NCBI RefSeq assembly: GCF_006345805.1
Contig: NC_043005.1
Span: 3,286,001-3,350,000, forward strand
Length of the DNA stretch: 64,000 nt
Direction: 5' to 3'
DNA from: Octopus sinensis
Lineage: Eukaryota
The notes below the pieces were generated by a model, which saw only the letters and a list, made by a program, of their open reading frames with translations, was not told the origin of the DNA and did not search any database. Below are positions 1-64,000 of the stretch, in pieces; within the stretch, counting starts at the first letter, position 1, and the number at the start of each line of letters is the position of its first letter. The position numbers and the translations under genes are program-made.

Positions 1-108
1 AACGTTAAAGACTTGTTTTATTTATATTTCCTGAGCGCCATACTAATACAATTGTTCGTTTGTTTTCCACCTGCCTTCGTCTTTTGTCTATTTTCATAAA
101 GCTTCCCG

Positions 109-110
<2 letters not shown>

Positions 111-150
<40 letters not shown>

Positions 151-157
151 TATATAT
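111..157. repeat. (TA)n microsatellite
   Basis: Direct TA run, one interruption. Confidence 0.95.
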
Positions 158-158
158 T

Positions 159-896
159 GACAACGAACAAAGTAAAGATGGCAAGGATGGAGGCGCGGGT
201 GGTGATGAAAGATGTCACCCCCACTTGGTAGACACCCAGGACAGCAACAAAGAAGATTCAGGTGAGAAACCTGCCCGGGAAGTAAACCCAAGTGCAAGTG
301 CCCCTACCAGCACCAAAAGCCAAAGTCAGAACCATGGAGATGAAAGAGCCAAAAAAGAAATAAAAGAAGGAAAAACTAAATGAAAAACAAAAGATGAAAC
401 AGCCAAAGAAGGAAAAACTAAAACTCAAGCAAAACCAAAAGATGAAACAGCCAAGGATAGAAGCAAACCTGACTATCCATGTACCAAAAAGGATAGAAAG
501 AGACAGCGCACACGAATGTGTAAATTCTACCTGAAAGGTGTCTGCTGACATGGAGAGGAAGGTGCAGGATGCCGTTTTGCACATCAAAGACCCTGCCACA
601 TAAATAGAAACCAACTACCAAAAGGAAAAGGAATGGACCACGCACCACCTGCCCCAAAACTGAGGTACGCTGATGTGGTGCGTGCTACAAACCGCCAACA
701 TGTTGTTGAAAGGGCAGCTGCTGAACAAGAATCTTTTTTGTGCATGGCACAAAAGATTGTACAGCAGCTAACCTGGCTCCATCAAACTCAAACTTGCAGA
801 TGGGACTATCCACAATACACAGGACCGCCACAGCAAATAGACTCAAGGTGGACACCGCCGGCAACAGTATACACCTCACCTCGATGCTCCTACTGA
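159..896 (+). pseudogene. LINE ORF1 remnant with a CCCH-like zinc finger
   Basis: Track ORFs 60..383 and 633..896 share a frame, broken by TGA at 381-383 and 546-548. Positions 519-584 read CKFYLKGVC*HGEEGAGCRFAH (C-x7-C-x8-C-x3-H). Confidence 0.6.
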
Positions 897-3805
897 ACAT
901 TAGAGGACCTGCTAACACTCAGTAATAGGACAAAAATCCCGTTCTTAAGAGACTTTGTTGCATGCAATCAAGCCTTATGCATAGCACTTACGGAAACACA
1001 CCTGAAACCGGACATAGCAGATGCGGAAATACACATACCACAGTATGTTGTACTACGGACCGACAGAAAAGAAAGGAGTCATGGAGGAGTTGCTATGTAC
1101 ATCCGTGAGGACCTCACACCCCAGGTCCTTTTGTCATACTCAAATTCGGTGTCTGACACACTAATTGTACATATAAGGCAACTTGGTGTAGTTATATGTG
1201 CTACATATCGCCCTCCAGATGCCCCAGGCCATGTAAGCAAGTTTGAAGACTGCCTTATAAAAATAGAAGAAGTTCTAGTCACATTAGAACAACACATAAG
1301 TGTACTTCTTATGGGAGACTTCAATCTACCCAATGTCAGATGGCCCGAGGGCCTTTCTCTCCCAGGAATGACACGATGTGAACGAGGACAGGCGAGGTCC
1401 CTCCTGAACCTCATCAACACTCTGTACATGGAGCAAGTAATACTTCAACCAACCAGGGCAGGTAACATACTGGATCTCTGCTTCACAAATAATATGGATC
1501 TCATCCATAATGTGAAAGTGACGCCGACACTACTCTCGGATCACAACATGGTAGAGCTGACCATGTACGGGCCAAAGGAAAGCATGGACATGCAGCCTAC
1601 AAGAAACTCTCAGAATCTTTCCAGCTTGAACTTCCATAAGACAAACTGGAAACAAATTGAGAAAGAGATCCTCAAACAAAATTGGCCTGAATGTCTCTCC
1701 TCACCAGACATCGACATGAAACTTCAACAATTCATGTCTGTAATGCAAGCCATATGCTACAAATGTGTCCCAGAGAGAAAGGCCACTGTACACAAGAGCA
1801 AAATCCCCAGAGAGAGGAAAATTCTAATAAGACGGCGTACAAAAGTTTCAAATCGCCTAAACAAACAAATTGAAAGCAGTGAAAAGTCCCGCCTGAAAAT
1901 AAAACTGTTGGAAATTGAAAAATGTCTGCAACTCTCCCATGAAAAAGAAAGAGCAGACAAAGAAGCCTGGGCTATAGACAACATAAAATCTAACCCCAGA
2001 GCTTTCTACGGGTATGCCAAAGAAACAGCTACGGTGCACTGTAGGATAGGGCCACTCCTTGAAAAGGATGGCACACTCACAGGAAATCCAATGAGGGTAA
2101 GTGAAATACTAAATAAGCAATTCAAGAGTATTTTCACTCCACCCCTAGGGCATTTTCAAGTCAGCAATCCAACTGACTTCTTTGCCACTGCAGATATAAA
2201 ATCAGAGGCAGCGATGATTGATTACATCAATATAAAGGAAGACGATGTAATAAAGGCTATTGATGAAATGAAAACAAACTCAGCTACTGGCCCCGATAGA
2301 TTCCCAGCAATCCTTCTAAAAGTATGTAAGAGAGTCCTAGCAAGGCCACTGCAGTTCCTCTTTCAGAGCTTCCTTGCAACTGGTAAACTCCCAAGAAAAC
2401 TGAAGGAAGGTAAAATATGCCCTATTCATAAAGGAGGTAGCAGAGCGGAGGCCAAGAACTACAGACCTATCTCTCTGACCTCACACATCAGCAAGGTCAT
2501 GGAACGAATAGTCAGAAGGAAACTAATCACCTTCCTTGAAGAAAATTACTTGCTGCCTGACACCCAACATGGTTTCCGACCAGGAAGAAGCTGCTTAACT
2601 CAGCTCCTACAACACTATGACAGGGTGCTGAAACGACTGCTCAACCACTCAAATGTGGAAGTCATATATCTCGACTTTGCAAAGGCCTTTGATAAAGTCG
2701 ATCATGGAATGATATGTCACAAACTGAGTGATCTTGGCATAGTTGGAAAATTGAGAGAATGGCTTCATGACTTTCTGAAGGATAGAAGTCAGGTGGTAGT
2801 AGCCAATGGGGCCACTTCCATTAACACGCAAATAGTGAGCGGTGTTCCGCAAGGCACTGTTCTGGGACCACTACTGTTCATAATAGCCCTCTCAGACATG
2901 CCCTCAACAACGCAGAGAGCCACGATCACAAGTTATACATATGATACAAAAGTTTCACAGGCAATACAGAACCCTGAAGACACTAAGCACATGCAATGTG
3001 AGCTGGACAAAATATACAAGTGGGCTGAAAAGAATAGCATGCAGTTCAATGCTGAAAAGTTTCAAGCTTTATACTATCAGCATGCAAAACTAAATGCAAT
3101 ATCCAATAAATACACTAGACCTGGAGGGATTGCAATCCCAGAGGCACAATCAGTGCGAGACCTGGGTATTTACATGAGTGATGATGCAACCTTTCATGTG
3201 CATGTTGCTAATGAAATGTAGGCGGCTGACCGGATGGATTCTTAGAACCTTTAGAACAAGAGACCAGGAAACCATGATGGTCCTCTGGAGGACACTTGTC
3301 CTAAGCCACTTTGACTATTGCTCTCAGCTATGGTCACCATCCAGTGTCAAGTTAATCACAGAAATTGAGGCGATCCAACGAAGCTACACGAAGAAGATAG
3401 CCTCTGTGCAGTATATAAGCTATTGGGAAAGACTCAAGAGATTAAAACTCTATTCCTTGGAGCGTAGGCGAGAAAGATATGGCATAATATACATCTGGAA
3501 GATCCTAGAAGGACTTGTCCCAAACTTTGGCGTCGAGAGTTACACAAATGCCAGAACTGGGCGCCACTGCATAGTGCCAAGAACTCCAAATTTGCCATCA
3601 AGATGTAGGACAAGATACTGTGATAGCCTGGACTTCCGAGGCCCACAACTCTTCAATATCCTCCCGAAGAACCTAAGAGACCTGCATGGTGTAGATGCGG
3701 ATGTCTTTAAAGTAGGACTGGATCTCTTCCTGTCAGGTTTCCCGGATGAACCAACTTCACGGCAGGAGGTGCAGATGAGGGCAGCTGCATCGAACTCTCT
3801 CATGT
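884..3805 (+). pseudogene. LINE ORF2 (AP endonuclease + reverse transcriptase), frameshifted
   Basis: MLLLNIRG at 884, +1 shift near 907 into LLTLSNRTKIPFLRDF...ALTETHL...GGVAMYI. Motifs GDFNLP, PTRAGNILDL, SDH, NYRPISLTS, QHGFRPGRSC, YLDFAKAFDKV, SGVPQGTVLGP. YADD is decayed to YTYD. Second shift near 3210. Confidence 0.9.
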
Positions 3806-3875
3806 ACCAAATGTATATATGTAGCAACACCAAATGTATATATACATATATTGGGGGACAAAGACAGACATACAA

Positions 3876-3879
<4 letters not shown>

Positions 3880-3922
<43 letters not shown>

Positions 3923-4050
3923 ATTACATCTTCTTTCATATTTGAATCATTTATGTTTATATATTTTTAAGTGTATGTATGTATATTTATGTATGTGTTT
4001 GTGTGCAAATATATATATTTGTATATGTATGTGTGTATAAATCTATGTGT
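3880..4050. repeat. (CA)n and TA/TG low-complexity tract
   Basis: Direct observation. Confidence 0.9.
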
Positions 4051-4197
4051 GAGATGAAAAGAATTGAAGAAATAAAAAAAGTTTTAGCGAACAAATAAAT
4101 AAAACAAATCGCTTATCATTTTTCTTTTTCTTTATTTCCTTTCTTCAGTTCCCATCATGGTTTGAACCTGAGCTCACATGTGCAGGACATGTATCTA

Positions 4198-4330
4198 AAG
4201 CGGCGAACTGGCAGAACCGTTGACAAGCAGGACAAAACCCTTTGTGACAGGTCTCATTTCAGCTCTTGATAGTTGGATTTCTAATCACGCTGAGGGGTCA
4301 ACTTTGCTTCGGGGGCGATAAAGTAGCAGT
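4198..4330 (+). mobile_element. tRNA-derived SINE family B, degraded
   Basis: GCGGCGAACTGGCAGAACCGTT head and GTCAACTTTGC core match the better copies at 10879-11473. Confidence 0.6.
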
Positions 4331-4523
4331 CCTCTCCCCTCAAAAATTGTCGGCCTTCAACCCCGTTGCGCACCGGCGTCCCGTTCAGTGGGTGGGACTG
4401 GGGTGATCTCAGTCACCATGAATCATTGAAACAGGGCTACCCCCGACCTCAAAAGTTCCCCTCAAGGTTTGAGAAAAGTAATAAAAAAGAAAACGTTTCG
4501 GTTGTTGAAACGTTATCATTTAT

Positions 4524-4893
4524 TTGTTTCAGTCATTAGACTACGACCATGCTGGAGCAACGCCTTGAGATATTTGGAACGAATCGACCCCAGGACTTTC
4601 TTTTAAAACCTGGCATTTACTGTATCGGTCTCCTTTGGCGAAATCGCTAAGTTACAGGGACGGACGTAAACGCACACGGTTGTCAAGCGGTGGTGGGGGA
4701 TAAACACAGCCACAAAGGCATCCACACACACCCACATATATATATATATATACAAGGGGCTTCTTTCAGTTTCCATCTACCAAATCTACTCACAAGGCTA
4801 TAGTAGAAGACACTTGCTCGAAATTCCACGCAGTGGGGTCGAACCCGGAACCATGGGATTGGGGAGCAAGTTTCTTACCACACAGCCACTCCT
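4524..4893 (-). mobile_element. tRNA-derived SINE family A
   Basis: Reverse complement of the AGTGGCTGTGTGGTAAG...GGTTCCGGGTTC head and the CAGCATGG...TGACTGAAAC tail seen at 54941-55296. Confidence 0.85.
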
Positions 4894-5099
4894 ACGTCTA
4901 TCTTTTATGATTACCATTGAGTCTCCCCCAAATAACATCAATCTACTTTGGCTGTATTATTGGGAGGGGCGGTGTTTCAATGGTTTGGTGGTGACCAACA
5001 ATGCCCGGTCGCCAAGAGAAAACGGCAGAACGACGTTGGGCGTTGAAGTTGGACAACATCAATATTTCCATTTGTGGAATGCTTATCATTGTGAATCGT

Positions 5100-6370
5100 G
5101 TGCGGGTGTGCGTGTGCACGTGTACGTGTGCGTGTGTGTGTACGTGTAGATTCTGATTCGGTTCAAGACAAAACTCCGAAGACCATTTCCATTTTTCCAA
5201 GACATAATTAAAGACGCTGGGGGTGGGTGTGCCAAACACAATTCGAAACTCGGCCGAACTACTTTCACAGACGCAATTGTCTTCACCCAAACACTTACAC
5301 ACTCAGTTCTCTCTTACACATTTACATACACACACACATACTTGCACGCATTTACACCTACATACACGTGGGCACAAATTACATGTAAACATATTTACAC
5401 GTGTATACATACTTACACATATACATATACATACGCGTACACATTTTCACATATACATCTCAACACGAACGTGCACACACACACACATACACACACACAC
5501 ACACATGCATACACGCGCGCGTGCATATTAATAGACACTTGAATACACGTACACAGATTTACACCCACGTTTTGCACAGACATCTCTTCGCAACCCCGCA
5601 CACACACACACACACACACACAACCACACACACACAACCACACACACGCACACACACACGCAACCACACACACACAACCACACACACACAACCACACACA
5701 CGCACACACACACGCAACCACACACACACAACCACACACACGCGCAACCACACACGCGCGCGCATACATGCAAACACATTAATCTATATGTGACGTGTAC
5801 TTTTGCACAGATACATACACCACCACCATCACTCCACTCCCACCACCACCATCACTCCACTCCCACCACTACCACTAGCATTAAACACAGCCATCTAGTT
5901 ACTTCGGAACGAGCCTTTTTAACGACCTTCACTGTAACAGTACATCTGACCTCCTTTCTCCTTTCTCTCCCCCCTCTCCTTCTATTCTCCTCTGCATCAA
6001 CATCGCGCCCCCTCCCACCTCCATCTCCCTCATTACAGAACAGCTTCTGACCTGGTTTCTTTATTTCTCCTCCCCTTCCCCCTCCTCCTACTACTACTAC
6101 TCTTATTCCTCCTCCTCCTACTCCCCCTTATACACTGACCTATATACAACTCTGCTTGTCTTCTTACTCTATCCTTCTTCTTCTTCTTCTTCTTCTTCTT
6201 CTTGTTGCTGCTGTTTTTAATTGTTGTCGGTGCAGTTTTTGACGTTGTTGTTGCCATAGGTGATGGTCATGTTATTGTTGCTGTTACAGTTGCTGCTGCT
6301 GCTGCTGTTGTTGTTGTTGTGGTTGTTGATTGATATTGCTGCTGCAGATGGTGATGGTGATGGTGGCGGC
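5100..6370. repeat. Compound microsatellite field: (CA)n, (CAC)n, (CTT)n, (GCT)/(GTT)n
   Basis: Direct observation. Explains the low-complexity ORFs in the track. Confidence 0.9.
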
Positions 6371-6494
6371 GATATCGCAACGGTTCCAGTGTTGGTGTTG
6401 GCGGGATCGTTCCTGGTCTCCAAGCGGTTCCACTTATATTCTTTGGCAATCCTTCGGTATCGGTAGACGACGCCATTCACCCACGCAACCTTCC
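6217..6494 (-). CDS. Possible terminal coding exon of an unidentified gene
   Basis: Pyrimidine tract + AG acceptor (…CTTTCTGTCTCTGTCTTAAG|) opens KVAWVNGVVYRYRRIAKEYKWNRLETRNDP…, running into poly-N/S. No homology recognised. Confidence 0.25.
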
Positions 6495-7444
6495 CTTAAG
6501 ACAGAGACAGAAAGGCTAAGATGAAAATGAATTGCCTCCCCACACCGACCCTATAGACCAATAGCGAAGGAACACCATATTCCTTGTTTTGAGTAAAACT
6601 GTCACTAAAGATGTTCCTACCGTGACCATCTCGGTTATATTTATTTGGCTGTATGATCTGGGTCTGTATTATCCAGTGTGGTTTTACCCATTTTTAAGAC
6701 GGTGATAGGGAGGAGTAGAATTGGTTAAATTTAGCTGCTGTTTCTAGCAATTTGAGAGCCTATATAGAGGAGTCTTCGTTTTTTGTGTGTGTTTGGTAGC
6801 GTCGGTATCCATGAAGGGTAATCTTAGAAAATAAAGTCGTAAATGATTAAGCGACCCCAAAACTGTTTTTTGAATCTGTTATCCGCAGCGTCTTCCTTTT
6901 CCGTAAATTATTGCTTTTGACCCTTTTTTCTTCCGGATTTTTACATTTATCTTTGAAGAATCCTAATCTCAGGTACATAAAACAAATCTAAAAACAAAAA
7001 TAGTATTAAAAGAAAGTAAAAACTGAATGGAGGCGATGTTACCACCCACCAAAGGATCATAAACGGGTTGCAGATTCGTAATCTACGCTTCTTAAAACAT
7101 ACGGTTCCTATGAAACTCCGGATATTTCACGGCAGTTGATAATTTCCGACGCTTTTCTACAAGAATACTTGTTGTTGTTGTTTAGCCCCCCCCCCCGGGC
7201 CAAAATTTATCAAATACATTTCACCTGCAGTCATCACGTCTTTCTTCTTCTTTTTTCTATAATTAACCAGAACAACCCGGTGTAACTTGGCTTTCGTTTA
7301 TTTTATTCATAAACTATTTATTAACAAGCGAAGCAACGAGTTGGAAAATCTCTCTGTAAGAGATGGAAGGTGTAAGTACTCTACTGAGAAATTAATGCTT
7401 GCCACCACTTCAACATGGCTGTTCCGTACCAACCGGAGTCACCT

Positions 7445-7506
7445 CTGGTTGTTGTTGTTGGTGGTGGTGGTGGTGATGGTGGTGGTGGTGGTGGTGGTGC
7501 TGGTGG

Positions 7507-7537
<31 letters not shown>

Positions 7538-7780
7538 GGGTATTGCATTTAGCCCCAGGTCAGCCGTAATCAAGCAGACCCTTGGCACCACGTAGCTAAT
7601 CTGTTGAGGTCCGAGAGATTCTCCGCTGGAATCCTTCTTCCATAAACTCAGTCTCTCACTTTGGAACTCCGACATTCCATCCTTTTATTGTATGCGATGC
7701 CACACTAACGACATTTCCACCACTTCTCTCTTTCTCTCTCTCCCCCACCTCTCTTTCTTCTCTCTCCCCCACCTCTCTCG

Positions 7781-7820
<40 letters not shown>

Positions 7821-8197
7821 CCCCACCTCTCTCGTATACTCTTTCTCTCTCTCACTCTCTCTCTCTCGTATACTCTTTCTCTCTCCCCCACCTCTCTCGT
7901 ATACTCTTTCTCTCTCTCTCTCTTCTCTCTCCCCCACCTCTCTCGTATACTCTTTCTCTCTCTCTCTTCTCTCTCCCCCACCTCTCTCGTATTCTCTTTC
8001 TCTCTCTCTCACCTCTCGTATAATGTTTCTCTCTCTCACTCTCTCTCTCTCTTGTATTCTCTTTCTCTCTCCCCCACCTCTCTCTCTCTCTCTCTCGTAT
8101 TCTCGTTCTCTCTCCCCCTTCTCCCTCTCTCTCTTTTTGCCCATCTTTCTCTCGCACTCTCTGTCTCTTCCTGCCTCTGCTCCTCCCTCTTTCTCAG

Positions 8198-8245
<48 letters not shown>
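7445..8245. repeat. (GGT)n tract and CT-rich higher-order minisatellite
   Basis: (GGT)n at 7460-7538. A ~45-nt unit TTCTCTCTCCCCCACCTCTCTCGTATACTCTTTCTCT is repeated about 7-8 times at 7730-8110. Confidence 0.9.
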
Positions 8246-8249
<4 letters not shown>

Positions 8250-8650
8250 TCCCACACCTTTCTGTAGGCTTCTAACAGTGACCAAAGCGGAGGCGACGGA
8301 TGACATGGATTCAATCAAACAGTACGGTTCTACCCAAAAGGGGACCCTTTCCTACTTAAGTCCAGGACTGGGATAATAAACAAACAAACAAACAAACAAA
8401 TCACTGCTTGCCGCCGCATTCTATTTTCGTTTTGTGTTTTCTGAGTGATTATCTTGGTCGGGATTAAGCGGGGAAAGTGTTGTTACGACCATGTTTTATT
8501 AATGTTTATCTGTGGTTGTAACATGTCCGGACAAGAACTGTAAACAATGCAGCCTTCAACGGCAACAAACTGCACCACCACCTCCACCTCCACCTCCACC
8601 ACCACCACCACCATCACCTCCACCTCCACCACCACCATATATATATATAT

Positions 8651-8811
8651 GACAGGATTCTTTCAGTTTCCGTCTACCAAATCCACTAACAAGGCATCGG
8701 TCGGCCCGGGGCTATAGCAGAAGACACTTGCCCAAGATGCCACGCAGTGGGACTGAACCCGGAACCATGTGGTTGGTTAGCAAGCTACTTACCACACAGC
8801 CGCTCCTGCGC
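8651..8811 (-). mobile_element. SINE family A, 5' half
   Basis: Reverse strand gives GGAGCGGCTGTGTGGTAAGTAGC (A-box-like), GGTTCAGTCCC (B-box-like) and GGCATCTTGGGCAAGTGTCTT (CORE-like). Confidence 0.85.
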
Positions 8812-9055
8812 CACTTGTGCTGTTTCATTTTCTATCTAGATTATTTGCTTGGCGTCCCTCACAGCATTGGGTTCATTAATTCCTGAAAAGTGTCACTACA
8901 CCGTACAGGCCCCATGTACAGGACGCGCCTTTTTTCTTTTTTAATTCTTAAATCTAACAAAAAAATTTGCCAGGCATCAAATGTGACCGTATTATGGAGA
9001 GGACACCGAGTGTCTGATGAAACATTATTTTATTAAGTAGGGATATAAATTTGTT

Positions 9056-9357
9056 GTTGTATTTAGGAATGGTCATGTTGCCAGTTTAGCCAATAAAAAC
9101 ACACGCACTATATATTTGGTGTTAATTTGCTTCAGCTTTATTTATTTTTTACATTAATCTTAATCTTATTTCGGCCAAACAAATAAGAAAGAAGAAAGCA
9201 AAGGACCACTGATGAGGTCACAGGAGTGTGACGAAAGAACCCTGGACGAAATAAGATTAAGATTAATGTATAAAACTGAAGCAAATTAACACCAAATGTA
9301 TAGTGCGTGTGTTTTTATTGGCTAAACTGGCAAAATGACCGTCCCTAAATACAACAT
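9056..9357. repeat. Hairpin element (~115-bp inverted arms) with hammerhead-like centre
   Basis: 9056-9176 is the reverse complement of 9243-9357 with a few differences. The spacer contains CTGATGAG-GTCACA-GGAG-TGTGAC-GAAA. Confidence 0.8.
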
Positions 9358-10059
9358 CTGTATCAACACGATTTCACATCAAGAATCTTGCAAAACAAAT
9401 ATATAAATGGATATAAATTTGTTTTCTACAAAAAAAAATAATAATTGGGGGTTTGTATGTTTGCTTCACGACATGTGGTGTCTAATGAATGTTTTAAATG
9501 GTTTTGCGTCGTCTTACTTTCTGAATGACGATATTTCTAGATGGGCTGTGAATGTTGTAGACGTACGGCACTGACTTTGTGGTCCTCGTAGATCAAAAAA
9601 AGCATTCCAGCCATGACAATTCCGTATTATTGTCAACAATCGTGTTTACTGAGTTCTGTGAGTCACGTGACAGGAAAGGTTTTTAAATGGTAAATTCCTT
9701 TGAATCAAGAAAGGGGATTAAGTCTAGGGATACTTTAGCCATTGTGTTCTTTATTTAAGATATTAAGGTGAAATATGAGGGAGATTTGACTATTATTTCT
9801 GGAAGGACTCGTGGAATATCAATGCTGCTGAGCGTGATTATTAGTTGCACCTGCTGTTCCGGGAATTACTGTTAAGATGGATTATCTGTATCTTATTTTT
9901 AGCCTCTTTTGTTTGGGGCCAGGTTTCCGGGTGGATTTCCGTAGCTTTGCAGATGTGTTTCTGGAGATAATTGAAATGATATCATTGATTTCACCCACCG
10001 CGTGTTTTAAAATACTGTAGAATGAAGTTTCTCTTGTAAGAAGAAAAAAAATATATGGC

Positions 10060-10302
10060 GAACCAGTCTCGGTCTGGACGAAGCCAAAGGAAGCTCTGGT
10101 GGAAGTTCGAAGCGCTTCTGACGTGCAAATCGATCGTCGGAACCGGGTGTAGGGGTGAAAGATCAATCGAGCTATATTGAAACGGGTTCCCTCCGAAGTT
10201 CCCCTCGGGATAGCTAGCGCCAGCGGGAGAACGACACACAATTCCGTTCGGTAAAGAGAACGATTGGAGGCCCCGGGGACGTTGAAGGCTTCATTCGAAC
10301 TC
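10060..10302 (+). pseudogene. 28S (LSU) rRNA fragment
   Basis: Matches conserved LSU blocks CGAAGCCA.AGGAA.CTCTGGTGGA, CTGACGTGCAAATCG.TCGTC, TAGGGG.GAAAGA, GGTTCCCTCCGAAGTT.CCCTC.GGATAGCT, CGGTAAAG.GAA.GATT.GAGG. About 240 bp only, no flanking rDNA. Confidence 0.85.
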
Positions 10303-10878
10303 AGAGCAGGCAAAACGGGCCGCTCCCCTCCTGAGACAAACCTACCTGCGATAGATCAACATTCAGTCGAAGACATTGGTGTCTGTCGTTCATTCATGGA
10401 ACAAACGCCACCCCTGATCATATGAATCTTTGAAATGTAGAATAAAATATATTTTTCTGGACTTTTCTATGCTGGTCTGTGTGATTATGGCTTTCTCTAG
10501 GGGATTCTTAGAATTTTATCCGGTTCCAAGTTTTGGGAATACCACAGTGCTCTTCATGTAATAATTCCTGCAAGACGAGGTTCTGGATTTTCCTTTTGTT
10601 TTTCTGGTGTCTGATGGAAAGGAACTGAGCCTGTCCTGTGTTTTGTATGCCTCTCTTTTCCCTGTGGTTCTCAGTAATTGAGCTCTTTCAATGCTCACGC
10701 CGACCTTTTCCCAAGTGTGGCTATTTGCTGTTGATATGTGCATCTGTTATTTTTACTTCTTGCAACGTGCACCGTTGTGACATTTAATGTTATAGCATTT
10801 TACTCACTACATAAGTATGTTTGTAGCGATAATGAGCTGAGGACTGAAAAGTGTTAGGACAATATTCAGCATGGGATT

Positions 10879-11473
10879 AAAGGCGGCGAGCTGGCAGAGG
10901 GATTAGCACGCCGGGCGAAATGCTTAGCGGTATTTCGTCTGCCGTTGCGCTCTGAGTTCAAATTACGTCGAGGTCGACTTTGCCTTTCATCCTTTTGGGG
11001 TCGATTAAATAAGTACCAGTTACGCACTGGGGTCGATATAATCGACTTAATCCGTTTGTTTGTCCTCGGGTAATAAAGAAATAGGTATTTCATCTGCCGA
11101 GGTCGACTTTGCCTTTCATTCTTTCGGAGTCGATTAAATAAATACCAGTTATACACTGGGTCGATCTAATCGACTTAATCCCTTTCTCTGTCCTTGTTTG
11201 TCCCCTCTGTGTTTAGCCCTTTGTGGGCAATAAAGAAATAATACTCAGCAAGGGATTAAGGCGGCGAGCTGGCAGAAACGTTAGAACGCCGGGCGAAATG
11301 GGTGACCGTATTTCGTCTGCCGATACGTTCTGAGTTCAAATTCCGCCAAGGTCGACTTAGCCTTTCATCTTTTCGGGGTCGATAAATTAAGTACCAGTTG
11401 CGTACTGGGGTCGATCTAATCGAGTATCCCCCTCCACCAAAAGATTTCGGGCCTTGTGCCAAGAGTAGAAAAG
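10879..11473 (+). mobile_element. Tandem SINE family B copies
   Basis: GGCGGCGAGCTGGCAGA head, GAGTTCAAATT B-box and GTCGACTTTGCCTTTCATCC core at 10879-11240 (with a partial internal second unit) and 11258-11473. Confidence 0.9.
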
Positions 11474-12051
11474 AATATTTAGCATGGGATTGTGGTATGA
11501 AGATGTGCGATGCGGACAGTAATATCTAGAGAGGAGATGTAGTTGGATTGGGAAAGTGCATGGATAGGAAAAGAAGTTTTAGCTGCAGAGCGATGGCGTT
11601 GTATGTATTGTTTTTGTATCAGGTTGTGGTGTAGACATTGAAATTGTTTCTCGTAGGGGGCGGTGCTATGGTGGTGTGCAGTGATTGAAGTTGTCTGATC
11701 AACGGTCCTTCTCTGTGTGTGTGTTTCATATTGTTTTGGCGTTAAATGTGAATACTTGCACTTCTAGTGTGTGTGCGTGCGTGTGTAGTCACACACACAA
11801 AATACGGTTAAGCGTTAAATGAAGGAGCATCCAAGTAGGGGATCGAATGTATTTTTACAAGGAAAAGGTTGACAGTGACTTCGACATTTCAGCCGGTGCA
11901 GACTTCGCCTGACTGAGTAAAGATTTCATAGTTTGAGGATGCTGGCACGCGGCGAAACTTCGCACTCACTGTCAAACTCATATATATATATAGGCAAGGA
12001 AAAATTATAACTTATCATGTTGAGTAGCTTGTTTATTATTAAATACGATAC

Positions 12052-12363
12052 GAGTGCGGCTTTGCTGGAGCACCGCCTTTTAGTCGAAGAAAGCGACCCC
12101 AGGACTTATTCTCTTTAAGCTTGGTACTTATTCTATCGGTCGGTTTTGCCGGACCGCTAAATACGGGGACATAAATGAACCAACACCGGTTGTCAAGTGG
12201 TGATGGGAGAAGAAACGCAGACACACATATTTGTGACGAGCTTCTTTCAGTTTCCGTCTATCAAATCCACTCACAAGGCTTTGGTCCGTCCGAATTTATA
12301 GTAGAAGACACTTACTCAAGGTGCCACGTAGTGGGACTGAACCCGAACCACGTGGTTGGGAAG
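12052..12363 (-). mobile_element. SINE family A
   Basis: Same blocks as 54941-55296, reverse strand, followed by (TG)n. Confidence 0.85.
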
Positions 12364-12382
12364 AATGTGTGTGTGTGTGTGT

Positions 12383-12419
<37 letters not shown>

Positions 12420-12769
12420 GTGTGCATGTGTGTGTATGTGTGCGCGTGCACGTCATATACAAAAATGCGCGCGGATATGAAACCATATCTTTCATAATTT
12501 TAGTTTAGTTTAATCAAGGCCTTGCTGGAGCATCTCCTTCGTGTTTCTCTAGATGCATATTGTGCGTTTATGTTGATATTCTCCCCACTAACACTTATGT
12601 TCTTCCTCTTCGCAGTTCAAACTCCGTTTTCTCTACAAAATACAAAAAAAAAAGCCGACGTTTCTTAAGAAAGCAATGCAAGGGAAGTAACTCTCACATC
12701 TGTATCGATCGTAAACTTTCTTCCAATCTCCGTTGGCAGAGTTTCAAATATTTTATCTCTCACTTGTTT

Positions 12770-13032
12770 CGGGCAAGGCAGCGGGGCCATGCTTCGGTAG
12801 CGCTTTGCAGACTTCCAGCCGAATGAATCGAGCCCAGCCTATTACTTATTCTATCGGTCTCTTTTGCCGAACCGTTAAGTTACGGGGACGTCAACACACC
12901 AACAGCGATTATCAAACGTTGAAAGTGGGGTGGGGGAGGACACACATAGATACATATACGACGGGCTTCTTTCAGTTTCCGTTTACTAAATCCTATCACA
13001 AGCTGTTGTTGGCCCCAGGCTATAGAAGAAGG
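12770..13032 (-). mobile_element. SINE family A, partial
   Basis: TATTCTATCGGTCTCTTTTGCCGAACCG and CTTCTTTCAGTTTCCGT blocks. Confidence 0.75.
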
Positions 13033-13514
13033 CACGCTCTTTCCGTCTGCTAAGTTTTCAAAACTTTTGACGATTGAGTTTTCAAAATCTGGAATTGTTT
13101 TAGAGTTCAAAACCTGTTCGATAATTGTTGAAAATGGACCTGAAAGAAAGGTTCAGCTGAAACAATTTTGACCAAAGGAGAGTCAGAAGAGACCACCATA
13201 ACGGTGGGACTGGAAGAACTGTTGGACCAAATGCCTTGTGGTATTTTCATATATAACATATAAAAAGGTACATCTTTCAGAACACTGTCATTTTATAAGA
13301 TTTTCTTGAAAGAAGATTACCGGAGAACTTTCATCTAATTCTTCCAAATCTTTCAGTTAAAACTGTATTGAAACCATTTGAGGAATTTATTATTATTATT
13401 ACATGTTTGACTTTTGCTTTGTATAAGTTGGCTCCAAGTCTCACCCAGAGACAAGTTAGAAGTTCATATTGGTGTTATGCCTAGGGTGTCATATATTTGG
13501 TTTTGTATATAGAG

Positions 13515-13760
13515 TTCTATTATTATTATTACAGCAACTGGTCGCACAAGGTTTAACGTAACCCACTGAAGCAAGCCAGCACGCTCGCATCATCACCACG
13601 GGCGATGGCGAGGCGAAGGCGTTGTGAAAGCCAAGCACTCTCACGGGCATCACCTGAGACCCCGGTGAGGCGAGCTGCCAACTTTGACAAGAACTTTGCG
13701 GTTAGTGGCCCAGCCTGGAAGCGATAATTCACTGTCAGGTTCCGTAACTTCAGGGTCTTT
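13515..13760 (-). mobile_element. 3' fragment of a CRE-like (REL-endonuclease) non-LTR retrotransposon
   Basis: GPLTAKFLSKLAARLTGVSGDARESAWLSQRLRLAIARGDDASVL resembles the CRE-clade C-terminus (GD.RE..FL.QRLS.AIQRGNAAS.L) and is followed by an (AAT)n tail. Confidence 0.6.
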
Positions 13761-14134
13761 CTGTCTTCCGTTCGGCTACGGAAGCAGTAACCCTCCCACA
13801 AAAATAAGTAGCATGGTAATAGCCTGGCTTGTTCAGGTCCATTTCTTATACCTGTGCCTTTCGTTGCAAATTCTACAAGCCGCGCCAGCCAAATCATGTC
13901 TTACGTTTCGTTAGTGCCTTTTCAATGGGCAACCATTTAACTGAAATAAAACTTACCACAGAAAAAAATGAAGCAGGAACCCCTAGCCACTTACACAAAC
14001 ATACAAGAATAAAACAGAAATGCATATGTATTTATGTATGTACGCTGTGGGGAAAAAAACTGGAAAAATTTCCATCAAAACAGAGATGTCCTTCATACGA
14101 GGGTTTTAAGTAGAACTTTACGAAAAAATTTAGA

Positions 14135-14150
14135 GGCCCTGAAAAGGGCC
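14135..14150 (-). promoter_or_regulatory. Histone mRNA 3' stem-loop (H3 copy 1)
   Basis: GGCCCTTTTCAGGGCC on the minus strand, 30 nt after the stop. Confidence 0.95.
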
Positions 14151-14180
14151 GTTGGTCTAAAGCAGTAGCTTATTTTCAAT

Positions 14181-15205
<1,025 letters not shown>

Positions 15206-15253
15206 ACTGTGCAAGTTTTTCCAACTTCGTGGTCGTCACTAGCGACAAATCCC

Positions 15254-15269
15254 GGCCCTTTTCAGGGCC
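15254..15269 (+). promoter_or_regulatory. Histone mRNA 3' stem-loop (H4 copy 1)
   Basis: GGCCCTTTTCAGGGCC. Confidence 0.95.
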
Positions 15270-15461
15270 ATTCATATCCTAATGTAAGCCACCTCGCCCT
15301 CTTTGATATGCTTAAATAGATTTAGTTTAAATTTCAGATTCGTTTTCAAGGAATTTTTTATTGTCCCTTTCTATGGGCCCCTCATCTCCTTACGTGCGAT
15401 GTACCTTCATTGGATCGCAATATCTGGGATTGATAAAAGGCGGTGATTATGGTAGGGTTAT

Positions 15462-15590
15462 AAGGCACGCCCGTGCGAAATGCTTAGCGGCTACGTTCTG
15501 AGTTTAAATTCCCTTGACTTTGCCTTGGAACACGAAACTATTCATCTAGCCCTCCCCTGAATGCTGGCCTTGTGCCAAAATTTGAAATTA
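15462..15590 (+). mobile_element. SINE family B, internally deleted (paralogue at 38005-38128, minus)
   Basis: CGAAATGCTTAGCGG…GTTCTGAGTTTAAATT…TTGACTTTGCCTT…GGCCTTGTGCCAAAATTTGAA. Confidence 0.65.
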
Positions 15591-16222
15591 ATAATTTGAT
15601 ACACTATGTTTGAACTTAGTCAATTTTATCTTGGAGCATTGCGTGAACTGTTTACAATTACTAACAACTCCAGGATCTCCAATATTCCAAATAGCTGGAA
15701 AACACCCAGTTCAACTCCGAACTCTGGAGTGTATTTCACCAAATTTGCCTGAAGAATAGCAATTCTTTTTCACTGCCGAGCTTTCAACTCCTCATTTCGT
15801 TAAAATCCTTAAAAATATATTATAAAAGCTGATGGTTACAGGTGGGAACTACTTCAGTTCCGCACAATACAGTATTTATGCTAGAAATAACAGCTACATG
15901 CAGGCTCCGGGTGTGCGAACATGGAGAGCTACTTACTAATAAAGCATCTGGACTGCTTCTCGACTCGGATCCACGCAAGCAAAATCGTATGAATTGTGGA
16001 CCCACAGCAGTATATTAAGGGTCCAACCCCTCATGACATTTCTTTGGGGGAATTTTCATAGCTTTTTGCGAATGTTTGTTGTACACAGAAATTCATAGGC
16101 TTTCGGAAATTTTTAAATCCCGTTTTAAAAATACGGAGTCCGAATCTGCAATTATGTTCCCTGTTTAATTTCTAAAAAAACTTTTGGACTCCAAATTAAA
16201 AACTTTACTGTTAGCAAATGTT

Positions 16223-16259
16223 GGTACTACTTAAGAACAGCGGTTCTTTAAGTAGTACC
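16223..16259. mobile_element. Collapsed MITE (37-bp hairpin) with 8-bp TSD
   Basis: GGTACTACTTAAGAAC…GTTCTTTAAGTAGTACC flanked by CAAATGTT at 16215-16222 and 16260-16267. Confidence 0.8.
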
Positions 16260-17532
16260 CAAATGTTTTCTTAGGCACACTCGCTTGGAGCGGTGGGGGT
16301 GAACATTTCAGTTACGTCCGAATCAAATGTTTGGGGAAAGAATATTGAAAAACATCAATGTTTGACAAAAGAAAAAAACGTGTAAGGTGTGAGATGTTTA
16401 GAAATGGCTAAATCTCTCTTAAATCACAGCTTTTCATCTGGAAATTAAATAAATTGCAGGTTCGGACTGTCTGTATCTTAAACCGATGACTTATATTTTC
16501 CAAAAGAGTGGAAATTCTAGAATTTATGGGGTGGGGGTAAAAATTGGCGGACGTCAGAGATAGGAAGCACACATAAGTTGTATTTCTCCGTTTTGACGGA
16601 TTTTTCAGTGTTTCTTGGAAATGGATCTGGAGCATCATTTTAGCAGAAAAAAGAAATTCTCGAAAATTGTTTTTTTAACCTCTCCCCTCCGGACTGGGCA
16701 TAGAAACCTTTTCGATATAATTAGAGAACAAGTATACATTTTCAGACGAAAGAGCGAGTGATTTAATAGACATTTGGCTGTTGTTTCTAGCACATCCCAT
16801 GACCGGTTAGGTTGATAAAGGCCAAAAATTTCCCCCCAAAATATTTTTTTTAATAGCATTTGAGTTTTTGCAGATAATGTGGAAATGGGGAGAAAAATAT
16901 TGAAAAACATGAAGGTAGTCGTGGGATGTGCTAGAAACAAAAGCCTTCTCCCATGGTTAAGTGCATTCCAAAATCGGTCCATGGAAAAAACGGAGAAAAT
17001 CCAAATTGTTCGCTAAATCGCATGAATTCCAGTGTCGTGAAATAAAATCGAAGGGCATATGGTGTGCTTGGATCAGAATTCCACAATCCCGATATAAAGA
17101 TTTCATTACTGTGATTTTATTTTACGTAACCTTTTCCGACAAATTCTCCAAAACAAGTGAGAGATCCGCTTACAGACCTTCCCACTCAGGGTCAGTTGCC
17201 TAAAAACCATGTACTAAGTTGTGCTGCTGGGCAACTCTTAAGCAAGGTGTAGATATTACAAACCACGAATCTGTAAATCTAGCTTTTAAACATTGAATAA
17301 GCTAGAGGAATCCCCAGAATACAATAGTAAACGAAGGCGTCCAGAGATAAAAACGGTTAAGAACCTTTCTTTATTATCCATAAGGATTTACATAGATGGG
17401 GACAATACAATGATTTGGGCACTCGGCTATACCCATAACCTTATCTACGGAATGACGCCTTTTATGTCTTGCTATTAAGAATCGAATCGCAAATAAAATA
17501 AACGGTAAGCAGACTAAAGTTAAGATGTAGTG

Positions 17533-17548
17533 GGCCCTGAAAAGGGCC
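17533..17548 (-). promoter_or_regulatory. Histone mRNA 3' stem-loop (H2A copy 1)
   Basis: GGCCCTTTTCAGGGCC on the minus strand. Confidence 0.95.
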
Positions 17549-17582
17549 GTTGGATTAAGCCAAGCACAATCACCGAAAGCGC

Positions 17583-17960
17583 TTACTTGGAAGCCTTCTG
17601 GGTCTTCTTGGGGAGAAGAACAGCCTGGATGTTGGGAAGAACACCACCCTGGGCGATGGTCACTCCAGACAAAAGCTTGTTCAATTCTTCGTCGTTACGG
17701 ATGGCCAACTGTAAATGACGGGGAATAATTCTGGATTTCTTGTTGTCTCTGGCAGCATTTCCTGCCAATTCCAACACTTCGGCAGCCAAATATTCCATCA
17801 CAGCAGCCAGGTAGACTGGGGCTCCGGCACCAACACGTTGGGCATAGTTTCCCTTACGCAGAAGACGGTGGATACGTCCGACAGGGAACTGAAGTCCAGC
17901 ACGGGACGAACGGGTCTTGCTCTTTCCTTTCACTTTACCTCCTTTACCACGACCAGACAT
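17583..17960 (-). CDS. H2A: Histone H2A (canonical)
   Basis: 125 aa [34 protein letters not shown]…[12 protein letters not shown]. No SQ(E/D)Y tail. Confidence 0.99.
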
Positions 17961-18228
17961 TTTCAGAGTTTGATACTAATCTGCAACGAAACAGAGAGAA
18001 CAATGAAATAAAAGGCGCCTTTCGCCTTTAAATACCGCCAAGGGGGCTCCAGCAGTCGGAGATTTGCACTAAGCAGGTAAAAAATGAGCGGGCTTTTGTC
18101 ACGTGGCACACTTGTCAAATTCTAACCAATGAAAATGAAGGGCGCGGATTTAGAAAAAATGTTCTTCTGCTGAGCCTAGTTGACAACTATAAATAGAGTG
18201 GAGGTTCGGATGGTCGTTATGAGACATC
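17961..18228. promoter_or_regulatory. Bidirectional H2A/H2B promoter
   Basis: TATTTAAA (minus, ~18027-18034), AAAGGCGCCTTT dyad, ATTTGCAC octamer-like 18062-18069, CACGTG 18100-18105, CCAAT 18126-18130, TATAAATA 18188-18195. Confidence 0.8.
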
Positions 18229-18606
18229 ATGCCACCAGCACCAGCTACCGCTTCGAAAGGAGCCAAGAAGGCTTCGAAGGCCAAAGCTTCACGTCCCCCC
18301 GGAGACAAGAAGCGCAAGAAGAAGAGGAAGGAAAGTTATTCCATCTACATCTACAAAGTAATGAAACAAGTCCACCCCGACACTGGCATCTCCAGCAAAG
18401 CTATGTCCATCATGAACAGTTTTGTCAACGATTTGTTCGAAAGAATCGCTTCTGAAGCCAGCCGTTTGGCTCACTACAACAAACGTTCGACCATCAGTAG
18501 CCGTGAGGTGCAGACTGCTGTCCGTCTGCTTCTCCCTGGTGAGTTGGCCAAACACGCCGTCTCTGAAGGTACCAAGGCTGTCACCAAATACACCAGCAGC
18601 AAGTAA
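18229..18606 (+). CDS. H2B: Histone H2B
   Basis: 125 aa [14 protein letters not shown]…[27 protein letters not shown]…AVTKYTSSK. Confidence 0.99.
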
Positions 18607-18636
18607 ATCTATTCTAGTCTTCGTCTATTTGACAAC

Positions 18637-18652
18637 GGCCCTTTTCAGGGCC
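18637..18652 (+). promoter_or_regulatory. Histone mRNA 3' stem-loop (H2B copy 1)
   Basis: GGCCCTTTTCAGGGCC. Confidence 0.95.
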
Positions 18653-20188
18653 ATCCATATTCTCTTGATTGTAACCCGATTTTCTACTTATGTGATTGAA
18701 GAAATAGCCGTAAAGGTGAGGGAAGTAATGTTGGTTATGGAGGACCCGATTCTGACTAAATTATTTGAATCCTCTCCCACCCTTTTCATTAACTTTTTCC
18801 GGAATTTTTTTTTGTTTGTGAAATAAGTAGAAAATTACGATTCTGAAAAAAATTGGTTAAATTACAATTAACCCAGGTTATCCACGTGCTAGAAATAACA
18901 GCCAAGTCTCAACTGCGATAACCTAGTGTAATCAATCGACTGACCTTTCTGCAAAGATTTCTTTCAGAGTAATTTTCCTGCATTAGAAATTAAAGTGGTT
19001 TTCTTTTTAAAACTTAAAACCTTTTGCGATTTTTTTCAATCAATATACGTGGGGAAAAGATGAACATTAAATTCTAATTTACGGAAAGTTCCGACCCCAA
19101 AATCCCCTGCTCGCCGTCATGCTGTCTAAAAGTGAAAATGAATGATTTTGTCTTCCACATAAATTACTCTGAAAGAAATCTTTGAAAGGTGAGTAGATTG
19201 ATTACATTTTGTGAGATTTGGCTGTGATTTCTAGCATATGGCTAGCCTGCTTGAAGGCCTAGGGGCATTTTTTTGAAAAATTGAAATTTTACAAATTTCA
19301 GCATCGTAATATTTCGCAAAAAAGAAATTTCCGGAAAAATGAGGGGAGATTTTTGAAATTTTCAGAATCGGATCCTCAAACCCAAAAAGTGGAATTCCGT
19401 AAAAAAAATCCATTTTACCGAAAGTTATGACGGAAAAATCGGATCTTGAGAATTTTCCGAAAGCCCCCCCCCCCCCCCGGGTTGTTAGCCCCAATTTTTT
19501 TTTTTTTTCATATTCGTTTTCTACATACTTGTTAACACCCAACAGGCTGGTTTATTCTTTTTTTGTTCCCGGGTGAAGATCTTAGTGATTCGTGGGTCGA
19601 TAAAAAATCGCTGTGTATATAAAATAGATCTGAGCTGAAGGAAGTTCAGTACAATTTTTTATGGAAATTACCGAACAAATGGATAAACTTTCCGAGGAGC
19701 CAAACATTAAATGGCTGCAAGAATTTTATGATCCGAAACATTTGAGAATTTTAATAAACGCGAATTCTTCACAAATTTCGGTCCCCCACCCCCTCCATCT
19801 TTGTATTCCACGTCCTGAAACCCTTGTAATAAACATTTTTAAAAAATTAACCCCTTCCTACTACATTCTTTCACAATGGTTGGACCAGAGTGTCTATATT
19901 GAAACGAAAGATTAATTTTAATTGTAATAAGTACAATGCAACATTTGACTGTCAAAGATATTTCTTTATTATCCATAAGGATTAACACAGATGGGGACAA
20001 TACAATGATTTGGGGTCAAAACATGAAACTTTTTACAATGAAATCGGATGGGTTATTTACAATGGAGTTACAATGAAATCGAATAAATACAAACAACAAA
20101 GAGACAAATGAAGTGAAAAGAACAGGGTAGCCGACCCCACGAGCCCTGTCATTTCAGCTGAGACTTTTGGTAGGTGATCATGGCGTGT

Positions 20189-23100
20189 TCATGCAGGGCC
20201 TTTCACACCCAGCATCCGTGCTACATGCATCCATCTTTTTTTGAATATAGACTTTGTCAGACACCTTTTCTCTAGCTCCACCTTCCTCTTCAGATGGAAC
20301 CTGAAGAAGTTTGTTAGGGCGGTGCCAGAGATCATGGTGTCTGACATTAAACCTTTCACTCTTGTCTTCCATATAACCTCTTTCGCAACTGCTACTGTCA
20401 CGAGAAAGCAATGCTTACCTTCGTTCGTCATGAAACCAGGTGGGTCAATTTTAAGGATTGACTCAGACGACAGCTGTACTCTTCCCTCGTCCGACAACAG
20501 GTGTTCGGCATAAACCCACACTTCCGAAATCTCCGGGCATTTAACAATGGCGTGCAGGACTGTTTCCACATCCTGTCCGCACCTTGGGCAGGCCGAAGGT
20601 CCACTGTGACCATGTCTTGTGAGTTTATCTCGAACGGGTAAGGCTCCTCTGTAACACTGGTCTGAATGTCCTTTGGAACAGGCTGTCCAACTGATTACCA
20701 TCGAGGCCCAGGGTCCTTCCCAGGGTATCGTCATTTCCGGCCTCTACCAACCTGCTATAGAACGCTGCGGTTGTACCAAAGCCACCGGCATTGCCCGAGT
20801 TGCGGAAGCGTACGAGAGCCTTTCGGCACTCCGAATACCACATACTTGATCTTAGTCTGCGACGAAACCAGGTTTCTCTACCACCAAAACTGGCAAAGCT
20901 GGGGAACGTCTGTTTTGCGAGCGGGGACCACACCCGTTCACCATCCAGGTAGAGCCAAAGATGCCTTAACCTCAGCGCATGCCTGCGCATCAACAGCCAA
21001 GGCATCCCTAACCCACCCTTTAACGGTTGTTGACAACAGATAGAACGTCTCACAAGAGGTTTGGAGCCTTTCCACAAAAAGCGAAAGATTTGCCTCTCCA
21101 ACTTGGTCACCCACGAATCCGGACAGGGGACGACGGTTAGGCGGTATATGATGACCGATGCCATGAAGACATTGGCCACCTCCGCCCTTCCTTTCAAGGA
21201 TAGCCACCGCCAAGACCAAATCCTGACCACGTGGGCCACCTTGCTCGTGACCTCAGACCAGTTCTTTTCTATCTGGAGGCCTGGACCAAACCAGACCCCT
21301 AGCAATTTAACCGGACCCTCCGTCCAGCATCCCACGATGCTGTTCGAAGGCATCGGCTTGCCAACCCAGGTGCCGAGTTGCAAGCCGACTGACTTTTCCC
21401 GGTTAATTTTTGCTCCTGTCACCGCCTCGTACTCCTTGATGGTGTTTCCTACATTCTGTAGGTGTTCCACCTTGGTCACGATGATGGTGATATCGTCCGC
21501 ATACGCAGTAACAGAACCTCCACCTCCTGGGTTCGTCGGGATGGCGCTCAGCTTTCGCAGTAATGGCTCGAGGGCCATCACGTATAAAAGCGGGGAGAGC
21601 GGACACCCTTGACGAACTGACTGTTTGATGTGGAATGACCTGGAAAGCAGACCATTCACCCGTACGATCGAGTCGATGTTGTCGTATAACTGTGTGATCC
21701 ACCCGAGGAAGCCGGCACCCAGCCCGAACTGTGCGAGCACAGACACCAGGTAACGATGGTTCACCCTATCGAATGCTTTACTCTGGTCTAAGTGGACCAA
21801 TGCCCCACCCTTGCCAGTGTTATTCTCAAACCCTTCTATGGTGTAACGTATGAGATGAAGATTGTCCTGAATAGTTCTTCTGGGGACTGCACAGGTTTGT
21901 GCCTCCCCGATCAGATCTTTCGCGACATGCGTCAACCTTTTCGCCAAAACCTTGGCCAAAATCTTCACCTCTGCGTTTAGCAGGGTGATGGGCCTAAAAT
22001 TATCTATTCTGTCCCCTTTGCCCGGGTCTTTCCTGATCAGCGTCACCACTCCCCGGCGTACAGATCTGGGAATCCTCCCATTCTGATTCCAGTTCGCGAA
22101 GACGCTGGCCAGTATTGGCCCGAGCAAGTCTGGCATACTTCTATATAATTCGTAGGGTAAACCATCGAGTCCCGGTGCCTTACCTCTGCCACAGTCAGCT
22201 ATGGCCTCCGTAATTTCCTCAAGTGTGATTGACCCTTCACAGCTCTCCGCCCCCCACCCCGAGAGGCGCGGCAATCCGGCGAGGAGGCCCGTGAGGTCCA
22301 CCCCCTCATCCGGACCACCCCCGCCCCCGAAAAGGTGGGCGAAGTGCTCCTGAAAGTTCCGACACATCTCCTCTGGTTCGCTTACCACATCACCCTTCTC
22401 GTTCGTCACAGACTTAATTGTGGAATCATTTCCGTGTTGAGCCTCCACAACTCGTGCCCATCTAGCGGCCTTAGTACCCTCGCTTCCCATTGCGCGGATT
22501 CTAGCCCTGACGATACAACCCATGTGTTTGGCTTCGAGGTGCTGGTTCAATTCCAGTCTCTTCGCTTTCACCAGGGTCCCATCGCCAGACCTTATGGCTT
22601 CTTCTAGAGCTTTAGCTAGTCCCTCTTCTTTCTTACGCCTTTTCGTTGCTAGTCCTATGCTATATCTGATGGACTCGTATTTTATGGCTCTCTTGAGCGC
22701 TAACCACCATTTATTGTTGAGAATGGAACCGGTTAACGCCCTCTGGATTAGTAACCTAATCCGGTTTCTGTACTCCTCCATCACCAGTAAGGATTTATTG
22801 AGTTTCCAGTAACCGGATCCTCTTCTACATACGCTATCTAAGTACAGCTCACTCGTGACCATCTTGTGGTCGCTGTAGCTGACCAAGTGGAACTGTGGAC
22901 ACTTAACTATATCTTTGTCTACTCTTCTAACAAGAATTCTATCTATATAAGACTTGGAAGACCCGTCGCTATTTGACCACGTCCACAGTGGAGCGTTCGG
23001 GAATTCCTGTCTGTATGGATCTACCAGCTGGAAACGACTCAGCAGATCCCGGAAGCCACTGTTAGGTGTCCTATTGGTTTTGGAGCCACCGCTATCGACA

Positions 23101-23540
23101 CGCGCATCGACGATAGCGTTAAAGTCCCCTAGCATCACTATGGGTTTTGACGTCCCTAGAAACTTCTCCAGGCCTCGGAAGAAATCAGTCTGTTGTGTTT
23201 GGGGTGCGTACACCGCCACCAGCCTGACCTCCCTACCACATCTGAACGTCAGGTCCAGGACGACCAGTCTGCCCTCTGGGTCAACAAAAATCACCTTTTT
23301 CTCCGAAACTCTATTCCTTTTAAGTAGGACCAACACTCCACTTCCTCCCCCCTGCTGGCATGGAGAGATATATCTCTCGTAGCCATTTAGGAGCGGGAGT
23401 AGATCTCTTGGTCCCTTTAACCGAGTTTCAGTAGCTACAATAATGTCTAAATTGTGTGACCTGATGTCATTTAGAAAACGTCCCTGTTTCCGGTTCGCCA
23501 TCAGGCCAGGTACATTTATACAACCTACTTGAACAGCCAT
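20189..23540 (-). pseudogene. Tx1-type ORF2: APE endonuclease, RT, C-terminal zinc knuckle; one frameshifting deletion
   Basis: INVPGL, ATETRL, VYAP, GDFN, IDRIL, SDH, GKAPGLDGLPYE, NFRPITLLN, DQSKAFDRV, RQGCPLSPLL, YADD. CPRC…ETVLHAIVKC continues in ORF 20189..20734 after a shift at ~20660. Confidence 0.92.
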
Positions 23541-23547
23541 AAATCAC

Positions 23548-24894
23548 TTACCTTGCTCCTTCCGAGTCCGAGCGGGGGGTAACCGCCTCCTCCTTGGCCG
23601 GGTCTCGTGGGTTCGGCTGGATCAGGCCCTCGTACAGGCGGCTCGAGACCTCCATTCGCAAAGGACCTACATCCTTCCTGAAATTGTTCGCCAGTACATT
23701 GTAGGCTTTATGATTTATTTTGTAGACCTTTATCAGGTCCTTTTTTAATTGTTCTTCCACCTCTATCTCTTGGAGGTGCTGCGTTTCTATACGTCGCATC
23801 ACCTCGCTGTCAACCGTCCGGATCGCGACGTAGGCGTTGTTGTCGTTCTCCGGCTTCTTTGCTTTTTTGATGTCTCGCTTTTTCCCTTCGGTTTTTCCTT
23901 CTGTTCTTCCTTTTTCCGGGGATGGATTCCTGTGCTTTCTTTTTGCGGCAGCGGCTGTCCATCCCTTTCCCTCTTTCTCTTCTGATGTTGACGTTGTTCG
24001 ATCTACTGTTGCTGGGGTAGCAGGAAATTCGGCAGAGGTTGCGGGCTTTACTGTTTTGTCTGTTCCTGCTGGTTCGCAGTTCTTCCGGATGTGCCCTTTT
24101 TTCCCGCATAGGAAACACCTGGGCTGGCGACCTTCCACCATTACTGGTAGCTGGTTGTCATTGATGTCTATCGCCTCGGTGAACTCGTCTAGGGTGGCTG
24201 GCTCGGCCTGCAGTGTGACAGTCACTTTCTGGCCGACCCAGAATTTTGCTTCTTCCACCACCGCGCTGATTATGTTGATCTTGTCCCTGAGGCCCGAGGT
24301 TACGGCTGCCACCAGTCTCTCAGGCTCTATTTCTGGGGGGACCCTTGTGATCGTAATTTTAGTGGTCCTCCTGCCCATGTATAAAGGTAGTAGAAAGACC
24401 TCGTCCGTCTTCAGAGGCTCCACTGAGTGGAGTTTAGCTTCTTCCACTGTGCCGAACCTCACTTCGACTGTGGCAAATTTTTTCCCTCTGGCGATAAATC
24501 TTATTTTATCCCATACAGGACCGAGGCACTTCTCTACCTGGTTTTCGGTGGAGAACCCAATTCTTCTTTCCTTGACATTGTATGTCTTGAAGATCACTGT
24601 TCTCTGTTCGACGTCCTCTTGCGTCTCCCTGGGTTGTATTAATTTGGTCTTTGTTCCGGACTTCGTAATATATTGCTCCAAAGCGTCCAAGTTGTCAATG
24701 CATATTTCCTTCTTTTTTCCTCCAGCTGCTGCTGCGAAGTTTAGAGTTTCTTTCACGGCACCTGCCTCTAGGCTTGGTGCCGATATTATCCTTCTAGCTA
24801 CTGGCTTTCGTTTCTCCGTGTCTGACTCCATGTCTGAAGATGGTTTTGGCTCACGGTTTTCAGATTCTGCTGTGTCTGTCTCTGAGTTTGCCAT
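23548..24894 (-). CDS. Tx1-type ORF1 (gag-like nucleic-acid-binding protein), 448 aa from ATG
   Basis: Open frame from MANSETD (ATG 24894) with CCHC knuckle CFLCGKKGHIRKNC. Confidence 0.88.
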   Translation of the reverse strand: MANSETDTAESENREPKPSSDMESDTEKRKPVARRIISAPSLEAGAVKETLNFAAAAGGKKKEICIDNLDALEQYITKSGTKTKLIQPRETQEDVEQRTVIFKTYNVKERRIGFSTENQVEKCLGPVWDKIRFIARGKKFATVEVRFGTVEEAKLHSVEPLKTDEVFLLPLYMGRRTTKITITRVPPEIEPERLVAAVTSGLRDKINIISAVVEEAKFWVGQKVTVTLQAEPATLDEFTEAIDINDNQLPVMVEGRQPRCFLCGKKGHIRKNCEPAGTDKTVKPATSAEFPATPATVDRTTSTSEEKEGKGWTAAAAKRKHRNPSPEKGRTEGKTEGKKRDIKKAKKPENDNNAYVAIRTVDSEVMRRIETQHLQEIEVEEQLKKDLIKVYKINHKAYNVLANNFRKDVGPLRMEVSSRLYEGLIQPNPRDPAKEEAVTPRSDSEGAR

Positions 24895-25525
24895 TGTTTG
24901 GCTCCTCGTACAGTGGGGGTGGCAGTACTGCCTACCTGTTGGGATTCTGCAGCCACTGGCTGTCGACGATGATGAAAAAGTCAGCAGTTGGGTAGTCCGA
25001 TGGTCAAGCAACAAAGTCGATATGTCAACTGAAAACCGTGTGAAACAAGACGGCCAAAGAATTGACTGTCAAAGAGAGAATGCAGAAACGTCGGTTTTCG
25101 CCATGTGGGGAACCTTGAAAATTAGTATTTACTTGAAATACCGAAACGAAAATTCGTGTATAAAATGGATTACACACACTCACGACTTTGTTTCCTCATA
25201 ACTTTTCAGAAAAATGGAATTTTCTACAAATACCTTTCAAATTGCGCCAAAATAATTCAACAGAATCCAACGTTTTTTGGCAACGAAGAATCGGAATTTC
25301 AAAACTTAAATTTCTTCCCTATTTATTATTTTTTTCGTTTTTGACTTTTTCAAATTTTGGGGGGGATTCCATGTAAGTAAATGCGAGGATTATGATTTTG
25401 TATTGAACAAAAAATTCTAAAGTTTCAAGTTTTGAATAAAACTACACCCTGCACACATGAACGAAATGAGCATAGCTAGAAATAACACCCAAATCTCTGT
25501 CGAATATGCACAACCCACATTTCTT

Positions 25526-26275
25526 GGTCAATATAAAGATCCTCACCCGGGAATAAAAAGAAAAAATTAACCAGCTTGTGTGGAAAATGAATATTAAAAA
25601 ATGCATTAGACGACCCTGGGGGTGGGGGAGGGGACTTTCAGAAAATTCGCAAGATCCAATTCTTCCGTCATAACTTCGGATAAAATGGATATATATTGAT
25701 TTTTTTTTTTACGGAATCTTCAACGTTTTTGGTTATGGAGGTTCCGATTCTGAACAAAAAAATTTCAAAAATTGCATTTTCAAAATGACATTATATTATC
25801 GCAATTTTGTGAGATTTGGCTGTTATTTCTAGCATGTGGATAGCCAGCTTGAAGGCCTGAGGGTATATATATATATTTTTTTTTTTGCCTTGTTGAAAGA
25901 TTTTACAGATTTTTTTCAGAATTGTAATATTCGTATTTTTCTACGTATTTCGAAAAAAAAACCGGAAAAAGTGAGAAATGAAGGGTGGGAGAGAATTGAA
26001 ATTTTGAAAATGCTATTTAAAAATTTGTCAGAATTGGATCCTCCATAACCAAAAACGTGGGATTCCGTAGAAAAAAAAATCAATATATATCCATTTTATC
26101 CGAAGTTATGACGGAAGAATCGGATCTTGTGAATTTTCCAAAAGACCCCTCCCCACCCCCGGGGTCGTCAGCGCGCATTTTTTTCAAATTCGTTTTCCAT
26201 ACACTTGTTAACACCCCCCCCCCCCCGGCTGGTTTTTTTTTTTTTGTTCCTGGGTGAAGGTCTTTATATTGGACC
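25526..26275. repeat. Long imperfect inverted repeat (~250-bp arms)
   Basis: 25526-25775 is the reverse complement of ~26005-26275 (GGTCAATATAAAGATCCTCACCCGGG…TTCCGTCATAACTTCGGATAAAATGG…). Related single units at 19212-19585 and 54066-54415. Confidence 0.85.
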
Positions 26276-28845
26276 ACAAAATCTAATTCATTTCAAACGT
26301 CTCCGCTTTCTTTCCGCAAACGTACTTCTACGATTAGAATGGAAGTTCTTACCATGCCCCTCACCTCCAACATACTTCATGGCAAAAACTCAACGATTTT
26401 ACGAAAAGAGAAACAAGAATCTGTTAAGGCAACCCCCATGAATGGCCTGAGGGTGACTTTGCTGTTATTTCTGGCATGTCGGACGACCACACTGAGGCCT
26501 TTCAAATGTCGTCTGCTCAGGGTTTGTCATAAGACGGGCACCCAACATGGGACGATCTTTCGGAATTACTAGACATAACAGCCAAATCTTTCTTAATTAC
26601 ATGCTGACAAATGCGGAAATAAGGGATTTAAGAAATTGCATTTTTCAAAATTCCAATTCTTAAGTTAGACTTGACTTTTTTTTAGACACGTCTCTTTCAT
26701 TCGTGTACGCAGCTATTTTGAGCTGTTCAATGTATGATAAATTAAATTTGATAACAGAACACGAGAGACTTTACTGTTTAGTGTAGATGTGTCTCAATTC
26801 TAACATAAAAGGCAAAGTATTTACGTTGAAGATGAATTAGATTCCACTCAAAATAAAAGAACGGCTTTCCCATATTACTTTGAAATAAAATGGAATTTGG
26901 AAAAAGTATGGAAAAGGGATTTAAATTCAATTCTATTTCTTTTGCAAACTTGTCGAATGCGGAAAGAAGAAAAAGAAGTGTGTGGAGTCAAAATGAGATT
27001 TAGCTGTTATTTCTAGCATGTGGAGACCGCTCATTTCCTTAGTTGAGTTGGAAATCACCCATGCATGCACGAATGAGTTTTAGAATATTTGAAATATTGG
27101 CGGGTGAGGAGAAGTGGAGTTTAAAAAGAATTTAAACTTTACAAAAAGCTTTCTTTTTTTTTTACAGAATCATAATTCTCAAGGAATCCCTACCAAAAAA
27201 TTCTGAGAAATGTGTAAATGAAAGAATGAGGGTCGGATTTAAATTTTGAAATACTTTTGCATAATCTGAATCTCCGTTGCCGAAACATCGGATTCCGTAG
27301 AAATGTTTTTAAAAGGGTTTTGGGTATGGTACACCTCTACTACGTGCCTGGGAAAAGTTTTTTCACAAGAAATTTCGATATACTCAGAATCTACAGCACC
27401 TAAAGAGTATTTATAGAAAGAACTCAAGTCCTTAAATGGCAAAATTTACTTAGCTAAAGGGAAAAGAAATTTCGTTTTCAGCAAGAATGGCAAAGTGTAG
27501 AATGGTCCGAGAGAATTTGGGAGGATTCTGCCTTAACAGTGGAAGGGAGATAACTCAATAGTAAAAGCTGACATTTATTCTGGAAAAGCAACAATATTTT
27601 CTTTTATCAGCTTGTTGCAAAATCGTTCTCTTAAGAATGAGTCTGATCGATAGATATAAGTTACTAAGTCAGCATAAAGTGATAAAAAAAAATCGAAAAT
27701 TCATTGATCGACCATTAACTTATTCACGAATATCGATTTTTGATGAAGGAACCAAATCGAATTAAGAAAAATGCATTCTCAAAGAGGACGAGATGACTCT
27801 TCCATCGATACAAGTGGAACCATCAAAGTTTGCTGCATAGGGGCGGACGTGGGGATAGTGACACACCCCGGCCGTCGGACTGTGTTGTGGAGCGGATCCA
27901 CTATTCTATGGAAAATAATACAGGGTACTTGGCTGTTATTTCTAGCATGATGCCAGAACACTAATGGATTAATTTTGTTCATATTTCGTTAAGTGTCTTT
28001 CAATTTTTATTTGAAGAACAGATTTGAATGCGCTTGGCTGCAATTTCTAGCACGAGACCTTGCCTAAGTAAATTTCGTTTATAAACGCATAAACTTGCTT
28101 CAAATTCTATTGTTTGTTACTAGCATGAAGAATGGACCACATGGGAATAACCCATGAAATACGTGTCCCAAAATTTTAATTGAAGTAATTGTGATTGTTA
28201 TGTAAATGAGAGATGTTGGTGGAGAGATAGAGATGGCAGTGAGAAAGATTTAATGAGACGAGGAGGGAGAATGCGGAGAAAGGCTACTGCAGTTTCCATC
28301 CAACACGGCACCTTGTAGACATGCGACATTCCAGTTCCCAGCCCATCGATGCGCGGGAGTGTTCTCATTCCTGTATTTGGGACAGTCCCGTCCCAATATA
28401 CTAGAAACGTAAGATTGCCAAAAAAATTGTTTAAGGTTTATTTATTCGAACTTTTTACATAAAATATTTACTTAGAAACATGTCCTAGAAATATAGAGCA
28501 GGAAAGGCCTGCTCGATATGACTGATTTTGTAAATGATAAAGCCGAAGTCACATGAGAAAATTCTAGGTAAATACCGGCTTTAGGTTTCTCTTACTCAGC
28601 GGGGATTAAATTCGATGTTTGGTAGTTGGAATAAATGATTGATAAAAGGGAGTTGAAAGATGCACACTAAGGATGCTGAAGAGTTAAGAAATGTTACGAC
28701 CCAATAGAGGGAGATATGACGCGCGAAACGAGAGGCTCGTTGAAAGGGACAATAAAGAATTCCTTAACTCAAAAACGAAGCTGAAATGCAAATTTTAGTT
28801 TAAGCATATCAAAGAGGGCGAGGTGGCTTACATTAGGATATGAGT

Positions 28846-28861
28846 GGCCCTGAAAAGGGCC
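28846..28861 (-). promoter_or_regulatory. Histone mRNA 3' stem-loop (H4 copy 2)
   Basis: GGCCCTTTTCAGGGCC on the minus strand. Confidence 0.95.
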
Positions 28862-28909
28862 GGGATTTGTCGCTAGTGACGACCACGAAGTTGGAAAAAC
28901 TTGCACAGT

Positions 28910-29317
<408 letters not shown>

Positions 29318-29481
29318 TTAGAGATCACGTGATTAAACCAGCGAATTGCAGCAAAGCGTTCGGCAGCAGCAGCAGCAGCTGTCGTTTGGCGCTTTCTCTT
29401 TGTGTTGTGAGAGGATATGTGTCAACATTTTGGCGCTTGTTGTATATAACACTTTAGCGCCCAGATATGGAGTGTATATAA

Positions 29482-29934
<453 letters not shown>

Positions 29935-29964
29935 ATTGAAAATAAGCTACTGCTTTAGACCAAC

Positions 29965-29980
29965 GGCCCTTTTCAGGGCC
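29965..29980 (+). promoter_or_regulatory. Histone mRNA 3' stem-loop (H3 copy 2)
   Basis: GGCCCTTTTCAGGGCC. Confidence 0.95.
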
Positions 29981-30227
29981 TCTAAATTTTTTCGTAAAGT
30001 CCTACTAACCTTCGAAATAGTGGTATGTTTTATGCTCTCGTCTCCGATCGTTTATTTATGCATTAAATTTCTTGTTTCAGCCAAGTATGATTTGAAATGT
30101 GGCTCGGCAACTTCAGAAATATACATACAACCACATGAACAGAAAGAATTGTGAAAATGTGTTGGACATTAATTTCCTTCCCGGCTCTTTCAGGGCCACC
30201 TTGCCCTCTTCGATATGCTTTAGTTTC

Positions 30228-30681
30228 TTTCAATCCACCCGCTCCCCTCCAACAAGAAAAGAAAAGACACAAAAAATGAACCCAGGCCGAACATTGTATG
30301 TATGACGGGAAAAGAAAATGGATGAGTATCAATGGTGTGACAGGGGAAAGATCAGGTATGCAGTAATTGGAAATGGACGAGTTTATGGTATGTGAAAGGG
30401 AGGATTGGGAAGTGAAAATTGTTGAAAAAATCATGTGGGATTTGGAAGAGACGTTTGAAAAAAGGATGGAGATGGAAGGATTTTGTATAGGAACGGAACA
30501 AGGAACATTTGTGTGGGATCAAAGGACAGGTAAGTGATGCTAGCGAATGGGGCCGTTGACACCACTTTCATATATCATTTTCATATTTCATTTTGCCCAT
30601 ATCTATGTAATTGTGATGTTCTATGTCCCCAATGTTTGTAGCGTCCCCTCTATGTAGCCCCTAGTGGGTAATAAAAAATCA
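30228..30681 (+). mobile_element. 454-bp 5'-truncated retroposon with 16-bp TSD
   Basis: GATATGCTTTAGTTTC at 30212-30227 and 30682-30697. Ends GTCCCCTCTATGTAGCCCCTAGTGGGTAATAAAAAATCA. Confidence 0.75.
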
Positions 30682-30697
30682 GATATGCTTTAGTTTC

Positions 30698-30880
30698 GGG
30701 TTCAGTCTTCTACTATATAGCCTCGAGCCGCCGTAAGTGGATTTGGTTGACTGAAACTGAAAGAAGCCCGTCGTATGTTTTGTATTTGTCCCCCAACATC
30801 GCTTGACAACCTATGGTGGTGTTTACGTCCCCGTAACTTTAACATTCGGCAAAAGAGACCGATAGAATGTCCTGGGGGGT
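30698..30880 (+). mobile_element. SINE family A, degraded
   Basis: GGGTTCAGTC…GTGGATTTGGT…GAAACTGAAAGAAGCCCGTCG…GGCAAAAGAGACCGATAGAAT. Confidence 0.75.
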
Positions 30881-31139
30881 CTATCTGTTCGGCTCGCAAC
30901 GAAGATATAATTCTGAAATTGTCACCCATGTATCGATCGATCTATTTTAGGGTTAGGGGTGGGGGAAGGGTATCTTTCTTTTCTTCAGAAATGTAAATAA
31001 ACCCAATCTGTTTCTTTAACGAGGGACAAATTCATACGGCACAGAATGTTTTCACCTCAATATACGGTCATTGATTGGTTGAAATTGAAGAAAAAAACAA
31101 ATATCTTACAAACTATAGAATTTTCTGAAAGCCAAGAGA

Positions 31140-32115
31140 AAAAGGTTAATATAGGGCGTGGGGGAGAGGCCTCGGAATATTTATATCGGGAATTTCCGAA
31201 AGCGTCTGAACCGGGCACAAAAACAAAAACAAAAACAGCGTAATAGGTGTAAAACAACTTGCTCTAAACGACTATCATGAAAAAAATGCGCGCTCGCGAA
31301 AGGGGGGTGGGGGAGAGGCTTCGGAAATTTCACATCTTCAGTCCACGGCCTTTAAACTAAGAAAAAATAGTGTAATTGGTGTAAAACTACTTGTTCTAAA
31401 CGAGTATCAAGAACACACACTCACACATGAATCATAAACTCCGTATTTCGCAAAAAAAAAATAAAGAGAAGAAATTCTGGAAAAAGTGAAGAAATGTTGG
31501 ATCTCATTCCTTGGTTAAAGCTATTTTAAACATTAAATTTATGCTTTTCTTTGAAATAGTTCAGATATATGCAATTCTTCTCACTTATTAAGATGCATTT
31601 ATCAGAAAAAAAGAGACAGAAAAAATTATTATTTTGTGTCAATCCTTCCCTAATTATCCTTTATTAATTAGTTTTGGCGTGTATTTTTTTCCCAAATTTA
31701 TTTTTTCACCTTTACAACACTGTTTAGTAAAGCAATTAATTATCTTTATAATTTGCATATTTGACTTATTAATCAAAATTCTCTAGATGTAATATATACT
31801 AAGTAATGCATCCTTCATTTATGTGTTCCGTTCTGTATTATGCATGCGTGACTGTTTGTATGTAAGTGTGTCCCCCACCCCTCTTTCTCGAGAGCGCATT
31901 TTTTTTTTCATATTCGTTTAGAGCAAGTTGTTTTACACATATTACACTATTTTTTTTTTGTTTTGGTGCCCGGGTTAGCCCCTCAGACGCTTTCGGAACT
32001 TCCCGATGTGAATTTTCCGAGGCCTCTCCCCCACCCCCCTTTCGCGTGCGCGAATTTTTTTTTTCATATTCGTTCATAGGAAGTTGATTTACACCTATTA
32101 CACACATTTTTTTTT
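31140..32115. repeat. Inverted repeat whose arms are ~100-bp tandem subunits
   Basis: Unit GTGTAATAGGTGTAAAACAACTTGCTCTAAACG…GCGCGCTCGCGAAAGGGGGTGGGG is forward at 31140-31415 and inverted at 31875-32115. Confidence 0.8.
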
Positions 32116-34219
32116 TGATTTTCTGATAATCGTAACGCCCTATATTAACCGAAATTATGTTAACTGCCGTACAAACCGAAAGAAAATATATACCCTCAAG
32201 CCTTCAAGCAGGCTATTCACATGCTGGAAATAACAGCCAAAACTGCGATGACATTGTAGGAAGTATGTAAATCAATCTACTCACCTTTCTGCAAAGGTTT
32301 TCTTTCAGAGTAATTCATGTAAAATAGACATAACAACCGTTCAGTTTCACTTTTAGACAGCGGGGTGGCTGGGGAATTTTTGGTCTAAAAACTTGAATTT
32401 CCACCCAATTTAATATTTTTTCACTTATTCTGGAAATTTATTTTTGCGAAATACAAAGGTGCGGAGATTGGACTCTGAAAAGAAAAGTGCAATTTCTGCG
32501 TCACCTCGATCCCCTCCTCCCGATTCTACAGCCTTGGACTGCAAGCAGGCTATTCACATGCTAGAAATAACAGCCAGCAAACTCTTGAGAAAAGAAAAGT
32601 GAAAATAGCAAAAGAATAGTGTGACAAAGTGAAATGAAAATGTTCATTCATGTGTGCAAACACAATAATGTCGTTTGTTTTCCAAAAATCCATAAAACTG
32701 CTTCAACATTTTTAATTTCACTTTTGTCATATTACTGCGGTGGCAAGACTTCTTGCCCGTCCCCGTCCCCCAAAATACCACTTTTTTTTTTTGAGAAATA
32801 CGTACAAAGAGATTATGATTCTGAATAGGAACAATTGTTTCTACAGCCTTGGACTTCAAGCAGGCTATTCACATGCTAGAAATAACAGCCAAATTTCACA
32901 AAACTGCGATGACAATTCTACTCACCTTTCTGGGTAATTTCCTTCAGTAATATGACAAAGTGAAATTAAAATTCGAGAAAATAATGGATTTTTTAAAAAC
33001 GGCATTATTACAAGAAAACGTGTTTGCACACACGATATGAATGAACATTCCTTCTTTCAAGAGTTTGCTGTTATTTCTAGCATGTGAATAAGCCTGCTTG
33101 CAAGTCCAAGGCCGTAGAATCGGGAGGAGGGAAATATGAAATTGGGGGGGGGGGGAGATTGAAATTTTGGAAAGGAACGACTTCCGCCCGTCCCCCACCC
33201 CCAATTTCTCTCAAATGTTTATTTTTATATTTTTTCTGCCAAAAATCCGTTTTCGGATACGGAGGTTCCGGAAGATTATCAAAGATCGGCATTGTGAAAT
33301 CCCCACCCCATACTTAACCCTAAAACCGCAACCGTAAGTACAGAAATATTTTGAAATGTCTGTATTTTTCCTCACCTTTATAAAAAAAAATTCTTAACGT
33401 TTTTGAAATTGTCATCAGAATTATTATCTCCATATTTTACCGCATATTTTGAAGAAAAAAATCGTGAAAAAAGTCAAGAATGGAAATAGGGGTGGGGGTG
33501 GGGGTAATTTAGAAATGTCGATTTTTTTCTCGTATTTCCCCGTAGCCGAAAAAAAAAATCTAAGGATGGCTTGGGGATCGTTTCCTTTTGAACGACACAT
33601 GTCAACAATTTCTATCGTTATGTATTATACGTACGGAAAGCGTGTATAAAAATTATTTTCCATTGCTTTAGTTTCAGCCTTTGGTTTTTTTTTTTTCTAA
33701 AAAAAAATACGAAGGCTAAAATTTAGGGTTAGGGTTAGTGACAGGACGTTGTCTGTTTCAGACGCAGCAAATGACTTTAGCTCACTTAGAGGCGATTCAT
33801 TGGTTAAAATTCGAAAAACAAAATAATTACAATTTTCCCAAGAAAGCCAAGAGAAAAAAAATATTTTGACATATTCTACCAGTATACGAAGTTTTAAAGT
33901 TAACTAGTGCCATTCAAAAGGAAAAGATCCTGGCTTGGGGTGGGGCGGATGTCCTTGCCAAGGGTTCCGTTTGTTGTAAAAGCATAAATTAACAGAAAGA
34001 CGGGATCGGGCGAACCCAGAACTCGAATAGGAAAAATGTATGATTCATTGGGAAGTGGTTGTTAGTCGTTGCTTGCCCATAATGTCCTTTATTCTCCTTA
34101 CACTAACTCGGCAATCAAAAAAGATCGCTTTTCTACGTTCAGGATTGGAACGATCACGTAAATAACTAAAGTCGCAGATCAATTGAAATTCGAAGGTTTA
34201 CAATCACGAAAATATAGGT

Positions 34220-34235
34220 GGTCCTGAAAAGGACC
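34220..34235 (-). promoter_or_regulatory. Variant histone 3' stem-loop GGTCCTTTTCAGGACC (H2B copy 2)
   Basis: Compensatory C-G to T-A change in the stem. Confidence 0.93.
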
Positions 34236-34259
34236 GGTTTTTTTTTTTGAGACCATGAT

Positions 34260-34637
34260 TTACTTGCTGCTGGTGTATTTGGTGACAGCCTTGGTACCTT
34301 CAGAGACGGCGTGTTTGGCCAACTCACCAGGGAGAAGCAGACGGACAGCAGTCTGCACCTCACGGCTACTGATGGTCGAACGTTTGTTGTAGTGAGCCAA
34401 ACGGCTGGCTTCAGAAGCGATTCTTTCGAACAAATCGTTGACAAAACTGTTCATGATGGACATAGCTTTGCTGGAGATGCCAGTGTCGGGGTGGACTTGT
34501 TTCATTACTTTGTAGATGTAGATGGAATAACTTTCCTTCCTCTTCTTCTTGCGCTTCTTGTCTCCGGGGGGACGTGAAGCTTTGGCCTTCGAAGCCTTCT
34601 TGGCTCCTTTCGAAGCGGTAGCTGGTGCTGGTGGCAT
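34260..34637 (-). CDS. H2B: Histone H2B
   Basis: Intact 125 aa, identical protein to copy 1, different 3' UTR. Confidence 0.99.
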
Positions 34638-34905
34638 GATGTCTCATAACGACCATCCGAACCTCCACTCTATTTATAGTTGTCAACTAGGCTCAGCAGA
34701 AGAACATTTTTTCTAAATCCGCGCCCTTCATTTTCATTGGTTAGAATTTGACAAGTGTGCCACGTGACAAAAGCCCGCTCATTTTTCACCTGCTTAGTGC
34801 AAATCTCCGACTGCTGGAGCCCCCTTGGCGGTATTTAAAGGCGAAAGGCGCCTTTTATTTCATTGTTCTCTCTGTTTCGTTTCTGATTAGTATCAAACTC
34901 TGAAA

Positions 34906-35282
34906 ATGTCTGGTCGTGGTAAAGGAGGTAAAGTGAAGGAAAGAGCAAGACCCGTTCGTCCCGTGCTGGACTTCAGTTCCCTGTCGGACGTATCCACCGT
35001 CTTCTGCGTAAGGGAAACTATGCCCAACGTGTTGGTGCCGGAGCCCCAGTCTACCTGGCTGCTGTGATGGAATATTTGGCTGCCGAAGTGTTGGAATTGG
35101 CAGGAAATGCTGCCAGAGACAACAAGAAATCCAGAATTATTCCCCGTCATTTACAGTTGGCCATCCGTAACGACGAAGAATTGAACAAGCTTTTGTCTGG
35201 AGTGACCATCGCCCAGGGTGGTGTTCTTCCCAACATCCAGGCTGTTCTTCTCCCCAAGAAGACCCAGAAGGCTTCCAAGTAA
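34906..35282 (+). pseudogene. H2A: Histone H2A with a 1-bp deletion (pseudogene or assembly indel)
   Basis: 377 nt instead of 378. GTGAAGGAAAG at ~34933 lacks one base versus GTGAAAGGAAAG (copy 1) and GTGAAGGGAAAG (copy 3). Confidence 0.9.
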
Positions 35283-35316
35283 GCGCTTTCGGTGATTGTG
35301 CTTGGCTTAATCCAAC

Positions 35317-35332
35317 GGCCCTTTTCAGGGCC
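35317..35332 (+). promoter_or_regulatory. Histone mRNA 3' stem-loop (H2A copy 2)
   Basis: GGCCCTTTTCAGGGCC. Confidence 0.95.
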
Positions 35333-35390
35333 CACTACATCTTAACTTTAGTCTGCTTACCGTTTATTTTATTTGCGATTCGATTCTTAA

Positions 35391-35501
35391 TAGCAAGACA
35401 TAAAAGGCGTCATTCCGTAGATAAGGTTATGGGTATAGCCGAGTGCCCAAATCCTTGTATTGTCCCCATCTATGTAAGTCCTTATGGATAATAAAGAAAT
35501 A
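35391..35501 (+). mobile_element. 111-bp retroposed fragment with Tx1-like 3' end (paralogue 17366-17474, minus)
   Basis: Flanked by GATTCTTAA (35382-35390, 35502-35510). The last ~55 nt are about 90% identical to the Tx1 3' terminus. Confidence 0.7.
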
Positions 35502-37072
35502 GATTCTTAACCGTTTTTATCTCTGGACGCCTTCGTTTACTATTGTATTCTGGAGTTCCTCTAGCTTATTCAATGTTTAAAAGCTAGATTTACAGATTCG
35601 TGGTTTGTAATATCTACACCTTGCTTAAGAGTTGCCCAGCAGCACAACTTAGTACATGGTTTTTAGGCAACTGACCCTGAGTGGGAAGGTCTGTAAGCGG
35701 ATCTCTCACTTGTTTTGGAGAATTTGTCGGAAAAGGTTACGTAAAATAAAATCACAGTAATGAAATCTTTATATCGGGATTGTGGAATTCTGATCCAAGC
35801 ACACCATATGCCCTTCGATTTTATTTCACGACACTGGAATTCATGCGATTTAGCGAACAATTTGGATTTTCTCCGTTTTTTCACGGATTTTTCCATGGAC
35901 CGATTTTGGAATGCACTTAACCATGGGAGAAGGCTTTTGTTTCTAGCACATCCCACGACTACCTTCATGTTTTTCAGTATTTTTCGCCCTCTGTACACAT
36001 TCGTGCTATTAAAGTTTTCCTTCCCATTGTTTAATTAGAATATTGGAGAGACTGGGATTTAGTTTTTTGCTTCCGTTCAAACTGGATGTCCTGATATGAA
36101 ACTAAGATTTCTGACGAGAACACACTTACGTTGCAATTTATCGGTTTTGACAGGGATTTCAGATTTTTTTTCCCACGGTATAAACTTTTCACAAAAAGAT
36201 AAATTGGAAAAATGATTTTACCCCCCTTCTCCGGATCGGTTTTGTGGGCACTACGCACTTAAAAAAACTATAGAAGCCCTTTCGGTAAAAAAATGTTTTC
36301 AGACGAAAAGGTGTGGGATTTAAAGGGAGATTTGGCTGCTGTATCTAGCGTGCCCCGTGACCAGCTCCTTCGTTTCTGTCTCACTGACAAGTATTGATAT
36401 CTTTCAATATTTTTCTCCCCATTTCCACATTATCTGCAGAAACTCAAATGCTATTAAAAAAAATATTTTGGGGGGAAATTTTTGGCCTTTATCAACCTAA
36501 CCGGTCATGGGATGTGCTAGAAACAATAGCCAAATGTCTGTCTATTAAATCACTCGCTCTTTCGTCTGAAAATTTGTAGTTGTTCTCTAATTATATCGAA
36601 AAGGTTTCTATAGTTTTTAAAGTGCGTTAGTGCCCACATAATCGGTCCGGAGGGGGTGGGGTTAAAAAAACAATTTTCGAGAATTTCTTCTTTTTTCTGC
36701 TAAAATGATCATTTCCAAGAAACTGAAAAATCCGTCAAAACGGAGAAATAGCAACTTATGTGTGCTTCCTATCTCTGACGTCCGCCAATTTTTACCCCCA
36801 CCCCATAAATTCTAGAATTTCCACTCTTTTGGAAAATATAAGTCATCGGTTTAAGATACAGACAGTCCGAACCTGCAATTTATTTAATTTCCAGATGAAA
36901 AGCTGTGATTTAAGAGAGATTTAGCCATTTCTAAACATCTCACACCTTACACGTTTTTTTCTTTTGTCAAACATTGATGTTTTTCAATATTCTTTCCCCA
37001 AACATTTGATTCGGACGTAACTGAAATGTTCACCCCCACCGCTCCAAGCGAGTGTGCCTAAGAAAACATTTG

Positions 37073-37252
37073 GGTACTACTTAAAGAACAGTGGTTCCGG
37101 TGCGCGCACTCGTGCCAGCTAGTCGATCCTACAACGACTACCCAGCAAAGTAAATAAAACACAAAATAAATTTTTTACAAAGTAAAAACACCAAGAATCG
37201 ACTAGTCATGACTAGCTTGCGCGCACCGGGACCGCTGTTCTTAAGTAGTACC
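37073..37252. mobile_element. MITE, 180 bp, TIR GGTACTACTT(A)AAGAACAG, 8-bp TSD (hAT-like)
   Basis: TSD AACATTTG / AACGTTTG. Inner TIR extends to CCGGTGCGCGCA / TGCGCGCACCGG. Confidence 0.8.
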
Positions 37253-38321
37253 AACGTTTGCTAACTGAAAAAGCATTCTATTAAATGAATTATCTTTTCG
37301 ATAAAATATCAAAAGCTTTGACCTGTTACATGATTTCTGCTTCAACCCCAAATCGGCCGCGCAGAAATTTTAAAGTTTTTAATTTGGAGTCCAAAAGTTT
37401 TTTTAGAAATTAAACAGGGAACATAATTGCAGATTCGAACTCCGTATTTTTAAAACGGGATTTAAAAATTTCCGAAAGCCTATGAATTTCTGTGTACAAC
37501 ACAAACATTGACAAAAAGTTATGGAAATTCCCCCAAAGAAATGTCATGAGGGGTTGGACCCTTAATATACTGCTGTGGGTCCCCAATTCATACGATTTTG
37601 CTTGCGTGGATCCGAGTCGAGAAGCAGTCCAGATGCTTTATTAGCAAGTAGCTCTCGTACATGCTCTCCATGTTCGCACACTCGGAGCCTGCATGTAGCT
37701 GTTATCTCTAGCATAAATACTGTCTTGTGCGAAACTGAAGTAGCTCCCACCTGCAACCACCAGCTTTTAAAATATTTTTAAGGATTTTAACGAAATGAGG
37801 AGTTGAAAGCTCGGCAGTGAAAAAGAATTGCTATTCTTCAGGTAAAATTTGGTAAAATACACTCCAGAGTTCGGAGTCGAACCGGTTGTTTTCCAGCTAT
37901 TTGGAATATTGGAGATCCTGGAGTTGTTAGTAATTGTAAACAGTTCACGCAATGCTCCAAGATAAAATTGACTAAGTTCAAACATAGTGTATCAAATTAT
38001 TAATTTCAAATTTTGGCACAAGGCCAGCATTCGGGGGAGGGCTAGATGAATAGTTTCGTGTTTCAAGGCAAAGTCAAGGGAATTTAAACTCAGAACGTAG
38101 CCGCTAAGCATTTCGCACGGGCGTGCCTCATAACTCTACCATAATCACCGCCTTTTACCAATCCCAGATATTGCGATCTAATGAAGGTACGTCGCACGTA
38201 AGGAGATGAGGGGCCCATAGAAAGGGACAATAAAAAATTCCTTGAAAACGAAGCTGAAATTTAAACTAAATCTATTTAAGCATATCAAAGAGGGCGAGGT
38301 GGCTTACATTAGGATATGAAT

Positions 38322-38337
38322 GGCCCTGAAAAGGGCC
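38322..38337 (-). promoter_or_regulatory. Histone mRNA 3' stem-loop (H4 copy 3)
   Basis: GGCCCTTTTCAGGGCC on the minus strand. Confidence 0.95.
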
Positions 38338-38385
38338 GGGATTTGTCGCTAGTGACGACCACGAAGTTGGAAAAACTTGCACAGT

Positions 38386-38793
<408 letters not shown>

Positions 38794-38957
38794 TTAGAGA
38801 TCACGTGATTAAACCAGCGAATTGCAGCAAAGCGTTCGGCAGCAGCAGCAGCAGCTGTCGTTTGGCGCTTTCTCTTTGTGTTGTGAGAGGATATGTGTCA
38901 ACATTTTGGCGCTTGTTGTATATAACACTTTAGCGCCCAGATATGGAGTGTATATAA

Positions 38958-39410
<453 letters not shown>

Positions 39411-39440
39411 ATTGAAAATAAGCTACTGCTTTAGACCAAC

Positions 39441-39456
39441 GGCCCTTTTCAGGGCC
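39441..39456 (+). promoter_or_regulatory. Histone mRNA 3' stem-loop (H3 copy 3)
   Basis: GGCCCTTTTCAGGGCC. Confidence 0.95.
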
Positions 39457-39564
39457 TCTAAATTTTTTCGTAAAGTTCTACTTAAAACCCTCGTATAAAG
39501 GACATCTCTGTTTTGATGGATTTTTTTCCCCACAGCGTACATTCATAAATACATACTCTTTTAC

Positions 39565-39660
39565 TTGTTTCAGTCATTTGACTGCGGCCATGCTGGAGCA
39601 CCGCCTTTAATCGAGCAACTCGACCCCGGGACTTGTTCTTTTTGTAAGCCCAGTACTTAT
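39565..39660 (-). mobile_element. SINE family A 3' fragment
   Basis: TTGTTTCAGTCATTTGACTGCGGCCATGCTGGAGCACCGCCTTTA. Confidence 0.75.
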
Positions 39661-39969
39661 TCATATTCATTTTTGTATGTTTGTGTAAGTGGCTAGGGGT
39701 TCCTGCTTCATTTTTTTCTGTAAAGTAGCGACTAGTGTGCACTTTTTACGATAGGAGAACGAAAATGTTATTTTTAGTTGTGTGGTAAATTTTATTTCAG
39801 TTAAATGGTTGCCCATTGAAAAGGCACTAACGAAACGTAAGACATGATTTGGCTGGCGCGGCTTGTAGAATTTGCAACGAAAGGCACAGGTATAAGAAAT
39901 GGACCTGAACAAGCCAGGCTATTACCATGCTACTTATTTTTGTGGGAGGGTTACTGCTTCCGTAGCCGA

Positions 39970-40108
39970 ACGGAACCTGACAGTGAACTATCGCTTCCAG
40001 GCCTGTGGTGTTTGAGATGCTGGGTCACTAACCGCAAAGTTCTTGTCAAAGTTGGCAGCTCGCCTCACCGGGGTCTCAGGTGATGCCCGTGAGAGTGCTC
40101 GGCTTTCG
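39970..40108 (+). mobile_element. CRE-like LINE fragment, paralogue of 13635-13760
   Basis: Reverse complement of 13635-13740, with an extra CCTGTGGTGTTTGAGAT (F.P..FE..G-like) segment. Confidence 0.55.
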
Positions 40109-40377
40109 CAAAGGAGACCGATAGAATGTCCTGGGGGAGTCTATCTGTTCGGCTAAATGCGGTACTTCAGCATGGCCGCAACGAAGATATTATAATTCTG
40201 AAAAAGATTTAATGTTTCAATTTTTTACAAGATCTGATTCTTTGACGAGGGACATATTCATACGGCACAGAATGTTTTCACCTCAATATACGGTCAGTGA
40301 TTGGTTGAAATTGATGAAAAAACAAATATCTTAACTATAGAATTTTCTCAAGTCCAGTATACGAAGCTTAACATTTT

Positions 40378-40802
40378 TTGGCGATCTTTCGTCTTTAGTA
40401 GACCTTTCCGTCGATTTCCGTAAAAATTTTTTTTTTTTATATATATGGGCTTGCGGGAACTTTTGAAGTAATATACATACATATACACATACACCGAGTA
40501 AAAACTTTCAGTTATCTCTCTCTTCCACACATTACTCTCTCTGTCTCTTCACACACACTAACAGAAGCACTTCACTTACACAACATACTGTCTGTCTCCC
40601 ACACCCCATCAAATACACACACACATGTACATCAATGCTTGCCATGCACGGTAACTTCAAAAGAACTTCCCTCATCATACAATCGCTTTCTCTTAGTCTC
40701 TTTCGCTCTCATTACTTCAAAAGTTCCCGCAAGCCCATATGTAAAAAAAAAATTTTTTACGGAAATCGACGGAAAGGTCTACTAGAGACGAAAGATTGCC
40801 AA
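40378..40802. repeat. Inverted repeat, ~95-bp arms
   Basis: 40378-40472 versus 40711-40802 (TTTCGTCT.TAGTAGACCTTTCCGTCGATTTCCGTAAAAA…GGGCTTGCGGGAACTTTTGAAGTAAT). Confidence 0.85.
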
Positions 40803-41840
40803 TTTTTTAGTTACCTGGAAACTGTTAAAAACAGTCGTTCAAACCAACAGCCAAAACTGCGATGACAATGTAGGAAGTATGTAAATCAATCTACTCACCT
40901 TTCTGCAAAGGTTTTCTTTCAGAGTCATTCATGGAAAAAAAGTTGTAATTTCTGCGTCACCTCGATCCCCTCCTCCCGATTCTGCGGCCTTGGACTGCAA
41001 GCAGGCTTATTCACATGCTAGAAATAACAGCCAAACCTCACAAAACTACGATGACAATTCTACTCACCTTTCTGGGTAATTTCCCTCAGTAATATGACAA
41101 AGTGAAATTAAAATTCGAGAAAATAATGGTTTTTTAAAAACAAACGGCATTATTACAAGTAAAACGTGTTTGCACACACAATATGAATGAACACTCCTTT
41201 TTTTCAAGAGTTTGCTGTTATTTCTAGCATGTGAATAAGCCTGCTTGCAAGTCCAAGGCCGTAGAATCGGGAGGAGGGGATCGAGGTAACGTAGAAATTG
41301 AAATTTTTTCTTCAGAATCCAATTTCTATATTTTCGCAAAAAAAAAAAATATCCAGAATAAATGAAAAAATATGAAATTGGGGTGGGTGGGGATGAAAAG
41401 GAATTTTGAAAAAAGTTAAGAATAGAAGGAAATAGGGTGGGATAATTTAGAAATGTCAATTTTTGCCAAAATTTTAGCAGATTCGTATTTCCCGTAGCCG
41501 AAAAGAATTTAAGGATGGCTTGGGGTGGGGCGGAAGTCCTTGCCAAGGGTTCCGTTTGTTGTAAAAGCATAAATTAACAGAAAGACGGGATCGGGCGAAC
41601 CCAGAACTCGAATAGGAAAAATGTATGATTCATTGGGAAGTGGTTGTTAGTCGTTGCTTGCCTATAATGTCCTTTGTGGTTGTCAGTCGTTGCTTGCCCA
41701 TAATGTCCTTTATTCTCCTTACGCAAACTCGACTATCAAAAAAGATCGCTTTTCTACGTCCAGGAGTGGAACGATCACGTAAATAACTAAAATCGCAGAT
41801 CAATTGAAAATCGAAGGTTTACAATCACGAAAATATAGGT

Positions 41841-41924
41841 GGTCCTGAAAAGGACCGGTTTTTTTTTTTGAGACCATGATTTACTTGCTGCTGGTGTATT
41901 TGGTGACAGCCTTGGTACCTTCAG
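41841..41924 (-). pseudogene. H2B: H2B 3' remnant: last 13 codons, stop, 3' UTR and variant stem-loop
   Basis: 41881-41924 matches 34260-34303 ([13 protein letters not shown]). GGTCCTTTTCAGGACC at 41841-41856. Confidence 0.92.
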
Positions 41925-43570
41925 TTGCTTTAAACATTTTACCAAATCAATCTATACTTCTCTATTGTATTTCGAGATGGTCATTTTTATTTATTTATTT
42001 TGCCAAATAAACACACGCACTATATATTTGTTCTTTACTCGTTTATCAATGTTTTTTTTTCTTCTTTTTAATTTTAACTCAATGGTCCGGAAATCTTTCG
42101 TCACACATTTGTGACCTCTTCAGCGACTTTTCGCTTTCGTGTGTGCTCTTGCTCCACTTACTCCAATGACAAAGTACCTGCGTATGTCTGCTGCTCTTAG
42201 TTAATTCCACGGAGAAACTCGGAAATATTTTCAGCATCCAAGGATTAAATTAAAAATCCAAAGTTTAAAATAAAATGGAAAACTGAGAATGAAAGCTAAT
42301 TAAACTAATGAGCTGAGAGTATAGTAGACGATTTAGAGTCATAATATATATTTTCTAGGTGTGAGGGTTTACACAGCTGTGTAGTAAAAAGCTTACTTCC
42401 CAACTGTGGTTCCAGGTTCAAATGCGGGACAGGCTGGCGTGAGTCCGGGACTTGGTGATTGCAAAGCAAACATTCCATGAAATTAGATTTAATCGTTGTC
42501 TCAATAACGGTAGAGGGGAGATAACTCAGGAGTATACAACCCAACGTTTTAATGGCTGACATTCTGGAATATCAAAAATATTTGCGTCTGCTTTGATAAT
42601 TTTATGAATTTGAGGCCTTGTTCTGTTCTAAAATATTGATGGATTTAAACAAGGAATAGATAGCAAAAGCTTTATAGCAGATTGTAACCATTACAAAAAC
42701 TGCAGTAATGATGTCTTTCTTCCAGTTGGTTGTGAATCTTCCGCTAGTCCTAGTCAAAGCGGATCGAGCAGACACATGGTCAAGTGTTTTGTCCACCCAG
42801 TCTTTTCATGGCCATTTAAGGATATATTTTATTATATTTAATCCTTTCTTTTCATGACGGGAGAATGTGGTTGATTTGGTTGTTCTCAGCAGGCCGAGAG
42901 GCCACACACAGATCATCCCTCCAATCACCAACTATAATCATTTCGGATGATGTCTCGCAATCTGTTGCTCTACCATTTTCATTTCTTCCCAAGAGATTAA
43001 TTCAGAAGAAACACTACTCATTATTTCTAAAATCGTCTCTCATTTACAAAATCGTGATTATGCCAACACTAAAAATATTTCTTCGCATCGCACTTCTGAA
43101 TGTAATATTTAACTTGGAGTTTATCGCTAATATGATGTAGATTCAGAAAGAGTTCCCAGGTTTCCTTATCTTTGTGCGCAATTTTCCAAGTCTAGTGGGG
43201 TTTTTTTCTGTTCGAATATGGATTAGGGTTTACTTCAATATTAGATCTTCATTATTGCGTTGAAGCGCTGTCATTGATATCAGCAAAGCATTTAACTGTC
43301 AACTTTTCTCGTATATAAACTTCGTTCAACTCTGCCCTCAGTAATATTGCCCATTTGCCCTGCCTCTTCTACACTAATGACCTGTTTTTAATGATTGGCC
43401 AAGAATTTTGATGGTTTTATTTCAGCGATGTGCACGTAGATATCTCCGATGAGCAGAGACTCGGACTAACAATGCAAGATTCGAGGAGACCGTGCTTCGT
43501 GTGTTGTTACTTATACGCTTGATAGCTTTCCTTTAGGTTCAGTTTTGGGGCTGTTCATGTGAAGTAGAGA
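41921..43570. repeat. Segmental duplication: inverted copy at 54880-56768, partial inverted copy at 46864-47405
   Basis: Identical track ORFs (MDKTLDHV…, MSAIKTLG…, MWLIWLFS…) on opposite strands, with directly matching sequence. Confidence 0.9.
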
Positions 43571-44029
43571 GATCTTCTGAAGCTTTTTGAAGTCATGAGA
43601 ATTTGAATTGTGTTCTCCAAGGCAGGAAATATGGGCATCGAATATATTGAGACAGGATTACGAAAGGATGACTCAAATGTGGTATCAGTTACGTGTACCT
43701 GGGTAACATTATCAAGTTTTCGGGCAGCGGGGTGAACGACGACTGCATGCCAGAAAATATCGTTCTAAACACTGTTAAATGCTTCGCTGATGACAAGGAC
43801 ATTGTTATGGTTACATGTAGTAGGTTCAGCGATCGCTTATTACCATTTTATCTCTAATGAAACTATTTTAGATCCTCTCCCCACCTGTCTTCACCTTACT
43901 GACGACATTATTCAGATTATTTCTGAGAGGTGGAACAACCTGAGGGACGTTCGTTGGACTACGGCCGATATTCTCTCAAATCAAACTCTTTTACACTTTG
44001 TGACTGATAAGAAGAATACAGTTCCGAAA

Positions 44030-46684
44030 AAACCCGTGTACTCTTCCAAGACGTGACAGCAGTCGTTCGACGTAAACCCACAGCTCTGAAATTCTCGAAC
44101 ATTGCACAAGTGCGTGCGGAAGAGTTTCACTGTCCTCCTCACATCTTGGGCAGGTGAGTGAGCATGAGGCACCGTGTCTTGCAAGTTTATCATGAACTGG
44201 TAAAGTTCCTCGGTAACACTGCCAGGTTAGGGACCTCAGGAAGTTGTTCAGGGCTCCCGGCCCGAATGTCCTTTGGTACAGGCTGGCTAGTTGGCCTTCG
44301 TCGAAGCCCAGGGTTTCTCCCAGAGCGTCATCACACTTGGCCTCTACTAACCCTGTATAGAATGATGAGGTGGAACCCACGCTACAAGCATTGCCCGTGC
44401 GGCAAAAGAGCACCAGTGCCTTGTGACACTCTGCCTGCCAAGCACCCAACTTTGGTCTACGTTTGATCCATGGTTCTAGTTGACTAAAATTAGTGAACCT
44501 AGGAAGCAACAGTTTAACGAATGAAGACCACACCCGTTTACCAGCGAGAGCTTGCGCATCATCAGCCACGGCATCCCTAGCCCACCCTTTAGCGGTTGTT
44601 GGCAACAGATAGAGCGCCTTACAAGAGGTCCTCTGTCCTTCCACAAAAGCGGAAGAGCAATCGTTCCATCTTGCTTAGCCACGAATCGGGACAAGGTACT
44701 ACGGCTAGGCGGTAGATGATCACAGATGCGATAAACACATTTGCGACCTCCGTCCCGCCTTTCAGGGATAGCAATCGCCCAGACCAGGTCTGGGTTAGAT
44801 GGGCCACCCTGCTCGTGACCTCGCTACAATTTTTCTATATCTGGAGGTCTGGCGCAAACCAGACTCCGAGCAGTTTCACCGGTCTGTCCGTCCAACGTCC
44901 CACGACGCTGCTGCACAGCATCGACTTGCCTCTCCAGGTGCCGAGCTGCAAGCTGACCGACTTTTCCCGGTTAATCAATGCTCCTGCCACCGCCTCGTAT
45001 TCTTTAACGGCTTCACCTACCCAATGTAGGTGTCTGCATCAGATACGATGGTGGTGATGTCATCCACGTACGCTGTCTCTGATTTTCCACAACCTAGATC
45101 TCGCGGGACGCCATTCAAATCCTCCAACTTCCGCAGTAAGGGTTCAAGAGCCAGCACATACAGAAGTGGGGAGAGCAGACATCCTTGAAGAACAGACCGC
45201 CTGATAGAGAACGGTTCCGAAAAGAAACGGTTCCGAAAAGAAACTGTTCACTCGAGCGATCGAGTCGATGTTGCCGTATAATGCTGTGATCAACCGCGAA
45301 AGATTGGGCCAGCCCGATCGCCGAAAGAACCGCCACCAGATACCGATGGTCGACCCTATCGAAAGCTTTAGCTTGGTCTAAATGTACCAGCGCCCCACGC
45401 TTGCCAGCTATCCTATTAACCCGCTCTAAGGTATAGCGTACAAGATGGAGATTGTCGTGTATGGATCGGCGTGGGATGGCACAGGTTTGTGTCTCCGCGA
45501 CTAGTCCACCCACGACCTGCACCAATCTTTTTGCTAATACCTTGGCCAAAATCTTCACCTCTGTGTTAAGCAGAGTGATGGGCCGAAAGTTATTCACTAG
45601 ATCCCCTTTGGGTCCTTCCTTAGCAGCATCACCACTCCCTAGCTCACAGATTTCGGTATGAACCCGTTCTGTTGCCAGTTGGTGAAGACGCAAGCCAGCA
45701 ATTACCCAAACAATTCTGGCATATTATAATAAAATTCGTAGGGAAGACCATCTAGTCCTGACGACCTGTCCCCACAACAATCCGACAAGACGTCTTCTAC
45801 TTCCGCAGCTGTGATCGGCTTTTCACTGCATTCCGCTTCCCGCCCCGAGACACGCGGCACACCGGCGAGGAAGTCCGCAGGGTTCAACCTGCGCTCCGGT
45901 CCATCGCTCCTCCCGAAAAGCTGGCCAAAATGCTCATAGAAACCTTGCACATCTCCTCGGGTTCGTTTACCAATTGCCCTTGATTGTTTGTCATAGATCT
46001 TATTTTGACATCGTTACCATGTTGAGCTTCTACCGCACGGGGCCATCTCACAGCGCCAATCCCATCTCGTCCCATTGCACAAAGCTTAGCCTTGACAATG
46101 CATCCCTCGTGTTTAGTCTCGAGGTGTTGGTTGAGCGCCAATCTCGCGACCAACACTTGGGATGCATTGCCATTCTCCAATGCCTCTTCTAGGGCCTTAA
46201 CTAAGTCCCTTTCTACTCTAGTCTTCTTAGTTGCTAGTTCTTTACTAAATCTAATTGACTCAATTTTGATGGCTCTCCACCATTTGTTGTTAATAATGGC
46301 GCCTGCCAGAACCCTCTTTACTGACTCACTAATCCGGTTCCTGTATTCCTCACAGGTCAAAAGAGACTTGTTGAGTTTCCAGTAACCGGGACCTTGTCTA
46401 CATATCCTATCTAGGACAAGCTTGTGATCGCTGTAGCTGACATAGTGGAACTGTGGACAACTAGCTATGTTCTTATTCTTACGTCTAACTAAAATCCTGT
46501 CGAGATAAGATCTAGAAGATCCGTCGTTGTTCGTCCATGTCCACACTGGAGAGTCCGGAAATTCTAGCCTGTACCGGTCTGCCAGCTGAAAGCGATCGAG
46601 CAGATCGGCGAGGGATGGGTTTCCCCTTCTATTGGGATACGGGACAACACAATTTACGCGTGCATCGCAGAATAGTAAAACCAC
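44030..46684 (-). mobile_element. Decayed Tx1-type ORF2, a different subfamily from 20189-23540, truncated at both ends
   Basis: WTWTNNDGSSRSYLDRIL, YSDHKL, PGYWKLNKSLL, NFRPITLLNTEVKILAKVL, HLDQAKAFDRVDH, CPRC…ETLPHALVQC. Many frameshifts. Confidence 0.9.
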
Positions 46685-47526
46685 TTAAAAATAACCATGA
46701 AGCTCTTTCGGCTAAAAAACCCATTCGTTCTGTTCATAATTTTAAAATATTGGAGAGACTGACTAAGGTCGCAGTGATCTTTAAAAAAAGGCAGATAAGA
46801 TTTGTTGTTTGAATAGCATACATTTGTTGGCAGAGGTAAAGCTCATGGATCGCACCCCCTTTGGGAAAGGATTAAATATAATAAAATATATCCTTAAATG
46901 GCCATGAAAAGACTGGGTGGACAAAACACTTGACCATGTGTCTGCTCGATCCGCTTTGACTAGGACTAGCGGAAGATTCACAACCAACTGGAAGAAAGAC
47001 ATTATTACTGCAGTTTTTGTAATGGTTACAATCTGCTATAAAGCTTTTGCTATCTATTCCTTGTTTAAATCCACCAATATTTTAGAACAGAACAAGGCCT
47101 CAAATTCATAAAATTATTAAAGCAGACGCAAATATTTTTGATATTCCAGAATGTCAGCCATTAAAACGTTGGGTTGTATACTCCTGAGTTATCTCCCCTC
47201 TACCGTTATTGAGACAACGATTAAATCTAATTTCATGGAATGTTTGCTTTGCAATCACCAAGTCCCGGACTCACGCCAGCCTGTCCCGCATTTGAACCTG
47301 GAACCACAGTTACGAAGTAAGCTTTTTACTACACAGCTGTGTAAATTCTCACACTCAGAAAATATATTTATGACTTTCAAAAGTATAATTATACCCTCAG
47401 CTCTTTAGTTTAATTAGGTTTAATCTTCAATTCTAAGGAGTCTAAGTCAGATATTCTATCAATCCAAGGGGCCTTTCCATTGTGCATTTTACCTTCTGCC
47501 CGAATTTTATTCCAATCATTATTATT

Positions 47527-47935
47527 AAAGTGTCGAGCTGGCAGAATCGTTAGCGCGCTGGGCGAAATGTTTTGTGGTATTTCGCCCGTCGCTACGAGGG
47601 TGAGTCTGACTTTCATCTTTTCGGGGTCGAAAAAATAAGTACCAGTTGAACTGTGGGGTTGATGTGATCGACTCATCCCCTCCCTCAAAATGGCTGCCCT
47701 TGGGGCAACATTTGAAACCATTATTATTAAAGTGTCGAGCTGGCAGAATCGTTAGCACCCTGGGCGAAATGCTTAGCGGTATTTCGTCTGCCGCTACGTT
47801 CTGATTTCGAAATCCGCCGAGGTCAACTTTGCCTTCTATCCTTCGGGGATCGATAAATTATGTACCAGTTACGCACTGGGGTCGATGTAATCGACCGTTC
47901 CCTTCCCCAAATTTGAGGCCTTGTGCTTATAGTCG
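47527..47935 (+). mobile_element. Head-to-tail SINE family B dimer
   Basis: Two AAAGTGTCGAGCTGGCAGAATCGTTAGC starts (~47527, ~47729). Confidence 0.85.
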
Positions 47936-48408
47936 AATGAACCAAATTCGATGTCTGGCACCCGTGCCAGTGGACCGCTAACTGCTCCATCCGAGCGGGA
48001 TCACTGTCAGAGCAGCTCTCTGGCTTCCATACATCCAGAGGTATGTATGTATGTGTATATATATAGGGCGAGCACAATGAGAAGTTTTTATTGCAGTTTT
48101 GACTTTGAAACAAAATATATTTTCCTTAAATGTTCGCTACCTTACAAAATCTATATCACCTAAGCAAATGACCTTCTCTGAATGCACTGAAAACATTATA
48201 ACATTATCTGATCACTACTTCAGAAAATTATCGCCGTCCTCCTTGAGCACATAAGACAAATTTGGCTGGGGCAAAATGAGTAAGATTAGATAAGGTAAAT
48301 TTGCCGCTTCAGTCGTCAGAAAGCAGACTCATACACATCAATATCCATCAGAAATGCAATAAATATTTAGGTCAAATGAAAGAGGGTCAGGGGAAAATGG
48401 CACATGAT

Positions 48409-48725
48409 ATGAAATTAACGAAAGACGACTAAAATATTCTCTATAGCTTCTTAAACGATCTGCTGGAGTCTCTCTCTTTCTCATATATTTAATCACCATG
48501 CAGTGAAAGAGGAGAAATTCTTGAACATTACTCATTTTACCCCATTTAAGACTTTTTTATTTTTGAATTTTTGAAATTATCAAATTAGATTTTAGTGTGG
48601 GGGAAAAATTGATTTAGAGTCCAAAGAAAAGAATATTTAAATACCAAAAATTATCCAGATATTTTATTGACACTCAAAAACAACTGGGTCAAAGTGGAAG
48701 AATTTCTTGAAAAAAAAGTGCCTGT
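48409..48725 (+). repeat. Dispersed ~315-bp direct repeat (copy at 61653-61965)
   Basis: ATGAAATTAACGAAAGACGACTAAAATATTCTCTATAGC…GTCAAAGTGGAAGAATTTCTTGAAAAAAAAGT at both sites. Confidence 0.9.
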
Positions 48726-49006
48726 CTCGTGACTTATGTTTCGAACTTTCACTTTCAACAACTATTCTGACCAATTTTTACTCCTAAACATAAAGTAGCC
48801 ACACAAAACAATGATGCAATGCAATGATTTCAAACAGGCAGAGAAAATAACGAGAAATCAGCGATTACTCATTTTATCCCGGTTACTAATTCTGTAGCCC
48901 GCCTACATATATATATATATATATATATATATAGACCGGAGTAAACACATAAATGTGAAACAAGGTGGAAAAAAGAGTACTCAAATACCAGTGGTAGAGT
49001 AATATG

Positions 49007-49169
49007 CTTTATTTTAAGCAGCAGAAAATTCAACAAAATCTGTTACTCTGAGTTTCTCGTTGCCGTTCATCAGACAGTTTTTGCCATTCTAGCAAAAACT
49101 GTCTGATGAACGGCAACGAGAAACTCAGAGTAACAGATTTTGTTGAATTTTCTGCTGCTTAAAATAAAG
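49007..49169. repeat. Perfect 163-bp palindrome (78-bp arms, 7-nt loop)
   Basis: 49007-49084 is the exact reverse complement of 49092-49169. Confidence 0.95.
49099..49136 (+). ncRNA. Minimal type I hammerhead ribozyme motif (mirror copy 49040-49077, minus)
   Basis: CTGT-CTGATGA-A-CG GCAA CG-A-GAAA-CTC A GAG-TA-ACAG: helix I CTGT/ACAG, full core, GNRA-capped helix II, 1-nt-loop helix III. The 10.1/11.1 pair is A-A rather than G-C. Confidence 0.6.
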
Positions 49170-49443
49170 TATATATATATATATACAGACACACATTGTG
49201 TGTGAGTGGACGTCAGGGATAGATTGCCCATATAAGTTGCAATTTCTTCGTTTTGACGGGGATTTTTCAAACTTTTTTTTCACGTTGCCCTTGGAAATGA
49301 TCTAGAGCATAGTTTTGACAAAAAATATTTCAGAATGGTTTTTTGTAAACCCATCACCACCTTTCCCTCTCCGGGCCGATTTTTTGGGCATTTAAAAACT
49401 ATAGAATCCTTTTCGGTGAAAAAAAAAAGGGACGAAAATGTGA

Positions 49444-49664
49444 GTGATTTAAGGGAGATTTGGTTGTTGTTTCTAGCATATCCCATGACCGGTGTTTTAA
49501 GGTTGATAAAAATCATAAATTTTCAAAAACATTTTCGAAAAGCATAAAACGAATTTTTGCAATTAATGGGAAGAAAAATATTGACAGGCATCAATGCTTG
49601 TCAATGTGAGAAAGATGGTCATAGGATATGCTAGAAACAACAGCCAAATCTCCCTTTAAATCAC
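49444..49664. repeat. Fold-back unit with ~48-bp inverted arms containing the GCTAGAAACAACAGCCAAAT motif
   Basis: 49444-49490 versus 49617-49664. Related units at 16774-16945, 36390-36540 and 62120-62670. Confidence 0.85.
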
Positions 49665-51495
49665 CTTTTCGTCTGAAAATAATTTTTACCGAAAACGTTC
49701 TTTTGACACATTCTACCAGTATACGAAGTTTCAAATTGTTTGGTCAAGTAGGAAAAATCTGAAAAAACAGGCCTTGGAAATGAAAAGATCCCTCCCGGTC
49801 ACCAAAAAGAAATTTTAAAAGTCTAATACGTGTTTAAAAAAATGTGTAGAAAACGAATATGAAAACCAAAATTTCGGAAAATTCACACGATCCAATTTTT
49901 CCCTCATAACTTTCAGGAAAATGGGCATCTTTTACATGAAAGTTTGTGCAAATACTTTTTCAACGGCATAGATTATGATTATAAAGAAATTTGTGGGAGA
50001 GAATTTTTTTCCAAGGCGGGGAGATTCGGATCAAGAAGACCACAGAAGTTAGAATTTCTCCGTTTTGACGCGGATTTTTCCAATTGTTTTTCACAACAGC
50101 CTTCGGAGTGATGGAGAGCATCGTTTTATGAAAAAAATACTTTGGAAAATGGACTTTTTTTTTACTCTCATCCCCCCTTAGTGATGACATCAATGAACCA
50201 CACGCGTGCTCCATTGGTGGGATAATTAACTTTTACCCCCACCCTCATTAACCGAAGCCGGGTGTAAGAACAGAAAAGTAGGCTATTTAAAATTATCTTA
50301 TACATACCTATTTTTAAAAAATCACTGGATAAATGCCAGAAATGACCCCCCGGGCTCTCCAATATTTTAAATTATGAACAGAAACAATCAGGGGCGGGGA
50401 GTGGGGTTGGAAAACAATTGAAAAACATTAATATATGCGAGAGCGAGAAAGAAACGACGATGGTTGTCTTGGGATGTGCTAGAAATGACAGCCAAATCTC
50501 CCTTAAATCACTTTTTCCTCTGAAAATATATACAATTTTTTACCGAAAAGGTTTCTCCCATAGTTTTTAAGTGCCAAAAATTGCCTAAAATTAGTCCGGA
50601 GTATTCCTGATCCGAAACTTTTCTCCCTATCCCTCGGAAAAAATTTTCCTTTCGTCTGCCTAAATTACAGCTGAAAGGCATCAATGCACGTGAGGGACAA
50701 AGAAACGAAGCATGGGCTTAGTAACAGCCTAACCCTAACCCTAACCCTAACTCACTAGAAATATTTACTTGAAAAGCCCTTTCCCACCGTACCAAAAGAA
50801 AAGGGGGCCTAAATCGGTAGTGAACAAAATATTGGTAAAATCCGTTGAGTGCAACTGATGTGGGCGCGAAAAGGGGACAAAGGCTTACCCCAGGAGGGGC
50901 TGCGCAATTTGGACAAGCTGGGAGGTACAACGTTGTCCATGTCACTGCAACGCTTGTCTCTCCATTGATGCCGTATCGGGTTACTGCAACGACCCCTGCC
51001 CCTGAAATTCTTAGCATCTAAGAAATAACTGTTGGAAAATAAAAATTGTAGTGGCCACGATAAGATCCCTTCAGTAATCTAGATTTAAAAAGGAGCAACG
51101 GACTGTTTCACTGTTTCCCAGTATGCTGTCGCAAATAAATCCGGCAAAAAGACTAGAAAATGAGGGGCCAAACGCCATCACCGAAAGCGGCTCTGACAGA
51201 CATGCATTTCAGTACCTGATCCCATAAACACACTTTACACAATTAAAAACTTGGCTGTTCCCTTATTACCTCTCAAAGCTGTCGACGAACTGTCATCCGT
51301 ATCTTTTCTTTATTTACATTTCTTTCTTACTTTTACTGTGAAAGAGGAGAAAGTTTAAGACACGAACGTGCATATGAAATGGATGCGGGGGAGAAAGAGA
51401 CAGAGTTCCACTCGTTACGCCAAGAACATACGTTCACTCTCACATTAAAGAATCGCAAACAAAGTCGACAAGAAGACTATTTGTAGAAAATAAGG

Positions 51496-51511
51496 GGCCC
51501 TGAAAAGGGCC
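51496..51511 (-). promoter_or_regulatory. Histone mRNA 3' stem-loop (H2A copy 3)
   Basis: GGCCCTTTTCAGGGCC on the minus strand. Confidence 0.95.
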
Positions 51512-51545
51512 GTTGGATTAAGCCAAGCACAATCACCGAAAGCGC

Positions 51546-51922
51546 TTACTTGGAAGCCTTCTGGGTCTTCTTGGGGAGAAGAACAGCCTGGATGTTGGGA
51601 AGAACACCACCCTGGGCGATGGTCACTCCAGACAAAAGCTTGTTCAATTCTTCGTCGTTGCGGATGGCCAACTGTAAATGACGGGGAATAATTCTGGATT
51701 TCTTGTTGTCTCTGGCAGCATTTCCTGCCAATTCCAACACTTCGGCAGCCAAATATTCCATCACAGCAGCCAGGTAGACTGGGGCTCCGGCACCAACACG
51801 TTGGGCATAGTTTCCCTTACGCAGAAGACGGTGGATACGTCCGACAGGAACTGAAGTCCAGCACGGGACGAACGGGTCTTGCTCTTTCCCTTCACTTTAC
51901 CTCCTTTACCACGACCAGACAT
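51546..51922 (-). pseudogene. H2A: Histone H2A with a 1-bp deletion (pseudogene or assembly indel)
   Basis: 377 nt. CCGACAGGAAC at 51841 versus CCGACAGGGAAC in copy 1. Confidence 0.9.
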
Positions 51923-52191
51923 TTTCAGAGTTTGATACTAATCTGAAACGAAACAGAGAGAACAATGAAATAAAAGGCGCCTTTCGCCTTTAAATACCGC
52001 CAAGGGGGCTCCAGCAGTCGGAGATTTGCACTAAGCAGGTGAAAAATGAGCGGGCTTTTGTCACGTGGCACACTTGTCAAATTCTAACCAATGAAAATGA
52101 AGGGCGCGGATTTAGAAAAAAATGTTCCTCTGCTGAGCCTAGTTGACAACTATAAATAGAGTGGAGGTTCGGATGGTCGTTATGAGACATC

Positions 52192-52568
52192 ATGCCACCA
52201 GCACCAGCTACCGCTTCGAAAGGAGCCAAGAAGGCTTCGAAGGCCAAAGCTTCACGTCCCCCCGGAGACAAGAAGCGCAAGAAGAAGAGGAAGGAAAGTT
52301 ATTCCATCTACATCTACAAAGTAATGAAACAAGTCCACCCCGACACTGGCATCTCCAGCAAAGCTATGTCCATCATGAACAGTTTTGTCAACGATTTGTT
52401 CGAAAGAATCGCTTCTGAAGCCAGCCGTTTGGCTCACTACAACAAACGTTCGACCATCAGTAGCCGTGAGGTGCAGACTGCTGTCCGTCTGCTTCTCCCT
52501 GGTGAGTTGGCCAAACACGCGTCTCTGAAGGTACCAAGGCTGTCACCAAATACACCAGCAGCAAGTAA
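52192..52568 (+). pseudogene. H2B: Histone H2B with a 1-bp deletion (pseudogene or assembly indel)
   Basis: 377 nt. AAACACGCGTCT at ~52513 versus AAACACGCCGTCT in copy 1. Gives the 165-aa read-through ORF. Confidence 0.9.
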
Positions 52569-52598
52569 ATCTATTCTAGTCTTCGTCTATTTGACAAC

Positions 52599-52614
52599 GG
52601 CCCTTTTCAGGGCC
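52599..52614 (+). promoter_or_regulatory. Histone mRNA 3' stem-loop (H2B copy 3)
   Basis: GGCCCTTTTCAGGGCC. Confidence 0.95.
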
Positions 52615-53271
52615 ATCCATATTCTCTTGATTGTAACTTCTGGTTTTCTATTGATCTGCGATGTTTTCTTACATAAGGGTCGTGCATAGCCACAGATAGC
52701 GAGGGGTTCACATAACGCAAACCAGACGAGTGTATAGTGGGTGTAGTCATAAAACTTGTCAAGCTTTTTTATTTTTGAATGGGGTTGGGTAGTGGAAGAC
52801 CTCGAATCAAGATGTTAATTGCCAATTAAGGGTACAGGCCGCTTTTTTCCATTCTCAAATGTATATAAATTGGGGGAAAATGAGTACTGATTGAGTTTCT
52901 CCCTTTTGGAGGCACTTTTTAAAAATCGATGGGAGAAGCCTTTTTGGAAGGGACCGAAATTAATTTTCACAGGAATATGGGTGCTTTAGCAGTTGTTTCT
53001 AGCAATTCCTACAACCACTCCTGTTACTATCACATTGTTTTTCAACATCTATATGCTATTAGAAATAAAAATTGAAATTTTGATTTTTATTTTTTCTCAC
53101 ACCCTTTTGTTTCTGTTTATAATTTTAAAATATTGGGAAAACCCGAGAAGATTAGTGATGGAATTTGCCGTGTGATTTAATTTCGATAACATGGGTTTTC
53201 AGTCGGTAAATGTGTTTTCTTTGACACAACGTTGCTTGGTTTAAAGTGTGTAGTACAAGTAAACTACTTTT

Positions 53272-53407
53272 GGTACTACTTGAGAACAGTGGTCCCGGTG
53301 CCCGCATCCGCGCTGGCTAGTCATGACTAGTCGATCCTTTGTTTTTGTTTTATTTACTTTGCTAGGTGTAGGATCGACTAGCGAGTGCGCGCTTCTCAAG
53401 TAGTACC
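53272..53407. mobile_element. MITE of the same family as 37073-37252
   Basis: 15-bp perfect TIR GGTACTACTTGAGAA. Flanks ACTACTTT(T) / ACTACTTT. Confidence 0.8.
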
Positions 53408-53699
53408 ACTACTTTAAAATATCCACCAATGTTTAAAACTTGGTCCCTGCTATTTTGGAAATGCTACGAGGGCTTTATGAAAGAATGTAGTGAGGAGACC
53501 AGGTGAAAAAGAATAAGAAGAAAAGTAGAAAAACTGCCTGGGGCAATCGAAGAAGATGTTTTGTGAAGAACAAATTATGTATATAGTCATCAATTATGTA
53601 TAGCTATCTCTAGAAATGAAATTTATATATTTGTCTTTATTTTCAGTTTGGTTAATTTCCAAAATAACAGTATATTATCCACCAAAACATTTTATTCTT

Positions 53700-53980
53700 T
53701 TATCCGTTTCAGTCATTTGACTGGCCATGTTGGAGCACCGCATTTAGTCTAGCAAATAGACCCAGGACTTATTCTATCGGCAACTTTTGCCGAACCACTA
53801 TGTTACGGAGACGTAAACACACCAGCATCGGTTGTCAAGCAATGTGGATGGGAGAAGACAGATATACGACGGTCTTGCAATTTCCGCCTACCAAATCCAC
53901 CCAAAGTCTTGGTCGGCCCGAAGCTATAGAAGACACTTACCCAAAGTGCCACGCAGCGGGACTGAACCTCACACAGCCAC
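53700..53980 (-). mobile_element. SINE family A
   Basis: TTTCAGTCATTTGACTGGCCATG…CCAAAGTGCCACGCAGCGGGACTGAACC. Confidence 0.8.
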
Positions 53981-54940
53981 CCCCGCCTACTGGAATTTCT
54001 CAATTTCTTTTTCTTCGTCTGTTTGACAGATACTGCTAGCATTTCAAAATTTGTTATCGCATTTTCGTGAGATTTGGTTGTTTTTTCTAACATGTTGATA
54101 GCCTGCTTGACGGTATGTATTTTTTTTTCCGTATTCTACGTATTTCGCTAAGACTAGAATTTCCGGGGAAAGTGAGGTGGGTAGGTGGGAGAAATTGAAA
54201 TTTTGAAAAAAAGTTTTCAGAATCAGATCCTCCATAACCAATATTGTGGGATTCTGTAAAAATGTATCCATTTTACCCGAAGTTATGACGGAAAATTCGG
54301 ATCTTGTGAATTTTACCAAAGTCCCCTCCCCACCCCTAGGGTCGTCAGCGCGCATTTTTTTTCCTATCTGTTTTCCATTTACTTGTTAACATCCCGGGTG
54401 AAGGTCTTTATATTAACCGGATTTTCTATTTTTGCGTGGGGTGCGTGACTTCATATTTATAGAATCCCCTTTATTAATCGGATCCCTGATCTTTCTGCTT
54501 CGGTCGCACAAAATCCGACAATTTATTCATTTGGCTTTCGGTCTGTATGTTTTTATTGATGAGAATCGGTATGTTACCCGCAAGAAGTTTTGCTGAACGC
54601 TATTATGTGGGACGGTGTCCTAAATATACGAGGAACTCGCGCACAATTGGTTTCATCGTTGACTGGAACCTTTCAACCTCAACTTAATGTAAACATTTGT
54701 AGTTATTTATTTACAAGGAAAAAGCAAATGAAGTCGCCATTTCGGATGAGGACGCCCACATAAGTTGTTTTTTACGGATTTTTCCTGTTCGGAATGATGG
54801 CATTTTTATGAACAAAATTTCCGGAAATTTCATTTTCACTCCATCCTTTCAATGGACTTTTTTTTTTTTGGTAAATCTCTACTTCACATGAACAGCCCCA
54901 AAACTGAACCTAAAGGAAAGCTATCTACCGTATAAATAGC

Positions 54941-55296
54941 GACTGAAGTGGCTGTGTGGTAAGTAGCTTGCTTACCAACCACATGGTTCTGGGTTCAGTC
55001 ACACTGCGTGGTACCTTGGGCAAGTGTCTTCTACTATAGCGTTGGGCTGACCAAAGCCTTGTGAGTGGATTTGGTAGACGGAAACTGAAAGAAGCCTGTC
55101 GTATATATGTATGTGTTTGTCCCCCCAACATCGCTTGACAACCGATGCTGGTGTGTTTACGTCCCCGTAACTTAGTGGTTGGGCAAAAGAGACCGATAGA
55201 ATAAGTCCTGGGGTCGATTTGCTCGACTAAAGGCGGTGCTCCAGCATGGCCGCAGTCAAATGACTGAAACAAATAGAAGAGTAAAAGAGAGAGAGT
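54941..55296 (+). mobile_element. SINE family A, near full length
   Basis: AGTGGCTGTGTGGTAAG (A-box-like), GGTTCAGTC (B-box-like), ACCTTGGGCAAGTGTCTT (CORE-like), tail CAGCATGGCCGCAGTCAAATGACTGAAAC + (GA)n. Confidence 0.92.
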
Positions 55297-56566
55297 AATC
55301 ATTAAAAACAGGTCATTAGTGTAGAAGAGGCAGGGCAAATGGGCAATATTACTGAGGGCAGAGTTGAACGAAGTTTATATACGAGAAAAGTTGACAGTTA
55401 AATGCTTTGCTGATATCAATGACAGCGCTTCAACGCAATAATGAAGATCTAATATTGAGGTAAACCCTAATCCATATTCGAACAGAAAAAAACCCCACTA
55501 GACTTGGAAAATTGCGCACAAAGATAAGGAAACCTGGGAACTCTTTCTGAATCTACATCATATTAGCGATAAACTCCAAGTTAAATATTACATTCAGAAG
55601 TGCGATGCGAAGAAATATTTTTAGTGTTGGCATAATCACGATTTTGTAAATGAGAGACGATTTTAGAAATAATGAGTAGTGTTTCTTCTGAATTAATCTC
55701 TTGGGAAGAAATGAAAATGGTAGAGCAACAGATTGCGAGACATCATCCGAAATGATTATAGTTGGTGATTGGAGGGATGATCTGTGTGTGGCCTCTCGGC
55801 CTGCTGAGAACAACCAAATCAACCACATTCTCCCGTCATGAAAAGGAAAGGATTAAATATAATAAAATATATCCTTAAATGGCCATGAAAAGACTGGGTG
55901 GACAAAACACTTGACCATGTGTCTGCTCGATCCGCTTTGACTAGGACTAGCGGAAGATTCACAACCAACTGGAAGAAAGACATCATTACTGCAGTTTTTG
56001 TAATGGTTACAATCTGCTATAAAGCTTTTGCTATCTATTCCTTGTTTAAATCCATCAATATTTTAGAACAGAACAAGGCCTCAAATTCATAAAATTATCA
56101 AAGCAGACGCAAATATTTTTGATATTCCAGAATGTCAGCCATTAAAACGTTGGGTTGTATACTCCTGAGTTATCTCCCCTCTACCGTTATTGAGACAACG
56201 ATTAAATCTAATTTCATGGAATGTTTGCTTTGCAATCACCAAGTCCCGGACTCACGCCAGCCTGTCCCGCATTTGAACCTGGAACCACAGTTGGGAAGTA
56301 AGCTTTTTACTACACAGCTGTGTAAACCCTCACACCTAGAAAATATATATTATGACTCTAAATCGTCTACTATACTCTCAGCTCATTAGTTTAATTAGCT
56401 TTCATTCTCAGTTTTCCATTTTATTTTAAACTTTGGATTTTTAATTTAATCCTTGGATGCTGAAAATATTTCCGAGTTTCTCCGTGGAATTAACTAAGAG
56501 CAGCAGACATACGCAGGTACTTTGTCATTGGAGTAAGTGGAGCAAGAGCACACACGAAAGCGAAAA

Positions 56567-56609
56567 GTCGCTGAAGAGGTCACAAATGTGTGACGAAAGA
56601 TTTCCGGAC
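56567..56609 (+). ncRNA. Hammerhead-like motif (duplicate at 42085-42127, minus)
   Basis: GTCG-CTGAAGA-G-GTCACA AATG TGTGAC-GAAA-GATT-TC-CGGAC. One extra G in helix II, weak helix III. Confidence 0.45.
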
Positions 56610-57243
56610 CATTGAGTTAAAATTAAAAAGAAGAAAAAAAAACATTGATAAACGAGTAAAGAACAAATATATAGTGCGTGTGTTTATTTGGCAAAATAAA
56701 TAAATAAAAATGACCATCTCGAAATACAATAGAGAAGTATAGATTGATTTGGTAAAATGTTTAATGCAACTGAGTGTAATGTTTCGAGGGTTGATATGGT
56801 AAATTGAAAGCAAATCTTCAAATATTCAAAATGAAATGATTTAATAGATTTTAACTTATTAACCATCGGGTAACCTGCGCAAATCATGCCAAGACACACT
56901 GAGTAAGGGATTAAAACAAACAGGTGTTCACAAATTAGATTACAAATACTCAGTTGAATTAACTCCAAGATGCATTTTTCATGAATAGATTACTTATGTT
57001 AGTGGAAAATATCACTTATATATATATATATATACACACACACATACATACAAGATATGGGGGTGGGGTTAGTTCACAGGTTGATCTAAACGATTAATTA
57101 CGCTAGGTAAGTGCTGTAACCGATCCCCATTCTCGGGGATATCACAAAAACAGCTGTAAGCCTTTGAATTTTTTCCCCAATAATAATAGTGTATTTCACT
57201 TGTTTGTTTTGCCTTAATGTTTGTTTCCCTCTTTAACAATTAT

Positions 57244-58017
57244 AGACTCAGGGCTTGGACAAAATAATGAAAACATCACAATTTTGAAATACCTACAAAA
57301 CCATCAAAAGCTTGTTTACTTTTAAGTTTTTTTTATTTATTATTAGTGTTGCTTAATATGTTTTGCTAAAATTGCAGTTTCTTTTCAGATATCATCAGAA
57401 AAAGGCAATTATAATTCATTAAAATGACAAGATCTATTGAACTTTCAAAGAGGTCAAATTGTTGGTGCTCGTATGGCAAGCGCTAGCGTAATGAAAACAA
57501 GTGAAATGTTGCATCAAGAAGTACTGTCTTGAAAGTAATGACAGCCTTTGAGAAAGAGGGAAAAACCTCCTCGTTGAAAGAAAACTCTGGAAGAGAGCCA
57601 AAACTTTCAGATATGGACTGTCGGGCTCTTATGCGAACTGTTAGAAAGGATCACAAAAGTACAGCTCCCAAAATTACTGCAAACTTAATGACCACCTCGA
57701 GAACCCAGTTTCCACAAAAACTGTTCGCCGGGAGCTGCACAAAGCCAGATTTTGTAGGAGGGCTGCAATCAGAAAACCACTACTTTCAAAAAGAAACGTT
57801 GCAAAGCATTTAAAGTGGAGTAAAAACCTACAGAATTGGTCCCTAGAGCAGTGGAAGAATGTGATTTTCTTGGACGAGTCATCCTTTACCTTATTTCCGA
57901 CCACCAGCCAAAAGAAGCATTTGACCCAGACTGCCTTCTTCCAAACTGTTAAACATGGAGGAGGATCTGTGATGATCTGGGGTGGGGGCTATATCTTGGA
58001 AATCCACCGGCCCAATG
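57244..58017 (+). mobile_element. Tc1-family DNA transposon, 5' fragment with decayed transposase (57424-58017)
   Basis: GQIVGARMA, SGREPKLSD, KTVRRELHK, RKPLLSKRN, WKNVIFLDESSF, VKHGGGSVMIWG across frames. Confidence 0.85.
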
Positions 58018-58450
58018 CTTTCCTCTCCCTTCTTCCTTAGCTAACACACCCTCTCTCTTCATTTCCTTTTTTCTTCTCTTTTTCCTCCCATTCTCTCTTC
58101 CTGGTTTTGATTTGACCCATCTCCTTTTTTCTAATCCTACACATCTCTCCTCCCTCTACCTATCCATTAACACTATCAACACATTTTAATTCACACAAAA
58201 AAACCCTCGATCGACCAACACTGTTTACAAGGCTCTATGCTTGGAATGACCAAATATAACCACCATTGGAACTCACACACCAGACACAAGAAAATTTCTT
58301 CACCAAAACAATTTTTCCACCACTCTACTTCAATAATGGAACTGCAAATACAATATCCTTTTGTATCTCACTTCTATTTTCATTCACTTATTTCCCTCTG
58401 CATTTCATATCTTCTCTACAATAATTAATACTCAAACATTTTCTAGCACC

Positions 58451-58498
58451 GTCTCCGATGAAGGGATATATAAAACATCCCGGAAACAGCTGTAAGAT
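58451..58498 (+). ncRNA. Degenerate Penelope-type hammerhead remnant
   Basis: GTCT-CCGATGA-A-GGGAT…ATCCC-G-GAAA-CAGCTG-TA-AGAT. Palindromic helix III, U4 changed to C. Confidence 0.4.
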
Positions 58499-59402
58499 AT
58501 TTTCTTGATAAACGTTATGAAATCAATTTACTGCCTTGGTTTTTTTTTTATCTCATTCTGTCAGTTAATACACGACTCACGTTGGACTCCTCATTCGTAT
58601 CATTATCGAGCGTGGAGCTTAACCATGGTGTCTATCCATAGCTCTTACTTAGCAACTACCCGATACATTTTGGGTCTTCCTGATACCAATACCTTTCATA
58701 CCCTAAGATATGTATATATAAATTAGAAAAAAAAAACCCACCTTTTATCAATTCAATGATGACAAATTAAATTATACCATTTAGAAAAATTACCTATTAT
58801 AGAAAGATTAAATATAAGATAAAACATATAACAATGATTAAGTAATGTGCAAAAAAATAAAATGTGTATATTTAATATATTAAATATACACATTTTATTT
58901 AAGTTTTTGCACATTACTTAATCATTGTTATTAAATATATACATTTTATTTATTATTTTGCACATTACTTATGGTAAGACCTCACCTGGAATTTGCATCA
59001 CCAGTCTGGAACCCCTATCTTGCCCAGGATATCAATCGTCTGGAAGCCGTTCAGCGACGTGCAACCAAAAGAATACCCTCCATCAGGCATTTGCCATATT
59101 CTGAATGCCTTATTTCCCTGGGCATGGACACATTGAAACTCCAATGTCTGGCAGCTGACTTGGCAGACACCCATAAAATTATTAACCATCTTACAAACAA
59201 TAACTCTGAGCACCTTTTCGAACACCACCCGTGGACATATTTACAAAGTAAGAAAACAGCACAGCTCCTTCCATGACTTTCGGAAACATTTTTTCACACT
59301 GAGAGTTGCTGAAGCATGGAACAAACTGCCGGCATCAGTTGTTAGTTGTCGGAGCACTGCATCCTTCAAAACTTCCATGCTTTCTAAGATTCGCCAACAC
59401 TA

Positions 59403-60681
59403 CGAGGGACGTTCAATAAGTAATGCCTCTGGCCCACTTGCAGTTGTTTGATCTAGCTGAAATTTTGCTTGTGCAATTATTTATGTCTCTATAGATTAAG
59501 TGGCAAATTACAGCTCTGAACTAATTGTGGTTTCTGATTTACAGGTGTTTGAACTGAGTCAAGTGTGAAATGGAGCCTGTTGAGTGTCGAGCAGTGATCC
59601 GGTTTTTGTATTTGAAAGGACGCACACCACGGGAGACTTTTGATGAAATGAAAGTAACTTATGGAGATGATGCCCCATCATATGACCTTCTAAAACGCTG
59701 GCATTGTGAATTCAAACATGGTCGGAACTCTGTGGAAACAGCTCCCAGATCTGGTCGCCTCCTTCTGCCATTGATGAGGCATCTGTCCGTCAAGTTGAGG
59801 CTGCCATTTTGGAAGATCGACGCATAACTATTCGCCAAATAGCCCATGAGGTCAAGATTAGTACTGGGTCTGTGGAAACTATCATTCATGACCATTTGCA
59901 TATGCAAAAGGTGTCTACAAGATGGATTCCCAGGCTGCTCACATCTTTCCAGAAGCAAGAACGCGTTGATTGCTCGAGGATGAATTTGGAGATGTGCCAA
60001 AATTTTTCAAAAGACTGATTACACAGGATGAAACTTGGGTCCATCACTATGATCCAGAGACCAAAGCCCAGTCAATGCAGTGGAAGCACCGTGACTCACC
60101 TCCTCCAAAGAAGGCAAGGGTGCAGCCCTCCGCTGGCAAGGTCATGCTCACAGTCTTCTGGGACCAGGACGGAGTAGTGATGACAGATTTCCTGGCAAAG
60201 GGTACCAGAATTACAGGAGCCTATTATGCTTCACTTTTGAGGAAATTAAGAGAAGCTATCAAAATCAAGAGGCGGGGCAAGATCAGAAAAGGCATCCTCC
60301 TTCTGCAGGACAACGCTCCGGTCCACAACTCACGTTTCGCCAGGTCAGAAGCACAGGCGTGCGGCTATGAACTCCTCCCCCATCCCCCCTACTCTCCTGA
60401 CCTTGCACCCTCTAATTTTCACCCCTTCCCAGCCATGAAGTTGTTTTCGAAAGGAAAGCGTTTCCCAGATGATGCAGCCTTGATTTCTGAAGTCACGTCG
60501 TGGTTGGAGGACGAAGCTGGGGTCTTCTACAAAAACGGTCTCCAGAACTGCATCAAACGATGGGGGAAATACATAAGTCTGGGTGGTTCCTATGTAGAAA
60601 AAGACTAATAATTGTGCCAAGTTTCGTTGCTCTACTGCTATGGGAAGTGAGTCAGGGGCATTACTTATTGAACGCCCCTCG
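59403..60681 (+). mobile_element. mariner transposon, 1279 bp, TA target duplication
   Basis: TIRs CGAGGGACGTTCAATAAGTAATGCC / GGCATTACTTATTGAACGCCCCTCG with TA on both sides. The CGAGGG start resembles irritans-subfamily TIRs. Confidence 0.95.
59570..60608 (+). pseudogene. mariner transposase, two frameshifts, D,D34N
   Basis: WIPRLL, TQDETW, QDNAPVH, HPPYSPDLAPSN. Shifts at ~59760 and ~60000. Confidence 0.93.
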
Positions 60682-60979
60682 TACACCTGATTTTCTCCCC
60701 TCCATACACACGCAAGCATGTATCTGACTCATACATTGTTTGCTTTCCAGACATTTCTACATTACTGCATACACTTTATACGCACTTTCTGACAAGTTGT
60801 GGTGCACCTGAGCACTGTATACAATAATTTCATTATTATTATTATTTTTTAATCATTGTTATATGTTTTATCTTATATGTAATTTTTCTATAATATGTAA
60901 TTTTTCTAAATGGTATAATTTAATTTTTCATCATTGAATTGATAAAAGGTGGGGTTTTTTCCTAATTTATATATATATA

Positions 60980-61650
60980 CATATATATTATATTTTGTGA
61001 AATTTGATTTAGTTTTTCTAAATTGAATTTTCCCCTGTAAGTTTGGAATAATATTCCCTCAAATATATATATACATATGTATATATATATATTCTGTTGT
61101 GTCTGGGGAGAGCCATTTTCTTTTTGTGCCTTGTAATGTAACACTCACCAGTAAAATTTCCACTTATTTCATATTTCCCTAAAATTTTCGTTGCGTCTTG
61201 CAAACTTTTCATGTCTTGACTCGGTCCCTTATTTACACTGCGTTCCCTTTTGTTTGTTTGTTTGTTTGTGTGTCTGTGCCTATGCATGCATGTACATATG
61301 TGTGTGTGTGCATTTGTATGTATGTATTCTGCATATTCATGTACTTGCGTGTTTGTGTATTTTCTATGTATCTGTGTGTGTGAGCGTGTGTTTGTATATG
61401 TGTGCACCTCTGTCCCCTTGTGTGTGTGTTATGCATCTATGTACCCTGTTTGTATGGATGGATGTGCATCTCTGTATGTGTGAACCCGTGTCCCCATATC
61501 TGTCCTTGTGTGGAGCAAAGTGTGTGTGTATCTATGGTCATGTGTTTCAGTCTCCATTTGCGTGTGTCTGTTCTTGTGTTCATTTCTTTATTTTCATGTC
61601 CATATGCTTACATAAAAAAAAAACCTGCATACACACACACACACTCACAT
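60980..61650. repeat. TA/TG-rich low-complexity tract
   Basis: Direct observation. Confidence 0.8.
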
Positions 61651-62358
61651 GGTATGAAATTAACGAAAGACGACTAAAATATTCTCTATAGCTTCTTAAA
61701 CGATCTGCTGGAGTCTCTCTTTCTCATATATTTAATCACCATGCAGTGAAAGAGGAGAAATTCTTGAACATTACTCATTCTACCCCATTTTAGCCTCTCC
61801 TTTTTTGAATTTTTGGAAATTATCAAATTAGATTTTAGTGTGGGGAAAAAATTGATTTAGAATCCAAAGAAAAGAATATTTAAACACCAAAAATTATCCA
61901 GATATTCTATCAGCACTCTCAATAACAACTGGGTCAAAGTGGAAGAATTTCTTGAAAAAAAAGTACTTGTCACCCGCTTAAAAAGATCTGGAGCACTTTT
62001 TAATCAAACTATTTCGCAAAATGGTGTTTTTGTAAATCCACCATCTTTCCCTCTTCGGACCGATTATGTGGGCACAACACACTTAAAAACCTTTTCACAA
62101 AAAAGAAGTACATATTTTCAGTCGAAAAGATGTGATTTAAGGGACATTTTGGCTGTTGTTTCTAGCATAGAAGGTTTTAAGAGATAAAAATTGTAACTTT
62201 TCAAGAAAATTTAGATAGCATGAACCAATTTATGCTATTAATGAGGAGAAAATGTTCGTTTCTAATCTAGGTACAAGGCCTGATGTTTTGGGGGAGACTC
62301 AATACGTAACTGGTACTTACTTTATCGATCCTGAAAGGATGAAAGACAAACTAAATAC

Positions 62359-62574
62359 TTGTTTCTTTACTACCCACAAAGGGCTAAACACAGAGAGGAC
62401 AGACAAACGGTCGATTACATCGACCCCAGTGCGTAACTGGTACTTAATTTATCGACCCCGAAAGGATGAAAGGCAAAGTCAACCTCAGCGGAATTTGAAC
62501 TCACAACGTAACGGCAGCCGAAATACCGCTAAGCATTTCACCCAGCATGCTAACGTTTCTGCCAGCTCGCCACC
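62359..62574 (-). mobile_element. SINE family B, full length, Tx1-like tail
   Basis: GGTGGCGAGCTGGCAGAAACGTTAGC head. Tail TGTCCTCTCTGTGTTTAGCCCTTTGTGGGTAGTAAAGAAACA. Confidence 0.88.
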
Positions 62575-63951
62575 CTAATAGGGAGAAAATATTGAAAGAC
62601 ATTTGTTGGAGTGAGAAAGAAACAAGGTGGTCATGGGATATGCTAGAAACAACAGCCAAATCTCCCTTCAATCAAATTCTTTTTTACCGAAAAGGCTTGT
62701 AGTTTTTCTGGAGCATAGTGCCACCAAAATCGATCCGGAGAGAGTAAGAGTTTTTTTTAAACCTTCGACTTTTATCTTTGTTAGAAAGATTCTTTAGATT
62801 ATTTCCAAGGGCATCGTGAAAAAAAATCTGGAAACTCCCCGTCAAAAGAGAGTAATTGCAACTGATGTGGGCGATCTTATCCCTGACGTCCGCCCCCGTG
62901 TGTGCCCTACATACACCCACCTCATGACAAATGGTTTACGTTCCCGTAACCTAGCAGTTCGGCAAGAGACTGACAAAGTACCAGCCTTAAAGTCTTGGAG
63001 TTTATTTGTTCGACTGAACCAAAGCAGTTTAATGCCAGAACGAGTAAAGGATAAAATCGTGAAATATATAATGAAAGGAGTTTAATTACCGGGCTTTCGG
63101 ACCAGGAGGCCCACATAAGTGGAATTTACTTAGTTTTGGCGGATTTTTTTTTATTTTTCAAGGCGTTCGAAATTATGGGAGGTGGGCATTATCTTATGAA
63201 TTAACTTTTTTACCCACCGGAGCAATTTTGGAAGACTTCCTCTTGACAAATTATATTTTTGCCAAAAAAAAACCCGTTTGCGGATGCGGAGATTCCGGAA
63301 AATTGTCCCCACCCACAATATCTTCATTTGACTTTTTTTCCCTAACCCTAAGCAAACATTTTTGAAAACGTTTTTCAGAATCTCCGTGTTTTGCAGCACA
63401 TTTTGAAAAAAAAATTTCTTAAAATGAAGAAATCAGGGGGTAATTTCAAAAATGCTGATCTCCGCAGCCGAAAACGTAAAAAAAACTTTTTAAGAGGGGG
63501 TTTTTTGGTGGGTACAAAAGGAAGTCTTGTAATTTTACCAATATTCTTGCCACGACGCACTTATGAACAATGGAAAAAACCTTAGACGAAAAGGTAATTT
63601 CAGGGAGATCTTGGCTGTTGCTACCAGCACCTTCCATGACCACATACCGTGTTTCTTTGACACCGACATGCATTTCAGTACCTGATCCCATAAACACACT
63701 TCACACAATTAAAAACTTGGCTTTCCCTTATTACCTCTCAACGAACTGTCATCCGTATCTTTTCTTTATTTACATTTCTTTCTTACTTTTACTGTGAAAG
63801 AGGAGAAAGTTTAAGACACGAACGTGCATATGAAATGGATGCGGGGGAGAAAGAGACAGAGTTCCACTCGTTACGCCAAGAACATACGTTCACTCTCACA
63901 TTAAAGAATCGCAAACAAAGTCGACAAGAAGACTATTTGTAGAAAATAAGG

Positions 63952-63967
63952 GGCCCTGAAAAGGGCC
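63952..63967 (-). promoter_or_regulatory. Histone 3' stem-loop of an H2A gene lying just beyond the window
   Basis: 63667-64000 duplicates 51200-51543, the 3' flank and UTR of H2A copy 3. Confidence 0.9.
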
Positions 63968-64000
63968 GTTGGATTAAGCCAAGCACAATCACCGAAAGCG

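What the first reader, a model, noticed from the sequence alone, without database searches (positions are those of the whole stretch)
19959..20015. Tx1 LINE and SINE family B share a 3' terminus with a co-varying hairpin: candidate LINE-SINE partnership
The Tx1 ends …TTGTATTGTCCCCATCTGTGTTAATCCTTATGGATAATAAAGAAATA, with no poly(A), directly at its TSD. The SINE at 11194-11240 ends …TTGTTTGTCCCCTCTGTGTTTAGCCCTTTGTGGGCAATAAAGAAATA, about 40 of ~50 aligned positions identical by eye. The SINE at 62359-62410 and the TSD-flanked inserts at 30228-30681 and 35391-35501 end the same way. Just before AATAAA each has a 4-bp hairpin whose sequence changes while pairing is kept: ATCC/GGAT (Tx1), GCCC/GGGC (SINE), GCCC/GGGT and GTCC/GGAT (inserts). 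This mirrors the 3' stem-loop recognition known for eel UnaL2/UnaSINE1, whereas mammalian L1 recognises poly(A). The inference is that a Tx1-type RT recognises a structured tail and mobilises a major SINE family in trans. I cannot check whether this pair is already in Repbase or Dfam.
Basis: partly seen in the sequence, partly recalled or inferred. Interest (0 to 1): 0.8.

Follow-up and report, generated by a model that had tools for sequence, protein, structure and literature searches.

The report
LINE and SINE share a 3' tail
A full-length L1/Tx1-type jumping gene and a minority subfamily of the local short repeats (SINEs) end in the same ~50-base tail that can fold into a hairpin, which is the classic mark of a SINE borrowing a LINE's copying machinery; this looks like a new example of a known arrangement, and it is not proven.

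Summary
A TSD-flanked, near-intact LINE (25061..19959, minus strand) ends in ...AATAAAGAAATA with no poly(A). Its last ~52 nt match a SINE tail at 42 of 52 positions (z = 15.7). The tail motif occurs 5 times in the window against 0 expected.

The partnership reading is plausible, but parts of it are overstated.
- The hairpin is larger than described. It is a 33-nt terminal stem-loop with about 11 pairs that buries AAUAAA in its 3' arm. It is predicted independently for the LINE, a SINE and one insert.
- Covariation rests on one LINE-type versus SINE-type contrast: two both-sided changes, P about 0.004. The GTCC/GGAT "intermediate" arose after insertion, because its segmental duplicate keeps ATCC/GGAT.
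- The loops differ (UUAU versus UUUGU), so the true driver may be a sister LINE.
- The LINE-like tail (called tail B here) is carried by only 3 of 9 independent SINE copies in the window. It is not shown to be a major family.
- "Tx1" could not be verified. ORF2 is collinear with L1 ORF2p, and ORF1 has a weak CCHC knuckle.

Verdict: a probable new member of the known stringent LINE/SINE tail-sharing kind. Interest is moderate.

The parts
19959..25061 (-). Full-length non-LTR retrotransposon (LINE), 5103 bp, L1 superfamily and Tx1-like
   Evidence: Bounded by a perfect 14-bp TSD. ORF1 and ORF2 are present. ORF2 is collinear with human L1 ORF2p, E = 3e-66.
25062..25075 (-). 5' target-site duplication, TCTTTGACAGTCAA
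   Evidence: Exact 14-mer repeat of 19945-19958.
19945..19958 (-). 3' target-site duplication, directly abutting ...AATAAAGAAATA
23548..25014 (-). ORF1. The open frame is listed from a TTG; the first ATG is near 24894. It has one CCHC zinc knuckle and no Transposase_22 domain
   Evidence: Pfam zf-CCHC E = 0.0054, 17.2 bits, below the 20.8-bit cut-off.
20625..23540 (-). ORF2, main frame: APE endonuclease plus reverse transcriptase
   Evidence: Pfam Exo_endo_phos 2.6e-17 and RVT_1 9.6e-32.
20189..20734 (-). ORF2 C-terminal part in a shifted frame (one frameshift within 20625-20734), with a zf-RVT CCHC domain
   Evidence: Pfam zf-RVT 7.4e-08. The ORFs overlap.
19959..20010 (-). Shared 3' tail module of the LINE (the finding), ~52 nt
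   Evidence: 42/52 identical to the SINE tail at 11189-11240, z = 15.7. Profile hit.
19963..19991 (-). Predicted terminal hairpin: UCU-G-UGUU-A-AUCC [UUAU] GGAU-AAUA-A-AGA. It is followed by the 4-nt overhang AAUA (19962-19959)
   Evidence: RNAfold -7.0 kcal/mol, z = -2.4, 5 of 200 shuffles as good. The same consensus comes from RNAalifold.
10882..11083 (+). SINE copy 1: head plus CORE-like body plus tail B with an internal deletion (tail at 11048-11083)
11084..11240 (+). SINE copy 2: 5'-truncated and internally deleted, with a complete tail B at 11189-11240 (inner stem GCCC/GGGC). It starts immediately after the last base of copy 1
62360..62575 (-). SINE copy 3: full head and body, with tail B at 62360-62409 (inner stem GCCC/GGGU)
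35391..35501 (+). 111-bp insert with a 9-bp TSD, GATTCTTAA (35382-35390 and 35502-35510). Its last 56 nt are the LINE-type tail; the 55-nt body is unrelated to this LINE
17364..17474 (-). Segmental-duplication copy of the 35391-35501 insert. It is not an independent insertion and keeps ATCC/GGAT
   Evidence: The flanks are identical. The duplication is 16888-18609 versus 35989-34257 at 98.6%.
30228..30681 (+). 454-bp insert with a 16-bp TSD, GATATGCTTTAGTTTC (30212-30227 and 30682-30697). Its tail is close to the SINE type (GCCC/GGGU, loop CUAGU). The body is unique in the window and has no ORF2 similarity
44039..46672 (-). Second, degenerate relative of the same LINE lineage (49-78% aa identity per aligned block). 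It is truncated at the 3' end, so no tail is available
   Evidence: tblastn; sequence.

Best explanation
The 3'-terminal ~50 nt are a LINE-derived tail module. It is shared by an autonomous L1-superfamily (Tx1-like) LINE lineage and by one subfamily of a SINE with a CORE-like central domain. The subfamily's tail is called tail B in this report.

Shown here:
- The tails are homologous.
- The LINE and two other TSD-flanked inserts end at exactly the same nucleotides (...AATAAAGAAATA or a close variant) with no poly(A). The three tail-B SINE copies end in the same motif, but clean TSDs were not established for them.
- The module sits on at least four unrelated bodies.

Inferred:
- The ORF2 protein of this LINE lineage does not prime on poly(A), as mammalian L1 does. 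It recognises the terminal RNA hairpin, which has three tiers: an outer stem UCU/AGA, a middle stem UGUU/AAUA and a variable inner 4-bp stem, with a 4-5 nt loop and a 4-nt AAUA overhang.
- It starts reverse transcription at the fixed position just 3' of that hairpin. This would explain why new copies carry neither downstream flank nor poly(A), although AAUAAA lies inside the 3' arm.
- SINE RNAs carrying the same module are copied in trans.
- The SINE-type and LINE-type tails differ in the inner stem (compensated) and in the loop (not alike). The immediate driver of the SINE subfamily is therefore more likely a sister LINE family with the GCCC-UUUGU-GGGC version than this very copy.
For: - Homology: 42/52 identical, z = 15.7, with unrelated genomic 60-mers scoring at most 26 against 49. 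The motif occurs 5 times against 0 expected.
- The LINE is a genuine retrotransposition product ending in the tail. A perfect 14-bp TSD abuts ...GAAATA.
- The LINE is autonomous and young-looking. It has ORF1 plus APE-RT-zf-RVT, with only one frameshift.
- A LINE-type tail variant (ATCC-TTAT-GGAT) is also carried by an independent 111-bp TSD-flanked insert with a different body. The LINE's tail is therefore not simply a copy of the SINE's tail.
- The same three-tier hairpin is the minimum-free-energy fold of the LINE, SINE_11240 and the 35501 insert on their own. It persists in 100-nt contexts.
- RNAalifold gives the same consensus structure.
- 95.4% of cells are paired, against 46-49% when the partner columns are slid.
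- Of 6 substitutions between the LINE and SINE_11240 tails on 48 aligned columns, 4 form two both-sided changes in adjacent pairs (A-U to G-C and U-A to C-G). P = 0.004 under random placement.
- SINE copy 2 begins exactly after the last base of copy 1's tail. This is compatible with template switching onto a precisely defined 3' end.
- The size and identity of the shared region fall within published mollusc SINE/LINE pairs: 35-61 bp at 72-95% (PMC11481361).
- Stringent L1-clade LINE/SINE pairs with a stem-loop and compensatory changes are known in plants (PMC3472496).
Against: - Only one LINE copy with a tail is available. The second relative in the window is 3'-truncated. The closest outside relative, P0001 (59% identity), sits on a contig cut before any tail.
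- Hairpin energies are modest: z about -2.3 for two tails, and not significant for the 62360 and 30681 copies.
- Seven of the 11 pairs show no standard-pair variation and so are uninformative. Only one pair shows a strict double change in the tool count. The shuffle control gives 16 of 500.
- The loop sequence and length differ between the LINE and the SINE.
- The SINE copies are old, 77-89% identical to one another, while the LINE looks young. Concurrent activity is not shown.
- No experiment bears on the question.
Confidence: 0.62

Rival explanations
1. Chimeric copy. This particular LINE picked up a SINE-derived or other foreign tail by template switching or recombination before its last retrotransposition. 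The tail is not the normal end of the LINE family, and the family recognises something else, such as poly(A).
For: Only one tailed LINE copy could be examined. No outside copies were retrievable. Similarity to other elements stops abruptly ~56 nt from the end, as expected of a swapped module.
Against: The TSD abuts the tail, so the tail was the functional 3' end in that retrotransposition event. No SINE body sequence lies upstream of it. The LINE-type variant (ATCC, loop UUAU, two extra A's) differs consistently from the SINE type. It recurs on an independent insert with another body. No poly(A) is present anywhere.
Confidence: 0.15
2. The tail is shared by descent but is no longer, or never was, a specific recognition element. 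The conserved blocks (AATAAA and U-rich or GU-rich stretches) serve 3'-end processing or RNA stability. The SINE is mobilised by relaxed recognition or by another LINE clade present in the genome. The apparent hairpin and its two compensated pairs are chance.
For: AAUAAA is the canonical polyadenylation signal and is the most conserved block. Folding z-scores are weak. The covariation is a single contrast. Another APE+RT LINE lies in the window at 1095-3221. Most SINE copies here use a different tail.
Against: Copies lack poly(A) and downstream flank, which argues against use of a polyadenylated 3' end. Homology extends ~35 nt upstream of AATAAA. P = 0.004 for the compensated pairs. The same structure is recovered independently from three sequences.
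Confidence: 0.15
3. The short TSD-flanked inserts and the tail-B "SINEs" are products of one LINE's template-switching onto miscellaneous RNAs: chimeric retrocopies made of a LINE tail plus another RNA. They are not a self-propagating SINE subfamily.
For: The tail is found on four unrelated bodies. SINE copy 2 is joined head-to-tail to copy 1. Only three tail-B SINE copies were seen.
Against: The three tail-B SINE copies share a SINE-type tail variant (loop UUUGU, GCCC stem, TTTAG) that is distinct from the LINE type. This indicates descent from a SINE master with that tail rather than repeated fresh chimeras. The body-tail junction is the same in copies 10882 and 11093 (TAATCGACTTAATCC...).
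Confidence: 0.08

Closest known systems
Eel UnaL2 / UnaSINE1 and zebrafish ZfL2-1/ZfL2-2 (L2 clade, stringent type)
   Same: The LINE and the SINE share a ~50-nt 3' tail with a terminal stem-loop close to the 3' end. There is no dependence on poly(A). The stem sequence can vary if pairing is kept (PMC4176376; PMC4494074 cites Kajikawa and Okada 2002).
   Different: The LINE clade is different: here the L1 superfamily, with ORF2 collinear with L1 ORF2p. There is no terminal short tandem repeat; the end is a fixed AAUAAAGAAAUA. The hairpin includes the AAUAAA signal. No Rfam family matched the tail at E-value up to 5. No functional data exist.
Stringent L1-clade LINE/SINE pairs in plants and green algae (maize LINE1-1_ZM lineage; Chlamydomonas L1-1_CR / SINEX-3_CR)
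   Same: These are L1-superfamily LINEs that share a specific 3' end with a SINE. The maize lineage has a putative stem-loop with compensatory stem changes (PMC3472496).
   Different: Those elements still end in poly(A) repeats. The element here has none. The host here is an animal (probably a mollusc), and the SINE has a CORE-like central domain.
Crocodilian Tx1-Mar LINEs and SINEU SINEs
   Same: A Tx1-clade LINE is proposed to mobilise a SINE in trans (PMC4494074).
   Different: That pairing was inferred from a shared insertion target (Mariner-N4_AMi) and shared snRNA-derived 5' heads. Here the evidence is a shared 3' tail. No target specificity is seen: the four insertion sites are unrelated.
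Mollusc HCD SINE / LINE partnerships (bivalve CORE, V, Meta and Deu SINEs with CR1-Zenon, Nimb, L2 and CR1 LINEs) and octopus OR1/OR2 CORE-SINEs
   Same: The SINE architecture is modular (head, conserved central domain, LINE-derived tail), and one SINE body carries alternative tails. The shared region matches in size and identity, 35-61 bp at 72-95% (PMC11481361). CORE-SINEs are the main octopus SINEs and L1-Tx1 is active in Octopus vulgaris.
   Different: None of the four LINE clades reported as partners in bivalves is L1/Tx1. No LINE partner for cephalopod CORE-SINEs was found in the papers searched. Repbase and Dfam could not be consulted.

Membership tests
Stringent-type LINE/SINE pair with a common 3' tail | The SINE 3' end is homologous to the 3' end of the LINE's 3' UTR | tested here: met
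   42/52 identical, z = 15.7. The motif occurs 5 times against 0 expected.
Stringent-type LINE/SINE pair with a common 3' tail | The LINE partner is autonomous (endonuclease plus reverse transcriptase) | tested here: met
   APE, RT and zf-RVT domains plus ORF1, with one frameshift.
Stringent-type LINE/SINE pair with a common 3' tail | Both elements terminate at the same defined nucleotides, flanked by TSDs, independent of poly(A) | tested here: met
   The LINE, the 35501 insert, SINE_11240 and SINE_11083 end in AATAAAGAAATA. TSDs are 14, 9 and 16 bp for the LINE and the two inserts. TSDs of the SINE copies are ambiguous.
Stringent-type LINE/SINE pair with a common 3' tail | A conserved 3' stem-loop supported by covariation | tested here: inconclusive
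   The same hairpin is predicted in 3 of 5 tails, z about -2.3. 95.4% of cells pair. Two compensated pairs in one contrast, P = 0.004. Only about 3 independent lineages are available.
Stringent-type LINE/SINE pair with a common 3' tail | The LINE proteins mobilise the SINE in trans, dependent on the tail | not testable with these tools
   This needs a retrotransposition assay.
Stringent-type LINE/SINE pair with a common 3' tail | Overlapping periods of activity of the LINE and the SINE | not testable with these tools
   A single 64-kb window is available. No further copies were retrievable.
Tx1 clade (L1 superfamily) of non-LTR retrotransposons | The RT domain groups with named Tx1 references in a phylogeny (RTclass1 or Repbase) | not testable with these tools
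   No named Tx1 sequence was among the hits of three protein searches. No Repbase was on hand.
Tx1 clade (L1 superfamily) of non-LTR retrotransposons | L1-type ORF2 layout: N-terminal APE, RT, C-terminal CCHC | tested here: met
   Residues 6-865 align collinearly with human L1 ORF2p residues 11-891, E = 3e-66. zf-RVT at the C-terminus. This feature does not separate Tx1 from L1.
Tx1 clade (L1 superfamily) of non-LTR retrotransposons | Type I-like ORF1 (RRM and/or CCHC knuckle) rather than the Transposase_22 type | tested here: inconclusive
   There is no Transposase_22 hit. zf-CCHC scores 17.2 bits, below the 20.8-bit cut-off. This is consistent with the description in PMC5203782.
Tx1 clade (L1 superfamily) of non-LTR retrotransposons | Insertion into a specific target sequence (common in the clade but not universal) | tested here: not met
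   The four insertion sites have unrelated TSDs: TCTTTGACAGTCAA, GATTCTTAA, GATATGCTTTAGTTTC and ATATTCAGCATGGGATTAA.
tRNA-derived CORE-SINE | A tRNA-derived head with an internal Pol III promoter | tested here: inconclusive
   A B-box-like GAGTTCAAATTCC is seen by eye. ARAGORN found no tRNA. Rfam found no tRNA match at E-value up to 5.
tRNA-derived CORE-SINE | A central CORE domain | not tested
   The resemblance of GGGGTCGATAAATTAAGTACC... to the MIR core is from memory only. No reference library was available. Papers state that octopus OR1/OR2 are CORE-SINEs.
Rfam families of RNA elements (would include any curated LINE 3' element) | A match to a covariance model | tested here: not met
   No Rfam match at E-value up to 5 in 19900-20250, nor in the two inserts other than a weak histone stem-loop.

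The most novel reading that the evidence does not exclude
An animal L1/Tx1-type LINE lineage has abandoned poly(A) priming. Its ORF2p recognises a terminal hairpin that sequesters its own AAUAAA signal, and it starts cDNA synthesis at a fixed AAUA overhang. Through this module it drives one branch of the CORE-SINE expansion of a cephalopod-like genome. This would be the first tail-sharing (stringent) L1/Tx1-SINE pair described in animals. It would also be a tractable system for asking how L1-type ORF2 proteins switch between structured-RNA and poly(A) recognition.
Probability: 0.35. Interest if true: 0.55.

Novelty: new member of a known kind. Interest (0 to 1): 0.36.

Why it matters
SINEs are reported to make up about 12% of octopus genomes, and their autonomous drivers are not named in the papers I could search.

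A shared, structured, poly(A)-less tail between an L1/Tx1-type LINE and a CORE-like SINE would do three things. It would name a driver lineage for one SINE subfamily. It would add an animal case to the few stringent L1-clade pairs, which are otherwise known from plants and algae. It would also offer a natural contrast to human L1 ORF2p, whose poly(A)-based template choice is now structurally characterised.

The principle itself has been textbook knowledge since 1996-2002: SINE tails derive from LINE tails, and a stem-loop is recognised. The gain is a new example, not a new mechanism.

Tried and rejected
1. Exact look-up of the window's ORF2: not on record.
2. Protein searches with ORF2 and with a 10-sequence profile. 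The closest relative is only 59% identical (P0001). No named Tx1 reference appeared.
3. The contig of P0001 ends 113 nt after the stop codon. A local match of its UTR to the tail (GTTTGT-TGTCCTC) scores 21, and the same score is reached elsewhere in that contig by chance. Rejected as evidence.
4. The more distant relatives P0002-P0004 (38-41% identity, from environmental and marine metagenome contigs) have long, unrelated 3' UTRs with undefined ends.
5. The antisense ORF that runs through the SINE was used as a protein query, to fish SINE-bearing contigs. No candidate was found.
6. Tail pattern scans. Metagenome contigs gave 10 hits, all chance matches in unrelated DNA. Genome contigs gave 1 chance hit in a Saccharibacteria MAG. 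The SINE core pattern in viral contigs gave 0 hits. Large-scale covariation and age-profile tests were therefore impossible.
7. MAFFT alignments of the tails put the indels at the ends and mis-registered the stem. I replaced them with a manual alignment that uses N as a gap placeholder.
8. Rfam at gathering and permissive thresholds, and ARAGORN, gave nothing for the tail, the inserts or the SINE head.
9. I searched for a LINE carrying the other SINE tail (tail A) in the window. None was found.
10. I considered reading the 19-bp repeat around the SINE dimer (10862-10881 and 11241-11259) as a TSD that proves single-unit insertion. The similarity continues into the following SINE heads, so the reading is ambiguous and I left it open.
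Full report
**What is at the site**

The finding's coordinates (19959-20015) are the 3' end of a full-length non-LTR retrotransposon on the minus strand, 25061..19959. It is bounded by a perfect 14-bp target-site duplication, TCTTTGACAGTCAA, at 25075-25062 and 19958-19945.

- ORF1 (25014..23548) has one weak CCHC knuckle and no Transposase_22 domain.
- ORF2 (23540..20625) has APE endonuclease and RT domains. After a single frameshift it continues in 20734..20189, which carries a zf-RVT CCHC domain.
- ORF2 residues 6-865 align collinearly with human L1 ORF2p residues 11-891 at E = 3e-66. R2 proteins match only over the RT domain.

The element therefore belongs to the L1 superfamily. The ORF1 type fits what the literature describes for Tx1-like elements of non-mammalian animals (PMC5203782). 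No named Tx1 reference could be brought in, so the Tx1 label stays unverified. The 230-nt 3' UTR ends ...AATAAAGAAATA directly at the TSD, with no poly(A).

**Is the shared tail real?**

Yes. The last 60 nt of the LINE were aligned locally against each tail.

| Tail | Identity | Score or z |
|---|---|---|
| SINE ending at 11240 | 42/52 | score 49; shuffles 12.5 +/- 2.3; z = 15.7 |
| SINE ending at 62360 | 32/41 | z = 10 |
| Insert 30228-30681 | 45/60 | z = 10.6 |
| Insert 35391-35501 | 52/56 | z = 35 |
| Best of 4200 unrelated window 60-mers | - | score 26 |

A degenerate tail pattern hits 5 times in the window and 0 times in 100 shuffles. A profile built from the tails finds only these sites, an internally deleted tail at 11048-11083, and the copy at 17364-17413.

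The copy at 17364 is not independent. It lies in a 98.6%-identical inverted segmental duplication, 16888-18609 versus 35989-34257, and has the same flanks as the 35501 insert.

**What carries the tail**

1. The LINE.
2. A 111-bp insert with a 9-bp TSD. Its last 56 nt are the LINE-type tail. Its 55-nt body matches nothing else in the window.
3. A 454-bp insert with a 16-bp TSD. It has a unique body, no ORF2 similarity, and a tail closer to the SINE type.
4. Three copies of a ~215-bp SINE, at 10882-11083, 11084-11240 and 62575-62360 (minus).

The SINE has a head with a B-box-like motif. It also has a central domain that, from my memory of the MIR core, looks like a CORE domain. ARAGORN and Rfam do not recognise the head as a tRNA.

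A profile of the SINE body finds 10 copies in the window, of which 9 are independent. Only 3 carry this tail (tail B). The other 6 carry a different tail...CCCCTCC..AAAA..GGCCTTGTGCC....

A second, degenerate relative of the LINE at 46672..44039 is truncated before its 3' end.

**The hairpin**

Folded alone, the last 37 nt of the LINE, of SINE_11240 and of the 35501 insert all give the same three-tier hairpin.

- The outer stem is UCU/AGA.
- The middle stem is UGUU/AAUA.
- The inner stem is a variable 4 bp.
- The loop is 4-5 nt, and a 4-nt AAUA overhang is left at the 3' end.

The energies are -7.0, -9.5 and -5.2 kcal/mol, with z = -2.4, -2.3 and -1.2. The fold persists in 100-nt contexts. The AAUAAA signal lies inside the 3' arm.

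MAFFT mis-registered the stem, so I used a manual alignment with N as a gap placeholder. On that alignment:
- 95.4% of cells pair, against 46-49% when partner columns are slid.
- Six of the 11 pairs are invariant.
- Three more pairs depart only by a single U.G wobble or by unpaired cells.
- One pair is a strict U-A/C-G exchange.
- One pair runs A-U / G.U / G-C.

RNAalifold predicts the same consensus structure with 10 pairs.

Between the LINE and SINE_11240 there are 6 substitutions on 48 aligned columns. Four of them form two both-sided changes in adjacent inner-stem pairs. Random placement gives this with P = 0.004. That is real but thin support, because it is a single contrast between two lineages.

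It says nothing about selection on the RNA. The GGGT in the 62360 copy may equally be a post-insertion C>T change. About three independent lineages remain: LINE type, SINE type and the 30681 type.

**How it most likely works**

Shown:
- The tail module is homologous across elements.
- The LINE and the two short inserts end at identical nucleotides directly at a TSD and have no poly(A). The tail-B SINE copies end in the same motif, but clean TSDs were not established for them.
- The module sits on unrelated bodies.

Inferred: this is a stringent-type system in the sense of Okada and colleagues. The LINE's ORF2p recognises the terminal hairpin and initiates reverse transcription at a fixed point just 3' of it. 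New copies then carry neither the downstream flank nor a poly(A), even though AAUAAA is present. RNAs that carry the module, including a SINE subfamily, are copied in trans.

SINE copy 2 starts at the base immediately after copy 1's ...GAAATA. This fits template switching onto a precisely defined 3' end, but other readings are possible.

A caveat comes from the zebrafish ZfL2 LINEs, close relatives of eel UnaL2. There, ORF2p binding depends on the loop more than on the stem sequence (PMC4176376). Here the loops differ (UUAU versus UUUGU), so the actual driver of the SINE subfamily may be a sister LINE family with the SINE-type tail.

The SINE copies are also old, 77-89% identical to one another, while this LINE is nearly intact. 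Concurrent activity is not shown.

**Comparison with what is known**

- The principle (SINE tails derive from LINE tails, with stem-loop recognition) is established for UnaL2/UnaSINE1 and ZfL2.
- Stringent pairs inside the L1 clade, with a stem-loop and compensatory changes, are known in maize and Chlamydomonas. Those elements end in poly(A) (PMC3472496).
- A Tx1-SINE partnership (Tx1-Mar/SINEU) was inferred in crocodilians from shared targets and shared heads (PMC4494074).
- In bivalves, CORE, V, Meta and Deu SINEs share 35-61 bp at 72-95% identity with CR1-Zenon, Nimb, L2 and CR1 LINEs. L1/Tx1 is not among the partners (PMC11481361).
- Octopus genomes are reported to be rich in tRNA-CORE SINEs and to hold active L1-Tx1 families (PMC8967140, PMC13282606). 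I found no paper naming a LINE partner for them.

The organism of the window was not determined, so the cephalopod guess rests only on these resemblances. Repbase and Dfam could not be checked.

**What could not be done**

No further copies of either element were obtainable.
- The window's ORF2 is not on record.
- The closest relative's contig is cut before any tail, and its partial match is at chance level.
- The SINE-derived peptide search found nothing.
- DNA pattern scans of three collections returned only chance hits.

**Verdict**

This is most likely a new member of the known stringent LINE/SINE tail-sharing kind, notable for its L1/Tx1-type partner and its poly(A)-less, AAUAAA-containing hairpin. 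The clade label, the covariation and the trans-mobilisation are all unproven from one window.

Noticed in passing
window 13622-18609 versus 40111-34257: A large inverted segmental duplication at 90-98.6% identity flanks the region that holds the LINE. Further near-identical repeats are 17532-18675 = 51495-52637 (99.3%) and 41921-43396 = 56773-55297 (99.8%).
   Followed up: partly
window 18632-18676, 52594-52639, 35312-35358 (all + strand): Histone 3' UTR stem-loops (Rfam RF00032). Two are above the gathering score (35.1 and 37.4 bits) and one is weak (24 bits). The window seems to lie in a repeated histone gene cluster. The 111-bp tail-bearing insert sits about 30 nt downstream of one of them.
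   Followed up: no
window 10054-10177 (+): An isolated 124-nt fragment matches eukaryotic LSU rRNA positions 822-945 (107 bits). It is preceded by an A-rich run and is probably an rRNA pseudogene fragment.
   Followed up: no
window 4200-4360, 11260-11466, 15465-15600 (= 38141-38000), 47530-47716, 47732-47930, 62352-62255: The same SINE body carries a second, more frequent tail (...CCCCTCC..AAAA..GGCCTTGTGCC...). Six of the 9 independent copies have it. No LINE with that tail was found in the window, so the SINE family appears to use at least two LINE partners.
   Followed up: partly
window 10862-10881, 11241-11259, 11466-11483: An ~18-20-nt motif, AATAYTYAGCAWGGGATT, occurs three times around the SINE cluster. 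It looks like the TSD of the tail-A SINE at 11260-11466, with one copy re-duplicated by insertion of the tail-B SINE dimer. The similarity runs on into the SINE heads, so the history is ambiguous.
   Followed up: partly
window 1095-3945 (+): Another LINE from a different lineage (APE + RT, 22% identical to the focal ORF2) has its 3' part running into a (CA)n microsatellite at about 3880.
   Followed up: no
window 47530-47930: Two tail-A SINE copies lie in direct tandem. Each is preceded by ATTATTATTAAAG, an (ATT)n-like junction.
   Followed up: no
window 20046-20081 (minus strand, LINE 3' UTR): The 14-nt motif GATTTCATTGTAA(A/C) is repeated twice within the LINE 3' UTR, upstream of the shared tail.
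   Followed up: no
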